Shown: positions 1 to 64,000 of the stretch, in pieces
Numbering within the stretch: the first letter of the stretch is position 1
Layout of the letters: every line of letters starts with the position of its first letter
Source of the DNA: Pseudomonadota bacterium
Lineage (GTDB): Bacteria > Myxococcota > JACRCW01 > JAFGSX01
Length of the DNA stretch: 64,000 nt
NCBI GenBank assembly: GCA_043821645.1
Contig: JBDRCO010000023.1
Coordinates: 160,001-224,000 of the forward strand
Reading direction: 5' to 3'
The notes under the pieces: model-generated
What the model was told of the DNA's origin: nothing
The model's database searches: none
What the model saw: only the letters and a program-made list of their open reading frames with translations
Position numbers and translations under genes: made by a program

Positions 1-657
1 CTCCTTGACGAAGACAGACCTGATCTGGTGGTGCTGTCGACGGGAACCCATGATCACAGTGCCCTGGCCGCGGAACTGTGGCGCGCAAAAATTCCGCACG
101 TGGTGGCCTGTGCCTATCCCCAAGCCCGTTTCTTTGAACTCAACCTGGTCGACCCGGTCGCTGGCACACCCTGCCTGCACTGCTTCCGCGGCCGGCTGTT
201 CGCCGGACCCGCCAGCGCGCCTGTGGTGGCGGACGAACTATCGCGATTTCTGTATCGCTCCGTCGACGACGCCGAGCGCGATCGGCTGTACACGGACCTC
301 GTGGCGGAACCTGCTTCGCGCATCGAGACCTCGCGCATCGCGGATCTGGCGGCGCTGGCCGCAGCCGAACTGCTGCTGCCGCGGCAGCTCCGAAGTCCGT
401 GGGTCGAACGGTGCTTCGACGAGGACACCACCTGCCTGCTCGGTGGCAATACCGTGGCCACCGTCGACTCGGGCGAGGTCGCCTATGGCATCTCCACTCC
501 CGGGCAGGTGATTCGCCTGGGACTCGATGACGTCGTGGGCAGCGCTGAAATCCAGCACTGCGAGGTATGCGGCCGGACCCTCGAGACCGCACACCGGCTG
601 CACTGGGACGAGGCTGCTCCCGGGTGCGTCGACGAGGCCCTTCTCGCTGCAGGGTGA
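1..657 (+). CDS. ThiF/MoeB/E1-like adenylyltransferase, C-terminal part (5' truncated by window edge)
   Basis: Frame open from base 1 (LLDEDRPDLVVLSTG, like the ThiF DLVVxxxD strand); KIPHV; two Zn-type CxxC motifs (TPCLHCF, HCEVCG). Confidence 0.6.
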   Translation, partial: LLDEDRPDLVVLSTGTHDHSALAAELWRAKIPHVVACAYPQARFFELNLVDPVAGTPCLHCFRGRLFAGPASAPVVADELSRFLYRSVDDAERDRLYTDLVAEPASRIETSRIADLAALAAAELLLPRQLRSPWVERCFDEDTTCLLGGNTVATVDSGEVAYGISTPGQVIRLGLDDVVGSAEIQHCEVCGRTLETAHRLHWDEAAPGCVDEALLAAG

Positions 658-675
658 GACCACCTCGAGCGGGCG

Positions 676-1983
676 TCAGGAAACGGCCAGCCCCAGCGCG
701 CCTTCGATGGCGCCCAGGTCGGCGGCGACCTCGACGATGGGGTTGGGCTGCGATGGCGTGAGTCCGGCCAGGCGGTCCGTGTGAAAGTCCACTCCGACCT
801 GCGAAAACTTGGCTCCGTGCGCGGTCAGGATGACGACCACGCTCTGTCCATCGTCGATGATCTTCTGTGCCCGCAGGGTACGCAGGCCAGCCAGGGCCAC
901 GCCTGAGTTCGGGCACACGGCGATTCCCGCACGATCGGCCAGGGCCTTGGCGTCCATCAACTCCTGCTCGCTGACCTCCTCGACCACGCCGTCAAACTCG
1001 CGCACCACTTTCTTGGCCTTGTGGTGGCTGACCGGTGCTCCGATGCGGATGGCCGAAGCCAGGGTGGGCTGTGCCGTGACCGTGACCATCTCGGAGAAGT
1101 CCTTCTGGTAGCTGCGGTAGAACGGATCCGCCGCCGCGGCCTGGATACCTGCAATGCGCGGCAAGCGATCGATGATGCCGAGCGCATGCGCCTCGCGCAG
1201 CCCCTTGCCCAGTGCGCTGATGTTACCTGCATTGCCCACCGGGATGACGAACCAGTCCGGGACCTGCCAGCCCAGCTGCTGGATGGCCTCGATACCGATG
1301 GATTTCTGGCCTTCGATGCGAAAGCTGTTCATCGAATTGAGCAGGTACACCGGATGGCGTTCGCAGATCTTCTGCACCAGGCGCATGCAGCCATCGAAGT
1401 CGGTATCCACAGCGAGGGTGGTGGCACCGTAGCTGATGGCCTGGCTGAGCTGCTCAGGGCTGACCTTGTTGGCGGGCAAGAACACCACGCCGCGCATGCC
1501 CTCGACTTGCGCCGCATAGGCAGCCATCGCCGCCGAGGTATCGCCCGTCGAGGCACAGGCCACCACAGGCCGGCCAAGGTGGTGAGCCCAGCTCACGCCC
1601 GCGGTCATGCCCCGGTCTTTGAAAGACAAGGTCGGATTCTCACCCTCGTGCTTGAGGTACAGCCTCTCTGTTGCGAAGGCGCGTGACAGCTTGGGTGTTC
1701 GATACAGGTTGGTGTTGCCCTCGGGCTTGCTCACCACCTGTTCAATGGGCAACTCGGGCAGGATCAACTCGTGGTAGCGCCACACTCCCGACACGTACGG
1801 CCACGCGCGCGTTCCGACACGCTCGTCGAAGCGTGCGCGAAGTTCCGGGTGGGCATGGCGCAGGCGTTCGAGATCGTGAACCACCTCGAGAAGCTCGCCG
1901 CAGTCACAGCGATAGCGCACCTCGTGCGTGTCATAGCTGCGTGCGCAGGCGATGCAGCGCAGGATCGACAGGCCACTGCTCAT
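676..1983 (-). CDS. thrC: Threonine synthase
   Basis: KHEGENPTLSFKDRG PLP-Lys motif, CASTGDTS, PVGNAGN; N-terminal CxxC..CxC. Start ATG at 1983 overlaps the thrB stop (ATGA). Confidence 0.93.
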   Translation of the reverse strand: MSSGLSILRCIACARSYDTHEVRYRCDCGELLEVVHDLERLRHAHPELRARFDERVGTRAWPYVSGVWRYHELILPELPIEQVVSKPEGNTNLYRTPKLSRAFATERLYLKHEGENPTLSFKDRGMTAGVSWAHHLGRPVVACASTGDTSAAMAAYAAQVEGMRGVVFLPANKVSPEQLSQAISYGATTLAVDTDFDGCMRLVQKICERHPVYLLNSMNSFRIEGQKSIGIEAIQQLGWQVPDWFVIPVGNAGNISALGKGLREAHALGIIDRLPRIAGIQAAAADPFYRSYQKDFSEMVTVTAQPTLASAIRIGAPVSHHKAKKVVREFDGVVEEVSEQELMDAKALADRAGIAVCPNSGVALAGLRTLRAQKIIDDGQSVVVILTAHGAKFSQVGVDFHTDRLAGLTPSQPNPIVEVAADLGAIEGALGLAVS

Positions 1984-2942
1984 AGGCGTCGCGCTCCATC
2001 GAGACTCAGGCGGGTGACGTGATGCTGACAGCTCAGACCGCGGGCTTTGCAGATCTGTGCCATGGCCAGCGCGGTGCGAGCCGCGCTCTCCGCGTCGAGG
2101 GTCAGCGCGAACAGGGTGGGCCCCGAGCCACTGATGGAGAAGGCCAGGGCTCCAGCCTCCAGCGCCGCGTCGCGACACGCGCCATGGTGCGGGATGAGCG
2201 TCGCCCGACAGGGCTCGACGATGCGGTCCGTGAGGGCGACCCGCAGCAGTTCGGCGTCGCCGGTGCACAGGGCCGCCACCACGGCGGCAGCATTGCTCCA
2301 CGTCGCCACCGCGTCGCTCAGGCTCACCTGGGCCGGCAAGATCTCCCGCGCCGCACGGGTCGAGATCTCGATGTCTGCACTCAGCAGCGCCACGTGCAGC
2401 TCCAGCTTCGGCTCCAGTCTGACGACCCTTAAGGGGTCGTTGCTCTGCACCACCGTGAAAGCCCCCAGCAAGCAGGGCGCCACGTTATCGGCGTGGCGGC
2501 TTCCGGAGGCCAGGACCTCGCCGTCGAGGGCAGCCTCGAGAACAGCTTGTGGCGAGAACCGCTCCCCGGTGATCTCGCAGCGCAGCAGCATGGCAGCGAG
2601 GGCTCCAGCGACGGCGCTGGCAGCGCTGGAGCCGAGGCCAGAGCACAGGGGCAAGCCCTTCTCGACGATGAGTTCCAGTCCGGCTTGCTGTAGGGCGTCG
2701 ATGCTCCACACGGAGACGGCAGCACGGCTCGCGGTGTTGGCCAGGACCTCGCGCGGCAACGCGCCCCCGTCTCCGGTCACGTCGACGAGGTGCACGCCGG
2801 GTCTGTCGACGATGCGTGCGCGCACGCGATCCCCCAGACCCTCGACGGCGAAGCCGAAGCAATCGTAGCCGGGCCCCACGTTGGCCACCGTCGCTGGCGC
2901 GAAGACCTGTATCCACCCATGAGCCGTCGGAGCCTGGGTCAT
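1980..2942 (-). CDS. thrB: Homoserine kinase
   Basis: APATVANVGPGYD, GHMP motif KGLPLCSGLGSSAAS, HADNVAP, ISGSGPT. Confidence 0.93.
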   Translation of the reverse strand: MTQAPTAHGWIQVFAPATVANVGPGYDCFGFAVEGLGDRVRARIVDRPGVHLVDVTGDGGALPREVLANTASRAAVSVWSIDALQQAGLELIVEKGLPLCSGLGSSAASAVAGALAAMLLRCEITGERFSPQAVLEAALDGEVLASGSRHADNVAPCLLGAFTVVQSNDPLRVVRLEPKLELHVALLSADIEISTRAAREILPAQVSLSDAVATWSNAAAVVAALCTGDAELLRVALTDRIVEPCRATLIPHHGACRDAALEAGALAFSISGSGPTLFALTLDAESAARTALAMAQICKARGLSCQHHVTRLSLDGARRL

Positions 2943-5407
2943 GTGCGCCTCGCGATCTTGAGGATGTCCCCGAACACCCCCGCCGAGGTGACCTCGGCTC
3001 CTGCTCCAGGCCCGCGGATGATCAAGGGGTTCTCGCGGTAGCGCTCAGTGCGGTAGATGACGATGTTGTCCGGGCCACTGAGCTGACCCAGGGCGCTCCC
3101 GGTATCCACCTCGCTCAGTCCAACCTTGACGCCACTGGCGCCGATCTCCGCGGTGTAGCGCAAGACCTTGCCGCGCTGCCTGGCCCTTTCCACACGCGTG
3201 GCGAAGCTCGAGTCGAGGGAGGGCAGATGGCGCATGAAGCTCTCGACGTCGGGCAGGGCCATGGCCTCGGCCGGAAGCATGCCCTCGAGCTGTACCTGCG
3301 ACATCTCCAGGTCGAGGCCAAGCTCGCGGGCGATGATCAGAGCCTTGCGCGCAACGTCCAGGCCACTGAGATCGTCCCGCGGGTCGGGCTCGGTGTAGCC
3401 CTTCTCCTTGGCCGTCACCACGATCTCGCTCAGCGGGCGTCCCGCCTGCAGGCCACTGCAGACAAAGCCCAGCGTGCCCGAGAAGCAGCCCACGATGCCC
3501 TCGACGCGGTCGCAGGTGGCGAGCAGGTCCTGCAGGGTGAACAGCACCGGCAGCCCGGCTCCGAATGTGGTTTCGTGGTGGTAGCCCACACCCTGCTCCA
3601 GGGCGGTGCGCCGGATCTGGTGATACAGCGACAACTCCCCGGACAGGGGTTTCTTGTTGGCCGTGACCACGTGCAGTCCCCGTTGCAGGGCCGCCAGGTG
3701 CAAGGGCCCGGTCTCCTCGGCGGTGATGTCGACCAGCACGGTATCCAGGCGCCGCTCCCGGGACAGTGCATCAAGGAGCGCGGTGTCGTCGGGCCGCCCG
3801 CTACCCCCCAGGCTCTCGAGCGCCTCGCCCGCCGCCACGCGCCGCAGGGTCTCGTCGGGGATGCCCGCAGGCTGGTGCAGCCAGCTCGACCTCCCGGCCA
3901 CCCCCACCACCTTGAGCGACAGCCCGTGTTCCCGGAGCAGCCGGTCGCGCGCCTCGACGAGCTGCCGGAGCAGGGTGCGCCCGATGAGACCCTTTCCCAG
4001 GAGGAACACGTGGGTGTCGTGGGTCAGGCCGAAGGCCGTGTGCACGGCGCCCACAGCGCGATGCAGGTCTGCCTGCGCGACCACCACGGACACGTTGAGC
4101 TCACTGGAGCCCTGGGCAATGGCCAGGACGTTGATGCGCGCGCGCCCGAGGGCACTGAACAGTTTCTGACTGATGCCAGGCGTGCCCCTCATGCCCTCGC
4201 CGATGATGGCCAAGATCGCGACCTCGGTCTTGACGTCGATGCGATCGATGCGGCGCCGGCTCAGTTCAAGCTCGAATTCCTGCGAGAGCTCCTCGCGGGC
4301 ACGTTTACCGTCGTCCCGACGCACCAGGAAGCTGATGTTCTGCTCACTGGAGGCCTGGGAGATCATGAGCACGTTGATCCCGGCGCGGGCGGTGGCGCTG
4401 AACACGCGCCCGACCACTCCCGGTACGCCGATCATGCCACGGCCCTCGACGGTGACCAGAGCCATGTCCGAGATCGAGGTGACGGTCTTGACCCCGCCTG
4501 CGGTCTCGTCACGCTGTCCCGTGATGCGCGTGCCCGCGACCTCGGGCCGCAGGCTGTTTCGAATACGCAGGGGGATGTTCGCGCGCACCGCCGGCGTCAT
4601 GGTGCTCGGGTGCAGCACCTTGCTGCCAAAGTAGGCCATCTCCGCGGCCTCGCGGTAGGTGATGACGTCGAGGATGCGGGCCTCGGGCACGACCCTCGGA
4701 TCCGCGGTCATCACGCCGTCAACGTCCGTCCAGATCCAGATCTCCCTGGCGTCCAGGTAAGCCCCGATGAGCGACGCGCTGTAGTCGCTGCCGCCGCGCC
4801 CCAGGGTCGTGGTCAAGCCATCGACAGTCGCCGCGATGAAGCCCGTGACGACGGGGACACCGGACTGCGCCAGGCTGAGCAGCCGCTCCCTCGCCACCAC
4901 GCGACTGTGCTCGTGATCCACCACGGCCCGGCCAAAACTGGCGTCCGTGCGCAGGATCTCGCGGGCGTCCACCGCCTCCGAGTTCGCTCCGGCGCGCCGC
5001 AGGGCTGCCGCGAACAGAGGTGCGGCCAGGCGCTCGCCAAAGGACTGGATGAGGTCCAGGGAGCGCGGTGTGAGTTCCTGCAACAGCCGCACGCCATGCA
5101 GAAGCTGCTCCAGATCGAGGATCAGGCCAGTCACCGACGACAGGAGGGACTCCCGGCTGGCGCCCTGGTCCGTCAGTTCTTCCGCGGCCTGCAGATGGCG
5201 TCGCTTGAGCTGCGACTGACGGCTCTCGACCTCCCCTGTCCGGCGCTCGCTGGCCAGTCCAGCAAGGGCGATGAGCTCGTCGGTGACTCCGGCCATGGCC
5301 GAGGTCACCACCACCGCCGGTTGACCGGCCAGCAGGACTTGCTTGGCCGCGCCCAGCAAGCGCGTGGCATCGGCCACCGAGGTTCCACCGAACTTGTGCA
5401 CCAGCAT
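2939..5407 (-). CDS. thrA: Bifunctional aspartokinase/homoserine dehydrogenase
   Basis: Starts MLVHKFGGTSV; TTLGRGGSDYS; two ACT domains; GKGLIG, TANKKP, GYTEPDPRDDLSG, GPGAGAEVTS. GAGG upstream of ATG 5407. Confidence 0.93.
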   Translation of the reverse strand: MLVHKFGGTSVADATRLLGAAKQVLLAGQPAVVVTSAMAGVTDELIALAGLASERRTGEVESRQSQLKRRHLQAAEELTDQGASRESLLSSVTGLILDLEQLLHGVRLLQELTPRSLDLIQSFGERLAAPLFAAALRRAGANSEAVDAREILRTDASFGRAVVDHEHSRVVARERLLSLAQSGVPVVTGFIAATVDGLTTTLGRGGSDYSASLIGAYLDAREIWIWTDVDGVMTADPRVVPEARILDVITYREAAEMAYFGSKVLHPSTMTPAVRANIPLRIRNSLRPEVAGTRITGQRDETAGGVKTVTSISDMALVTVEGRGMIGVPGVVGRVFSATARAGINVLMISQASSEQNISFLVRRDDGKRAREELSQEFELELSRRRIDRIDVKTEVAILAIIGEGMRGTPGISQKLFSALGRARINVLAIAQGSSELNVSVVVAQADLHRAVGAVHTAFGLTHDTHVFLLGKGLIGRTLLRQLVEARDRLLREHGLSLKVVGVAGRSSWLHQPAGIPDETLRRVAAGEALESLGGSGRPDDTALLDALSRERRLDTVLVDITAEETGPLHLAALQRGLHVVTANKKPLSGELSLYHQIRRTALEQGVGYHHETTFGAGLPVLFTLQDLLATCDRVEGIVGCFSGTLGFVCSGLQAGRPLSEIVVTAKEKGYTEPDPRDDLSGLDVARKALIIARELGLDLEMSQVQLEGMLPAEAMALPDVESFMRHLPSLDSSFATRVERARQRGKVLRYTAEIGASGVKVGLSEVDTGSALGQLSGPDNIVIYRTERYRENPLIIRGPGAGAEVTSAGVFGDILKIARRT

Positions 5408-5551
5408 GATTGGACCTCGCCAGTCGAGAGGCGTCGCACCACCCTCAGGCGGTTCCGATTCGTGAAGGCTGATAACATCCTCTCGTGCACTGCATGTCCA
5501 CAGGCCCTGCACGGCATCCGCAGAGTTCTGGTCGGAGTCGCCTGCTCCCAC

Positions 5552-5923
5552 ATGGTACCTTCGCACAGGGCTATGCTGACCTGCATCGGTGGCTATACGG
5601 GGTCGTGCGATACCCGCGCGCAGGCGACCTGCACCACCGACGTGTCCTGCCCGGCCGGCTTCTGCTGCCACGAGGGCACCTGTGCGCGCATTTTGGACGC
5701 CAGCGCCACTGCTGACGGCTCGTCCGATGTCATCGTCTCGGTGGAGGCCTCCGGGGACATCCAGGTGCTGCCCAGCGCCGGGCTCTCGAGCTTGGCTGGC
5801 GCAGCCAAAGGCCGTGGTGTGACGTCCCACGGGGTCACAGTGAGACTGCGCGCCCCCCCGATCGGGGGCCTGGAAAGCGACCCTCCGTCTCAGGTCGAGG
5901 TAGAGCGCCTGGTCGTGCCCTGA
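5552..5923 (+). CDS. Small hypothetical protein with a Cys-rich motif (possibly a gene remnant)
   Basis: Fills the thrA-ALDH gap; CTTDVSCPAGFCCHEGTC resembles myxobacterial Cys-rich modules. Start uncertain. Confidence 0.3.
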   Translation: MVPSHRAMLTCIGGYTGSCDTRAQATCTTDVSCPAGFCCHEGTCARILDASATADGSSDVIVSVEASGDIQVLPSAGLSSLAGAAKGRGVTSHGVTVRLRAPPIGGLESDPPSQVEVERLVVP

Positions 5924-6063
5924 GCTGGCCCCGCCCCCCTCCCCTTTCCCCAACCGGGCGATGACGCCCCCGGAGCAAACCGCTAGACTGCGCCGCGCGA
6001 TCAGCCGGAAAGCGCGATCGCGATCACCGCACGCAGGGGCAGGTCCCCGACGAGGTCCAGGCC

Positions 6064-7458
6064 ATGGCAGCAACATTCAAGGTCATCAGTCCCGTCGACG
6101 GTTCAGTCTATGTCGAGCGTCCCCTGCCCAGTGACGACGAGGTGCAGGGCGCCCTCAACAAGGCTCGCGGTGCCCAGCGCGACTGGAAGGCCACCCCCCT
6201 GATCCAGCGCCAGATGCTCATGCACAAGTTCGTCGACGCCATGGTCTCCCACGCCGACGAGATCGCCACCGAACTGACCTGGCAGATGGGGCGCGCCATT
6301 CGCCACAGCCCGAACGAGATCAAGGGCGGTTTCAACGAGCGGGCCCGCTACATGATCGACGTGGCCGAGGAGGCCCTGACCGACGTGCGAGTCGGCCCCA
6401 AGGAGGGCTTTCGCCGCTTCCTGCGCCGCGACCCCCTGGGCACGGTGTTCGTGATCGCACCCTGGAACTACCCCTACCTGTGCTCGGTGAACGCCGTGGT
6501 GCCCGCCCTCGTCGCTGGCAACAGCGTGATCCTCAAGATGTCGGCCCAGACCCCGCTGGTCGCCGAGCGCTACGCCCAGGCGGCCAAGGAGGCCGGTCTT
6601 CCCGAGGGTCTGCTGCAGTACCTGCACGTCAATCACGATCAGGTGTCGCGCATGATAGGCGACGAGCGCGTCAACTTCGTGGCCTTCACCGGCTCGGTGG
6701 ATGGCGGTCGCTCGGTGCACCGCGCCGGCGCCGAGCGCTTCATCAACATGGGCCTCGAGCTCGGCGGCAAGGACCCGTCCTACGTGCGCCCCGACACCAA
6801 CATGGCCCACGCCGTGGATTGCCTTGTGGACGGCAGCTACTTCAATGCGGGTCAGTCCTGCTGCGGCATCAAGCGCATCTACGTGCACAAGGACGTCTAC
6901 GATACCTTCATCGAGGGCTTTGTGGCCCTGACCTACCAGTACAAGCTGGACAATCCCCTGGAGCAGAGCACCACCATCGGTCCCGTCGTGCGCGCCAAGG
7001 CTGCGGCCGACATCCGCGCCCAGATCCAGGCTGCCGTGGCCAAGGGCGCCAAGACCCTGATCGACGAGAAGAAGTTCGACAAGGCCAAGAACGGCACGCC
7101 CTACATGGCGCCGCAGGCCCTGGTGAACCTCGACAACAGCATGGACTTCGTGCGCGAGGAGACCTTTGGCCCCGCCGTGGGCATCCTCAAGGTGTCCTCA
7201 GACGACGAGGCCATCAAGCTCATGAACGACAATCGCTACGGCCTGACCGCGTCCATCTTCACCTCTGACCTCGACGCGGCCGAGCGCATTGGCGACCAGA
7301 TCGACACCGGCACCTGGTACATGAACCGCTGTGACTACCTCGACCCGGCCCTGGGTTGGGTAGGCGTCAAGGACTCGGGCATAGGCTGCACCCTGAGCAA
7401 GGTGGGCTACGAGTACCTCACCCGACCCAAGAGCTTTCACCTGCGCTGGAAAGTCTGA
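6064..7458 (+). CDS. NAD(P)-dependent aldehyde dehydrogenase
   Basis: APWNYP, FTGSVDGG, LELGGKD, FNAGQSCC, EETFGP; strongly biased codons; GAGG RBS. Confidence 0.93.
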   Translation: MAATFKVISPVDGSVYVERPLPSDDEVQGALNKARGAQRDWKATPLIQRQMLMHKFVDAMVSHADEIATELTWQMGRAIRHSPNEIKGGFNERARYMIDVAEEALTDVRVGPKEGFRRFLRRDPLGTVFVIAPWNYPYLCSVNAVVPALVAGNSVILKMSAQTPLVAERYAQAAKEAGLPEGLLQYLHVNHDQVSRMIGDERVNFVAFTGSVDGGRSVHRAGAERFINMGLELGGKDPSYVRPDTNMAHAVDCLVDGSYFNAGQSCCGIKRIYVHKDVYDTFIEGFVALTYQYKLDNPLEQSTTIGPVVRAKAAADIRAQIQAAVAKGAKTLIDEKKFDKAKNGTPYMAPQALVNLDNSMDFVREETFGPAVGILKVSSDDEAIKLMNDNRYGLTASIFTSDLDAAERIGDQIDTGTWYMNRCDYLDPALGWVGVKDSGIGCTLSKVGYEYLTRPKSFHLRWKV

Positions 7459-7475
7459 GCGAGAGGAGAGCCACC

Positions 7476-8642
7476 ATGAGTACCAACTTCACCGCCAACT
7501 GGAACTATCCCTGCGCCGTGCGCTTCGGCATCGGCCGCCTGAAGGATCTCCCGACGCTGTGCAGCGAGCTGGGCATGAAGAAACCCCTGCTCGTCACCGA
7601 CCCTGGCCTGGCCAGGCTGCCCATCGTCGACGAGGCCGTGACCATCAACAAAAAGGCAGGCCTGCCCACCGGCGTGTTCTCGGAGGTCAAGCCCAACCCC
7701 GTTGGCCAGAACGTTGACGACGGCGTGGCCGCGTTCAAGAAGGGCGGTCACGACGGCGTGATCTCCTTCGGCGGCGGCAGCGCCCTGGACGTGGGCAAGG
7801 CCGTGGCCCTGATGGTGGGCCAGAAGCGACCGCTGTGGGACTTCGAGGATATCGACGACTGGTGCAACCGCGTCGACGAGAAAGGCATCGCCCCTCACCT
7901 GGCCGTGCCCACCACCTCGGGCACGGGCTCCGAGGTCGGCCGCTCCTCCGTCATCACCGACGAGGCGGCGAAGCGCAAGAAGGTCATCTTTCACCCGCGC
8001 ATGCAGCCCTGGCGCGCTCTGTGTGATCCGGAGCTCACCGTCGGTCTACCACCCAAGCTCACCGCCACCACGGGCATGGACGCCCTGAGCCACAACCTCG
8101 AGGCCTTCTGCACGAGCTACTTCCACCCCATGGGCGACGGCGTGGCGGTCGAGGGCATGCGGCTCGTCGACGAGGCCCTGCTCACGGCCTACAAGAATGG
8201 CAAGGACCTGGATGCACGCGCCAAGATGATGGCAGCCTCGGCCATGGGTGCCACCGCCTTCCAGAAGGGCCTGGGCGCCATGCACAGCATCGGTCACTCG
8301 GTGGGAGCCATGTTCGACACCCACCACGGCGAGACCATGGCCACGCTCATGCCCTACGTGTTGCTGTTCAACCGCGAGATGATCCAGGACAAGCTCGAGC
8401 GCCTGGCGCGCTACCTCGACCTGCCGACTCCCGGCTTCGACGGTGTGCTGGAGTGGGTGCTGTACCTGCGCAGCGAGCTCAAGATCCCGCACACCCTCAA
8501 GGACCTGGGCGTGCAGGGCGACAAGCTGGATGCCCTCGCCGAAAAGTCGGTCAATGACCCCACGGCGGGGTCCAACCCCGTGCCCCTCACCGTCGCGAAC
8601 CTGCGCAGCTTGATCCAGAAAGCCTACGACGGGACCCTGTAG
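7476..8642 (+). CDS. Iron-containing alcohol dehydrogenase
   Basis: GGGSALD, PTTSGTGSE, GMDALSHNLE, MHSIGH, HHG; AGGAG RBS before ATG 7476. Confidence 0.92.
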   Translation: MSTNFTANWNYPCAVRFGIGRLKDLPTLCSELGMKKPLLVTDPGLARLPIVDEAVTINKKAGLPTGVFSEVKPNPVGQNVDDGVAAFKKGGHDGVISFGGGSALDVGKAVALMVGQKRPLWDFEDIDDWCNRVDEKGIAPHLAVPTTSGTGSEVGRSSVITDEAAKRKKVIFHPRMQPWRALCDPELTVGLPPKLTATTGMDALSHNLEAFCTSYFHPMGDGVAVEGMRLVDEALLTAYKNGKDLDARAKMMAASAMGATAFQKGLGAMHSIGHSVGAMFDTHHGETMATLMPYVLLFNREMIQDKLERLARYLDLPTPGFDGVLEWVLYLRSELKIPHTLKDLGVQGDKLDALAEKSVNDPTAGSNPVPLTVANLRSLIQKAYDGTL

Positions 8643-8663
8643 TTCGAACGTCAGACTTTCAAT

Positions 8664-9110
8664 TCACAGGCTTTTCCACGACGTCACGAGAACGCGGATG
8701 TAGCGCACGCTCGACAGCACCAGCGCACCGCCCATGGCCACGTAGAAGGGCGCCAGCCAGGCGTGGGGGATGGGCGAGTGCCTGAGCGCGATGCCCATGC
8801 CCATCATCACCGCAACCATTCCATAGCTGCGCAGGGGCATGAAGGAGAACACACAGGGTCTGTCCGGTGCAGCGCGGATGCGTCCCAGGTTGCGGTCGAC
8901 GATGCGCAGGAAGCCGAGGTGGTGAATGAGCAGGGCCGCCACGGCTCCCGCGACACCGAGTTCCCAGGTGACGGTGCGTGTTTCGGGTCCCAGCCAGATC
9001 CAGGCCAGGCGCAGCAGCATCAGCCCGACCCCGAGCCACATGCCACCTGCCAGCGCCAGCAGCACACGCCGGCTCGCTGAGGGCTTGAATCGGTGCAACC
9101 ACCACCACAC
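8664..9110 (-). CDS. Hypothetical integral membrane protein (about 4 TM)
   Basis: Hydrophobic segments; GTG 9110 preceded by AAGGGGG. Confidence 0.7.
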   Translation of the reverse strand: MWWWLHRFKPSASRRVLLALAGGMWLGVGLMLLRLAWIWLGPETRTVTWELGVAGAVAALLIHHLGFLRIVDRNLGRIRAAPDRPCVFSFMPLRSYGMVAVMMGMGIALRHSPIPHAWLAPFYVAMGGALVLSSVRYIRVLVTSWKSL

Positions 9111-9249
9111 GCTGCGCGTACCCCCTTGTTTGGACCGCAGCCTGTCAGCTTGAACTTGGTGGCGTGTCAAGACAAGGTCAGGCGTGCTGCCCTCGAGGCC
9201 AAACCGCGCCATCTCGCCTAGGGAGAACAAGGAGACAGGTGGTACACGC

Positions 9250-10137
9250 GTGATCGAACTGCTGCTGGTGTCCCTGCTGTGGGCCTTTTCCTTTGGCCTG
9301 GTCAAGGGCGAGCTCGTCGCCCTGGACCCGTCGTGGGTGGCTTTCTGCCGGCTCGTCATCGCGGCCGCGATCTTTGCGCCCCTGGTGCGCTGGCGTGAGT
9401 TGCCGCGACGCCTCGTCGTCGAACTGGCGCTCCTGGGTGGTGTGCAGTTTGGCCTGATGTACGCGACCTACATCGCTGCCTTTCAAGTCCTCAAATCCTT
9501 CGAGGTGGCACTGCTGACCATCTTCACGCCACTATTTGTGGTCGCGGTCGAGGCCATGCTCGCGCGCTCACTGCGCTGGCTGTTCCTGGTGGCCGCCGGC
9601 CTTGCCACCCTGGGCACGGGACTGGCGATGCGCGAAAGCCTGGTGCAGGCCAGCCCGGCATGGACCGGCATCCTGCTCATGCAGCTGTCCAACCTGTGCT
9701 TTGCCCTGGGTCAGGTGTGGTACCGCCGGCTGCTGGCCCGAGAACACGGCATTGTCGATCGCCAGGTGTTCGGCGTGCTCTACGTGGGCGCGGCCCTCAC
9801 CGCAGCCTTGCTGACCCTGGTCCTCGGTGACGTCGAGAAAGTGGCCATGACAGGCCGCCAGTTCGGGGTCTTGGTGTACCTGGGCGCGGTGGCGTCAGGA
9901 CTGGGATTCTTTTTGTGGAATCGAGGTGCGCGTCGCGTCGACGTGGGCACCCTGGCCGTGTTCAACGACCTCAAGATTCCCCTGGCCACCCTGGTCTCCC
10001 TGCTCGTGTTCGGCGAACAGGCCAACCTGCAGGATCTGGCCCTGGGCGGCGGACTGGTGATCCTGGCCCTGCTCGCCATACGAGCCCTGCAGCGACGACG
10101 CAGTGCACCTCCAGACGCTCCGCCACCCACGGAGTGA
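9250..10137 (+). CDS. EamA/DMT family transporter (BioP/YigM/MadN-like)
   Basis: LLWAFSFGL start, about 10 TM, YLGAVASGLGFFLWNRG; GTG 9250. Confidence 0.85.
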   Translation: MIELLLVSLLWAFSFGLVKGELVALDPSWVAFCRLVIAAAIFAPLVRWRELPRRLVVELALLGGVQFGLMYATYIAAFQVLKSFEVALLTIFTPLFVVAVEAMLARSLRWLFLVAAGLATLGTGLAMRESLVQASPAWTGILLMQLSNLCFALGQVWYRRLLAREHGIVDRQVFGVLYVGAALTAALLTLVLGDVEKVAMTGRQFGVLVYLGAVASGLGFFLWNRGARRVDVGTLAVFNDLKIPLATLVSLLVFGEQANLQDLALGGGLVILALLAIRALQRRRSAPPDAPPPTE

Positions 10138-10165
10138 CGACGAGGTTCGGTGCTGTCTCAGCGCT

Positions 10166-11500
10166 TCACACGCTGGCCTTGCCCGCCCGCGCCCGCAAAT
10201 AGAGCACCACCGTTAAAAGCGTACCCACCGTCGCCACCACCACCAGCATCAGGAAGATGGGGACCAGGTCCTGGCCGCCGGTCTTGTACAGCCAGCCTAT
10301 GATCTGCTCCTGAAAGACCGGGCCTATGGATCCCATGCCGTTGATGATGCCTGCCGCGACCAGGGCGCCGCGCACGCTGCCGATATCGATGGCGCCAACA
10401 CCTGAGAGCAGCGAGTCCGGCCCGTACAGCATGAAGCCGGCCAGGCCCATGGACACGCTGAACACGATCACGCTGTGCGCGCCAAGCCCGTACATGAGTC
10501 CAAAGGAGGCGGTCATGAGTGCCAGCATGATCACGGCCAGGGCTGCGCGACGCCCCTTGAACAGGCGGTCCGAGATCACGCCGGCCAGCAGCACGCCCAC
10601 GAAGCCGCACAGGTCGAACACCGTCGACAGGTAGCCCGCCTGATCACCTGCCAGGCCGAAGTTCTTGCTCAGGAAGTAGGGCGCCCAGGACCACAGGGCG
10701 TAGCGCAGGAACTTGATGCAGAAGTAGATGCTGCCCATGAGCAGCACCGCGATCACGGTATCGCGGCTCCACCCCAGCTCGGAGGACGAGTGCAGCCCAC
10801 GCGGTACCTTGCCGGGATCCGTCACCTCGTCGTCGAACAGGGCATCGACTGAACGCGAGTCGTCCTCATCGGAGACCGAACGCAGGCCCACGTCTTCGGG
10901 GGTGTTGGGGTGCAGCCACAGCACGATGGCCCACACCACCAGCAACACCGCCGAGGCGCCGAAGAAGGACCGCCACCCCGCCGCACCCAGCAGGAAAGCT
11001 GCGAACGACGTCGCCAGCACCGAGCCCACCTGGTAGCAGGTGGCCCACACACCCATGATGCTGCCGCGCTGCTCTCGCTGGAACCAGAAGCCCAGAGAAC
11101 CGATGCAGCCGGGCCAGCCAGTGCCCTGGGCCATGCCGTTGAGGGTCATGAACAGAGCGATGGTGGCCATGCCGTTGCTGACACCAAAGGCCACGTTGCA
11201 GGCAATAGAGATGGCCATCCCGAACAGCAGCAGCCGCTTGGGACCGAGCCGGCGCCCGAAGTAGGCGGACGAGAACTGGCCGATGGCGTAGCCCACCAGG
11301 TAGGCGGTGCCGATCTGCGCCAGGTCGACGCTGGTCAGATCCAGGGCCTGGCCCAGGTCCTTCTTGACGACGTAGAAGGCCTTGCGACAGAAATAGTAAC
11401 CGGCATAGGCCAGCCAGGTGGCGACCAGGATCTTGATCTGCCAGCGACGGTAAAGGCGCGGATCGGGGTCTGGCGTGGTGCTGGTTCCCCCGTCGTTCAA
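10166..11500 (-). CDS. MFS transporter, organophosphate:Pi antiporter (GlpT/UhpT-like) family
   Basis: YAGYYFCRK, QGTGWP, WFxxxQRG, KFLRYAL.SW, GIINGMGSIG; 12 TM. Confidence 0.85.
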   Translation of the reverse strand: MNDGGTSTTPDPDPRLYRRWQIKILVATWLAYAGYYFCRKAFYVVKKDLGQALDLTSVDLAQIGTAYLVGYAIGQFSSAYFGRRLGPKRLLLFGMAISIACNVAFGVSNGMATIALFMTLNGMAQGTGWPGCIGSLGFWFQREQRGSIMGVWATCYQVGSVLATSFAAFLLGAAGWRSFFGASAVLLVVWAIVLWLHPNTPEDVGLRSVSDEDDSRSVDALFDDEVTDPGKVPRGLHSSSELGWSRDTVIAVLLMGSIYFCIKFLRYALWSWAPYFLSKNFGLAGDQAGYLSTVFDLCGFVGVLLAGVISDRLFKGRRAALAVIMLALMTASFGLMYGLGAHSVIVFSVSMGLAGFMLYGPDSLLSGVGAIDIGSVRGALVAAGIINGMGSIGPVFQEQIIGWLYKTGGQDLVPIFLMLVVVATVGTLLTVVLYLRARAGKASV

Positions 11501-11504
11501 GGTG

Positions 11505-12365
11505 CTACTGGCTCCCCAGCCGGGGTCTCACCACCACATCAATGAAATTCTTGAACTCGAGCTGGCGGCGGTCGATGTCCAGCACGTCGTCGTCGATGTC
11601 GAGCTGCCAGCGCAGGTCCTTTCGCGTGGGGTCCGCAGCCAGGGCGCGCAGCTTGTCGACATAGGCCATCAGGTCGTCGTGACCGCTGAAGAACTTCTCG
11701 CGTACCAGCTTGGGCTCGCGCACCACGATCAGAGCCGCGAGATCGGCCAGGTCGTACTCGGGATGGTACTGCACGGCCCAGAAGGTGCCCTTCTGATGGG
11801 TGACGGCGATGGCCTGTATGCGGGTCCAATCGTTGCTGGCGAGCCACACCGCACCGGGCGGCAGGGCGGTCACCTGGTCGTCGTGGCTGATGAAGCCGCA
11901 GAACACAGGCGGCTTGCCCCGCATCATGGGGTGGTCGCGCCCCTCGTCGGTGATGAAGACCTTGCGCGCCAGTCCCATCTCGCGACCCTTGGGGTTGGGC
12001 TTGACCTCGCCCCCGGCGCAGAAGGCGGCCATCTGCAGGCCCCAGCACGAGCCGAACTGCGGCACCCCCACCTCGTAGGCGCGCTTGCTCAGGGCGATCT
12101 GTCGCGTCACCCGCTCGTCGTGGTCGTGGTAGATGGTGAGGTTGCAGCCCGTCCATAGCACGCCCGCGTAGGTCTCGACGCCCTGGGCGTCAGGAAGCTC
12201 GGCGGTGTCGCTGGGAAGCCACACAGCAACCTCGGCCTCGGGGACATGCCGTCTGAGCATGTTGGCGTACAGGTCGAAGCTCAGGGTCATGCCTGCGGTG
12301 TCGAACTCGTCCCGGCTGGGCTTGGGATATCCGTCGACAACGAGAAAGCGAGGGGCTGGGCTCAT
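11505..12365 (-). CDS. Class I glutamine amidotransferase-like protein
   Basis: GSCWGLQM nucleophile elbow and VQYHPE (Cys-His-Glu triad). Confidence 0.85.
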   Translation of the reverse strand: MSPAPRFLVVDGYPKPSRDEFDTAGMTLSFDLYANMLRRHVPEAEVAVWLPSDTAELPDAQGVETYAGVLWTGCNLTIYHDHDERVTRQIALSKRAYEVGVPQFGSCWGLQMAAFCAGGEVKPNPKGREMGLARKVFITDEGRDHPMMRGKPPVFCGFISHDDQVTALPPGAVWLASNDWTRIQAIAVTHQKGTFWAVQYHPEYDLADLAALIVVREPKLVREKFFSGHDDLMAYVDKLRALAADPTRKDLRWQLDIDDDVLDIDRRQLEFKNFIDVVVRPRLGSQ

Positions 12366-12368
12366 GCT

Positions 12369-13127
12369 CTACCTCTTGTCCAGGCGCGCGATGGTCGCCG
12401 GGAGTTCACGGGCGTCACCACAGATGGCGTCGGCCTGGCTGCCGTCGCTGCCGCGGTCGATCGCGTAGGTCACCAGCACGGCGCGCGCGCCCACGCGGTG
12501 GGCACCGTCGATGTCGTTGTGCTCACGATCGCCCAGGTGCACCAGGGCGTCGAGAGAGCAGCCGGCGAGCTTCGCCGCCTCGTGAAAGACGCGGGGCTCG
12601 GGCTTGCTGCAACCCAGCTCGTCCGAGAACACGAAGCCCTTGAAGTGCTGCAGCAGCTGGTAGTGCTCGAGCAGCTGCCTGAGCGCACGCCCCGGCGAGA
12701 AGATGGCGTCGGAGATCACCACCAGAGTGTAGCGGGACGCCAGCTCGGCCATGGCCTCGGCGATGCCCGTGGCCAGGTCGGGCTGGACTTCCAGCTCCAT
12801 GTCCTCGTGGCACCGCACCAGCTCGGCAAAGCGATCCGCGGAGAGCTCGCGGTGCAGACCAGCCAGCACGATCTGCAATCGCTGGGTCACGGTCCAGGTG
12901 AAGAACTGGTCGTGCCACACCGTGCGAAAGGCCGCGTCCGCCGCATCGTAGGCGCAGTCCACCAGGGCGCGATCGATGGAACCGCTCTCCTCGACAAACT
13001 GCTGCACCAGGTTGCGGCGCGCCACCTTCTTGCTGGGGAGTCCGGCGGCCTTGCGCTTGGGCTCGTCCGAATCGTCGACGAAGACGGTGTCCCACAGGTC
13101 GAACGAGATGGCCTGAACCGCTGCCAT
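12369..13127 (-). CDS. HAD-superfamily hydrolase
   Basis: FDLWDTV motif I, ISD, SKP..F, HLGDREHNDIDGA; GGAGG RBS before ATG 13127. Confidence 0.88.
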   Translation of the reverse strand: MAAVQAISFDLWDTVFVDDSDEPKRKAAGLPSKKVARRNLVQQFVEESGSIDRALVDCAYDAADAAFRTVWHDQFFTWTVTQRLQIVLAGLHRELSADRFAELVRCHEDMELEVQPDLATGIAEAMAELASRYTLVVISDAIFSPGRALRQLLEHYQLLQHFKGFVFSDELGCSKPEPRVFHEAAKLAGCSLDALVHLGDREHNDIDGAHRVGARAVLVTYAIDRGSDGSQADAICGDARELPATIARLDKR

Positions 13128-13302
13128 GGGCGCCTCCACGATGGGCGAGACCATAGCGCCGCACCGGGCGGCTTTCGACAGAGAAGTGGTGGGTGACCTT
13201 GACCTGGCCTGCGCTCTCTCGCAGGGTAGGTGTGCACGGCGCAGCCCAGGCACTCGCCCCAAAGCGATCTTGGCCAGCGACGCCACACGGAAAGGACCTC
13301 CG

Positions 13303-13875
13303 ATGGGACAGCCAGATCAGGTGACCTCGCGCTGGGTGTGGATAGACCTCGAGATGACAGGTCTCGACGTGGAACAGGATGTCATCCTGCAGATTGCCAC
13401 GGTGATCACAGACTCCGAGCTCAACGAACTGGCAAGCCTGGAGCAGGTGGTGTGGCAACCCGACGAGGTGCTGGCACGCATGACGCCCTTCGTGCGCGAC
13501 ATGCACGGCAAGAATGGGTTGCGCGATCGCGTGCGCGCCTCTGCCACCTCGCTGCGCGTGGCCGAGCGCCATACCATGGAGCTGCTCTGCGCCCACGTCC
13601 CCTATGGTCAAGGAATCCTGGCAGGCGCCAGCATCAGCACCGACCGCTCCTTTTTACGTCGCTACATGACCAGCATTGACGGCTACCTGCACTATCGCCA
13701 CCTCGACGTCACCAGCCTCAAGATCGCGTGCTCGGCGTGGCTGGGTGAGGCAGGGATGCCCCCGGAGGTGGAGTCGCCACACACCGCCCTCGAGGACATC
13801 CGCCAGTCCATCGCCGATCTGCGCTTCTATCGCGACCTGGTGCTCGACCGGCACACCGCCCCGTCGAAGGGCTGA
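13303..13875 (+). CDS. orn: Oligoribonuclease
   Basis: VWIDLEMTGLD, MHGKNGL, DRSFL, YLHYRHLDVTSLK, HTALEDI; AAAGGA RBS. Confidence 0.88.
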   Translation: MGQPDQVTSRWVWIDLEMTGLDVEQDVILQIATVITDSELNELASLEQVVWQPDEVLARMTPFVRDMHGKNGLRDRVRASATSLRVAERHTMELLCAHVPYGQGILAGASISTDRSFLRRYMTSIDGYLHYRHLDVTSLKIACSAWLGEAGMPPEVESPHTALEDIRQSIADLRFYRDLVLDRHTAPSKG

Positions 13876-13878
13876 ACC

Positions 13879-14856
13879 GTGGCGTCCGCTCCGGGGAGGC
13901 CCCGTGTGGCTGTCACCCGCGGTGCCGAAATCGCAGCCTACGCTTTCCCCGACGGCCACCCCTTTGGCCCGGACCGCCACGATGTTTTCTGGCGGGCGCT
14001 CGATCACAGTGCGCTGGCAGGGCGCGTGGAGGCTCGTGCGCCGGTGCTGGCACGTGACGACGAGCTCGCGACCTTTCACGAGGCGAAGTACGTGGAGCGG
14101 GTGCGCTCGCTGTCCGCACTCGGGCATGGCCTGCTCGACCACGGTGATACCCCGGCATTCGCGGGCTGCTACGAGGCGGCGGCCCACGTCGTGGGTTCCG
14201 CCCTGGACCTGGCGCGGGCCATTCTCCGCGGCGAACTCGACCGCGGCTTCGTCCCCATCGCAGGTCTGCACCATGCGCGGCGCGAGCGCGCAGGAGGCTT
14301 CTGCATCTTCAATGACGCGGGCGTGGTGATCGAGGTGCTGCGCGCCGAACTCGGGCTCGAGCGCTTCGCCTATGTGGACATCGACGCCCACCATGGCGAC
14401 GGTGTGTTCTACGGTTTCGTCGACGACCCGCAGGTGACCATCGCGGACCTCCACGAGGATGGGCGCTTTCTCTACCCGGGCACGGGCTTCGCCCACGAGA
14501 CGGGAGAGGGAGCGGCGAGGGGTACCAAGCACAACTTCTGTCTGCAACCTGACGACGGAGACGAGGCCTTTGAGCGCCACTGGTCCAGGGTCGAGGCGAT
14601 CGTGGACGCGGCGAGGCCACAGCTCATCGTTTTGCAGGCCGGTGCCGATTGCCTGGATGGCGATCCCATCACCCATCTTCGGTGCAGCGAGCGATCCCAC
14701 TCCCTGGCCACCAGGACCCTGGTCGGTCTGGCCAAGCGGCACTGCGACGGACATGTGCTGGCCCTTGGGGGGGGTGGCTACCACAGGCCCAACCTGGTCA
14801 GGGCGTGGCTGGCCATGGTTGCGGGTTTGCTCGACGATGCCCCGGGCAGCCCCTGA
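13879..14856 (+). CDS. AcuC/histone-deacetylase family Zn amidohydrolase
   Basis: GHPF, GLHHA, GFCIFND, DIDAHHGDG, GADCLDGDP, GGGGY. Confidence 0.9.
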   Translation: MASAPGRPRVAVTRGAEIAAYAFPDGHPFGPDRHDVFWRALDHSALAGRVEARAPVLARDDELATFHEAKYVERVRSLSALGHGLLDHGDTPAFAGCYEAAAHVVGSALDLARAILRGELDRGFVPIAGLHHARRERAGGFCIFNDAGVVIEVLRAELGLERFAYVDIDAHHGDGVFYGFVDDPQVTIADLHEDGRFLYPGTGFAHETGEGAARGTKHNFCLQPDDGDEAFERHWSRVEAIVDAARPQLIVLQAGADCLDGDPITHLRCSERSHSLATRTLVGLAKRHCDGHVLALGGGGYHRPNLVRAWLAMVAGLLDDAPGSP

Positions 14857-14998
14857 TTTCGTAATAATTCATCATAAATCCAGTTATTTCATATTGATGG
14901 ATGACGTGTACTCGAAGGTGCCGAAATGTAGCAACGTATCCTACCCGGCACCGATAACACCCTCACGAACACATCAGACCCAGCCAGGGAGTTCGACC

Positions 14999-15361
14999 AT
15001 GTGCCTGAGCCTGCTCGAGACCAAGCGCCAGCGCGATGCCAGGCTGCTGCTGTGGGTGCAGGACGCGCAGCGCCTGGGCGATCAGGTCCTGGAGTGCCGC
15101 GACGCCCGCGGGCAGATCAGCCACAGCGTGGTCCTCGCCGCGGCCGCAGCCACTGGCTACCAGCACGTGACCACGGCGGTGCAACAGACCAGGCCGTGGC
15201 AGGATGCGCGCGAGATCCAGGCTGCCCTGGCTCGCGAGCATGATGCCCTGGAACACGAGGCCACACCCCTGGCGCGGCTGCTGCCCGTGTCGGGCGCGGC
15301 CCTTCCCTCGGGGATCTGCTCGGCGCGGCTGGCTCCCCGACCCCGGCGCGGCCTCGCCTAA
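14999..15361 (+). CDS. Hypothetical protein (120 aa)
   Basis: AGGGAG RBS before ATG 14999; GC3-rich codons; no recognisable motif. Confidence 0.5.
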   Translation: MCLSLLETKRQRDARLLLWVQDAQRLGDQVLECRDARGQISHSVVLAAAAATGYQHVTTAVQQTRPWQDAREIQAALAREHDALEHEATPLARLLPVSGAALPSGICSARLAPRPRRGLA

Positions 15362-15494
15362 TACCGAATCGCTTTGATTGAGCTCGATATGGGGGGCCCA
15401 GGTGAGACTTTTTTTTAGAGCTTGCGAGGACAAAAAGACTCGCCGGTGAAGGCGGGGCCCCACAACAGGGTCGAATCCAAGCGATTTCTTATTA
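15359..15494. repeat. Long imperfect inverted repeat (rod-like hairpin); candidate structured RNA or palindromic element
   Basis: Nested arms TAATA/TATTA, AATCGCTTTGATT/AATCCAAGCGATT, TGGGG/CCCCA, GGTGAG/CTCGCC, CTTTTT/AAAAAG. Confidence 0.6.
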
Positions 15495-15637
15495 CACGCC
15501 ACCAGCCACGGATTTCACCTGCTGATGCAGCGGCACGACCCTGCGCGACGAGCGGCCAACGACCACCGGGCGATCCCGCGAGATCTTCGACCCCACACAT
15601 CTTTCTTTGGTGCTGTCGCGAGGCGGCCTGGCCAGGT

Positions 15638-16165
15638 TCAGCCGCGGTCCGGACAGGTCGGGGGAGCGCAGGTGGTCTCGTCGACACAGATGCCGCCGCA
15701 GTCGGCGCCACCGTGGGCGGGATCGCAGTTGTCCGCCTGGTCGTCGACGCAGAGGAAACCCTCGGCGCAGGGCCTGGCTGCGAATCCACCGCAGAACGCG
15801 TAGCTCGGGCAGGTGCGGATCTCCCAGCCACAGGTGCCACTGGCATTGCGGTAGCAGTCACCGGGACCACCCAAGGTGCCGTCGGAGCACAGGGTGTTGG
15901 GCATGCCCGGGGCAGGCCCGCACTCGGCCTGGGTGCAGGGCTCGGGGCAGGTGATGATCTCCCAGCCACAGCTTCCGTCGGCATGGCGCACGCAGTCCCC
16001 GGGCCCGGCGACAGTGCCGTCGGCGCACAGGGTGTTGGGCATGCCCAGTGGCGGGCCGCACTCGTCCGGTCCGCAGGTGGTCGGGGGCTCGGGCTGGCAC
16101 TCGCCGGCGAACAGGAAGGCGCAGCCGAACAGGGTCAGGCCAGCCAGGGTGCATCGCTTGAACAT
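15638..16165 (-). CDS. Exported Cys-rich tandem-repeat protein (probable lipoprotein)
   Basis: Signal-like N-terminus ending FAGEC; two 46-aa Cys repeats plus CGGFA..C....C...CDP..GGADCGGIC module; GGGAGG RBS. Confidence 0.8.
   Translation of the reverse strand: MFKRCTLAGLTLFGCAFLFAGECQPEPPTTCGPDECGPPLGMPNTLCADGTVAGPGDCVRHADGSCGWEIITCPEPCTQAECGPAPGMPNTLCSDGTLGGPGDCYRNASGTCGWEIRTCPSYAFCGGFAARPCAEGFLCVDDQADNCDPAHGGADCGGICVDETTCAPPTCPDRG
15800..16075 (-). repeat. Two 138-bp direct repeats within the Cys-rich CDS
   Basis: CACAGGGTGTTGGGCATGCC occurs at 15888 and 16026 (period 138). Confidence 0.85.
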
Positions 16166-16449
16166 GACATCCTCCCTTGGGTCCATGCGCACGCAGGTTC
16201 GCGATCCTTATGCATGTCGCCACGAATTTGGCCAGGAGCGGCTCGCGCGCTCCCGGCGGGTGCCAGCTCTCGGCGCAGCCGGCAGCCGAGCATGCACCGC
16301 AGACCGTCCTGGGGTCCTCGCCTCGCGTGCCCTGCCGGACGGCGGAGGTGCGCCACCCACCTGGCGCAGAGACTCGTGGTACAACGGGGGCGGAATCGCT
16401 CAGCGCGCGCGGGAGCAGTGCGAGGACCGCGCGCAGGGTGGCGAGCGCC

Positions 16450-17385
16450 ATGTCCCAGTGCAGCGTCAGGATATCGGGACTGAGCAAGCGCTATGGCGAT
16501 CTCATCGCCGTGGACAGGCTTGACCTCGAGGTCGGCGCGGGCGAGATCCTCGGCTTCCTGGGGCCCAACGGCGCCGGCAAGACCACCACCCTGCAGATGA
16601 TGTGCGGCCTGCTGAAGCCCGATGCTGGAAGCGTCGAGCTCGAGGGGCGCGTGCTCACCGCCGGCCAGGGCGTGCCCAGCATCGGGGTGTCGCCGCAGAA
16701 CCTGGTGATCTGGAACACCCTGACCTGCCAGGAGCAGCTCGAGTTCGTGGGTCGCATGTACGATCTGTCGTATCGCGACGCACGGCAGCGCGCCCGGCGC
16801 TTGCTCGGGGACTTCGGCCTGCAGGACAAGGCCCGCCGACTGGGTCGGACCCTGTCCGGAGGCATGCAGCGTCGGCTCAACATCGCGCTTGCCCTGGTGC
16901 ACGGTCCTCACATCCTGTTTCTCGACGAGCCCCAGGCTGGCCTCGATCCCCAGAGTCGCGTCCTGGTGCGCGAGTACCTGCAATCGCTGCGCGGCCGCAT
17001 GACCGTGATCGTCACCACCCACGACATGGAGGAGGCGGCCAAGCTAAGCGATCGCGTGTGCGTCCTGGATCACGGGCGCTTGCTCGCCCTGGATACGGTG
17101 ACGGGAATCCTGCAGGGCCATGGCGAGGGAGCACTCACCTCCATCGTCATCGGCTGCGACGCTGCCGATGCCCGCCTGGCCAACCTGGAGTCACAGATCA
17201 CCGCGAGCGGGTGGAGACGACATGGCAATGAGCTGCGCCAGCTCGGACCGACCCGGGCCAGCGCGGTGGCCGAGGTGCTGCAGATCATCGCGCGCGAAGA
17301 TCTCGAGGTGACGGGGATTCACACGCGCGAGACCACCCTGGAGGACGTGTTCCTGGCACTCACCGGCAGGAGCCTGCGCGAATGA
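16450..17385 (+). CDS. ABC-2 exporter ATP-binding subunit
   Basis: GPNGAGKTT, LSGGMQRR, FLDEP, TTHDM. Confidence 0.92.
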   Translation: MSQCSVRISGLSKRYGDLIAVDRLDLEVGAGEILGFLGPNGAGKTTTLQMMCGLLKPDAGSVELEGRVLTAGQGVPSIGVSPQNLVIWNTLTCQEQLEFVGRMYDLSYRDARQRARRLLGDFGLQDKARRLGRTLSGGMQRRLNIALALVHGPHILFLDEPQAGLDPQSRVLVREYLQSLRGRMTVIVTTHDMEEAAKLSDRVCVLDHGRLLALDTVTGILQGHGEGALTSIVIGCDAADARLANLESQITASGWRRHGNELRQLGPTRASAVAEVLQIIAREDLEVTGIHTRETTLEDVFLALTGRSLRE

Positions 17386-18557
17386 GAGTCCTCGCTTACC
17401 TGCACAAGACCTTCTTGGAGAACCTGCGCGAGTGGAAGGTGCTGTCCTTTGCCCTCGTATTCGCGCCGGCCTTCGTCTTCATGATGTACGGCTACTACAA
17501 CGCGGCGTCTTCATCCTACGCCCTGCTCGTGCTCGACGGGGACCGCTCCCGGGAGGCCCCGGGTCCTGGCGCTGAGGTCGAGGTCCTGCTCTCGGCCCTG
17601 CGCGAGGCGAAGCACGCGGACGGCGTGCCGCTGTTCGTCGTAAATGAGGTGCGGGATCTGGAGGCGGCGCGTGCACGCGTTCGCCAGCGCAGCGCGGATC
17701 TTCTGGTCGAGATCCCGGCCGGTTTTGCGGCGGCGGTGAGGGCTTTTCGCGACGGCCAGAGCTCCGAACCCGCCCACCTGGTTCACCACAGCGACGACAA
17801 AAACCTGCGCGGGTCCATGGCCATGGCGCTGTCCGACTACGTGCTCTACACCACCCTCACCGAGGTCACCCGGGCCAGACTCCCGCTCGCCGTGTCCGTG
17901 CAGCCCGTGGGAAGCGGACGCCCGCTGAGCGAGTTTGACCTGTACGTGCCGGCACTGCTGGTGCTGGCCATCATCATGATCCTGTTCACGGCAGCGACCT
18001 CTCTGATCCAGGAGGTGGATCGCGGCACCCTGATGCGACTGTCCCTGTCCCGGCTGAAGCTGTGGGAACTGCTGGCCGCGGTCTCCGCCAACCAGGTGCT
18101 GCTGGGGCTGGTGGCCCTGACCCTCGCCTACCTGGCCGCCCTGTCCTGTGGCTACCGCAGCGAGGGATCGCTGGTCGTCCTGCTCGTGGTCGGCGCCTTG
18201 ACCAGCCTGAGCGTGGTCGCGATCGCGGTGATCACCGCGGCCTTGCTGAGGTCCATGTTCGAACTGCTCACCGTCGGCACTTTTCCCTTCTTCATCCTCA
18301 TGTTCTTTTCCGAGTGCATGTTTCCCCTCCCCAAGCTCCCGGTGGTGCAGATCCTGGGGCACACCCTGTACGCCAACGACGTGCTGCCCACGACGCTGTG
18401 CGTTCGCGCCTTTCAGCAGGTGCTCAACTTCGGTGCCGGGATCCGCGACGTGGGATTCGAGCTGGTCGTCATCGGCCTGCTCACCACCCTGTACTTCGCC
18501 CTGGGTACCTGGCTCTTTTCCCGTCGTCACGGGCGCATGTCAGCCCGGCGGGCGTGA
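17382..18557 (+). CDS. ABC-2 exporter permease
   Basis: N-terminal TM, extracytoplasmic loop, further TMs; ATGA overlap with the ATPase. Confidence 0.88.
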   Translation: MRVLAYLHKTFLENLREWKVLSFALVFAPAFVFMMYGYYNAASSSYALLVLDGDRSREAPGPGAEVEVLLSALREAKHADGVPLFVVNEVRDLEAARARVRQRSADLLVEIPAGFAAAVRAFRDGQSSEPAHLVHHSDDKNLRGSMAMALSDYVLYTTLTEVTRARLPLAVSVQPVGSGRPLSEFDLYVPALLVLAIIMILFTAATSLIQEVDRGTLMRLSLSRLKLWELLAAVSANQVLLGLVALTLAYLAALSCGYRSEGSLVVLLVVGALTSLSVVAIAVITAALLRSMFELLTVGTFPFFILMFFSECMFPLPKLPVVQILGHTLYANDVLPTTLCVRAFQQVLNFGAGIRDVGFELVVIGLLTTLYFALGTWLFSRRHGRMSARRA

Positions 18558-18601
18558 GCTGAGGGGATGCAGACCGGTGTGACCTTCGACCGCTCGGCTT
18601 C

Positions 18602-19003
18602 TCAGCCCTCGGCCCAGGTCAAGGCCGTGGTCGGACAGAAGGCCGCACAGGTGGGATTGCCCTTGCACAGGTCGCACTTGAGCGCGACCTGGGTGTCTTG
18701 CCGGAAGTACATGGCGCCGAAGGGGCAGGCATACACGCAGGCCTGGCAGCCAAAGCAGCGGTCGTTGACCTCGAGGGCATGGGTGTCGGAGTTGCGGGTG
18801 ATGGCCTCGACCGGGCAGGCCTTGACACAGGCCGCGTCGTCGCATTGCAGGCAGGTCAGGGGCACGGGGACGGTGTCGACCCGCCGCACGTCGATGACGC
18901 GAGGACCAATGGGGCTGGGCGCGCCGGAATGGTAAAAGGCACAGGCCAGCTCGCAGTTGCGGCAGTGGGTGCACTCTGTGGGGCGAACGATGAGTCGCTT
19001 CAT
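18602..19003 (-). CDS. 4Fe-4S multicluster electron-transfer protein (DmsB/HydN/CooF-like)
   Basis: CTHCRNCELAC, CLQCDDAACVKACP, CFGCQACVYACP, KCDLCKGNPTCAAFCP; GAGGAGG RBS. Confidence 0.9.
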   Translation of the reverse strand: MKRLIVRPTECTHCRNCELACAFYHSGAPSPIGPRVIDVRRVDTVPVPLTCLQCDDAACVKACPVEAITRNSDTHALEVNDRCFGCQACVYACPFGAMYFRQDTQVALKCDLCKGNPTCAAFCPTTALTWAEG

Positions 19004-19008
19004 CGTGG

Positions 19009-19839
19009 TCACCTCCTCATCGTGCCGCTGGGCAGCGGCGGTGGCGTGCCACCCATGGCCTTGGGCGTGAAGCCCGGGTGGGTCTTGAGCACCACGTCGG
19101 CGAAGGTGCTGGCGGTGCGCTGACGCTTGCAGCTCGGGCACTCCTCGTAATAGCTGGCGTCGAGCCCGCTGCGCCGGACCAGCAGGTCTCTTTCGTCGGC
19201 CGTCATGAAGGGCGCGTGGCAGGTCTTGCAGGTGAGAAGCGCGAACTCGCGCTCCCAGATCCGACGAACCCCCTGTTTCTCCTCGAAGGGAATGCACGCT
19301 GTGGGGCAGATGCGCGCGCAGGCAAAGCAGCCCACGCAGGCCTCGGCCGCACCGCCAAAAGGTGTGGCGATGACCTTGTCGCTGCCGCGCTGGGCCGTGG
19401 TGATGGCGTGGGCACCCACGCGATCACAGGCACGCACACACAGGCCGCACAGGATGCAGTCGTCCGCATCCGTCCGCGGCGTGTAGCTGGTCCTGGCCAC
19501 GCCCGCGTCGCGGGCCATCTGCTGGATCAGGGGTGCGTCCGGGCACCGCGCGAGAAGCAGATCCAGAAGCTGGGCGCGCGTACGGCGCACGCGCTCGCTC
19601 TGGGTGGACACCTGCAAGCCCTCCTCGACGGGATAGAGGCACGAGGTGACCAGCTTGCTCCAGCCGTCCCAGCTCGGACGTGTGATCTCGACCACGCACA
19701 CGCGGCAGGCCCCGACGTCCTCGACCGCGGGGTGGTGGCACAAGGTCGGAATGGGAATGCCTGCGCGCGTGGCGGCATCAAGCAGGGTCTCGCCCTCGCG
19801 CGCCGTCAGCTTGCGGTCGTCAATGTGGAGCGTCACCAT
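19009..19839 (-). CDS. Short HydA/NuoG-N-terminal-like Fe-S subunit (2Fe-2S plus 2x4Fe-4S), no catalytic domain
   Basis: IPTLCHH..GACRVCVVE..TSC, CILCGLCVRAC, CVGCFACARICP, C-terminal CxxC...CxxC; only 276 aa. Confidence 0.88.
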   Translation of the reverse strand: MVTLHIDDRKLTAREGETLLDAATRAGIPIPTLCHHPAVEDVGACRVCVVEITRPSWDGWSKLVTSCLYPVEEGLQVSTQSERVRRTRAQLLDLLLARCPDAPLIQQMARDAGVARTSYTPRTDADDCILCGLCVRACDRVGAHAITTAQRGSDKVIATPFGGAAEACVGCFACARICPTACIPFEEKQGVRRIWEREFALLTCKTCHAPFMTADERDLLVRRSGLDASYYEECPSCKRQRTASTFADVVLKTHPGFTPKAMGGTPPPLPSGTMRR

Positions 19840-21752
19840 CAGATCACCTTGATCGCGTCAAAGGTGCAGGCGCGAATGCACACGCCGCAGTGGGTACAGG
19901 TGTCCTGGTCAATCAGGTGTAGCTGCTGCTTCTCGCCGGCAATGGCGTCGACGGGGCACAGGCGCTTGCACACCAGGCAGCCTGTGCAGCTGTCGAGCAC
20001 CTCGAAGCGGCTGAGCGCGGTGCACACGCCGGCGCGGCAGCGCTTGTGCTCGATGTGTTCGATGTACTCGTCGCGAAAGTACTTCAGCGTCGACATCACC
20101 GGGTTCATGGCCGAGGTGCCCAGTGCACACAGGCTGGCCTCGAGCACGAAGGCGATGTTCTCGATGCTGTCGAGGTCCTCGAGACGACCCTCGCCCCGGC
20201 AGATGCGGTCGAGGATGCCGAGGAGCTGGGTCAATCCCTCTCGGCACGGCACGCATTTGCCGCAGCTCTCCTCGGTGAGGAAGCGCGTGAAGTAGCGGGC
20301 GACGTCCACCATGCAGGTGAAGTCGTCCATGACGATCATGCCGCCCGAGCCCATCATGGCCCCGGCCTTGGTCAAGGAATCAAAGTCGACGTGCAGGTCG
20401 AGGCAGCTCTCGGGCAAGCACCCGCCCGATGGGCCCCCGGTCTGTACGGCCTTGAAGGGGCGCTCGTTCAGGATACCGCCGCCCACATCGTAGATGATGT
20501 GGCGCAGGGTGACGCCCATGGGCACCTCGATGAGGCCCGTGTGCCGCACCGTCCCGGACAGCGAGAAGGCCTTGGTGCCTGGAGATTTCTTGGGGCCGAT
20601 GGACGCGAAGGCCTCGGCTCCGTGCTCGAGGATCCAGGGCACGCAGGTCCAGGTCTCGACGTTGTTGAGCACCGTGGGTTCGTCAAACAGCCCGCGCTCG
20701 ACGCTGCGCACGTACTTGGCGCGCGGTTCACCGACATTGCCGGCGACGCTCTGCATCAGGGCACTGGACTCGCCGCAGACGAAGGCGCCGCCGCCTCGGC
20801 TGATCGTGAGATCGAAACAAAAGCCCGTGCCCAGGATGTCCTCGCCGAGAAGACCGTGGGTGCGCGCGTCGACGATGGCCCTGCCCAGGCGCTCCACGGC
20901 CAGGGGGTACTCCTCCCGCACGTAGATCCAGCCGTGCTGCGAACCCAGGGCGTAGGCGCCGAGGATCATCCCCTCGACCACCGCGTGCGGATCGCCCTCC
21001 ATGATCACGCGGTCCATGAAGGCCCCTGGATCACCCTCGTCACCGTTGCACAGCACGTGGCGCGGCACCTTGCCCTCACCCTCGGCCTCGCGCTTCTCGG
21101 CGGCGGCGATGCAGCTCTTCCACTTGCGGCCCGTGGCAAATCCAGCTCCGCCGCGGCCGCGCAGGCCAGAGCGGTCGACCACCGCGAGCACGTCCGCCGG
21201 CGTCATCGAGGTGAGCGCCTGCACCAGCGCTCGGTACGCGCCGTGGGCGATGGCGTCCTCGATGCTCTCGGGGTCGATGACCCCGCAGTGACGCAGGGTC
21301 AGGCGGTGCTGGTGCTTGTAAAAGGGGATCTCGTCGAAGCGCGCCACGGGCGCACCGGGCTTGGTCTTCTTGCCCGGCTTGGGTTTTGCGAGGGCCACGG
21401 TGGGGCGGTAGGCCAGCTTCTCGTCATAGCCATCGCCCACCACGCTGGCGTCGAGAATGGCGTCCAGCATGGTCGGCTTGACCTTGGGGTACAGCAGGTG
21501 GCCTGGCTCGATGATGACCAGAGGGCCGCGCTCACACAGGCCGTGACAGCCCGTGAGGGTGGTGCGCAGCGTGGTCTGGACGTCGAGCTTGCGCGCGCGG
21601 ATCTTGTCCTGCAGCGCCTGGTAGAGCCGCGCCGAACCGGCCGCCAGGCAGCCGGGGCCGCCGCACACGAGGACGTGCTTCCGGGTCTTGCCCTGCCGCG
21701 CCACGACGCTGTCGCGCCAGGTATCCAGGTCCTTTTGCGTCTGCACCCGCAT
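19839..21752 (-). CDS. HydB/NuoF-like FMN/NAD-binding subunit
   Basis: N-terminal 2Fe-2S (CGGPGC..GCHGLC), GLRGRGGAGF, NGDEGDPGAFMDR, GGPSGGC, ESCGKCVPCREG, two C-terminal 4Fe-4S motifs. Confidence 0.93.
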   Translation of the reverse strand: MRVQTQKDLDTWRDSVVARQGKTRKHVLVCGGPGCLAAGSARLYQALQDKIRARKLDVQTTLRTTLTGCHGLCERGPLVIIEPGHLLYPKVKPTMLDAILDASVVGDGYDEKLAYRPTVALAKPKPGKKTKPGAPVARFDEIPFYKHQHRLTLRHCGVIDPESIEDAIAHGAYRALVQALTSMTPADVLAVVDRSGLRGRGGAGFATGRKWKSCIAAAEKREAEGEGKVPRHVLCNGDEGDPGAFMDRVIMEGDPHAVVEGMILGAYALGSQHGWIYVREEYPLAVERLGRAIVDARTHGLLGEDILGTGFCFDLTISRGGGAFVCGESSALMQSVAGNVGEPRAKYVRSVERGLFDEPTVLNNVETWTCVPWILEHGAEAFASIGPKKSPGTKAFSLSGTVRHTGLIEVPMGVTLRHIIYDVGGGILNERPFKAVQTGGPSGGCLPESCLDLHVDFDSLTKAGAMMGSGGMIVMDDFTCMVDVARYFTRFLTEESCGKCVPCREGLTQLLGILDRICRGEGRLEDLDSIENIAFVLEASLCALGTSAMNPVMSTLKYFRDEYIEHIEHKRCRAGVCTALSRFEVLDSCTGCLVCKRLCPVDAIAGEKQQLHLIDQDTCTHCGVCIRACTFDAIKVI

Positions 21753-21754
21753 GA

Positions 21755-22213
21755 TCAGTTCCTCGCGCCTGGCAGGAGAGCAGGAGCGCTCGCCGGGGTG
21801 ACCGCACCATGCACCTCGTCATCGATCATGACGACGGGCGCCAGGGCACACGCACCCACGCAGTTGACCCCCTCGAGGGTGTGCTTCATGTCCGCGGTGG
21901 TCTCGCCCCGGGCCACGCCCAGAGCCTTCTCGAGCTCCTCGATGACCAGACCGCTGCCCCGCACGTGGCAGGCCGTCCCCGTGCACACCCGCACGCGATG
22001 CTCGCCCCGCGGGGTGAGGCTGAAGGCCTTGTAGAAGGTCGCGATGGCGTAGACCTTGGAGGCTGGCACCTCGAGGTAGTCGGCAGTCGCGCGCAGAGCA
22101 GCCTCGGGCAAATAGCGAAAGTGCTTCTGGAAGTCGTGCAGCAGGCCAACCATGGAGGCGGACTGGCGCGGGTGCTGCTGCAGGATGTTCTCGATGTCCG
22201 CATGGTCGCACAT
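21755..22213 (-). CDS. HydC/NuoE-like 2Fe-2S subunit
   Basis: ATFY, VCTGTACHVRG, NCVGACALAPV. Confidence 0.93.
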   Translation of the reverse strand: MCDHADIENILQQHPRQSASMVGLLHDFQKHFRYLPEAALRATADYLEVPASKVYAIATFYKAFSLTPRGEHRVRVCTGTACHVRGSGLVIEELEKALGVARGETTADMKHTLEGVNCVGACALAPVVMIDDEVHGAVTPASAPALLPGARN

Positions 22214-22228
22214 GGGTTCTACCCTCGG

Positions 22229-22771
22229 TCAGGCTTTTGGCTGCACGGCGTCGTGTCCGCGTTGCAGGGCGCGCAGGTTGATGTCGACGATCTTGGGTTT
22301 GTGGCCAAAGGTCTCCTTGATGAGGTGGTGCACGGTCTCCAGCTTGACCGCATGGGTGAGGCCCAGATAGGCGCCCAGAGCCACCATGTTGGCGGCCTTG
22401 CCCGTGCCCTCCTCCATGGCAATGTCATTGCAGGCGACGTGGTGCACCTGGATATCGGTGCGGTCGGTGTCGACGTCGATGAGCGAGGTGTTGATGATGA
22501 GCACGCCGCCAGGCTTGACCCGCGGTCCGAACTTGTCGAGCGAGGGCCGGTTCATCACCACCGCGGCCGTGGGATTCTGGAACACCGGCGAACCGATGGG
22601 CTGGTCCGAGATGACGACGTTGCAGTAGGCGGTGCCCCCGCGCATCTCGGGACCGTAGGAGGGCAACCACACCACCTCGCGACCCTCGTCGAGACCAGCG
22701 TGGGCCAGCAGCTTGCCCGTGAGCAGGATGCCCTGGCCGCCGAAGCCAGCGATGGTGACCTCACGATGCAT
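22229..22771 (-). CDS. 2-oxoacid:ferredoxin oxidoreductase gamma subunit
   Basis: AGFGGQG, PSYGPEMRGGTA, NMVALGA. Confidence 0.92.
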   Translation of the reverse strand: MHREVTIAGFGGQGILLTGKLLAHAGLDEGREVVWLPSYGPEMRGGTAYCNVVISDQPIGSPVFQNPTAAVVMNRPSLDKFGPRVKPGGVLIINTSLIDVDTDRTDIQVHHVACNDIAMEEGTGKAANMVALGAYLGLTHAVKLETVHHLIKETFGHKPKIVDINLRALQRGHDAVQPKA

Positions 22772-23528
22772 GCGACACCTCGCGGGCTCCATCCTCGGGT
22801 GTCTTGAACAGGCCGAGCGGATAGGCCGGCACCATGTTCTTGGCAAGCCAGGTGGCCGACTCGGGCGGCGTCAGGCCCCAGTTGGTGGGACAGGTCGACA
22901 GGCACTCGACGAGGGAGAAGCAACGGCCCTCGATCTGGTACTCGAAGGCACGGCGGATGGCGGCCTTGGCGGCCACGCTGTGCATCTCGTCGTGAACCGA
23001 CACCCGCTCCAGGTAGGCCGGCGTCTGCAGGGTCGACAGCAGCTCGACGATGCGGATGGGCCAGCCCGCCTGGTTCACGTCGCGGCCCGCCGGACAGGTG
23101 GTGGTGACCTGACCGGGCAAGGTCGTCGGCGCCATCTGGCCCCCGGTCATGCCGTAGATCGCGTTGTTCACGAAGATGGTGGTGAACTTCTCGCCACGAT
23201 TGGCCGAGTGGACGGTCTCGGCCATGCCGATCGACGCCAGATCGCCATCCCCCTGGTAGCTGAACACGACAAGATCCGGACGAGCGCGCTTGATGCCCGT
23301 GGCCACCGCCGGAGCGCGGCCATGTGCAGCCTCGTGCATGTCACAGTTGAAGTAGTTGTAGGCCAGCACCGAGCAGCCCACGGGCGCCACGCCAACGGTT
23401 CGCTCGCGCACCCCCAGCTCGTCGAGGACCTCGCCCACCATGCGGTGCAGGATGCCGTGGGTACATCCCGGACAGTAGTGGGTCTTGACGTCGACCAGTC
23501 CAGGCGTGTTCTTGAAGACCAGTTCCAT
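22761..23528 (-). CDS. 2-oxoacid:ferredoxin oxidoreductase beta (TPP-binding) subunit
   Basis: HYCPGCTHG, PVGCS, YQGDGDL..NNAIYGMTGGQ, CPTNW. Confidence 0.92.
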   Translation of the reverse strand: MELVFKNTPGLVDVKTHYCPGCTHGILHRMVGEVLDELGVRERTVGVAPVGCSVLAYNYFNCDMHEAAHGRAPAVATGIKRARPDLVVFSYQGDGDLASIGMAETVHSANRGEKFTTIFVNNAIYGMTGGQMAPTTLPGQVTTTCPAGRDVNQAGWPIRIVELLSTLQTPAYLERVSVHDEMHSVAAKAAIRRAFEYQIEGRCFSLVECLSTCPTNWGLTPPESATWLAKNMVPAYPLGLFKTPEDGAREVSHAS

Positions 23529-23536
23529 GATCGACC

Positions 23537-24637
23537 TCACACGGTTGAGGAGAAGGGATCTCCCAGAACCGTGACCTTCTTGCCGTCAAGCACCTGTCTG
23601 GCCACGTGCAGGACCTCCTCGGGCGAGCACACCATGCCGCCGGCGCGACCGAAGAACGAGATGGGCTGGCGGTCCGACGTCGACAGGCGCACGTCCTCGA
23701 TCATCTGTCCCATGCTCAGCTCGACCACCAGGATGGCCCTGGCCTTCTCAGCACGCGCACGCAGTTCTGCCTCGGCGAAGGGCCACAGGGTGATGGGACG
23801 AAACACGGCCACCTTGCGGCCTTCACGGTTGAGTTCGTCGGCGGTGGTCTTGGAGATGCGCGCCACCGTGCCGTAGGCCACGATGAGCAGGTCCAGGTCG
23901 CCCTCGGCACCGTAGTGTTCGAAGCGCGACTCCTGGCTGGTGATGCGCTCGTACTTGCGACGCAGCATGATGTTGTGCTGCTCGAGTTCCAGCGGATCCA
24001 GGAACAGGGAATTGACGATGTTGGGTGCGCGACCCTTGGCTCCCGTCGTGGCCCAGCTCTTGACCGGCAGGTCGGAGGCACCACGAGGGTTGAACTGCAC
24101 CGGCTCCATCATCTGGCCGATGAGGCCATCGCCCATGACCATCACGGGATTGCGGTAGCGGTCTGCGATGTCAAAGGCATCCATCATCAGATCCGCGGCT
24201 TCCTGCACCGTCGACGGCGCCAGAACGACCATCCGGTAGTCGCCGTGGCCGCCTCCTTTGGTGGCCTGCAGGTAGTCACCCTGCCCGGGCAGGATGCCGC
24301 CCAGGCCAGGCCCTGCCCGCACGATGTTGATGATCACCGCGGGCAGTTCCGAGCCAGCCATGTAGGAGATGCCCTCGGTCATCAGGCTCAGGCCCGGACT
24401 CGAGGTGGAGGTGAACACGCGCGCACCAGCGCCGGCGGCGCCATAAAGCATGTTGACCGAGGCCACCTCGCTCTCGGCCTGAACGAACACACCCCCCACC
24501 TCGGGCAGGCGTTTTGACAGGTACTCGGGCACCTCGGTCTGCGGGGTGATGGGATAGCCGAAGAAGCACAGCGCTCCCGCCTGGATGGCAGCCTCGCCCA
24601 GTGCCTCGCAACCCTTCATCAGCTTCTTGTCGCTCAT
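23537..24637 (-). CDS. vorB: 2-oxoacid:ferredoxin oxidoreductase alpha subunit (VOR/2-ketoisovalerate-type)
   Basis: GYPITPQTE, QAESE, TSSPGLSL, GPGLGGI, KGGGHGDY. Confidence 0.88.
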   Translation of the reverse strand: MSDKKLMKGCEALGEAAIQAGALCFFGYPITPQTEVPEYLSKRLPEVGGVFVQAESEVASVNMLYGAAGAGARVFTSTSSPGLSLMTEGISYMAGSELPAVIINIVRAGPGLGGILPGQGDYLQATKGGGHGDYRMVVLAPSTVQEAADLMMDAFDIADRYRNPVMVMGDGLIGQMMEPVQFNPRGASDLPVKSWATTGAKGRAPNIVNSLFLDPLELEQHNIMLRRKYERITSQESRFEHYGAEGDLDLLIVAYGTVARISKTTADELNREGRKVAVFRPITLWPFAEAELRARAEKARAILVVELSMGQMIEDVRLSTSDRQPISFFGRAGGMVCSPEEVLHVARQVLDGKKVTVLGDPFSSTV

Positions 24638-24638
24638 G

Positions 24639-24872
24639 TCAGTACTCGAACAGCTTGTACTGGTTACCGTTCAGGCCGACCTGGATCGCACAGTCCGGGC
24701 AGGTGATGGCGCACAACCCGCAGCCTATGCAGCGCGACGGGTCGTTCATCAAGGCCGGGAAGTAGCCCATGACGTTGATCTCCCGCGCCATGCCCAGGAT
24801 GCGCTGCGGACAGGCCACGACACAGCGCTCGCAGCCCTTGCACAACTTGGTATCGATCAGCACCCGCGGCAT
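24639..24872 (-). CDS. 2x[4Fe-4S] ferredoxin / oxidoreductase delta subunit
   Basis: CKGCERCVVACP and CIGCGLCAITCPD; AAAGGAG RBS. Confidence 0.92.
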   Translation of the reverse strand: MPRVLIDTKLCKGCERCVVACPQRILGMAREINVMGYFPALMNDPSRCIGCGLCAITCPDCAIQVGLNGNQYKLFEY

Positions 24873-24890
24873 GGCGTGCTCCTTTGCATG

Positions 24891-25661
24891 TCACTTCACC
24901 CCGGCCGGCAAGGCCGGCGTCGGTGGTCGGCCAATAGGGCCACGCCTCTGGTTCGGCTCCCAGGGCGACGTCATGAAGCGTTCGAGCGCGAGCACCGGAC
25001 AGTCGAAGGCGTTCTCGCCCACGGTCTCGAGCACTCCGCGCTCGACGCTGGCGAAGCGAAGCGGCACGCCCACCTGCTCGCCGAAGGCGCGGGCAAACGC
25101 GATGCCACCCTGAACAACCTCGACGCTGGTCTCGTGAATCAGGTGCGCGTTGGCGACCAGACCCGTGACCTTGAGACGACTCGCGGCCTCGAGGTCGTTG
25201 TACATGCGCTGGCAGCCCTCCGCGGAGTCGGTGAAGGGACGGCGCTGATTGACGACCTGGAGCACATCGGCCTTTTGCAGCCTCAACGTCGCCGAATAGG
25301 TCCCCAGCACGCGCGCACCCAGGTCATCACCGCCCACATCGAGGACCACGTGACCATCGGCGCTGGCGATGGCGCCCGCCACTTCGCGCAGCAGGATGGG
25401 CAGATCCGCAAAGGCATACTCGTTGGCCGGCGCCACCACCTCGATCCCCTGGGCCTCGACGTGGCTGCGCGCCTCCCGGCTGCGGAAGAACAGGTTGATG
25501 ATGTCCAGGTCAACCAGTTGAACGCGTGCACCCGTGGTTCTGAGGGCCAGCGCGTAGTTGATCGCGATCTCGGTCTTGCCGGATCCGAAGTTTCCAATGA
25601 AGACGGTGACCGGCTGGGGCGGCGGGAGGTTCCAGTGGTTGTGGCCTGGTGCCATGGTCAT
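24891..25661 (-). CDS. P-loop (MinD/CobQ-like) nucleotide-binding protein at the head of the oxidoreductase operon
   Basis: GNFGSGKTEIAIN, VDLDIINLFFRSRE, ADLP, DVGGDDLGA. Confidence 0.82.
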   Translation of the reverse strand: MTMAPGHNHWNLPPPQPVTVFIGNFGSGKTEIAINYALALRTTGARVQLVDLDIINLFFRSREARSHVEAQGIEVVAPANEYAFADLPILLREVAGAIASADGHVVLDVGGDDLGARVLGTYSATLRLQKADVLQVVNQRRPFTDSAEGCQRMYNDLEAASRLKVTGLVANAHLIHETSVEVVQGGIAFARAFGEQVGVPLRFASVERGVLETVGENAFDCPVLALERFMTSPWEPNQRRGPIGRPPTPALPAGVK

Positions 25662-25835
25662 GGTTCCCGATCCGCTATGTGCTGCCGCTCCGTACACGCA
25701 CAGCTCGGCGCTGCGCCGGCCTCCCCCCTTGCGCGCTGCTTGCGGATCTGCAGGCGCCAGGTCTCTGCTGGTGCGCCCGCTTCAGCCGCTTCATCCCGCC
25801 CGGATTCTCATCCAATTCATGCCAAGAGCGTCGTC

Positions 25836-25864
25836 ACCATGCGATCTGGACCGTCAAAAGTCAA
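25836..25864 (-). promoter_or_regulatory. Possible sigma70-type promoter for the redox operon
   Basis: TTGACT-N17-CATGGT on the minus strand. Confidence 0.35.
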
Positions 25865-25957
25865 TCGCTGCGCCGGTGGGAACGCACCGGCACTGGAGGC
25901 CATGTGACGACGAACCACACCGAGTGTGAAGGCTCTTGTGGCGGGAGAAGCTCCAGA

Positions 25958-28051
25958 TCAGGCCATGTTCACGATGCCGGTCTCGGCGAGCACATAGAGC
26001 ACGGCCAGGGCGCGCTGCTGTGCATCATGGGCCACGGCGCCACAGCTCAGGATCACCTGAGGCAGACTTCGCTCCCCGTCAATGGCCCGCACCACAGCGA
26101 GTTCGTCCGGACGGAGCCGAAGCGCATCGATGTGGGACGCCTTGGCATCGCGCAAATTGACAAGTCGCTGGCCACGCGGGACCAGGTTGGCCTTGAGCTC
26201 CTCGAGGGTGAAGGTACGGCGAATCGCGCGGGTCAGGAGGCCTGGCAAGGACGCGATGCGGAAGTGCACGGTGACCGGAGGCGGCGCTTCTGGAAAAACC
26301 CGCACCCGGGCATGCGGCCAGGCGAAGCACGGATAGAGACGGCTACGCAGCAAGGCGCCGAGGTCACGGCGCTGCGCCTCGACGTCGACATCCGGCAGCC
26401 TGAGCAGGGCCACGTCGATGGGTACCAGGCGCGTCAGGGTCTCGTTCAGAGCCAGGCGCGCTCGCCTCGCCCGCTGGTCCTCGATGCGGAGCATCAGGGC
26501 GGGCAACCCATCCTTATGGCGTGAACTCGCCACGTAGAGAAGACGCCCCTCCTTCAGGTACAGCTCGCGCCATTGATCCGGCGTCGCGTTCTCGATGCGC
26601 AGCAGCCCACTGAGGCGACGCAACGAAGCCTCGTAGAGCACCCGGGTCAGGGAGACCTCGGCAAGCGAGATCTCGAGGCGTGGTGGTCCCTGCGGCGGCG
26701 GCCAGGCAGCCACGGTATCCCACAGGCAGGCCTCGCCAAAGCGTCGGACCGGGATGTGCGGTGCCCCGACCAACCCGAGCTGCCGCACGCTCCCGTCATC
26801 CTTGGCGAGCCTGTCGACGAGCGCCTCCAGTTTCACCTCCCCGAGAAGCTGATCGCCAGCACCCAGAAGCTGGACCAGCGGCTCAGGCGGCGCACGCTCG
26901 TCGATGTCAAAATCGAAATCTTCACCAGTCCCCAGCCCAGGATCGGTCTCGATCTGCGAGCCCATGGGCTCTATCCAGCTCGCCGGTGGCTCCGGATCAA
27001 ACGCGGTGTTGCCCCCCATCTGCAGGGCCAGGATGCGCGAGGTGTTGTCGGTGAAATCGCCCCAGTCGTCATCGCCGACCTGGCCGCGGGGCAGTGGTGG
27101 CGGGAGCACGAGGGGCAGGGCCTCGAACGGAAAGAGTGAACTCATCACGTCGCCAATGCGCCTGCGGTTCCAGCGCAAGCGGCGCGCGAAGAGAAAATCG
27201 CTCAGGGCTTCTTCCAGCTCCTGGGCGCTTTGAAAGCGCTTGTCGCGGTCCTTGACCAGCGCCTTTTGCACGATGCGATCGATATCCGGGGCGATCCGCG
27301 GGTTGAAGTTCGAGGGCGGGGGCGCCTCCTCGCCTCGAACCTTGACCAGCACCTCGACGTCGGTGCGGCCAGTGAAGAGACGTTGGCCGGCCAGGGTCTC
27401 CCACAGACTGACCCCGGCGGCGAAGACATCCGCCCGCTGATCCACTTCGAGGTGCTGCAAGATCTCTGGCGCCAGGTAGCCGTACTTGCCGCGCAGCTCG
27501 TGACCGGCCTCGTCGCCCGCGCCGTGCGACACCCCGAAATCCCCGAGCTTCACTTCACCACTGAAGGCCACATAGATATTGGCCGGCGTGACATCGCGAT
27601 GCACCAGCCCCAGGGGTTTGCCGTCGGGACCCGGTGCCGCGTGGGCGAAGCCCAGACCCTTGAGCATCTCGACGAAGCAATGCAGCGTGAAATCTACGGG
27701 CAGGTCGAAGCTGCGGGCCTGGGCGCGCTTGAGCACCTGCAACAGGTCCGCGCCGTGCACGTACTCCAGCACGATGAAGGGCTGGCGCCCCTCCTGGCCA
27801 AGCGACAGGGTCTGCACGACATTGGCATGCTGCAAACCACTCGCGGTCTTGGCCTCGGTGATGAACATCTCGACGAAGCGGGGCTGCGCAGCCAGCGGGC
27901 CGAGCAATCGCTTGATCACCGCTATCTTCTCAAAGCCCTGCGCTCCGTGGGTCCTGGCCAGGTACACCTCTGCCATGCCACCGGTTCCGAGATGCCTGAG
28001 CAACTCGTAGTCGCCGAACCAGTGAGGAACAAAGATGCTCGTCGGCTGCAA
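25958..28051 (-). CDS. Hanks-type Ser/Thr kinase with C-terminal DUF4388/PATAN-like region
   Basis: GTGGMAEVY, VIK, HRDVTPAN, DFG, APE; C-terminal SGLLRI..RELYLKEGRL. Start placed at TTG 28051 after GGAGGAG. Confidence 0.88.
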   Translation of the reverse strand: MQPTSIFVPHWFGDYELLRHLGTGGMAEVYLARTHGAQGFEKIAVIKRLLGPLAAQPRFVEMFITEAKTASGLQHANVVQTLSLGQEGRQPFIVLEYVHGADLLQVLKRAQARSFDLPVDFTLHCFVEMLKGLGFAHAAPGPDGKPLGLVHRDVTPANIYVAFSGEVKLGDFGVSHGAGDEAGHELRGKYGYLAPEILQHLEVDQRADVFAAGVSLWETLAGQRLFTGRTDVEVLVKVRGEEAPPPSNFNPRIAPDIDRIVQKALVKDRDKRFQSAQELEEALSDFLFARRLRWNRRRIGDVMSSLFPFEALPLVLPPPLPRGQVGDDDWGDFTDNTSRILALQMGGNTAFDPEPPASWIEPMGSQIETDPGLGTGEDFDFDIDERAPPEPLVQLLGAGDQLLGEVKLEALVDRLAKDDGSVRQLGLVGAPHIPVRRFGEACLWDTVAAWPPPQGPPRLEISLAEVSLTRVLYEASLRRLSGLLRIENATPDQWRELYLKEGRLLYVASSRHKDGLPALMLRIEDQRARRARLALNETLTRLVPIDVALLRLPDVDVEAQRRDLGALLRSRLYPCFAWPHARVRVFPEAPPPVTVHFRIASLPGLLTRAIRRTFTLEELKANLVPRGQRLVNLRDAKASHIDALRLRPDELAVVRAIDGERSLPQVILSCGAVAHDAQQRALAVLYVLAETGIVNMA

Positions 28052-28078
28052 AGGACTCCTCCGGCGCGTGACCGGCGC

Positions 28079-28107
28079 ATGGTAGGCAGAGACAGCCCCC
28101 GTTTCAA
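28079..28107 (-). promoter_or_regulatory. Sigma70-type promoter for the kinase
   Basis: TTGAAA-N17-TACCAT just upstream of the RBS and TTG. Confidence 0.5.
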
Positions 28108-28260
28108 GCAGACACGGCCCCATGCCTCGCGGTCACATTCGACGTCTGCGGTCAGGTCGAAGCTGGAGCCGGTGAACGTGCCGCCCGACCACGCAACCGC
28201 ACGCAGCACGGCCCACACCCTACGACTCGAGCTCCGTGATTGGCAGGGACATCGACGCAC

Positions 28261-30156
28261 TCAACGCAGGTTGTTGCGGACCGAGCCTGTTCGACGGCAG
28301 CGCCATCCTAAAAGCCCCAGCAGGAAAAGAATCCCAGGCCGGGAGACACTCGTTCTGCACTGGCAGCCTGCGGTGCTGGGAGTAGGCGGATCGCACGGCT
28401 CCCCGACGCAGGCCAGTGAGCGGTCGTCCGCGTCTCCACCCGAGACTGCTGCATCGACACCAGTGTTCGCGACGCTGTCGTTCGTGGCCAAGTCCGAGCC
28501 TGCCCAAGCGTCACCCGTGTTGCTGGCATCGACGGGAGCAACGGTCCCGACGTCAGCCAGGCTGGTTCCCGCATCCGGAGTGCCTGCATCAGCGGCCATG
28601 CACTGACCTTGCGCGCAGGTCTGCTCCGCACCACATGCACCACACACGCCGCCACAGCCGTCCGGTCCACAGACGCGCCCCGCACAATCGGGCACACAGC
28701 CAGCACGTGGCTTTCCCCATAGCATGGTGCGTGCGTAGCCCAGCCCCAGGCTGGCGCCCATGCAGAACTCGCCCACCGCGGTCGGGCCCTCCAGAAACCA
28801 CATGTACGGATCCTGCAGATCCTCGCCGAGCACAAACCAGCGCAGCACGTCCCAGGCGTAGAAGTAGCAGGGGCCCATATGCAGGCCCCCCGCCACCAGG
28901 GCCCGGGTGTCGTAGCCCCGGTCCGCCATCAGGGGCTCGACCATGAGAATCTGGCGCTTGCCGCGGTTGGTCATCTCGACCAGGTCGGCGTACTTGTCGT
29001 TGCCCGGGCTGCGGCCCATGTCCATCCAGTCGGCATAGCCCCAGTTCTCCTGGATGAAGGTGGTGGAGCCAACGCGGGCGCTGTCGCTGCCCGCGCAGAG
29101 GTCGGCGATCGCCTGGTATGGGTAGAACACGTAGAGGTAGCGGCGCAGGGTGCCCTGACCGGGGTCGGGCGGATACGCACTGAGGCCGGCGCCGCGCATC
29201 CTCCAGTAGATGCCACCGATGTAGAAGGCCAGCAGTTCCCGCTCGCGGTCACTCAGCGCCGGGTGCAGCAGCTCTGGGCGCACCCGCCCCTGGGCCTCGA
29301 CGGCGGCGCGGTCGTCCGCGGCCTGGGCCAGCCCCTCGCTGTACAGGGTGTTCAGCCCGCTGCGCACCGCCGTGAGCTCGTCGACCAGGGTCCCGATGGT
29401 GGTGGCCAGACTCTGTCGCGCCACACTGTCAAAGCAGCTCGTGTTTGCCTGCAGCAGCCCGAGCACACTGGCATAGGCGTCGAGGCGACTCTGGAGCTGG
29501 GCCTGCAGCGGGTCATGGCGGATCTTGGCGATCACTCTTCGAGCAGTCGCGACAAAATCGTCCGGGAGCAGGCCAGACGGGTATTCGACATGGGTCAGGG
29601 CTTCACCAGCGTAACTGATGAGGCCCTCGAAGCTGGACAGGTACTCGCCGGTGACCGCTCCCGGAGTCTGCCTGAAGACAAAGGTCTCGGGGAACTCCAC
29701 CTCGAGACAGGTCTCGTCGACGTGCTCGAGGGCAGCGCCTATTCGAGTGTTCACGCCCTGACAGGCCAGGGACGGGTTCGGCACCAGCAAGTTCGGGACG
29801 CTGAAGCGAGCATGCTCGACGCAGGACTGCGGGACCCGATCCCAGGCCGGGTCCTCCCCTGGCCCAGACGCCGCGGCGCGCTCCAGGGCGTCGACGACAT
29901 CCGTGAAGAAGTACAGATCCGCCAGGTCGACACTGCGAGCCTCCAGTTGCCCGGGGGGCAAGCCAGGGAGGTCGGTGCCGAGCTCGGCGAGTTTCTCCTC
30001 GACGTAGGCCGGATTCGCCGTGTCTTGAGGATCGAGATCAAAGGGCCAGGGATTCGGCTGGCCGCGCGAGAGAGCCGGCACGAGCAGGCAGATCACAAAG
30101 GGGAGCACGCCGAAGCAGCGAGGCTGGGACCGGGGAGCGGCGCGGTACTGCGACAT
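28261..30156 (-). CDS. Exported protein with Cys-rich module and MYXO-CTERM sorting signal
   Basis: Signal-like N-terminus; CVPDCAGRVCGPDGCGGVCGAC module; D/A-rich linker; C-terminal GCQC-hydrophobic-RCRR; GGGAG RBS. Confidence 0.82.
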   Translation of the reverse strand: MSQYRAAPRSQPRCFGVLPFVICLLVPALSRGQPNPWPFDLDPQDTANPAYVEEKLAELGTDLPGLPPGQLEARSVDLADLYFFTDVVDALERAAASGPGEDPAWDRVPQSCVEHARFSVPNLLVPNPSLACQGVNTRIGAALEHVDETCLEVEFPETFVFRQTPGAVTGEYLSSFEGLISYAGEALTHVEYPSGLLPDDFVATARRVIAKIRHDPLQAQLQSRLDAYASVLGLLQANTSCFDSVARQSLATTIGTLVDELTAVRSGLNTLYSEGLAQAADDRAAVEAQGRVRPELLHPALSDRERELLAFYIGGIYWRMRGAGLSAYPPDPGQGTLRRYLYVFYPYQAIADLCAGSDSARVGSTTFIQENWGYADWMDMGRSPGNDKYADLVEMTNRGKRQILMVEPLMADRGYDTRALVAGGLHMGPCYFYAWDVLRWFVLGEDLQDPYMWFLEGPTAVGEFCMGASLGLGYARTMLWGKPRAGCVPDCAGRVCGPDGCGGVCGACGAEQTCAQGQCMAADAGTPDAGTSLADVGTVAPVDASNTGDAWAGSDLATNDSVANTGVDAAVSGGDADDRSLACVGEPCDPPTPSTAGCQCRTSVSRPGILFLLGLLGWRCRRTGSVRNNLR

Positions 30157-30409
30157 GATGCTCCCTGGCTTACCGAAGGCCCGGCTTCCGTGCTGCTTGC
30201 GGAGCGGCATGGGACTGCCTGTGTTGGCTGTCGTTCCACTCATGGCAGCTCAAGTATGAGCATGTAGGTTGAGGTCACACATCGGTCGATCGGACGATGA
30301 GCGCAGGCGCAGGTCGATCGAATGCAGGATGACTTTTTCACCCGCTACAGGCCGGAATGACACCAGGTACTGGTCATGGTGGGAGAAAACGGTCGTGGAC
30401 GCGTTCGGA

Positions 30410-33400
30410 TCAGGAATCCACGCGCACCTTGAGCGGTGAGGCCCAGGCCTTGTGCTCGGCGGTGTAGTACAGGTAGGTCGAGGATGCGGGCGCGGTGTAG
30501 GTGCCAGGCACGTTGGCCACCAGGTCGATGGCAACCTCCTTCTTGGCGCGCGGCGGCAGGGCCCTGTAGTACACGATGACCTCGCGCGGCCGGGTCTCGT
30601 AGAAGTCGACCAGCTTCTTGTCGACCAGCTCTTTGAGCTGCCAGGTCTGGAAGGTCAGGCCGCCGGGGATGCCAATGCGGATGAGGGTCATGGGCAGGCC
30701 CTCGTCGCTGGTGCTCTCGAGGTTCGCCGTCACCCTCACGGTCTCGCCCATCTTGACCTCGCTCTTGGCTGCGGTGGTGGTCAGTTTGAGCGGTACCTCC
30801 GGGCTGTTGGCGGGATCGTTGCTCCGGTAGTCCACGCTCACGGTGTAGGGCAGCTCTGCCGCCGAGGTCAGCACCAGCTCCACGGTGTTGGCGCCGGCGG
30901 TCAGGTGCTTGCCGAGATCCTCGAACACGATGGGCTCGTTGCGGCCGGCATCGAAGCTCAGGGTCTGCACGGTGTCACCGTTGACCTTGATGGCGATCTC
31001 GCCCCCAGCCTTCATGCGCTTGGCAGCGCGGTCGTAGGCCGTGATGGCCTTGAGCGCCAGGATGGTGGCCTGGGTCGAGCCGAAACCGCCGTAGCCTGAA
31101 CTCTGGGTGAGCAGCCACTGCATCGCGCGCTGCAAGGCCACGGGCTGCTTGCCGTCCTTGGCCAGGGCCAGAATGGCCAGCGAGGTGGTCTCCACGTCGA
31201 GACTCTGGCCACCGGAGCGGGTGACCGAGTGGGTGGTGCCGGCGAAGCGGCCATCCTTCTGCTGCAGCTTCTCGAGCCTGTCGACCAGGGTTTTCGCCGC
31301 GCTGCCCCGGGTGTTGAGCTGGGCGTTGGCGGCGAGCGCCACGATGTAAGGATCGCTCGAGGTCTTGGCGCGGTTGGTGACCGTGGTGAGTTCGAGGTCG
31401 AGGTCGCTCATCCCGGCCTCGGTCAGGGCGTACACGATGTAAGCATCGGTGACCTCGGTGCTGGCGCCGCCAAAGCTGTCCAGGGCGCGGCTGTTGCGCT
31501 GGAACCCACCCTTGCCGTCGCGGCGACTGTACAACCACTTCTTGGTGCGCTCGATCATGGCGCTGTCGACGCCGCCAAACACGGCCTTCATGTCGACAAA
31601 CTCCATCAGGCCGTAGGCGGTCAGGGCCTCGTGCCCCGGGTCGCCACCGAACCACTCGTAGCCCTTCTGCGGACTCTCATAACCGGCGATCTTTCCGTAG
31701 CCCGAGGTCAGCAGCCGGCTCGAGCGCTCGACGATGGCGGGCTCGGCCGCGTCGTGTTCCTGCAAGTAGCGCATGACCATGATGTTGGGGTAGTTGCTCG
31801 ACGAGGCCTGCTCGAAGCAGCCAGAAGGCTCCTGCAGGATGCTCGCCACGCCGCTGAGCATCTGTGCCGCGGGCGACGGGTAGAACGAGACCACACCCGC
31901 CACACTGCCCTCGACCGCACCCTTGAGGTCGAAGCTGTGGGAGGCCTTCTTGGCCAGGTTGCCGCTCTGCGAAAGGTTGCGCGGGAAACCAAGTGGCACC
32001 ACCTTGAGCTGGCGCGTGAACTCGTCCTTGAGCCCCTGGGCCATGGCACCGATGCGAACCTCGGTCTGGCCCATCCGTCCCACTACCTCGAGGGGGAACA
32101 GCAGGGTGCGGCCCGTCGACGCGCCCAGGTCGACGCTGCCCGGGACCACATTCTCGAGCAGCTTGATTTGCTCGCCGAAGGTCGTGGTCAGGGCCACGCC
32201 CAGGGGCAAGGCGGTCTCGTTCTTCAGGGTCAAAGGCAGGCTGATGAGGTCGCCAGCCGACACCTCGAGGGGCAGCTTGACGTCCATGAAGAAGGGCAGC
32301 TTGGACGACAGTACAGTCTCGTTGCGGCCGGCCTGGCCCGCATTCGAGATACCCTCGGCGGTGATGCGAAACGATGTCACGGCGTCGGACAGGTAGAAGG
32401 TCACGGAGCCCTTGCCGTTAACGTCCGTCGACACTGAGGGATTCCAGTACACGGTCTCGCGGAAGTCGGTGCGCGGACCGTCCCAGGGTGCGCTGTAGTC
32501 CGGCACCGGGAACACGCGAACCTTGGCCCACTCCCACGCGGGTTGCGCCTTGGCCTGGTCGCCGGCGCCGGCCCAGTCCCCGTCGGCTGCGACGACGGGT
32601 TGGGGCTCGGCCGCGGCCGGGGCTGCGGCGATCTCGTTGAGGGCCATGGCGCGCCCCATGGCTCGCTTGTCCTCGGCCCTATCCATCTTCTCGGCCTTCT
32701 TGCCTGCGAGCACCCTGGCGGGAGCCCTCGCCTCGACCTCGGGCTCTGCCATGGCCAGCAAGCCGTCCTTGGCCGGCGCGGGACCCGCAGGCGCGGGCTT
32801 CTTCATCGCCGGTGCCGGGGCAGCCATCGGCATGTCCGCGGGCGGAGGTGGTGCGGCTTGCTGAGCCATCATGGGCCTCGGCCGCTTGTCAGGTCTGGCC
32901 GCCCGCGCCGCCTGCTTTCCCTCTCGCATGCCTCCCTTGCGTTGGGCCATCGCGGCGAGAGGCCTGGCGTCATCGTCGTCGGCCGCGAGCATGGCCCCGC
33001 GATCCATCATGTCGCCAATGGCGCCGCCAGCGCCGGTGGCCACCGAGGTCCGGGGTGGAGGCGGCGACCACTGCAGCACCTTCTGCCACTCGAAGCGGCG
33101 CCAGCCGCGAGTACCGAGCAGCATGTCCAGCGCACCCACCGCCTTGGCTTTTTCTTGATCAAAGTAGAAGTTGGGCTCCTCGATCTTGCCCGGCAGCTCC
33201 TTCTCCAGGAACAGGTGGGTCAGCATGTGCGCGGTCTTGTCATCGGCGAAGCTGAGCACCGTGTCATCGACGACGGAGAGCGCGAGATCGGCGGCCACGG
33301 GTTTGCCGGCCAGGTCCGTGGTCTCGACGTTGAGGGTGACCTGCCCGCGGGGGGTGTAGCTGCCGCGGTCGGGCTTGACGGTGATCTTCAGATCCTTGTG

Positions 33401-34834
33401 CCAGGCGCGGTAGACCAGGCGCTCGGCCAGGGGCTCCATGGTCTCCGAGAACACTGTCAGCCGGGCCACGCCCTGCATCTCGGAGGCAGCCAGGGGCAGA
33501 TGCACGATGGCCGGCTTGCCGGGAGCGACCTGCGCCGTCGCTGTGCCCATGCGCTTCTCGCGCATCACGGCGTTGACCAGGACTGTCCGCGGCTCGGTGC
33601 AGTGTACAGCGCAACGGATGGTGGGCTCGGCCCCACGCGGATCGTCAAACGTGCGCAAGGTGCAGCCCGTCTCGCTGGCGACGGGCAATGCGAATCGCTC
33701 GATGACGCCCACGGGCCTGGTGATCTCGGCAAAGTAGCTGCGCCCCGTGGCCGGCGTCAGGTCAAAGCGCCCCTGGCCGTCGTGGTACGAGGTGAAGGTG
33801 GCCATGGTCTGGCCGTGATCGTCGACCACCTTGCCCTCGACGTCCGCGGGCTTGTCGATCATGTTCTGCGCTGCGAAGTACACGCGCGAGGGCAGGCCCT
33901 GCACCAGGTCCCCGCCCTCGGGGAAGAAGCTGAGCTTGAGCTTGTTGAGCACGATGGGCACGCGCTTGGTGATGGACTCGGTGATGCCCATGTCCTCGAC
34001 CAGCACCGTGAGGATGCCGTCGCCGCGCTCGATGGCGGCGGGCAGGACCACGCGCACCAGCGCCGCACCCTTGTCGTCGGTCTTGACCTTGACCCGGGGC
34101 AGTTCGTTGCCATCCAAGGTGAGCACGCCGGTGAGGTCGCGACCGGCGAAGATCTCGCCGGTGGAGCGCTTGACCTCGATGGTGGCGCTGGCCGTGTCGC
34201 CCGGCCCGTAGGCCTTGCGCACGAAGTCCATCTTCATCTTGAAGCGCGGCGGCTCGTAGCTGTTCACGATGAGCGGTCGCTCGTCGCTGGTTCCGTCGTC
34301 GGTGAGCACCTTGAGGATGTACTCGCCGCCCTGGACCTCCTCGGGCAGGTCGAAATCACTGGCCGCGTAGCCACGCTGCAGTTGCACACGCTTCTGCAGC
34401 ACCACCGCACCCTTGGGGCTGATGAGCTGGGCACTCAAGCCCTGGCCGCTCGCCATGTCGATGAGAGAGGTGCTGTTGACAGCCAGAGCCCTGAACCAGA
34501 TGGTCTCGCCGGGCTGGTACAGCGGCTTGTCGAGCTGGATGTAGATGCGCTTGCTCGGGTTGTGCGCGAAATAGCCATCGGCCTTCTGCACGAAACCCTT
34601 CTGCGCGTCACCAGCCTCCGCCACGCCCGCCTGGGCGGGAGCCTGCTCCGTCGTGGCCTCCTGCGCCACGAGGCCCGCATCGATGGAGACCTGTGTGGCG
34701 ACGGGCTGGCTGGTGGCCACGGCCGCATCGGTCGTTGCGGGTTCAGGGGGGCCCGGTGGGCAGCCCAGGGCGAGACCCAGTGAGAGTGTTGCCAACACGG
34801 ACAACGTGTGTCGCGAGTTCCAAGAGGCGTGCAT
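30410..34834 (-). CDS. Alpha-2-macroglobulin / thioester-containing lipoprotein
   Basis: Lipobox LALGC; DKPLYQPGE (MG domain); low-complexity bait-like region; RTDFRETVYW; thioester PSGCFEQ; STQATILALKA; GGAGG RBS. Confidence 0.9.
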   Translation of the reverse strand: MHASWNSRHTLSVLATLSLGLALGCPPGPPEPATTDAAVATSQPVATQVSIDAGLVAQEATTEQAPAQAGVAEAGDAQKGFVQKADGYFAHNPSKRIYIQLDKPLYQPGETIWFRALAVNSTSLIDMASGQGLSAQLISPKGAVVLQKRVQLQRGYAASDFDLPEEVQGGEYILKVLTDDGTSDERPLIVNSYEPPRFKMKMDFVRKAYGPGDTASATIEVKRSTGEIFAGRDLTGVLTLDGNELPRVKVKTDDKGAALVRVVLPAAIERGDGILTVLVEDMGITESITKRVPIVLNKLKLSFFPEGGDLVQGLPSRVYFAAQNMIDKPADVEGKVVDDHGQTMATFTSYHDGQGRFDLTPATGRSYFAEITRPVGVIERFALPVASETGCTLRTFDDPRGAEPTIRCAVHCTEPRTVLVNAVMREKRMGTATAQVAPGKPAIVHLPLAASEMQGVARLTVFSETMEPLAERLVYRAWHKDLKITVKPDRGSYTPRGQVTLNVETTDLAGKPVAADLALSVVDDTVLSFADDKTAHMLTHLFLEKELPGKIEEPNFYFDQEKAKAVGALDMLLGTRGWRRFEWQKVLQWSPPPPRTSVATGAGGAIGDMMDRGAMLAADDDDARPLAAMAQRKGGMREGKQAARAARPDKRPRPMMAQQAAPPPPADMPMAAPAPAMKKPAPAGPAPAKDGLLAMAEPEVEARAPARVLAGKKAEKMDRAEDKRAMGRAMALNEIAAAPAAAEPQPVVAADGDWAGAGDQAKAQPAWEWAKVRVFPVPDYSAPWDGPRTDFRETVYWNPSVSTDVNGKGSVTFYLSDAVTSFRITAEGISNAGQAGRNETVLSSKLPFFMDVKLPLEVSAGDLISLPLTLKNETALPLGVALTTTFGEQIKLLENVVPGSVDLGASTGRTLLFPLEVVGRMGQTEVRIGAMAQGLKDEFTRQLKVVPLGFPRNLSQSGNLAKKASHSFDLKGAVEGSVAGVVSFYPSPAAQMLSGVASILQEPSGCFEQASSSNYPNIMVMRYLQEHDAAEPAIVERSSRLLTSGYGKIAGYESPQKGYEWFGGDPGHEALTAYGLMEFVDMKAVFGGVDSAMIERTKKWLYSRRDGKGGFQRNSRALDSFGGASTEVTDAYIVYALTEAGMSDLDLELTTVTNRAKTSSDPYIVALAANAQLNTRGSAAKTLVDRLEKLQQKDGRFAGTTHSVTRSGGQSLDVETTSLAILALAKDGKQPVALQRAMQWLLTQSSGYGGFGSTQATILALKAITAYDRAAKRMKAGGEIAIKVNGDTVQTLSFDAGRNEPIVFEDLGKHLTAGANTVELVLTSAAELPYTVSVDYRSNDPANSPEVPLKLTTTAAKSEVKMGETVRVTANLESTSDEGLPMTLIRIGIPGGLTFQTWQLKELVDKKLVDFYETRPREVIVYYRALPPRAKKEVAIDLVANVPGTYTAPASSTYLYYTAEHKAWASPLKVRVDS

Positions 34835-34896
34835 GAGTCCCTCCGCAGCCGCGCGACAAAGCGCGGTGCCATCCCAGCGGTGCTTTCAGCTCCGCA

Positions 34897-34924
34897 AGCG
34901 TAGACCTGTCTGTGGCAGTGTCAA
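34897..34924 (-). promoter_or_regulatory. Sigma70-type promoter for the A2M gene
   Basis: TTGACA-N16-TACGCT. Confidence 0.45.
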
Positions 34925-34979
34925 CGCGCGACGGTGCCGCACGATCTGCGCCCTCCCCAGTTCCCCGCGGGAGCAGCGT

Positions 34980-35651
34980 TCAGCGTTCCTCGGTCCGAGG
35001 ACGAAATGAACCGATGAAAGCTCTGGCCTCGAGCTCATCGATGCGCTTCTCGTCGTCAAAGTAGGCAGCCACCGCTGCGCCCTTGCCCGAGGAGACCAGC
35101 ACGGCATGCCATCTCACGCGCAGCTCGCTGTCCTCGGCAGTGGTCGTGGCGTCGAAGCACAGTGCGCGCCGCCCCGCGACCTCGCAGGGCTGTGACTTCA
35201 CCTCGGCGTTCCGCGTCCCCTGACCGCTGGCCTGCCCCATGGCCTCGAGAAGATCCTTCTCGTCGAGCTCCACCTCCAGGCGACCGATCGCGGCCGTGGC
35301 CTGCTGGCTCCCGCCGTCCTCCGAACGCGCGAAGATGGCGATCTTTCCGAGCACCGGCAGGCGAAGCGCGCCCTTGGGGCTGAAGCCCGGCGGCAGGACA
35401 TACTGCGCCACCTCCTGTGCCGCGCGCTCCACCTCGGCGGGCTCCTCGACCACGGAGCGTTCGACCACCTTGCCGCAGGCATAGACCGAGATGACCGCCA
35501 GCACGGCCAGCACGCCAAGGGTGACGAGGCAGCCCTTGAGACAGCCGCCACCCTTCTTGTCACGCGCCCGCCGGCTGGTCGGGCCCAGCGGCTGCGCGTG
35601 CTCGCTGTCGTCAATGGGGGCGAATCCGTTGTCGAGATGGCGATCACTCAT
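34980..35651 (-). CDS. Hypothetical single-TM membrane protein
   Basis: KKGGGCLKGC followed by a hydrophobic helix, then a soluble domain. Confidence 0.72.
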   Translation of the reverse strand: MSDRHLDNGFAPIDDSEHAQPLGPTSRRARDKKGGGCLKGCLVTLGVLAVLAVISVYACGKVVERSVVEEPAEVERAAQEVAQYVLPPGFSPKGALRLPVLGKIAIFARSEDGGSQQATAAIGRLEVELDEKDLLEAMGQASGQGTRNAEVKSQPCEVAGRRALCFDATTTAEDSELRVRWHAVLVSSGKGAAVAAYFDDEKRIDELEARAFIGSFRPRTEER

Positions 35652-35699
35652 GTCTGGCTCGCGTACCCGCGTCCCGGGTCACATACCCTCGACATTTTT

Positions 35700-37286
35700 C
35701 TAGCCATACACTCGGTAGTCGACGTCCGGGAAGATGTTGTCGCTGCTCTCGAGGCTGCGCAGGAAACCTTCGTGCACGCCTCCGGCCATCAGATCGTTGT
35801 ACAGCCTGTTGAAGCGCTCGATGTGCTCGCAGGTCCGGCGCGTCGCATACGACACGTTGGTGTTGGTCTTCAGGATGAAGGCCCAGTCCGAGGACTGTGC
35901 CAGCAGAAGCTCTCGCACGGCCTGGTTCAGAGCCTGGCGCTCCAGATCCGACGGTCCCTGAAAATGCTCGGCCAGCTCGACCATGCGCTCCGCGGCCTTG
36001 TGCAGGTGCGGGTAGATCCAGTCGTTGCTGCCGTTGAGCCAGACCTCATTATAGCCGCGGTAGCCCCAGCTCGAGGCGCTGGGGGTCAGGACCTGGTTGG
36101 TGGGGTACTCGTCGAGATATTCCGACGGCGTGATGGGCAAGATCGATCCCTGGTCGTGAGCGAGCTTGCGAAAGAACAGCTCGAGGAACTGCGGGCCTTC
36201 ATACCACCAGTGGCCAAACAGCTCGGCATCGTAGGGGCAGACCACGACAGGACTCCTGTCCATGTGCGGACGCAGATGCTCGACCTGCTTCTCGCGATTG
36301 AACAGGAAATTGCCTGCGTGGGTCGCCACCCTCTCCCAGGCCACGTGCGGGTCGTAGATGTCCTTGTCCCCGAGGTCGACACCGGGGCCGGTGATGCGGT
36401 GATACTTGATGCCGGTATGCAGGCGAATGCCATCGGGGTGAATGTAGGGCGCGACCAGGTCCATCGGCAGGTCATAGCCGACGTCACGGTAGAAATCCCT
36501 GTACACACCATCACCCGGATAGCCCTCGTTGGCACTCCACACCTGCTTGCTGCTCTCGACGTCACGGCCAAAGGCGGCAACCCCCGCAGGGGTATAGACC
36601 GGTGCAAAGACTCCGTAGATTGGCGCCTCGCTGCCAAACAGCACCGCGTGCGTGTCGACGAAGAAGTAGCGAATCCCGGCATCGCGCAGCATGACATCGA
36701 CGCCGGCCGCATAGCCGCACTCCCCCAGCCAGATTCCCTGGGCGCGCTGTCCGAACACGCGCTCGTGATGCTCCGCCGCCACGTGAATCTGGGCGCGCAT
36801 CGCACGTTCGTTGTGGTTCATGAGCGGCAAGAACGCGTGGGTCGCCGTGCAGGTCACGATCTCGAGCTGGCCTCGCTGCAGGAACACCTTGAACCCTCGC
36901 ACGAGGTCGCGCTCGAAGCGGTCGAAGGTATCCCGGGCCGCGACGAAGCGGTCGCGGTACATGTGAGCCAGGCGATGCAGGCGCTCGTCGTCACGGGTCC
37001 TCTCGATCTCCTTTTCCGCGAGCTCAATCAGGAGACGGATGCGCCGGGCGTAGCGTTCCTGGAGCAGACCATCTTGCAGCATGGACACCAGCGGAGGGGT
37101 CAAGCTCATGGTCAGCCTGAAATCCGTGTCATCCCGCGCCAGGGCTTCCATCGCGTGTAGCAGTGGGATGTAGGTCTCCGTGATCGCCTCGTACAGCCAA
37201 AGTTCCTCTGTGAAGAAGGGGTGCTCGGGATGGCGCACGAACGGCAGGTGCGCATGGAGCATGAGAGCGATGTAACCCTTGTGCAT
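35700..37286 (-). CDS. GH57 1,4-alpha-glucan branching enzyme (DUF1957 C-terminus)
   Basis: HAHLPFV, ETYIPL, THAFLPL, WLGEC nucleophile, YDAELFGHWWYEGP, QSSDWAFI. Confidence 0.93.
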   Translation of the reverse strand: MHKGYIALMLHAHLPFVRHPEHPFFTEELWLYEAITETYIPLLHAMEALARDDTDFRLTMSLTPPLVSMLQDGLLQERYARRIRLLIELAEKEIERTRDDERLHRLAHMYRDRFVAARDTFDRFERDLVRGFKVFLQRGQLEIVTCTATHAFLPLMNHNERAMRAQIHVAAEHHERVFGQRAQGIWLGECGYAAGVDVMLRDAGIRYFFVDTHAVLFGSEAPIYGVFAPVYTPAGVAAFGRDVESSKQVWSANEGYPGDGVYRDFYRDVGYDLPMDLVAPYIHPDGIRLHTGIKYHRITGPGVDLGDKDIYDPHVAWERVATHAGNFLFNREKQVEHLRPHMDRSPVVVCPYDAELFGHWWYEGPQFLELFFRKLAHDQGSILPITPSEYLDEYPTNQVLTPSASSWGYRGYNEVWLNGSNDWIYPHLHKAAERMVELAEHFQGPSDLERQALNQAVRELLLAQSSDWAFILKTNTNVSYATRRTCEHIERFNRLYNDLMAGGVHEGFLRSLESSDNIFPDVDYRVYG

Positions 37287-37340
37287 CAGACGGCCTCGTC
37301 GAGAAGAGCAGAAGAAAAGCGGATGTCCGCACGCGATAGG

Positions 37341-39302
37341 CTAGCGCGCGCTCGAGGAAGTCCAGTCCGCCGAACTCACAAGCTCGAACGGCCCGCGCCC
37401 GCTGTCCCCCTGAAGGCTGTGCCCCTCCTCGAGGGTGCGGGCGAACTCACTGCCAACCCGCGACTCCCGCATGCGGCGGTACCCGTCGAGGATGTAGTCG
37501 ATCAAGCGCGGTGCCTCGGTCATCTGACTTTCCACGTCAGCCCTGCCGCGCAGCCACAGGGTCCACGACACCAGGCGCACAGAACCCTGGCCGTTGAGTT
37601 CGTGGAGTTCGAACAGCAGCGGTCCCTCGCCGGTCCAGGCCAGATCCAGCACAGGCACGTCGTCGAGCCCAAGATGATCCAAACCACCGCCCAGGCGGCG
37701 CAAGATCTCGTCGGGAGCGATCTCCTCGTCTGCTGCATCGCGCGCAGCAACCAGCCGCCAGCGACCGCCGAGGCTACGCTCGGCCCTGAGCCAGAAACCG
37801 TCCTCGAGGTCGCTGAGTTCTATCGCGGCTGGCGCACCTTCGCGCAGGTACAGCGAGACCCTCCGCCTGGGATCCTCCATCGGCGGTGGGGCACCCGCCC
37901 CCGACGCCATGAGAGCCGGGTGCTTGCTGCGGTAGCGCGGCATCGCGCTCACATCCCGGTTCGGGACCACAGTCAGGAAGCGAGGCTCACTCTGTGGAGC
38001 CACGCTGTTGCTGGGCATGAACACAGCATTGGAGCGAGCTGCCGCCTGGAAATAGCCCTCGTGACTCTTCAAACCGACCTCGAACACGAAGGTCCGGGCG
38101 GGCTGGTTCAAGGCCAGGTAGTACGAGCGGGTGTCACGCTCGATCGCGAGGTCGAAACAGCTGTGGGCGTTTCCACCGTCGAAGACTCGATGGGTCGTGT
38201 CGTAGCATCGGATCACGTACCAGGCCCACTTCCCGGCGTCACCGAGCCGTTCGCGCGCCTGGGCAATCGCCTGGTCCGTCATCTCGATGTACAGGTGCAC
38301 ACGTTCGGGATCCACGGCCATTCCCGTGACGCGATTCTCGCCATAGCCGTTGGCCAAAGGTTCCACCGCGTAGGGGTCGCCGCCCGGCCACGACCAGGGA
38401 CGATAGGGCTCCACGTGGCCGGCGGGATCGGTCGAGGCTACGGTGGGGTCGTCGGCTGTACCGGCCGGGGGCATCGGGATGACATGTTCGCGGGCCGCTT
38501 CTTCGTCGAGCGCGCGCTGCTCCTGCACTGCTGCGGGCTGGGTCGCAGATTTCCCGTGGCTGACCACGGGCGATGCAGCGACCTGCTGCGGCTCGCGAGA
38601 CGGCATCGCAGCTATGGCCGGTTCGCGATCGGTCCTGTCCTTTGTCGTCTGGCCCCTCACACGGCGCTTCTCGGCCAGGTCCTGCAGCCGACGCTCGGCG
38701 CGCTGCAGGGCTTCGATCTCGCGCCGCGCTGCTTCTCGACGCCGCCGAAGAATCTCCTCGGACACGGGATCGGTCGGCGCTGTGGTCGGGCGCTTGGTTT
38801 TCATCGAAGAACTCCTCGGTGCTGCGCTGTCCGCACGTTCGATGCCGCTCTCGTCGTCAGGAGCTGTGCTGACATCGGAGGGGAATGTCCCGGACGGGTG
38901 GAGTGCGACGGCTTTCTCGGGTGCCGCAGCCTTCTTGGGTGCCGCAGCCTTCTTGGATGCCGCAGCTTTCTTGGGCGCCGCAGCTTTCTTGGGCACCGCA
39001 GCTTTCTTGGGCACCGCAGCTTTCTTGGGCGCCGCGGCTTTCTTGGGCACCGCAGCTTTCTTGGGCGCCGCGGCTTTCTTGGGCGCCGCAGCTTTCTTGG
39101 GCGCCGCAGCCTTCTTGGGTACCGCAGCTTTCTTGGGTACAGCAGCCTTCTTGGGTACCGCAGCCTTCTTGGGTACAGCAGCCTTCTTGGGCGCTGCATC
39201 CTTCTTGGGCGCGGCAGTCTTCTTGGGCGCGGCCACTGGCAACCCACTTCGCTTCACGGACACCTGCTCCGCCTCACGCACACGATTCTGTTGCTTGACC
39301 AT
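37341..39302 (-). CDS. DUF4912-domain protein with histone H1-like N-terminal repeats
   Basis: GYGENRV..MAVDP..YDTT..F....H..FD..RSN (DUF4912-like); adjacent to GH57; GGAG RBS before ATG 39302. Confidence 0.8.
   Translation of the reverse strand: MVKQQNRVREAEQVSVKRSGLPVAAPKKTAAPKKDAAPKKAAVPKKAAVPKKAAVPKKAAVPKKAAAPKKAAAPKKAAAPKKAAVPKKAAAPKKAAVPKKAAVPKKAAAPKKAAASKKAAAPKKAAAPEKAVALHPSGTFPSDVSTAPDDESGIERADSAAPRSSSMKTKRPTTAPTDPVSEEILRRRREAARREIEALQRAERRLQDLAEKRRVRGQTTKDRTDREPAIAAMPSREPQQVAASPVVSHGKSATQPAAVQEQRALDEEAAREHVIPMPPAGTADDPTVASTDPAGHVEPYRPWSWPGGDPYAVEPLANGYGENRVTGMAVDPERVHLYIEMTDQAIAQARERLGDAGKWAWYVIRCYDTTHRVFDGGNAHSCFDLAIERDTRSYYLALNQPARTFVFEVGLKSHEGYFQAAARSNAVFMPSNSVAPQSEPRFLTVVPNRDVSAMPRYRSKHPALMASGAGAPPPMEDPRRRVSLYLREGAPAAIELSDLEDGFWLRAERSLGGRWRLVAARDAADEEIAPDEILRRLGGGLDHLGLDDVPVLDLAWTGEGPLLFELHELNGQGSVRLVSWTLWLRGRADVESQMTEAPRLIDYILDGYRRMRESRVGSEFARTLEEGHSLQGDSGRGPFELVSSADWTSSSAR
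38904..39227 (-). repeat. 18-bp tandem repeat x18 encoding PKKAA(A/V)
   Basis: Unit GCCGCAGCTTTCTTGGGC (plus strand) with variants; 18 hexapeptide units counted. Confidence 0.95.
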
Positions 39303-39452
39303 GATCTTGCTCCGACTGGCGCAGAGATCCCGCCCCCTGGCCGAGATCAGCCCCACTCCTGCCACGGGCCCAGTGTCAGATTTGCACAGGGATAGGCGCG
39401 GGCAAGCGCTAACTCGCAGCGTCAGGCTGGGTCAAGCCCGGCCTGGCCGCCA

Positions 39453-40457
39453 TCATGCGGCATCGATCTCCGTGGCCAGCTGGGACAGTCCCGCGTCGTC
39501 CGGAAACAAACCACGTGCCTCTAGCACGAGTTCCTTGGCACGGTCGCGTTGCCCCGATGACGTCAGAGCCACGACATGATTCGCAAAAGCCACGGGGTCA
39601 TCGCCAGCCGTGGCCAGCACCAGTCGCGTCGCGTCGAGCGCGATATCCACCGAACCGACGCTCAGCGCCGAGCGGGCGAGCACCTCAAGCAGCGGTCTCG
39701 ACGACGGATGCCAGGCCAGGCCGCGCTTGGCCACGGCCATGGCCTCAAGCGGCTGACCACCCAGCACGAGCAACGCTGCGAAGCGCTCCCAGGCCTGGGC
39801 CAGCCGTGGCGAGTCGTCGATGGCAGCCTCGAAAAGCGTTCCTGCCCTGGCCACGTCCCCTGCAGCCATCAACACCTGCCCGAGCTGCAGGCGAGCCAGG
39901 GCATGGTCGGGATAGTCACGGCACAACCCCACCAGCAGGTCATGGGCTCCCTGCAAGTCTCCGTTCTGCGCCTTGTGCAAGGCCGACAGGTAGCGCGCCA
40001 GCTCGTGTCGCGGATGGCGCTCGAGCACCCCGTCCAGCATCTTGACTGCCTGGGCACTGGCCCCGGAGACCAGCAGGATCGAAGCATGGGCGGCGACCAC
40101 GGCGTCGTGCGAACGCGCCTCGTCGTCGAGCGCGCCAACGAATTCGTGTGCCTCGGTCAGGTCCCCCGACAGCATCAGCCAGAACACCCGGCAACCAGTG
40201 AGGTGGTGGGCGTCACGCCCTTCGAGTTCGAGTCCTTCCATGCGCGCGGCGGACTCCTCGAGGTCACCGCGGCGCAAAGCGGCATACACATCCTGCACAC
40301 CCTCGGGCACGAGTGGCGGCGGATCCGGCACCTCGGACTCGGCCATGCGTAGCAAGCCACGGCCGGGTACATCCACGAAGCGCTTGATGATAACGGAACT
40401 TTGTTCAGTTTCTGCCACGAGGTGTTCCCACAGCCCCTTGTCGAGTGCGCGCACCAT
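39453..40457 (-). CDS. Tetratricopeptide repeat protein
   Basis: Repeated helical A..L....P units (RHPRHELARY, DYPDHALARLQLG); GAGG RBS. Confidence 0.8.
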   Translation of the reverse strand: MVRALDKGLWEHLVAETEQSSVIIKRFVDVPGRGLLRMAESEVPDPPPLVPEGVQDVYAALRRGDLEESAARMEGLELEGRDAHHLTGCRVFWLMLSGDLTEAHEFVGALDDEARSHDAVVAAHASILLVSGASAQAVKMLDGVLERHPRHELARYLSALHKAQNGDLQGAHDLLVGLCRDYPDHALARLQLGQVLMAAGDVARAGTLFEAAIDDSPRLAQAWERFAALLVLGGQPLEAMAVAKRGLAWHPSSRPLLEVLARSALSVGSVDIALDATRLVLATAGDDPVAFANHVVALTSSGQRDRAKELVLEARGLFPDDAGLSQLATEIDAA

Positions 40458-40594
40458 AGCACCCTCTGACGCAAAGCAACATGGCGGGCGGAGAGCGCCG
40501 GCAAAAAATTGGACCGAGGCGAGATCCAGTCGTAACCTGGATCCACCCTGCCCCAACAGCCGCCAGGTGGCGACGGGAGGGTCCGGAGGACGAC

Positions 40595-40768
40595 ATGTTG
40601 ACCCGACTGGTGACCCTGCACAGCTCGCTCACGGCCACCGCCACCGAAACATTGCCGCGTTCGCGTCCCGAGGCCAGCCAGGCAACCACCCCGTCCGTCC
40701 CCCTGGATCCCCTGCGCCCGGACGAGCTGCGGAGCGTGGTGAAAAGCGCTCGGTCGCGCTGGTCCTGA
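40595..40768 (+). CDS. Small hypothetical protein (57 aa)
   Basis: GGAGGACGAC-ATG; fills the intergenic gap upstream of map. Confidence 0.45.
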   Translation: MLTRLVTLHSSLTATATETLPRSRPEASQATTPSVPLDPLRPDELRSVVKSARSRWS

Positions 40769-40855
40769 ACATCCCGGGCGGCTTGCCACCACTGGTCATC
40801 GACGGTGGCGGGGGTTATAGCTGGTGCCTGGCACAGCCCGAGCGGGAGATCCGAC

Positions 40856-41671
40856 GTGTCCTTCGGTGATCGTCAGAGTGAGATAGAGATCAAGAGTCGC
40901 GAGGAGATCGCGCTCATGCGCGAGAGCTGCCAGCTGGCAGCCGATGTCCTGGTGATGATCGAACCACTGGTTCTTCCAGGAGTGACCACCGGGGAGATCG
41001 ATCGCATCTGCCATGCGTACATCCTCGCCCACGGCGCCATCCCTTCACCTCTCGGATACCGCGGCTTCCCCAAGGCAACCTGCACCTCGATCAACGAGGT
41101 CGTCTGCCACGGCATCCCGTCGTTCGAGCGACAGCTCAAGGACGGCGACATCATCAACATCGACATCACCACCACGCTGCACGGCTTTCACGGCGACACC
41201 TCCAAGACCTTCTACGTGGGAACCCCGGCCGCGCGCACGCGACACCTGGTCGAGACCACCCGCGAGTGCTTGCGCCGCGCCGTCGAGGTGGTGAGGCCCG
41301 GGGCTCGCGTGGGGGACATCGGACACGCGATCCAGACCCATGCCGAGGGCCATGGCTGCTCGGTCGTGCGCGACTTCGTGGGACACGGGCTCGGCCGGGA
41401 GTTTCACTGCGCCCCGGAGGTCCCGCACTTTGGCAAGCCCGGGCGAGGACCGCGGCTGCGCCCCGGCATGACCTTCACCATCGAGCCGATGATCAACCTC
41501 GGCGACTGGCACATCGAGATCCTTGAGGACGACTGGACCGCGGTGACCCGCGATGGTTCGCTCAGTGCCCAGTTCGAGCACACCCTTCTGGTCACGGAAC
41601 GTGGCGTGGACATCATGACTCAGCCCACGGGTCGTGCGGACCGAGCCCAGCCCGCTTCTCCCTCGACCTGA
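40856..41671 (+). CDS. map: Type I methionine aminopeptidase
   Basis: CTSINEVVCHGIP, GDIINID, HGDTS, GHGLG, FTIEPMIN, SAQFEHT. Confidence 0.95.
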   Translation: MSFGDRQSEIEIKSREEIALMRESCQLAADVLVMIEPLVLPGVTTGEIDRICHAYILAHGAIPSPLGYRGFPKATCTSINEVVCHGIPSFERQLKDGDIINIDITTTLHGFHGDTSKTFYVGTPAARTRHLVETTRECLRRAVEVVRPGARVGDIGHAIQTHAEGHGCSVVRDFVGHGLGREFHCAPEVPHFGKPGRGPRLRPGMTFTIEPMINLGDWHIEILEDDWTAVTRDGSLSAQFEHTLLVTERGVDIMTQPTGRADRAQPASPST

Positions 41672-41672
41672 T

Positions 41673-42626
41673 CTAGGGCTGCAGACAGGTGCTCAGCAGC
41701 TCCGCGCAGAACCCTCCCGGACAATCGCCCGACAGGCAGTCCCCGTCGACGCTGCACAGGTCACCCGGCTCTCGCAACGCAACGCAAAGGCCGCTCACCG
41801 CGTCGCATGCTCCCGAGGCGCAGTGCGTGCTGCTGCCGCACACCTCGCCCAGCAGGGCGTCGCGGTAACAGGTGCCTCCCAGGCACGTGCTGCGATACTT
41901 GCATCGGTGCTCGGCGTCACAGGTGCTCCCTGGATCCACGAACTGCCGGGCCACGCAGATCCCACCCTGACAGGTGGCGCCGGCGATGCAGCGCTGCGGG
42001 TTGCCACAGACCTCGCCAGGCAGGGCCGGTCCGAGACACATGTCGTCGACGCAGAGGTCTGGATACCGACAGCGCACATCCCCAGCGCAGCTCCCCCCCG
42101 TGTCTGCGACAGGATCACAGGTCCCGCACAGGCTCAGGCTGACGGTGCAGCTTGTCCCGACACCGCAGACGAAAGAATCGAAGCTCACACCGCAGGCTTC
42201 GCCCTGGCCCCGGGTCCCCATCCAGATGTTCCTGCACCCACCCTCCAGATCCAGCAGGTGGTGCTCGCAGGGGACCTGCGCCAGGTACGCCGAGCACGCA
42301 TCGAGGCCTGGAGCGGACAGCTCGAGCCAGCCCGCCTCGGCAAGCGCCCGGTAGCGGGGTTCATAAAGCTGCTCGCAGGTTTCCAGGAAAGTCGACCGAC
42401 ACGCCTCCTGCGTGCTCTCGGCGATGCGCCCGCAACGCATGTAAAAGGGGCAGAACACGTCGACGGCACGCTCGCAGTACTGGGCCACTGGCACGCTGGC
42501 GTCCCCGGTGGGCAGGCCTGCGTCGCCGCCAGCCGCGTCGTGCACCTCGGAGACCTGGAGACAGGCCGAGGCGCCCAGCACCAGCGCGATCGCCATCCCC
42601 TGCCACACGCGTCCTGGACCCAGCAT
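41673..42626 (-). CDS. Cys-rich putative lipoprotein
   Basis: Lipobox-like GASAC; many GExC...C repeats typical of myxobacterial surface proteins. Start uncertain. Confidence 0.75.
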   Translation of the reverse strand: MLGPGRVWQGMAIALVLGASACLQVSEVHDAAGGDAGLPTGDASVPVAQYCERAVDVFCPFYMRCGRIAESTQEACRSTFLETCEQLYEPRYRALAEAGWLELSAPGLDACSAYLAQVPCEHHLLDLEGGCRNIWMGTRGQGEACGVSFDSFVCGVGTSCTVSLSLCGTCDPVADTGGSCAGDVRCRYPDLCVDDMCLGPALPGEVCGNPQRCIAGATCQGGICVARQFVDPGSTCDAEHRCKYRSTCLGGTCYRDALLGEVCGSSTHCASGACDAVSGLCVALREPGDLCSVDGDCLSGDCPGGFCAELLSTCLQP

Positions 42627-42644
42627 GAGGTGGCCTCGTGTTTC

Positions 42645-42673
42645 TTGCTCGTCCCTGGGACCCTCCTTATACT
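42645..42673 (+). promoter_or_regulatory. Sigma70-type promoter for panC (near-leaderless)
   Basis: TTGCTC-N17-TATACT, 8 nt before ATG 42682. Confidence 0.45.
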
Positions 42674-42681
42674 TCCTCGCC

Positions 42682-43692
42682 ATGGCACGCTCCAGTCGCA
42701 GCACTCCAGTTCCCTCGACGACGAAGAAGCCTGGTCCACGAGCGCGCAAGGCCGGGTCCACGCCATCTCCGGCCACGAAAACGCGACCCTCGACCAGCCA
42801 CCCGCGCCGGGCACCGAGTCGGCGCCGCGCAGAGCCCAAGCTCCAGGTCATCGAGAGCCCGCCGCTGATGCAAGCCGCGGCGGTTGCCCTGCGGCGCGCC
42901 ATGAGCACCATCGGCTTCGTGCCCACCATGGGCGCCCTGCATGAGGCGCATCTGATGCTCCTGCGCGAGGCCAGGCGGCGGTGTGATGTGCTGGTGGCCA
43001 GCATCTTCGTCAACCCCAAGCAATTTGATCGGCCCGACGACCTTTGTGCCTATCCGCGGCAGCTCGAGGCAGACCGCCTGTCCTGCGAGGCCGCCGGCGT
43101 GGACATCCTGTTTGCACCGAGTGTGGAGCACATGTATCCGTCGGGTTTCGACACTACGATCCACATCGACACATTGGCTCGCGGCCTGTGCGGTGCATCG
43201 CGCCCAGGACACTTCGACGGCATGGCAACGGTGGTCACCAAGCTCCTGAACATCGTGCGCCCTCACGTCGCTGTCTTCGGTGACAAGGACTATCAGCAGT
43301 TGCAGATCGTGCGTCGGCTGGTGCACGACCTGTCGCTCCCCGTCGAGATCCTGGGGATGCCCGTGATGCGCGAGGTCGATGGACTGGCCATGAGTTCGCG
43401 CAACCAGCGTCTGTCGGTCGAGGCCCGGAGCCAGGCCACGGCACTGTATCGCGCCATCGAGGCAGCCCAGCGCGCTGTCGAGCAGGGAGAGACCCGCGCC
43501 ACCGTCCTGATCGATCGCGCCCGCATCGAGCTGAAGCGGCGTCCCCTCGTGCGCGAGGACTACCTACAGGTGGTGAACCCTCAGACCCTGGAACCGCTCG
43601 AGAAACTGGCCAGCGATGCGCGAATTCTCGTCGCTGCTTTTCTCGGTGAGGTCCGTCTGATCGACAACGGGCCCCTGTTCCTCCCCACATGA
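42682..43692 (+). CDS. panC: Pantoate--beta-alanine ligase
   Basis: FVPTMGALH, SIFVNPKQF, SRPGHFDG, KDYQQ, GLAMSSRN, RLIDN. Confidence 0.93.
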   Translation: MARSSRSTPVPSTTKKPGPRARKAGSTPSPATKTRPSTSHPRRAPSRRRAEPKLQVIESPPLMQAAAVALRRAMSTIGFVPTMGALHEAHLMLLREARRRCDVLVASIFVNPKQFDRPDDLCAYPRQLEADRLSCEAAGVDILFAPSVEHMYPSGFDTTIHIDTLARGLCGASRPGHFDGMATVVTKLLNIVRPHVAVFGDKDYQQLQIVRRLVHDLSLPVEILGMPVMREVDGLAMSSRNQRLSVEARSQATALYRAIEAAQRAVEQGETRATVLIDRARIELKRRPLVREDYLQVVNPQTLEPLEKLASDARILVAAFLGEVRLIDNGPLFLPT

Positions 43693-43702
43693 AGTCTGTG
43701 TG

Positions 43703-44686
43703 TCAGGCCGGGTTGTCGACGGAATCCAGCGCTTCGAGCGCAATGCGCTGACCACCGTGATCCAGGGACCACTGCATGGCGGTCAGCACGCGGATGACCT
43801 CCAGTCCAGAGAGGCCATCGACTGGTGATGCGCGACCATGTTCCACGGCGTCGAGAAAGGATTCGAGTTCGGCCAGAAGCGGCGGAGAACCCTGGACCTG
43901 CTCGGCGCGGGATGAACCGTCAGCGAGGGTCAGGTTCACCGAACGCTTTTCAGCGGCATCGTCGAACACCGCCACGCCTCCGTCGCCACTGGCGCTCACC
44001 CTGCGGATCTTGAGCGCGCCATGCCAGGACACTCGGATGCGCCCCACCACATCGCCCGGGTACCACAGCGTCGCCGTCGCCACCGAGACTCTGTGGAAAG
44101 GCGGCAGGACCGCTCCCGTGGCAGCCACAGCCACCGGGCTTTGTCCCACCCAGCTGTTCAGGATCGAAAGGTCGTGGGTTCCCAGGTCCCACAGCACGTC
44201 CACGTCGGGCTGTCGGGCAGGCACGCTGGTGCGATCGGCGTCGACAACCCGCAATACACCGAGGTCCCCGTGTGAGATCCGCTCCCGGACATCAAGAACT
44301 CCGGGCATGAACACACAGATGTGCCCGACGCACAGCTGGCGGTCCCTTGCCCGGGCTGCCTCGACCAGCCTGCGCGCGCCTTCGAGCGTCGGAGCGAGAG
44401 GCTTCTCGACGAGGACATGGCGCCTCGCGTGCAAGCAGGCCAGCCCGAGATCGACGTGCGTCGACGCCGGGGAGGCGATGACCACGGCCTGCACACGGTC
44501 GTCCTGGAGAGCGAGTCCAAGCTCGGAGGCGATCTGGGCCTGCGGCGCCAGCTCATGCGCTCGCTCCCGGGCTGCGGCGTCTGGATCGATCACCCACAAC
44601 AGCTCCGCTCGGGACATACCGAGGAGTGTCCGGATGTGGTTCGGGCCCCATCGTCCGCTGCCGACGACCGCGACACCGATGGTCAC
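43703..44686 (-). CDS. Gfo/Idh/MocA family oxidoreductase
   Basis: VVGSGRWG, HVLVEKP, WDLGTHDLS. Confidence 0.88.
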   Translation of the reverse strand: MTIGVAVVGSGRWGPNHIRTLLGMSRAELLWVIDPDAAARERAHELAPQAQIASELGLALQDDRVQAVVIASPASTHVDLGLACLHARRHVLVEKPLAPTLEGARRLVEAARARDRQLCVGHICVFMPGVLDVRERISHGDLGVLRVVDADRTSVPARQPDVDVLWDLGTHDLSILNSWVGQSPVAVAATGAVLPPFHRVSVATATLWYPGDVVGRIRVSWHGALKIRRVSASGDGGVAVFDDAAEKRSVNLTLADGSSRAEQVQGSPPLLAELESFLDAVEHGRASPVDGLSGLEVIRVLTAMQWSLDHGGQRIALEALDSVDNPA

Positions 44687-44773
44687 GACGGCCTTTTATC
44701 GGAAGCAAGCACGCTGCTGCTCCTCGTCTTCATACCCTCGAGATCCCTGTGACGGTGCTGGCGGGGTGAAGAC

Positions 44774-46840
44774 CTAGTCACGCACGGGCACGGCCTTGAG
44801 GGCGGCCTTGCCAGCCTTGACGTAAACCTGGAAGCGAACCGTACGACATCCATACTTGCTGATGAGCTGCTCGCGGTTCTTGTGCAGCTTGACCAGAAAA
44901 CGATCATAGGAGAGGTCCGAGATGGCCTCCCCGCATTCCTTGCGGGTGGCAATGAACTGCTCGTACACCTCCTTGAAGTGTGCCTCGTCAGGATCCACAG
45001 AAGGACCACGGATGGCAGCCTGCAGGAGATCGTCCGGGATGGCGGCAACCACGGTGGCGTCCGGATTGTAGGGCTCGGCTGCCGGTGCTGCGTAGGATGG
45101 GGGGGCGGCACTCGATGCGGACGCGGCGAGGAGTTCCTCGGGGACCTGCACCATCACCGTGCGCTCTGGATTCCACTCCGAAGGCTGGGCCGACGGGGGG
45201 GCCACGGCGGGTGTCGGAGGTATCGATCGCGGAGCCGCGGCGGGGGGCGGAGGCGTCGAGCGCGGAGCCGCAACGGGCGTCGGAGGCTTCGAGGGCCGTG
45301 ACGGAGAGGCGAAGCTGCCCGAGGATAGCGAGGCCATGAAATCAGCGGCGGAGTCCTCCTCGCTGCCGGTGGAGGCCACCGTCGCAGGTGGCGCGACCGG
45401 GCGTAGCGACGGAGAAGATGCCGGGGGAGTCGAACGTGGGGACGCATCTTGCCCGGGCAAAGACAGAGGCGCCGAGGCCATCCCATCCATGGGCTCCGCA
45501 TCGTCGAACAGCGACGCGATGCCGGATTGCCCGCCGTCATCTGGAAGCGGTTGAAAAGCGTCCAGGGGCAGGCTCGCAACGGGTTCATCCTCCGCCGCCT
45601 CAGCACCGCTGCTCGATGGATTCGACAGGCCGGCGATGCCAGCGAACTGAAAGTCACCCGTGGCCATCGGAGCTGCCTCGGGTGCACTGCCAAGCACGTT
45701 GCTCAGGTCATCTCGGGATGCTGCTGTCCTCTGTGTCACCGGAACGCGGGTGATGAGCATGTTGATGAGCTTGCCCAGCCGAGTGTAGGGGTCCTTGAGG
45801 ATGATCTCGGGGAGCACGCCGACGTTGGCTCCCTGCTGCACGCCACTGAGATGCTCGACCATCATTGCCAGAGGTTTGCTCACCACGCCGCGAATGCTCA
45901 GTCCCCAGGCCAGGCTCAACAAGACGAGCAGGATGGTTGCCGAAAGAATCAAGATCTGTCGCTGGGCCACATCGGAGAAGAGCAGACCGTGAGGGACATT
46001 GACCGCGAGCTGAAGCTGCGATGGCCAGCCCCGGGTCGATGTCGCCGTACCGACGAACTGACCGAGATCGGGTGCAAGCAGGGGAAGCGGCGCGTAGGGC
46101 GACGGGTTTGCCCCGTACACCGTGGGCTCGCTGCTCGCCGGAATGGTGGCTGCCTGATCCAGCACGAAGCTCTGACCCAGTGGGCGCCCGTTCCAGAGCA
46201 AGGCGATTCCTGACTCGATCCCACCCTCGAGACGCGGCATCTTGCTCGCGATGGCGGTGATCCGCGCGGGCCCGAGCTTGAAGCCGGCAATCACACCACC
46301 AACGACCTGGCCATTGCCCAGGCTCGCGGCGGCCGCCACGGCATACTCGCCATCCTCGAGCACCCACACACCGTCGAGGGCAGCACCGCCGAGCATCGTC
46401 GAGACCAGGGGAATGCCCGCCACCGAATCGGAGCGATCCTGTGGAGCATTGCTGCGCAGCAGGACACGCCCTTCGGCATTGACCACCAGGATCCATTCCG
46501 GTCGGCCGGCACCGTCGATGTTTTCTCTCCACCCGTTCAACGCAGGCAGCAGGTTTGCGACAGCCTCGTCGATGAGCTTGCGCTGATCCTGCGGGTTTGC
46601 CTGGCGAAGGTCGGTCAGCGGGATCCGAATCATGTCCCCGTTGGCGAGCTCGATGGTGCGGTTGACATTGTCGAGCGCCCACTGATCCAGGGCGAGCTCG
46701 GCCGCGGCCCGCACAGCCACGAGCTGTGCGTCGATGAGCTGCTCGCGGTCCTGCAGCAGAGCCTGGGTCTCACCCACGAACGACGCAGCACCCCCGATCA
46801 GAAGGATGACCGAGAGTGAGTAAATCTGAAATCGGAACAT
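44774..46840 (-). CDS. MXAN_5187-like membrane protein (Cache-like periplasmic region, Pro/Ser-rich linker, conserved C-terminal domain)
   Basis: Two TMs; C-terminal HFKEVYEQFIATRKECGE..F..KL..VRFQVYVKAGKAALKA. Confidence 0.8.
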   Translation of the reverse strand: MFRFQIYSLSVILLIGGAASFVGETQALLQDREQLIDAQLVAVRAAAELALDQWALDNVNRTIELANGDMIRIPLTDLRQANPQDQRKLIDEAVANLLPALNGWRENIDGAGRPEWILVVNAEGRVLLRSNAPQDRSDSVAGIPLVSTMLGGAALDGVWVLEDGEYAVAAAASLGNGQVVGGVIAGFKLGPARITAIASKMPRLEGGIESGIALLWNGRPLGQSFVLDQAATIPASSEPTVYGANPSPYAPLPLLAPDLGQFVGTATSTRGWPSQLQLAVNVPHGLLFSDVAQRQILILSATILLVLLSLAWGLSIRGVVSKPLAMMVEHLSGVQQGANVGVLPEIILKDPYTRLGKLINMLITRVPVTQRTAASRDDLSNVLGSAPEAAPMATGDFQFAGIAGLSNPSSSGAEAAEDEPVASLPLDAFQPLPDDGGQSGIASLFDDAEPMDGMASAPLSLPGQDASPRSTPPASSPSLRPVAPPATVASTGSEEDSAADFMASLSSGSFASPSRPSKPPTPVAAPRSTPPPPAAAPRSIPPTPAVAPPSAQPSEWNPERTVMVQVPEELLAASASSAAPPSYAAPAAEPYNPDATVVAAIPDDLLQAAIRGPSVDPDEAHFKEVYEQFIATRKECGEAISDLSYDRFLVKLHKNREQLISKYGCRTVRFQVYVKAGKAALKAVPVRD

Positions 46841-46872
46841 GGTGTGAATCCGTCCTTAGCGTGACGACGTCG

Positions 46873-47826
<954 letters not shown>

Positions 47827-47854
47827 GGGTGATTTCGCCTTGTTGACCCGAGCC

Positions 47855-47882
47855 ATGATATCCCCGACGGGTGGCCAGTCAA
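47855..47882 (-). promoter_or_regulatory. Sigma70-type promoter
   Basis: TTGACT-N16-TATCAT. Confidence 0.4.
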
Positions 47883-49396
47883 TAGAAATGGGGGGCGCAG
47901 GGCGCAGTCTCGACCGTCGCCCGCGGGAGCCTGGAGAAGTTCAGCACTTCCAGGACCGAGGTCACCCCGACCACCGCAAAGCCACAGAAGAAAAGGGCGA
48001 GCCAGGGCAAGGACCACCACGCCTCACGCTGCGCAGCGGTGACCAGGGCAACACCGTAGTACAGCGCGAGGACCAGCTCGAGCCACACTGTCCACGCCAG
48101 CGAAGCCCGGTAGCCCGAATGCCGGGAGCGCGCCGGTTCGTCCTGGGCGCCGATGGCCGCGAGCTTGGGCGTCCGCAGGAAGGGACTGTCGTGACCGATC
48201 AGCGCCTCGATGACCGCCCTGGCGTTGTTCACCGAGAGGCCTGCGCCGATGACGAAGAGCAGGGGTAGCGCCAGAATGCGACGCCACCAGCCCGCTCCGG
48301 ACGCCTGGGCCGCGCGCAAGAAGTAGAGACTGACACCTCCGCTGCCGAGCACCAGCAGGACCAGATCCACCGCCAGCATCGTGGTCGACCCCAAAGCAAG
48401 CCGCAACGCGACAGCTACAGGAAGCAGCAGAGCCAGCACCGCCATGAGCAGGTACGCGCCGTTGTTGAGCAGATGCAATCCGGCCTCGATGCGTGTTGCC
48501 CTGGCCATGGGTTCGCGCAGGATTCGGCCAAGCAACTTGCGCGCGGTCTGGATCGAGCCCTTGGCCCAGCGGAACTGCTGTGCCTTGAAGGCGGTGATCT
48601 GGGAGGGCAACTCGGCTGCGGCCGTGGCTTCGGGCCGGAACACGAAGCGCCAGCCAGCGAGCTGGGCGCGATAACTCAGGTCCAGGTCCTCGGTCAGCGT
48701 GTCGTGCTGCCATCCGCCCGCGGACTCGATGCAGGTCCGACGGAACACACCCGCCGTGCCGTTGAAGTTGAAGAAGCGCCCGTGCCGGAAGCGTGAGACG
48801 TGCTCGACCAGGAAGTGCCCGTCGAGCATCAGGGCTTGCACCGAGGTCAGCGCCGAGGCCCTGGGGTTGAGGTGCTGCCAGCGCCCCTGCACCATTCCGA
48901 CCTGGGGATCCGCGAAGTCGTCAACACAGCGTCGCAGGAAGTCGGGTGCTGGCACGAAGTCCGCGTCGAAGATCGCGATGAGTTCGCCGCGCGCGAGGCG
49001 AAGACCATGCTCGAGAGCCCCGGCCTTGAACCCCACGCGTTCACCGCGCTGCAGGTGCTGGATGTCGAGACCCCTGGCCCTCCAGTGGTCGACCGCTGCG
49101 TCCGCGATCCCGACGGTCTCGTCGCTGGAGTCGTCCAGGATCTGCACCTGCAGGTGATCCCAGGGATAGTCCAGGGCAGCCACGGCATCGATGAGCCTGC
49201 GCACCACGAAGCGCTCGTTGTAAACAGGGAGCTGCACCGTCACGACGGGAAGTTTCTCCAGCGCCGGAACACATTCGCGGACCGGGCCGCGCCGCAGGTG
49301 CAGCGCCACCAGCCACAGCCTGTGCAGGCCGAACAGCGCCAACCCGCCCATGGTGGCGACGTACGCGGCGATGATGATGGGGGCGAGAATGTTCAT
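47879..49396 (-). CDS. GT2 processive glycosyltransferase (cellulose-synthase-like)
   Basis: QLPVYNE, DDS, FKAGAL, DAD, TEDLDLS, QFRW; multiple TMs. Confidence 0.9.
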   Translation of the reverse strand: MNILAPIIIAAYVATMGGLALFGLHRLWLVALHLRRGPVRECVPALEKLPVVTVQLPVYNERFVVRRLIDAVAALDYPWDHLQVQILDDSSDETVGIADAAVDHWRARGLDIQHLQRGERVGFKAGALEHGLRLARGELIAIFDADFVPAPDFLRRCVDDFADPQVGMVQGRWQHLNPRASALTSVQALMLDGHFLVEHVSRFRHGRFFNFNGTAGVFRRTCIESAGGWQHDTLTEDLDLSYRAQLAGWRFVFRPEATAAAELPSQITAFKAQQFRWAKGSIQTARKLLGRILREPMARATRIEAGLHLLNNGAYLLMAVLALLLPVAVALRLALGSTTMLAVDLVLLVLGSGGVSLYFLRAAQASGAGWWRRILALPLLFVIGAGLSVNNARAVIEALIGHDSPFLRTPKLAAIGAQDEPARSRHSGYRASLAWTVWLELVLALYYGVALVTAAQREAWWSLPWLALFFCGFAVVGVTSVLEVLNFSRLPRATVETAPCAPHFY

Positions 49397-49448
49397 CTGG
49401 ATCCCGCCGTCCCCGGCGCAGCTTGGAGTGGTCCGATCGATCGGTTGG

Positions 49449-49476
49449 ATAGTAGTCGGGTGAGGGAGCGTGTCAA
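49449..49476 (-). promoter_or_regulatory. Sigma70-type promoter for the GT2 gene
   Basis: TTGACA-N16-TACTAT. Confidence 0.55.
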
Positions 49477-49579
49477 GACGTGGAGACCGACCTCAGCGTC
49501 GAGGTCAGGATGCATCAACGTCGTCAGATGAGAATTTTATCAGGGCGCCGGTCGAGAGCCTCCCGGTGCGTGTCCGCGC

Positions 49580-53722
<4,143 letters not shown>

Positions 53723-53838
53723 AGGAGGCTCCCTTTTTTCCAGGGGGGCGTCGGGCTCCCCCCGTGCCCGCCGGGCTCGGGTCCCGTCGGGCTCACCCCT
53801 GCCAGCACGCCGGCGGGGGACTTGGATATATCCCTACA

Positions 53839-57954
<4,116 letters not shown>

Positions 57955-58400
57955 GGACGACGCCCCTTGTCTCGTCGAGAGCGTGCCTCGACGTCGTTGC
58001 ACCGCTGCGAACCGGTGCTACCAGATACGGTCGCGCGCGATTGAATCCCTTGTCACACTAGATCGAGTCACGTCGGAGAGAATCCTGCTGGGCCGTGGAG
58101 CCAGGAAGGCCGGGGCGGGGAGTGAGGTGTACGCCATCAACGCCCATCGCCTCCGTCGAGACTCGCGGGCTTGGCGTCGGGCCAGGGCCGCGAGCACGAG
58201 ATAGGTCCAAAGACGAAACGCTCCTCGTCCCGGTTTGTCCAAGGCGAGGAGCGGTCTTTGTCCTAGAAGTCGCGGGCTACTTAGCAGCTAGATACTGGAG
58301 CGTCCAGGTTTTTCTGCAAATGTGAGGCCCACCTGAATTTTCTTTATTTTTCAATTCGTTATATCTCACTCATAAGACATAGCCTGAAACATTCACGTAT
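57955..58400 (-). promoter_or_regulatory. rpoB upstream region: AT-rich promoter zone and multi-hairpin leader
   Basis: AT-rich tract about 58336-58400; inverted repeats at 58202-58265, 58162-58194, 57999-58018 and 57973-57993. Confidence 0.5.
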
Positions 58401-58477
58401 CAATGGGCCGGATCCGACGTCGGCGCTCCCTACCTGAACCCCTGGAATAGGCGCGCCTCCTGTGGCGGATGCGGCCT

Positions 58478-58894
58478 TCACTCCCCGATGATCTTGCACA
58501 GCACGCGCTTGCGGCGGCGGCCGTCGAACTCGAAGTAGAAGATCTGCTCCCAGGTGCCGAAGTCGAGCGTGCCCTCGGTGATGGCGCACACCACCTCGCG
58601 GCCCATGATCTGGCGCTTGTGATGGGCGTCGCCGTTGTCCTCGCCGGTGCGGTTGTGGCGGTAGCGCTTGGGGTCGTGGGGCGCGAGGCCCTCGAGCCAG
58701 TCCTTGTAGTCCTGATGCAGCCCACTCTCCGCGTCGTTGATGAACACACTGGCGGTGATGTGCATGGCATTGACCAGGCACAGGCCCTCGCGCACGCCGC
58801 TCTCGGTGATGGCCTGCTGCACCTCCTCGGTGATGTTGACCAGGTCCATGCGCGCCGGGATGTTGAACCACAGTTCTTTGCGATGAGACTTCAT
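58478..58894 (-). CDS. yjbQ: YjbQ/UPF0047 family protein
   Basis: [31 protein letters not shown]. Confidence 0.9.
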
Positions 58895-58919
58895 GACGGC
58901 TCCGTTCGCGATCGAGACA

Positions 58920-59699
58920 CTAGACCTTCGGCCCCTCGAACCACGACGCCAGGAAGCGGCGCACCTCGGGGTGCTGGCTGTGCTTGAAGTGTTCGGGCGG
59001 GCCATGCTCGACGATCTGACCCTGATACAGAAAACAGATCTGATCCGCGATCTGAAAGGCCGAGGAGATGTCGTGGCTGATGACCACGCTGGTCACGCCC
59101 AGCATCTTCTTGGCGTGCAGGATCATCTCGTCGACCATGTCCGTGGTCAGGGGGTCGAGGCCGGTGGTGGGCTCGTCGTAGAGCACGATCTTGGGGTCCA
59201 GGATCACGGCCCGGGCCAGGCCCACGCGCTTGCGCATGCCGCCGGACAGCTCGGCGGGAAACTTCAGCTCGACCTCGGGGCCCAGGCTGAACAGCTGCAG
59301 CTTGTCGCGCACGCGCTGGGCGATCTCGTCCTTGCTCAGGGTGGTGCGCTCGCGCAGGGGAAAGGCCACGTTGTCGAACACGCTCATCGAGTCAAACAGC
59401 GCCGCGCTTTGAAACACCATCCCGAAGTCGGCGCGAACGTCATTGAGAGCCCGGCCGCCCAGCCCCACGATGTTGGTGCCGTTGATGCGAACCTCGCCCG
59501 AGTCGGGGTGCTCGAGGCCAATCATGTGCTTCATGAGCACACTCTTGCCCTGGCCCGAACCGCCCAGGATCACCGTGGTGGTCCCCGGCGGCACCGCCAG
59601 GTTGACCCCGCGCAGCACCTCCTGAGCCCCGAAGCGCTTCTTGAGCTCGATGATCTCGATCATCGCGGGCGGGATGGCCACTGCGGGCTGGGCGCTCAT
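58920..59699 (-). CDS. MlaF/Mkl-like ABC ATPase
   Basis: [54 protein letters not shown]. Confidence 0.88.
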
Positions 59700-59833
59700 G
59701 GGGTGCGTGTATAGCGCAGAGACCGCGCGGACCCAAACGACTTCGAGAGGCACCGTGTCCCGGACCGTGCGCAGGGGAGTGGGCATTCTTCGCTCCCGGT
59801 GCTACATCGCTGCCACCTCACGAGGGACCCCGC

Positions 59834-61111
59834 ATGCCGCAGCCCCGTCGCCAGGCCGCCATGGTCTTCATCGTCGTCACCTTGCTGCTCGACGTCATCG
59901 GGCTCGGCATCATCATCCCGGTGTTGCCGCACCTGGTCGAGCACATGCTGGGCGACGACGCGAGTCGCGCAGCCGAGGTGTATGGCCTGCTGGCCTCGTC
60001 CTACGCCGTGATGCAGTTCCTGTTTGCGCCAGTGCTGGGAGCCCTGAGCGATCGATTCGGACGGCGTCCGGTTCTCCTGGTCGCGCTGTTCGGCTTTGGC
60101 ATCAACTACCTGATCATGGGCTTCGCACCGTCCATCTTCTGGCTGTTCCTGGCGCGCATCCTGTCAGGCGTCACGGGTGCCAGCATCACCACCGCCAATG
60201 CCTACATCGCGGATATCTCGACGCCGCAGAACCGTTCTCAGAACTTCGGCCTGGTCGGCGCCATGTTCGGCATAGGCTTCATCATCGGTCCGGCTGTCGG
60301 CGGCGTGCTCGGACACTTCGGCCCGCGCGTGCCCTTCTTTGCGGCCGCGGCCGTCGTGTTCGCCAACTTCCTGTACGGGCTGCTGGTGCTGCCCGAGTCC
60401 CTGGCCGTCGAGCACCGCAGGCCCTTCAAGCTGACGCGCGCCAACCCCCTGATTGGAGTGCTGTCCCTCGGCCGCTTCAAGCTGGTGGCCGGACTCGCGC
60501 TGGCCTTCACCTTTGCATCGCTGGCGCAGCGCGGTCTGGAGACCGTGTGGGTGCTCTACACCAGCTATCGCTATGGCTGGCACGAACTCGAGAACGGTCT
60601 CGCCCTCGCCCTCGTCGGCGTCACCGCGGCCATCGTGCAGGGAGGACTCATTCGCAAGATCATGCCCGTGCTCGGAGAGCGCCGGGCGGTGGTCGCCGGC
60701 CTCTCACTGTCTCTGATCAGCATGGTGCTGTACGGCCTGGCCAGCCAGAGCTGGATGATGCTGGCAGTGGTCGCCGTGTCCGCCCTGGGTGGTATCTCCA
60801 TGCCCGCGATCCAGGGCCTGGTCGCCGGCAGCGTGCCACCCTCGGAGCAAGGGAGCGTCCAGGGCACCCTGACCTCGCTGATGAGCCTGACCGCCATTGC
60901 GGCGCCGTTGATCTCGAGCCAGCTCTTCGCGTTCTTCACCCGACCTACGGCTCCGCTGCAGCTTCCAGGTGCACCCTTCTTCGCCGGGGCCCTTTTCGTG
61001 AGCCTGGCGCTGGTCACCAGCATCCTGGTGTTCCGGAGAATCCCTGCAACGGCTCCGTCGCCAGCGGACCTGGTGCCCGGAGCCGCCGCCGAAGCGGGTC
61101 CTGCATCCTGA
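59834..61111 (+). CDS. TetA-like (DHA1) MFS efflux transporter
   Basis: LDVIGLGIIIPVLP, GALSDRFGRRPVLL, AYIAD, GFIIGP, LPESL. Confidence 0.9.
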   Translation: MPQPRRQAAMVFIVVTLLLDVIGLGIIIPVLPHLVEHMLGDDASRAAEVYGLLASSYAVMQFLFAPVLGALSDRFGRRPVLLVALFGFGINYLIMGFAPSIFWLFLARILSGVTGASITTANAYIADISTPQNRSQNFGLVGAMFGIGFIIGPAVGGVLGHFGPRVPFFAAAAVVFANFLYGLLVLPESLAVEHRRPFKLTRANPLIGVLSLGRFKLVAGLALAFTFASLAQRGLETVWVLYTSYRYGWHELENGLALALVGVTAAIVQGGLIRKIMPVLGERRAVVAGLSLSLISMVLYGLASQSWMMLAVVAVSALGGISMPAIQGLVAGSVPPSEQGSVQGTLTSLMSLTAIAAPLISSQLFAFFTRPTAPLQLPGAPFFAGALFVSLALVTSILVFRRIPATAPSPADLVPGAAAEAGPAS

Positions 61112-61216
61112 GTCGGCTCGCGAGCGGCAGGCGAAACTCGCCCCGGGTCTGCGCGCACATCCACCCAGCTTGCATGCACTCGCGGCCTGCGCTGAGATGG
61201 CGCGAGGAGGGACTCC

Positions 61217-61786
61217 ATGAAGAGTGATCGCATCCGGATGAGTGTCGAAGTCTCCGCGCCCCCCGAGGATGTGTACAAGGCCTGGCTCAGCGGCCGCAGC
61301 CATGGCGCCATGACCGGATCGCATGCGACCGGCAGTGCCCGCGAAGGCACACGCTTCACCTCGTGGGACGGCTACATCGAGGGTGAGAATCTGAGTCTGG
61401 AGCCCTACGCGCATATCCTGCAAGCCTGGCGCGCCGAGGACTTCCCGGAGCAGGCTCCACCGTCGCGGCTCGAGATCTCGCTCGTCGCGACCCGGGTCGG
61501 GACCAGGCTGCTGTTGACGCACACCGAGCTGCCGGCGGGGTCCGCAGAGGGCTACGCCCAGGGTTGGCGGGAGTTCTACTTCGAGCCCATGCGCTCGTAC
61601 TTTGCGCGCCGCTCGACCAGCAAGGTGCGGGCGGGCGTCAAGAAGGCGGCTGCGCAGAAACCGAAGCGGGCTGCGAGCAGCAGTGCCCGGACCGCGGTCA
61701 AGGCCAAGCCTTCGACCCGGGCAGCGACCCGCGCTCCAACCAAGAAGAAGGCGGCCAAACCCGCCAAGAAGGTCGCCCGGCGCTGA
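61217..61786 (+). CDS. SRPBCC/AHSA1-like protein with Lys/Ala-rich tail
   Basis: VYKAWL, WDGYIEG, QAWR, GWREFYF; GAGGAGG RBS. Confidence 0.85.
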   Translation: MKSDRIRMSVEVSAPPEDVYKAWLSGRSHGAMTGSHATGSAREGTRFTSWDGYIEGENLSLEPYAHILQAWRAEDFPEQAPPSRLEISLVATRVGTRLLLTHTELPAGSAEGYAQGWREFYFEPMRSYFARRSTSKVRAGVKKAAAQKPKRAASSSARTAVKAKPSTRAATRAPTKKKAAKPAKKVARR

Positions 61787-61806
61787 GCCTTTCTCCCGTG
61801 GCCTGC

Positions 61807-63048
61807 TCAGGCCTCTGATGCACTCTTGAGCACGCACTGCAGCAGCACGTTGGCTCCGGCCTCGCAGTCCTGCCAGGTCGTGTTCTCGACCTCGACGTGG
61901 CTGCGGCCGCCGATGGACGGCACGAAGATCATGGCCGTGGGGCAGCATTTGTTCATGTAGCTGGCGTCGTGACCGGCCCCGGAGACCATGCGCAGCGACG
62001 AGTAACCGAGTTCACGGGCGCTCTCGAGGACGCGATCTACGAGCTTTTCGGAGAAGGGCTGGTGCCCCACCCGCCAGGTCTCCTCGATGCGGATCGGGCA
62101 GCCCCGGCGCTCGGCGATGGCCTCGAAGTCCTTGCGCACGAGGTCCCAGGCTGCGAGGGCGTGATCGTCGTCCCAGGACCGGATGTCGACGGTGAAGTGC
62201 ACGCGGTCCGGGATGATGTTGCGCGAGTTGGGTCCGTTCTGGATCTCGCCCACCGTGGCCACCATGTTGCCGTCCATGCGCGCCGGCAGCTCGTTGACCT
62301 TGAGGATCATCTCGGCGGCGGCGCACAGAGCGTCGTGGCGGCCGGCCATGGGCGTGGGGCCCACCTGGTTGGCCGTTCCCTCGAGGTACACGTCGTACCA
62401 GTGCAGGCACAGGATGCCCTTGGGTGCACCGATGAGCTTGGCCTCGCGCTCGAGCATGGGGCCCTGCTCGATGTGGTACTCGTAGTAGGCGTGCACCGGA
62501 AAGGCCTGACACACCTGCTCCCCTCGATAGCCGATGCGCGCGAGCTCGTCGCCTTGCTTGGTGCCCTGAATGTCCGTGCGTTCGTAGGCCCACGCCAGGT
62601 CCAGCGCGCCAGCCCACACACCCGACGCCACCATGGCCGGGGCAAAGCGGCTGCCCTCCTCGTTGGTCCAGTCCACCAGCACCAGGGGACGCTCGGTCAC
62701 CACCTTGTGCTCGTGTACGGTGCGCAGCACCTCGAGCATACCCATGACGCCGAGGATGCCATCGAAGCGGCCACCCTTGGGCTGGCTGTCGACGTGGGAA
62801 CCGCTCATGACCGGCGGCAGCTCATCGCGACGACCGGCGCGGCGACCGAAGATGTTGCCCATCTGGTCCACCGAGACCTGGCAGTCCAGCTCCTTGAGCC
62901 AGCGTGTCAACAGGTCGCGAGCCAGCTTGTCCTCGTCGCTGAGCGCCAGCCGCTGCACGCCACCAGCGGGTGTGCCTCCGATCTTCGCCATCTCCTCCAG
63001 CGAGGCGCGCAGGCGGGCGCCGTTGATGCGCAGGGCACCGCTGTTCAT
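61807..63048 (-). CDS. M20-family N-carbamoyl-amino-acid amidohydrolase / beta-ureidopropionase-like
   Basis: GSHVDSQP.GGRFDG, NEEGSRF, EYHIEQGP, SGAGHDA; AAGGAGG RBS. Confidence 0.9.
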   Translation of the reverse strand: MNSGALRINGARLRASLEEMAKIGGTPAGGVQRLALSDEDKLARDLLTRWLKELDCQVSVDQMGNIFGRRAGRRDELPPVMSGSHVDSQPKGGRFDGILGVMGMLEVLRTVHEHKVVTERPLVLVDWTNEEGSRFAPAMVASGVWAGALDLAWAYERTDIQGTKQGDELARIGYRGEQVCQAFPVHAYYEYHIEQGPMLEREAKLIGAPKGILCLHWYDVYLEGTANQVGPTPMAGRHDALCAAAEMILKVNELPARMDGNMVATVGEIQNGPNSRNIIPDRVHFTVDIRSWDDDHALAAWDLVRKDFEAIAERRGCPIRIEETWRVGHQPFSEKLVDRVLESARELGYSSLRMVSGAGHDASYMNKCCPTAMIFVPSIGGRSHVEVENTTWQDCEAGANVLLQCVLKSASEA

Positions 63049-63049
63049 C

Positions 63050-64000
63050 TCATCCTCCTTGGCCCAGGTCTTGTTCAGGAGACACACGCTGCGAACGGTC
63101 CCTGGTTTGCGCGGTCTCCAGCTCTGATCTGGACTGCGAGATCCCGCGGGGGCAGGTGTAGCGCTGCATCTGGGTGTAGGGATCCTGTTCCTGGTTGGTC
63201 TGCGGGATTCGGGCCTCGAGCTCGGTCGGGTAGGCCACGACCTCGAAGTGCGACGGCGTCTCGAAGGGCAGTCTCTCCAGGAGCTGGTAGCGGCCAGACT
63301 CACGCCCGACCGGGTCCTGCAGGTGGCGCAGGCTGTACCGCTCAGGCAGCACCTCCAGCAGTGCCTTCGGAGAGGTGAAGGAATCGACGCTATGGGGAGT
63401 GATCTCGATGATCAGAACCGGGCGATTCGCGGTGACGGTCCCTCGCAATCCTTCCAGGACAGGTCGTTCGTAGCCCTCGACGTCGATCTTGATCACGGTG
63501 ACGGTGCCGGCCTTAGCCAGGACATCGTCCCCCCGGACCACCTGGAGCAGCATCGTGTGCGGGCTTTCGTCCCTCTTCTCCGGCCGGGTGAAGCCGCCCG
63601 TGCCATTGTTGCCTTCGGCGGGCTCCTGAAAGACAAGAGTGCTGGCGGCCGCCCCCAGCCCGACCGCGTGAACCGTCACGTTGGTCAGGCGGTTGCGCTC
63701 GATCTGAGCTCGCAGTTTCTCGACCACTGGCGGGTAGGGCTCGAAGGCATGCACCTGCGCGACCCGGGGCGCCATGAACAGCACGTGCTGCCCGGTATTC
63801 GCCCCGACATCGACGTAGACCGGCTCGGCGTGGTCGAAGGCTTGCAGCAGATCCGCCATGAAGAAAAGGACATGCTTCTCGAAGGCACCGCGCTTGAGCA
63901 CGGTGCGGTCGATCAGCTCCGAGGTGCTGCCCGAGTAGGTCAAACCGAAGAAATCGACTGTGAAATCGCGCGGAGGGAGTTGAACGGGCCCCGGCAGGAC
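63050..64000 (-). CDS. FkbM family methyltransferase (5' truncated by window edge)
   Basis: VDVGANTG, AFEP, KIDVEGYE; frame open to base 64000. Confidence 0.85.
   Translation of the reverse strand, partial: VLPGPVQLPPRDFTVDFFGLTYSGSTSELIDRTVLKRGAFEKHVLFFMADLLQAFDHAEPVYVDVGANTGQHVLFMAPRVAQVHAFEPYPPVVEKLRAQIERNRLTNVTVHAVGLGAAASTLVFQEPAEGNNGTGGFTRPEKRDESPHTMLLQVVRGDDVLAKAGTVTVIKIDVEGYERPVLEGLRGTVTANRPVLIIEITPHSVDSFTSPKALLEVLPERYSLRHLQDPVGRESGRYQLLERLPFETPSHFEVVAYPTELEARIPQTNQEQDPYTQMQRYTCPRGISQSRSELETAQTRDRSQRVSPEQDLGQGG

Follow-up and report, generated by a model that had tools for sequence, protein, structure and literature searches.

The question raised by this locus is which enzyme is served by a set of electron-bifurcating (Bfu) subunits encoded directly behind a 2-oxoacid:ferredoxin oxidoreductase (OFOR). 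In the window, i.e., the whole analysed stretch of 64,000 nucleotides, the listing of open reading frames and the Pfam and NCBIfam scans give nine minus-strand genes at 18602-25661, with gaps of at most 18 bp or overlaps, which bears out the nine closely packed same-strand genes (gaps under 20 bp or overlaps) described in the first-pass annotation. Their order is P-loop NTPase, OFOR delta, alpha, beta, and gamma, BfuC, BfuB, a 276-aa BfuA, and a 133-aa 4x[4Fe-4S] protein, and the spacings with the chosen gene starts are 18, 1, -4, -11, 15, 2, -1, and 5 bp. The GC3 of the nine ORFs (0.81-0.89) is similar to that of the remaining window. A myxobacterium-like origin of the genome, also suggested by the first-pass annotation, is supported at the sequence level because the nearest named relatives of the RpoB protein are from Myxococcales, Myxococcaceae, and "Deltaproteobacteria" MAGs (73-78% identity).

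BfuC (21755..22213, minus strand) is a NuoE/HydC-like protein with the predicted [2Fe-2S] cluster C1, matching PF01257 with 168.7 bits in addition to the HoxE/NuoE families of NCBIfam. The NuoF/HydB-like BfuB (19839..21752, minus strand; 637 aa) has an FMN/NAD site and ligands for the clusters B1-B5. It is composed of an N-terminal 2Fe-2S thioredoxin-like domain, the Complex1_51K (PF01512, 130.7 bits) and NADH_4Fe-4S (PF10589, 102.6 bits) domains, and a C-terminal Fer4 region (39 bits), together with an SLBB match of 21.7 bits, under the Pfam cutoff of 27. Every motif that had been listed earlier as a trait of bifurcating HydB/BfuB subunits is present: C30/C35/C69/C73, GDPGAFMDR at 240, TKAF at 393, GGPSGG at 439, H566..C572....C577, and two C-terminal four-cysteine motifs (C589-C599 and C619-C629). 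In the alignment, the B2 positions C480, C518, H566, C572, and C577 correspond to C438, C476, H525, C531, and C536 of NiFe-Bfu, the roles of the cluster ligands being those assigned in PMC9304861. According to the same study, non-bifurcating homologs do not have the ligands of B2-B5, namely those of the 2Fe-2S at the N terminus, the His and Cys of B2, and those of the two 4Fe-4S at the C terminus. BfuB aligns over its full length with the bifurcating structures 9mqx_B (675 bits), 7t2r_B (665), and 8a6t_B (662), whereas the non-bifurcating NuoF and FdsB cover only its central part, with at most 354 bits. The Bfu family has been defined by a BfuB with FMN/NADH 51-kDa, SLBB, NuoF Fe-S, and ferredoxin-type 4Fe-4S domains a BfuC with a NuoE-type 2Fe-2S domain, and a BfuA that carries a minimum of one 2Fe-2S and one ferredoxin-type 4Fe-4S domain (PMC9304861), and the domains and ligand positions of BfuB, BfuC, and BfuA in the window agree with this definition. 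These comparisons support, at the sequence level, the assignment of the protein as a BfuB of the bifurcating type.

BfuA (19009..19839, minus strand) is a short Type-2 form with the [2Fe-2S] cluster A1, two [4Fe-4S] clusters, and a Pro-rich tail. Its Pfam matches are Fer2_4 (70.4 bits) and Fer4 (Fer4_21, 35.8 bits) only, i.e., there is no catalytic domain, which confirms the earlier observation that this HydA-like subunit has neither an H-cluster nor a Mo/W domain. With 4 + 8 cluster cysteines, A1, A2, and A4 are kept and A3 and A5 are missing; neither a PF10588 match nor an HxxxCxxCxxxxxC motif for the His-ligated cluster was detected in the protein.

The OFOR is encoded by four genes, all on the minus strand. 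The delta subunit (24639..24872; 77 aa) belongs to the Fer4 families and carries two CxxCxxCxxxCP motifs for 2x[4Fe-4S], whose eight cysteines are invariant across 7 sequences; its top NCBIfam match, OorD (54 bits), lies under the cutoff of that model. The alpha subunit (23537..24637; 366 aa) matches POR_N (165.8 bits) and PFOR_II and has YPITP at residue 28. The TPP-binding beta subunit (22761..23540; 259 aa from GTG, with an ATG at 23528) matches TPP_enzyme_C and contains a GDGD-x26-NN motif, with C19, C22, C52, and C213 invariant across 7 sequences, and the gamma subunit (22229..22771; 180 aa) matches Pfam POR with 141 bits, its NF006323 alignment beginning at ORF residue 26. The motifs GDG-x(25-30)-NN in beta and YPITP in alpha define the OFOR family, and both are found here, along with the [4Fe-4S] cysteines of beta, the two clusters of delta, and the gamma domain. 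All subunits, including beta, stay under every NCBIfam equivalog cutoff, and alpha alone passes at the level of the "VorB" subfamily (NF005507, 524.8 bits vs a cutoff of 399).

An assignment of the window OFOR to the pyruvate (PorABCD) type was considered and rejected, since the window subunits reach 36-107 bits with the equivalogs of PorA, PorB, PorC, and PorD, whose cutoffs are 120-625, and alpha falls in the "VorB" subfamily. As far as the sequence comparison goes, the "VorB" name is a family label only and gives no proof of amino-acid metabolism; the anaerobic amino-acid metabolism proposed in the first-pass annotation is not supported, the solved structures closest to alpha and beta being those of the 2-ketoacid:ferredoxin oxidoreductase of P. 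furiosus and of OorDABC/KorAB-type enzymes acting on 2-oxoglutarate (1yd7, 8ys5, and 6n2n, the nearest PDB entries for alpha). The window enzyme shares the YPITP and GDG..NN motifs with these proteins, and its D-A-B-C gene order is presumably the same as that of the Oor operon. Unlike them, it is encoded together with Bfu and WorS-like proteins and a P-loop NTPase.

All nine genes occur in identical order in 6 of 73 BfuB-related loci (L001, L002, L003, L006, L008, and L010), the 73 having been fetched with six peptides of the window BfuB, so that the sampling is biased and does not amount to a survey. The lineages that carry the unit are distant and comprise a Myxococcota-like MAG, one MAG of the Ignavibacteria, and several that are unclassified. 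The flanking genes vary among the syntenic loci; L006, L008, and L010 match the window in tight packing, and L001-L003 have wider intergenic gaps and even extra ORFs inside the cluster. Because the same order recurs in this way, the nine-gene arrangement is not due to chance.

The first gene (24891..25661, minus strand; 256 aa from ATG, the ORF continuing upstream as far as a GTG at 25697) encodes a P-loop NTPase with the Walker A motif GNFGSGKT. It is CbiA/MinD-like, with PF01656 at 25.8 bits barely over the cutoff of 25.4, PDB matches to FleN/MinD only (E about 0.002), and a place among uncharacterised CbiA/MinD/Mrp-like clusters of the Atlas. Its orthologs (38-45% identity) hold the first position in 6/6 syntenic loci. 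The protein is probably an accessory, assembly, or maturation factor and not a catalytic subunit.

The first-pass annotation had noted that no NiFe, FDH, or AOR gene follows the cluster, and this holds across the 64-kb window: no hydrogenase, FDH, or AOR gene was found, none of the 32 other window ORFs scanned with Pfam is a homolog of an H-cluster, NiFe, Mo/W-pterin, or AOR protein, and a tblastn search of the window with four reference domains from related loci returned 0 hits at E<=1e-8. Likewise, AOR, FeFe, Mo-pterin, and NiFe genes are absent from the DNA examined around each of the six syntenic loci, and the OFOR is the sole catalytic enzyme nearby in all of them, as it is in the window.

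The comparison with WorABCSL, the Wor-Bfu enzyme of Acetomicrobium mobile (PDB 9mqx; PMC12318220), which is the top PDB match for both BfuB and BfuA of the window, suggests how the OFOR could be attached. In that complex, a helix of WorA recruits WorS, with cluster S4 placed 10.7 Å from A4 (PMC12318220). Residues 5-247 of the window BfuA align with WorA (9mqx_A, 173 bits; the top sequence match), and C204, C207, C234, and C237 align with the zinc-finger cysteines of WorA. As in WorABCSL, there is no His-ligated A3, and a C-terminal helix is predicted, the AF2 model placing a helix at 235-253 (block pLDDT 87, 79, and 69) and having 9mqx_A as its top fold match (E 1.2e-17); the model as a whole is of moderate quality (mean pLDDT 74, pTM 0.50, ferredoxin domain <50).

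The ninth gene (18602..19003, minus strand) encodes the corresponding polyferredoxin, with 16 Cys for 4x[4Fe-4S]. The first-pass annotation was right in calling the product a 4Fe-4S protein, but it is a four-cluster protein of the WorS/AorA type and not a generic one, the PDB matches being 8c0z_C (AorA, E 5.7e-31) and 9mqx_E (WorS, E 1.6e-29 over residues 2-130). All the cluster cysteines of WorS are present, and 16/16 are invariant in 9 sequences. Neither this homology nor the closeness of BfuB and BfuA to WorB and WorA had been noticed in that annotation. The window protein stops (TGA) right behind the fourth cluster motif, 10 residues past the last Cys, and is missing the C-terminal tail of 12-27 residues seen in six orthologs and two WorS proteins. 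The C-terminal helix of WorS lets WorS units chain into a nanowire (PMC12318220), and a WorS-style filament is doubtful in the window because its polyferredoxin has no such tail. In the BfuA alignment (A2), a tail behind the zinc finger goes together with a WorS homolog at the locus wherever the contig permits the check, namely in the window, the six syntenic loci, and the Wor loci L013 and L073; in L001 the zinc-finger cysteine set is partly lost.

The window locus is not a Wor-Bfu, merely built like one, because an AOR homolog is missing from the window and the six syntenic loci. In place of the tungstopterin WorL it has a TPP oxidoreductase of four subunits as the catalytic module, it includes an additional gene for a P-loop NTPase, and its WorS-like protein is tailless. 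The gene positions also bear on the idea that the Bfu and WorS unit serves a partner encoded elsewhere, such as an AOR/WorL, a hydrogenase, or an FDH, and that the adjacency of the OFOR is incidental. AOR-type enzymes are the usual partners of WorS homologs and the genome was inspected over 64 kb only. However, in the Wor loci (L013 and L073) the genes for WorS and the AOR lie side by side, directly upstream of bfuCBA, whereas the WorS-like gene lies downstream of bfuA as the last gene of the OFOR-Bfu cluster in 7/7 nine-gene loci, and 0/7 have an AOR, FeFe, Mo-pterin, or NiFe gene in the DNA examined, which makes an external partner highly improbable.

In the BfuB tree, the window, the six syntenic loci, and the three closest database relatives form one clade (SH-aLRT 96), whose sister is the Wor-Bfu clade (97), and a 20-row clade (99) encloses the nine-gene, Wor-Bfu, and Por-type loci. 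The trees built separately for the OFOR, BfuCBA, P-loop, and polyferredoxin proteins each show two supported groups, which are the same throughout, and agree at all supported nodes, which supports co-inheritance of these genes. L005, a long branch inside the BfuB clade of the window, has no OFOR, and there BfuC is fused to BfuB, BfuA is fused to MvhD, and flavoproteins are encoded as well; membership in the BfuB clade therefore does not fix the catalytic partner. The first-pass annotation proposed the OFOR itself as a possible catalytic partner for the module. This idea gains comparative support from the OFOR being the sole enzyme nearby, from the synteny, and from the congruent trees, although it is not new in principle.

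Conserved synteny amounts to co-inheritance and is not proof of a physical complex. The operon could instead encode two enzymes that share only a pathway, i.e., a soluble OFOR that reduces free ferredoxin, and a BfuABC with polyferredoxin that re-oxidises it with NAD+ or uses an unlinked third partner. Free ferredoxin is the normal partner of OFORs, BfuB has its own ferredoxin site at B3/B4, the clusters of L001-L003 are loosened by gaps and inserted ORFs, and Schut et al. raise the same question for such clusters in their discussion of Codh (PMC9304861). Nevertheless, we regard this arrangement as rather unlikely, considering that a short BfuA leaves the Bfu core without a site of its own for a third substrate and that every Type-2 enzyme characterised so far has a catalytic module attached. 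In addition, a WorS-type protein and a BfuA helix constitute the docking device in the solved complexes, with the OFOR as the sole enzyme to dock here, and the nine-gene order is kept across distant genomes despite unrelated flanks. We consider it fairly probable that the nine genes encode one multi-subunit Bfu enzyme of the WorABCSL-like "plug and wire" type, with the OFOR as catalytic head.

OFOR-Bfu enzymes have been predicted and, to our knowledge, none has been purified. A Bfu enzyme in which an OFOR supplies the "third substrate" module (Por-Bfu, uncharacterised) was predicted by Schut et al. in 2022 (PMC9304861). The window resembles Por-Bfu in having OFOR genes directly upstream of bfuC-B-A, a short Type-2 BfuA, and a 2-oxoacid as the proposed third substrate. 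Three Por-type loci (L004, L018, and L025) were found in the same larger BfuB clade. Their OFOR is of the PorCDAB type in the order gamma-(delta)-alpha-beta, L004 and L025 reaching 487 bits against PorA_Arch, while the window has delta-alpha-beta-gamma and a "VorB"-subfamily alpha with only 23-26% identity to that of the Por type. Por-Bfu has been reported to have a BfuA without the C-terminal helix and no WorS homolog (PMC12318220), and in agreement with this the BfuAs of the three Por-type loci stop at the second CxxC, without a tail, and 3/3 of these loci have no WorS homolog; the window, in contrast, has a WorS homolog, a predicted BfuA C-terminal helix, and the P-loop gene. Because the ninth protein is of the WorS/AorA type and BfuA is WorA-like, both the wiring and the separation from the published Por-Bfu can be proposed, and we read the nine-gene loci as a second, Wor-like class of OFOR-Bfu beside it.

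In the single enzyme favoured here, for which we infer the physical complex, the direction of electron flow, the bifurcation, and the substrate, the TPP enzyme (alpha, beta, gamma, and delta) would carry out oxidative decarboxylation of a 2-oxoacid to acyl-CoA and CO2. The electrons would exit via the cluster of beta and then the two clusters of delta to the four-cluster WorS-like protein, which would be docked at the zinc-finger/C-terminal-helix end of the short BfuA and serve as the wire from OFOR to BfuA. From there they would pass through A4, A2, and A1 to the BfuBC core (FMN, B1-B5, and C1), where NAD+ and ferredoxin would be reduced together. With Wor-Bfu taken as the model, the net reaction would read 2 2-oxoacid + 2 CoA + NAD+ + 2 Fd(ox) <-> 2 acyl-CoA + 2 CO2 + NADH + 2 Fd(red), and the reverse would be a reductive carboxylation driven by NADH and reduced ferredoxin.

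The potential of 2-oxoacid oxidation is about -500 mV (Table 1 of PMC9304861), and bifurcation is not thermodynamically required because this oxidation could reduce ferredoxin or NAD+ directly. A single complex without bifurcation is therefore to be weighed, namely an NAD+-linked 2-oxoacid dehydrogenase similar to PadEFGHI or AorABC, in which the Fe-S chain passes both electrons to the flavin. The direct reduction of NAD+ by a 2-oxoacid would be exergonic, AorA (the top PDB match of the ninth protein) comes from the NAD-linked AorABC (PMC12318220), and NCBIfam holds a curated family of NADH-dependent OFORs, the phenylglyoxylate dehydrogenase PadEFGHI (NF045762-NF045766), with an OFOR hard-wired to NAD(H). 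The PadI model has the same type of polyferredoxin domain fused N-terminally to a TPP beta subunit, the window polyferredoxin matching its positions 5-136 and the window beta its positions 221-371. However, the polyferredoxin is a separate protein in the window, the NAD module is a NuoE/F/G-type Bfu and not a Pad-type flavoprotein, and against the Pad equivalogs the window subunits score at best 66.7, 67.5, 54.5, and 25 bits vs cutoffs of 700, 700, 300, and 150 (also 35.5 vs 700). Moreover, BfuB retains all the features by which bifurcating homologs differ from non-bifurcating ones, and the closest relative that has been characterised, Wor-Bfu, does not reduce either acceptor by itself even though both reductions are exergonic (PMC9304861). 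A non-bifurcating complex thus appears unlikely.

Returning to the bifurcating complex, the nine-gene loci may possibly be the first recognised members of a second, independently assembled OFOR-Bfu class, which would combine an OFOR of the Kor/"VorB" lineage, a WorS wire, a zinc-finger/helix BfuA, and a dedicated P-loop assembly factor; we put this forward only tentatively. The similarities suggest that an unrelated TPP enzyme reuses the WorA-helix/WorS docking device, of which a single tungsten enzyme is the solved example. If this is true, the "plug-and-wire" adaptor of Wor would serve as a general standard for docking, through which unrelated low-potential oxidoreductases are coupled to NAD+/ferredoxin bifurcation. 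With the window and its six syntenic relatives, a set of nine genes is defined that can be used in expression and structural studies.

OFORs act where anaerobic carbon metabolism is entered and left, and their redox carriers determine the energy conservation of the step and its reversibility towards CO2 fixation. An OFOR hard-wired to a bifurcating module would split very-low-potential electrons between the NAD+ and ferredoxin pools, and in reverse it would let NADH help power reductive carboxylation. The locus adds a redox module of a strictly anaerobic type to an uncultured Myxococcota-like genome and, if the proposal is true, the host organisms would have a reversible route between acyl-CoA + CO2 and 2-oxoacid, driven by NADH and ferredoxin.

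Nine ORFs occupy the minus strand within 18602-25697, with GC3 values of 0.81-0.89 and, using the chosen gene starts, intergenic spacings of 18, 1, -4, -11, 15, 2, -1, and 5 bp. Identified with Pfam and NCBIfam and taken in the order of transcription, they encode a CbiA/MinD-type P-loop NTPase (a weak match to PF01656, 25.8 bits versus a cutoff of 25.4), the delta (77 aa, two [4Fe-4S] clusters), alpha (366 aa), beta (TPP-binding, 259 aa), and gamma (180 aa) subunits of a 2-oxoacid:ferredoxin oxidoreductase (OFOR), a NuoE/HydC-like protein (BfuC), a NuoF/HydB-like protein (BfuB, 637 aa, 19839-21752), BfuA (276 aa), whose domains are of the 2Fe-2S and ferredoxin types only, and a WorS-like protein with 16 Cys residues (133 aa, 18602-19003). 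The nine-gene observation of the first-pass annotation is thereby borne out in full by the ORF listing and the family matches. An annotation artefact, in which high GC content would create spurious ORFs, is excluded by the strong family matches, the existence of orthologs, and a GC3 of at least 0.81 for all nine genes. The absence of a catalytic hydrogenase, formate dehydrogenase, or AOR gene, also pointed out earlier, holds across the window: in Pfam scans, none of 32 other ORFs encodes a hydrogenase, formate dehydrogenase, or aldehyde oxidoreductase, and tblastn with reference domains from related loci finds no AOR, H-cluster, Mo-pterin, or NiFe domain.

Upstream on the same strand, 260 bp from the cluster, is a gene for a Ser/Thr protein kinase (25958-28123, minus strand) that carries DUF4388 at its C terminus; on the downstream side, the distance to the end of a convergently transcribed ABC-2 permease gene is 44 bp. 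A promoter scan gave no promoter-like sites in 18300-26100; the five terminator-like sites in the same interval are all intragenic, and the shuffle expectation of 3.1 ± 1.9 covers this count. Scans of the whole window with Rfam at gathering thresholds and for tRNAs gave no match. The GC content of the window is 0.63-0.69, and that of the cluster (0.65-0.68) is the same as in the remaining window, on which grounds a composition-based case for recent horizontal acquisition was rejected. The window also encodes RpoB and RpoC; the nearest labelled relatives of RpoB are Deltaproteobacteria, Myxococcales, and Myxococcaceae MAGs at 73-78% identity (top match overall, 83%), so that the "myxobacterium-like" origin proposed before is a fair description. 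Elsewhere in the window are genes for a fused aspartokinase-ACT-homoserine dehydrogenase (1045 aa, 2939-6076) and a bacterial alpha-2-macroglobulin (1474 aa, 30410-34834), as well as rpoB/rpoC (49580-58002), all on the minus strand. The large ORFs that have no Pfam match include 28261-30243, 41673-43019, and 43776-46840.

BfuB aligns end to end with WorB of the solved Wor-Bfu complex (9mqx_B, 675 bits), with NiFe-HydB (7t2r_B, 665 bits), and with T. kivui HydB (8a6t_B, 662 bits); the non-bifurcating NuoF and FdsB match its central part only, with at most 354 bits. The Bfu family is characterized by a set of domains in BfuB and BfuC, together with clusters B2-B5, which are absent from non-bifurcating homologs (PMC9304861, in part). 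The B2-B5 ligand positions are complete in the window BfuB, where the B2 positions C480, C518, H566, C572, and C577 align with the NiFe-enzyme residues C438, C476, H525, C531, and C536. The GAFM motif is kept, and every other HydB-like motif noted in the first-pass annotation is likewise present. Residue 518, at the position of the B2 ligand C476 of NiFe-Bfu, is a Cys, while about two-thirds of BfuBs have a Thr at the equivalent position (PMC9304861, in part). WorB differs here, as it carries Zn at B2 and has a Thr in the alignment where the window BfuB has C518.

BfuA best matches WorA (247 aa), which is the A subunit of WorABCSL, a tungsten aldehyde oxidoreductase complex (9mqx_A, 173 bits, residues 5-247). 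Like WorA, the window BfuA lacks the His-ligated cluster; its 2Fe-2S site and both 4Fe-4S sites are retained, and its C204, C207, C234, and C237 occupy the zinc-finger positions of WorA. From a 14-row alignment, AlphaFold2 gave a model of moderate quality (mean pLDDT 74, pTM 0.50) with a poor ferredoxin domain. In this model, residues 235-253 form a predicted helix immediately past the zinc finger, the Pro-rich tail beyond the helix is disordered, and the top fold match is again 9mqx_A (E 1.2e-17, TM 0.40/0.44).

In the Wor enzyme, WorS is recruited by the zinc finger and the C-terminal helix of WorA, which places S4 at 10.7 Å from A4, whereas the BfuAs of Por-Bfu and Mbh-Bfu, enzymes that have no WorS homolog, keep the zinc finger and lack the helix (PMC12318220, in part). 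In an alignment of 14 BfuA sequences, the three Por-type proteins stop with the second zinc-finger CxxC, and a tail of at least about 12 residues beyond it is found in the window, in the six related loci with all nine genes, and in four Wor-type proteins. The zinc finger of one of the nine-gene loci, L001, is degenerate. By tblastn, a WorS homolog is present at every checkable tail-bearing locus (the window, the six nine-gene loci, and the Wor-type L013 and L073; the contigs of L009 and L023 are cut upstream) and at none of the three Por-type loci. The combined pattern of BfuA tail and WorS reproduces the published distinction and places the window on the Wor side.

The ninth protein is no generic ferredoxin: its best PDB matches, AorA (8c0z_C, E 5.7e-31) and WorS (9mqx_E, E 1.6e-29), extend over nearly its whole length, and all 16 Cys of its four [4Fe-4S] motifs are invariant across nine homologs. 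Its gene has a TGA directly past the fourth cluster motif, while the six orthologs and two WorS proteins continue for 12-27 residues more; read-through of the stop gives no similarity to these tails. Because this C-terminal tail is missing, a multi-unit nanowire is unlikely in the window, and a single bridging WorS-like subunit is more plausible. A hint of contact between the OFOR and the polyferredoxin comes from the NCBIfam profile alone of PadI, the beta subunit of NADH-dependent phenylglyoxylate dehydrogenase, in which a polyferredoxin domain is fused before the TPP domain; the ninth protein covers positions 5-136 of this model and the window beta subunit positions 221-371. A search for longer, fused polyferredoxin homologs gave one match among 56 candidates, an uninformative 234-aa Fer4 protein. 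Multimer prediction of OFOR alpha, beta, and delta with the WorS-like partner scored 0.24 (mark 0.32), a value from 7-9-row alignments that counts neither way on binding.

The catalytic motifs of the OFOR are intact. The alpha subunit contains POR_N and PFOR_II and matches the "VorB" model NF005507 with 524.8 bits (cutoff 399), a subfamily-level model and the only level that alpha reaches; beta, gamma, and delta fall under every equivalog cutoff. The nearest solved alpha subunits are mixed, comprising the P. furiosus 2-ketoacid:ferredoxin oxidoreductase (1yd7) and two 2-oxoglutarate enzymes (8ys5, 6n2n). The anaerobic amino-acid metabolism suggested earlier is therefore possible but unsupported. 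An assignment of 2-oxoglutarate as the substrate from flanking genes was also rejected, since the flanks vary over the six nine-gene loci and the clue, a citrate-synthase C-terminal domain, occurs in only two. In these two, a gene trio lies divergently upstream of the cluster (L006:2248-4743 and L008:1817-4775), one member of which (255 aa) consists of that domain alone, is perhaps citryl-CoA-lyase-like, and may hint at a link to TCA-type metabolism.

The related loci were collected by searching one genome per GTDB species with six BfuB peptides, which gave 73 loci, a biased sample rather than a survey, and were analyzed by tblastn with the nine window proteins and by Pfam/NCBIfam of the neighbours. 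The best BfuB match in the genome contigs searched is 58%. The gene order of the window is kept, with all nine genes, in 6 of the 73 loci of this biased sample (L001, L002, L003, L006, L008, and L010; one labelled Ignavibacteria, the others "uncultured bacterium"), and tblastn finds AOR, H-cluster, Mo-pterin, or NiFe genes in none of the six. The packing in L006, L008, and L010 is as tight as in the window; gaps are wider in L001-L003, and L003 has inserted ORFs (3906-5190 and 6391-6759) in an otherwise unchanged order, one encoding a 23S rRNA-intervening-sequence protein (PF05635, 90 bits). The six loci have unrelated flanks, indicating that the nine genes behave as a self-contained unit.

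Among the other loci, three have a Por-type OFOR (gamma-delta-alpha-beta; PorA_Arch, 487 bits) immediately upstream of bfuCBA (L004, L018, L025), and four are of the Wor type, with an AOR in L009, L013, and L073 and the assignment of L023, where the contig is cut, inferred only. FeFe-hydrogenase BfuAs account for 23, Mo-pterin partners for 10, Nfn-like for 3, NiFe for 2 (in one of these, L066, a fused gamma-alpha OFOR also lies 5 kb away), and other polyferredoxin or flavoprotein types for 3; 6 are unassigned or cut. A further 13 (L011, L012, L030-L033, L038, L039, L043, L044, L047, L062, L067) have a glutamate-synthase-domain neighbour, checked by Pfam in 4. Their layout (e.g., L031:9001-13160) is bfuC-B, a BfuA of ~225 aa, and a ~527-aa protein with, in the 4 loci checked, a weak match to the glutamate-synthase FMN domain PF01645 (48-53 bits), frequently with a sigma-54 activator upstream. 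Eleven of their BfuBs form one clade (support 100), and this partner is not among the types named in the available part of PMC9304861.

In a quick IQ-TREE analysis of BfuB with SH-aLRT support (70 rows; seven loci with a BfuB ORF below 450 aa left out), one clade (96) unites the window with its three nearest relatives in the database (70-74% identity) and with the six nine-gene loci. Sister to it is the Wor clade (97), followed by the Por-type loci, and a 20-row clade (99) contains them all. L005, which has no OFOR, is nested in the nine-gene clade on a long branch. This locus (8488-16151) encodes a 796-aa BfuC-BfuB fusion, a 702-aa fusion of BfuA with MvhD/FlpD, a 750-aa flavoprotein with Fer2_4 and Pyr_redox_2, and a 388-aa FAD oxidoreductase of the DAO family. 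This combination of Bfu partners is different and unnamed, and partner switching thus occurs inside the nine-gene BfuB clade. Separate trees of the OFOR concatenate, the BfuCBA concatenate, the P-loop protein, and the polyferredoxin each support (L006, L008) and (L001, L002, L003) and disagree at unsupported nodes only, which is consistent with co-inheritance, as weak evidence from seven taxa.

The best reading of these sequences is that the nine genes encode a single Type-2 Bfu enzyme. Electrons would pass from the Kor/"VorB"-lineage OFOR through the WorS-like protein and BfuA to the BfuBC core, where NAD+ and ferredoxin would be reduced jointly; running in reverse, the enzyme would carry out reductive carboxylation. 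With potentials of about -500 mV for the 2-oxoacid and physiological values of -280 mV for NAD and -500 mV for Fd (PMC9304861, Table 1, in part), bifurcation would be thermodynamically unnecessary. The same applies to Wor-Bfu, where neither acceptor is nevertheless reduced alone (PMC9304861, in part). The P-loop protein is one of a widespread, uncharacterised group of CbiA/MinD/Mrp-like proteins; going by its family type and conserved position alone, it may be an assembly factor.

An OFOR partner for Bfu was already predicted in 2022 (PMC9304861, in part). In the literature searched we found neither a report of Por-Bfu purification nor a description of the window architecture, and the available parts of PMC13768988, a PFOR review, and PMC13147460 contain no description of an OFOR-Bfu. 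Compared with Por-Bfu, the window has its own OFOR lineage, gene order, WorS-type subunit, helix-bearing BfuA, and conserved P-loop gene. We rate OFOR-Bfu as a kind that is known as a prediction and still hypothetical, and the architecture of the window as a variant of it, to which some of the 12 "Por" entries (clades 35, 44, and 45) of PMC9304861 might also belong as nine-gene types.
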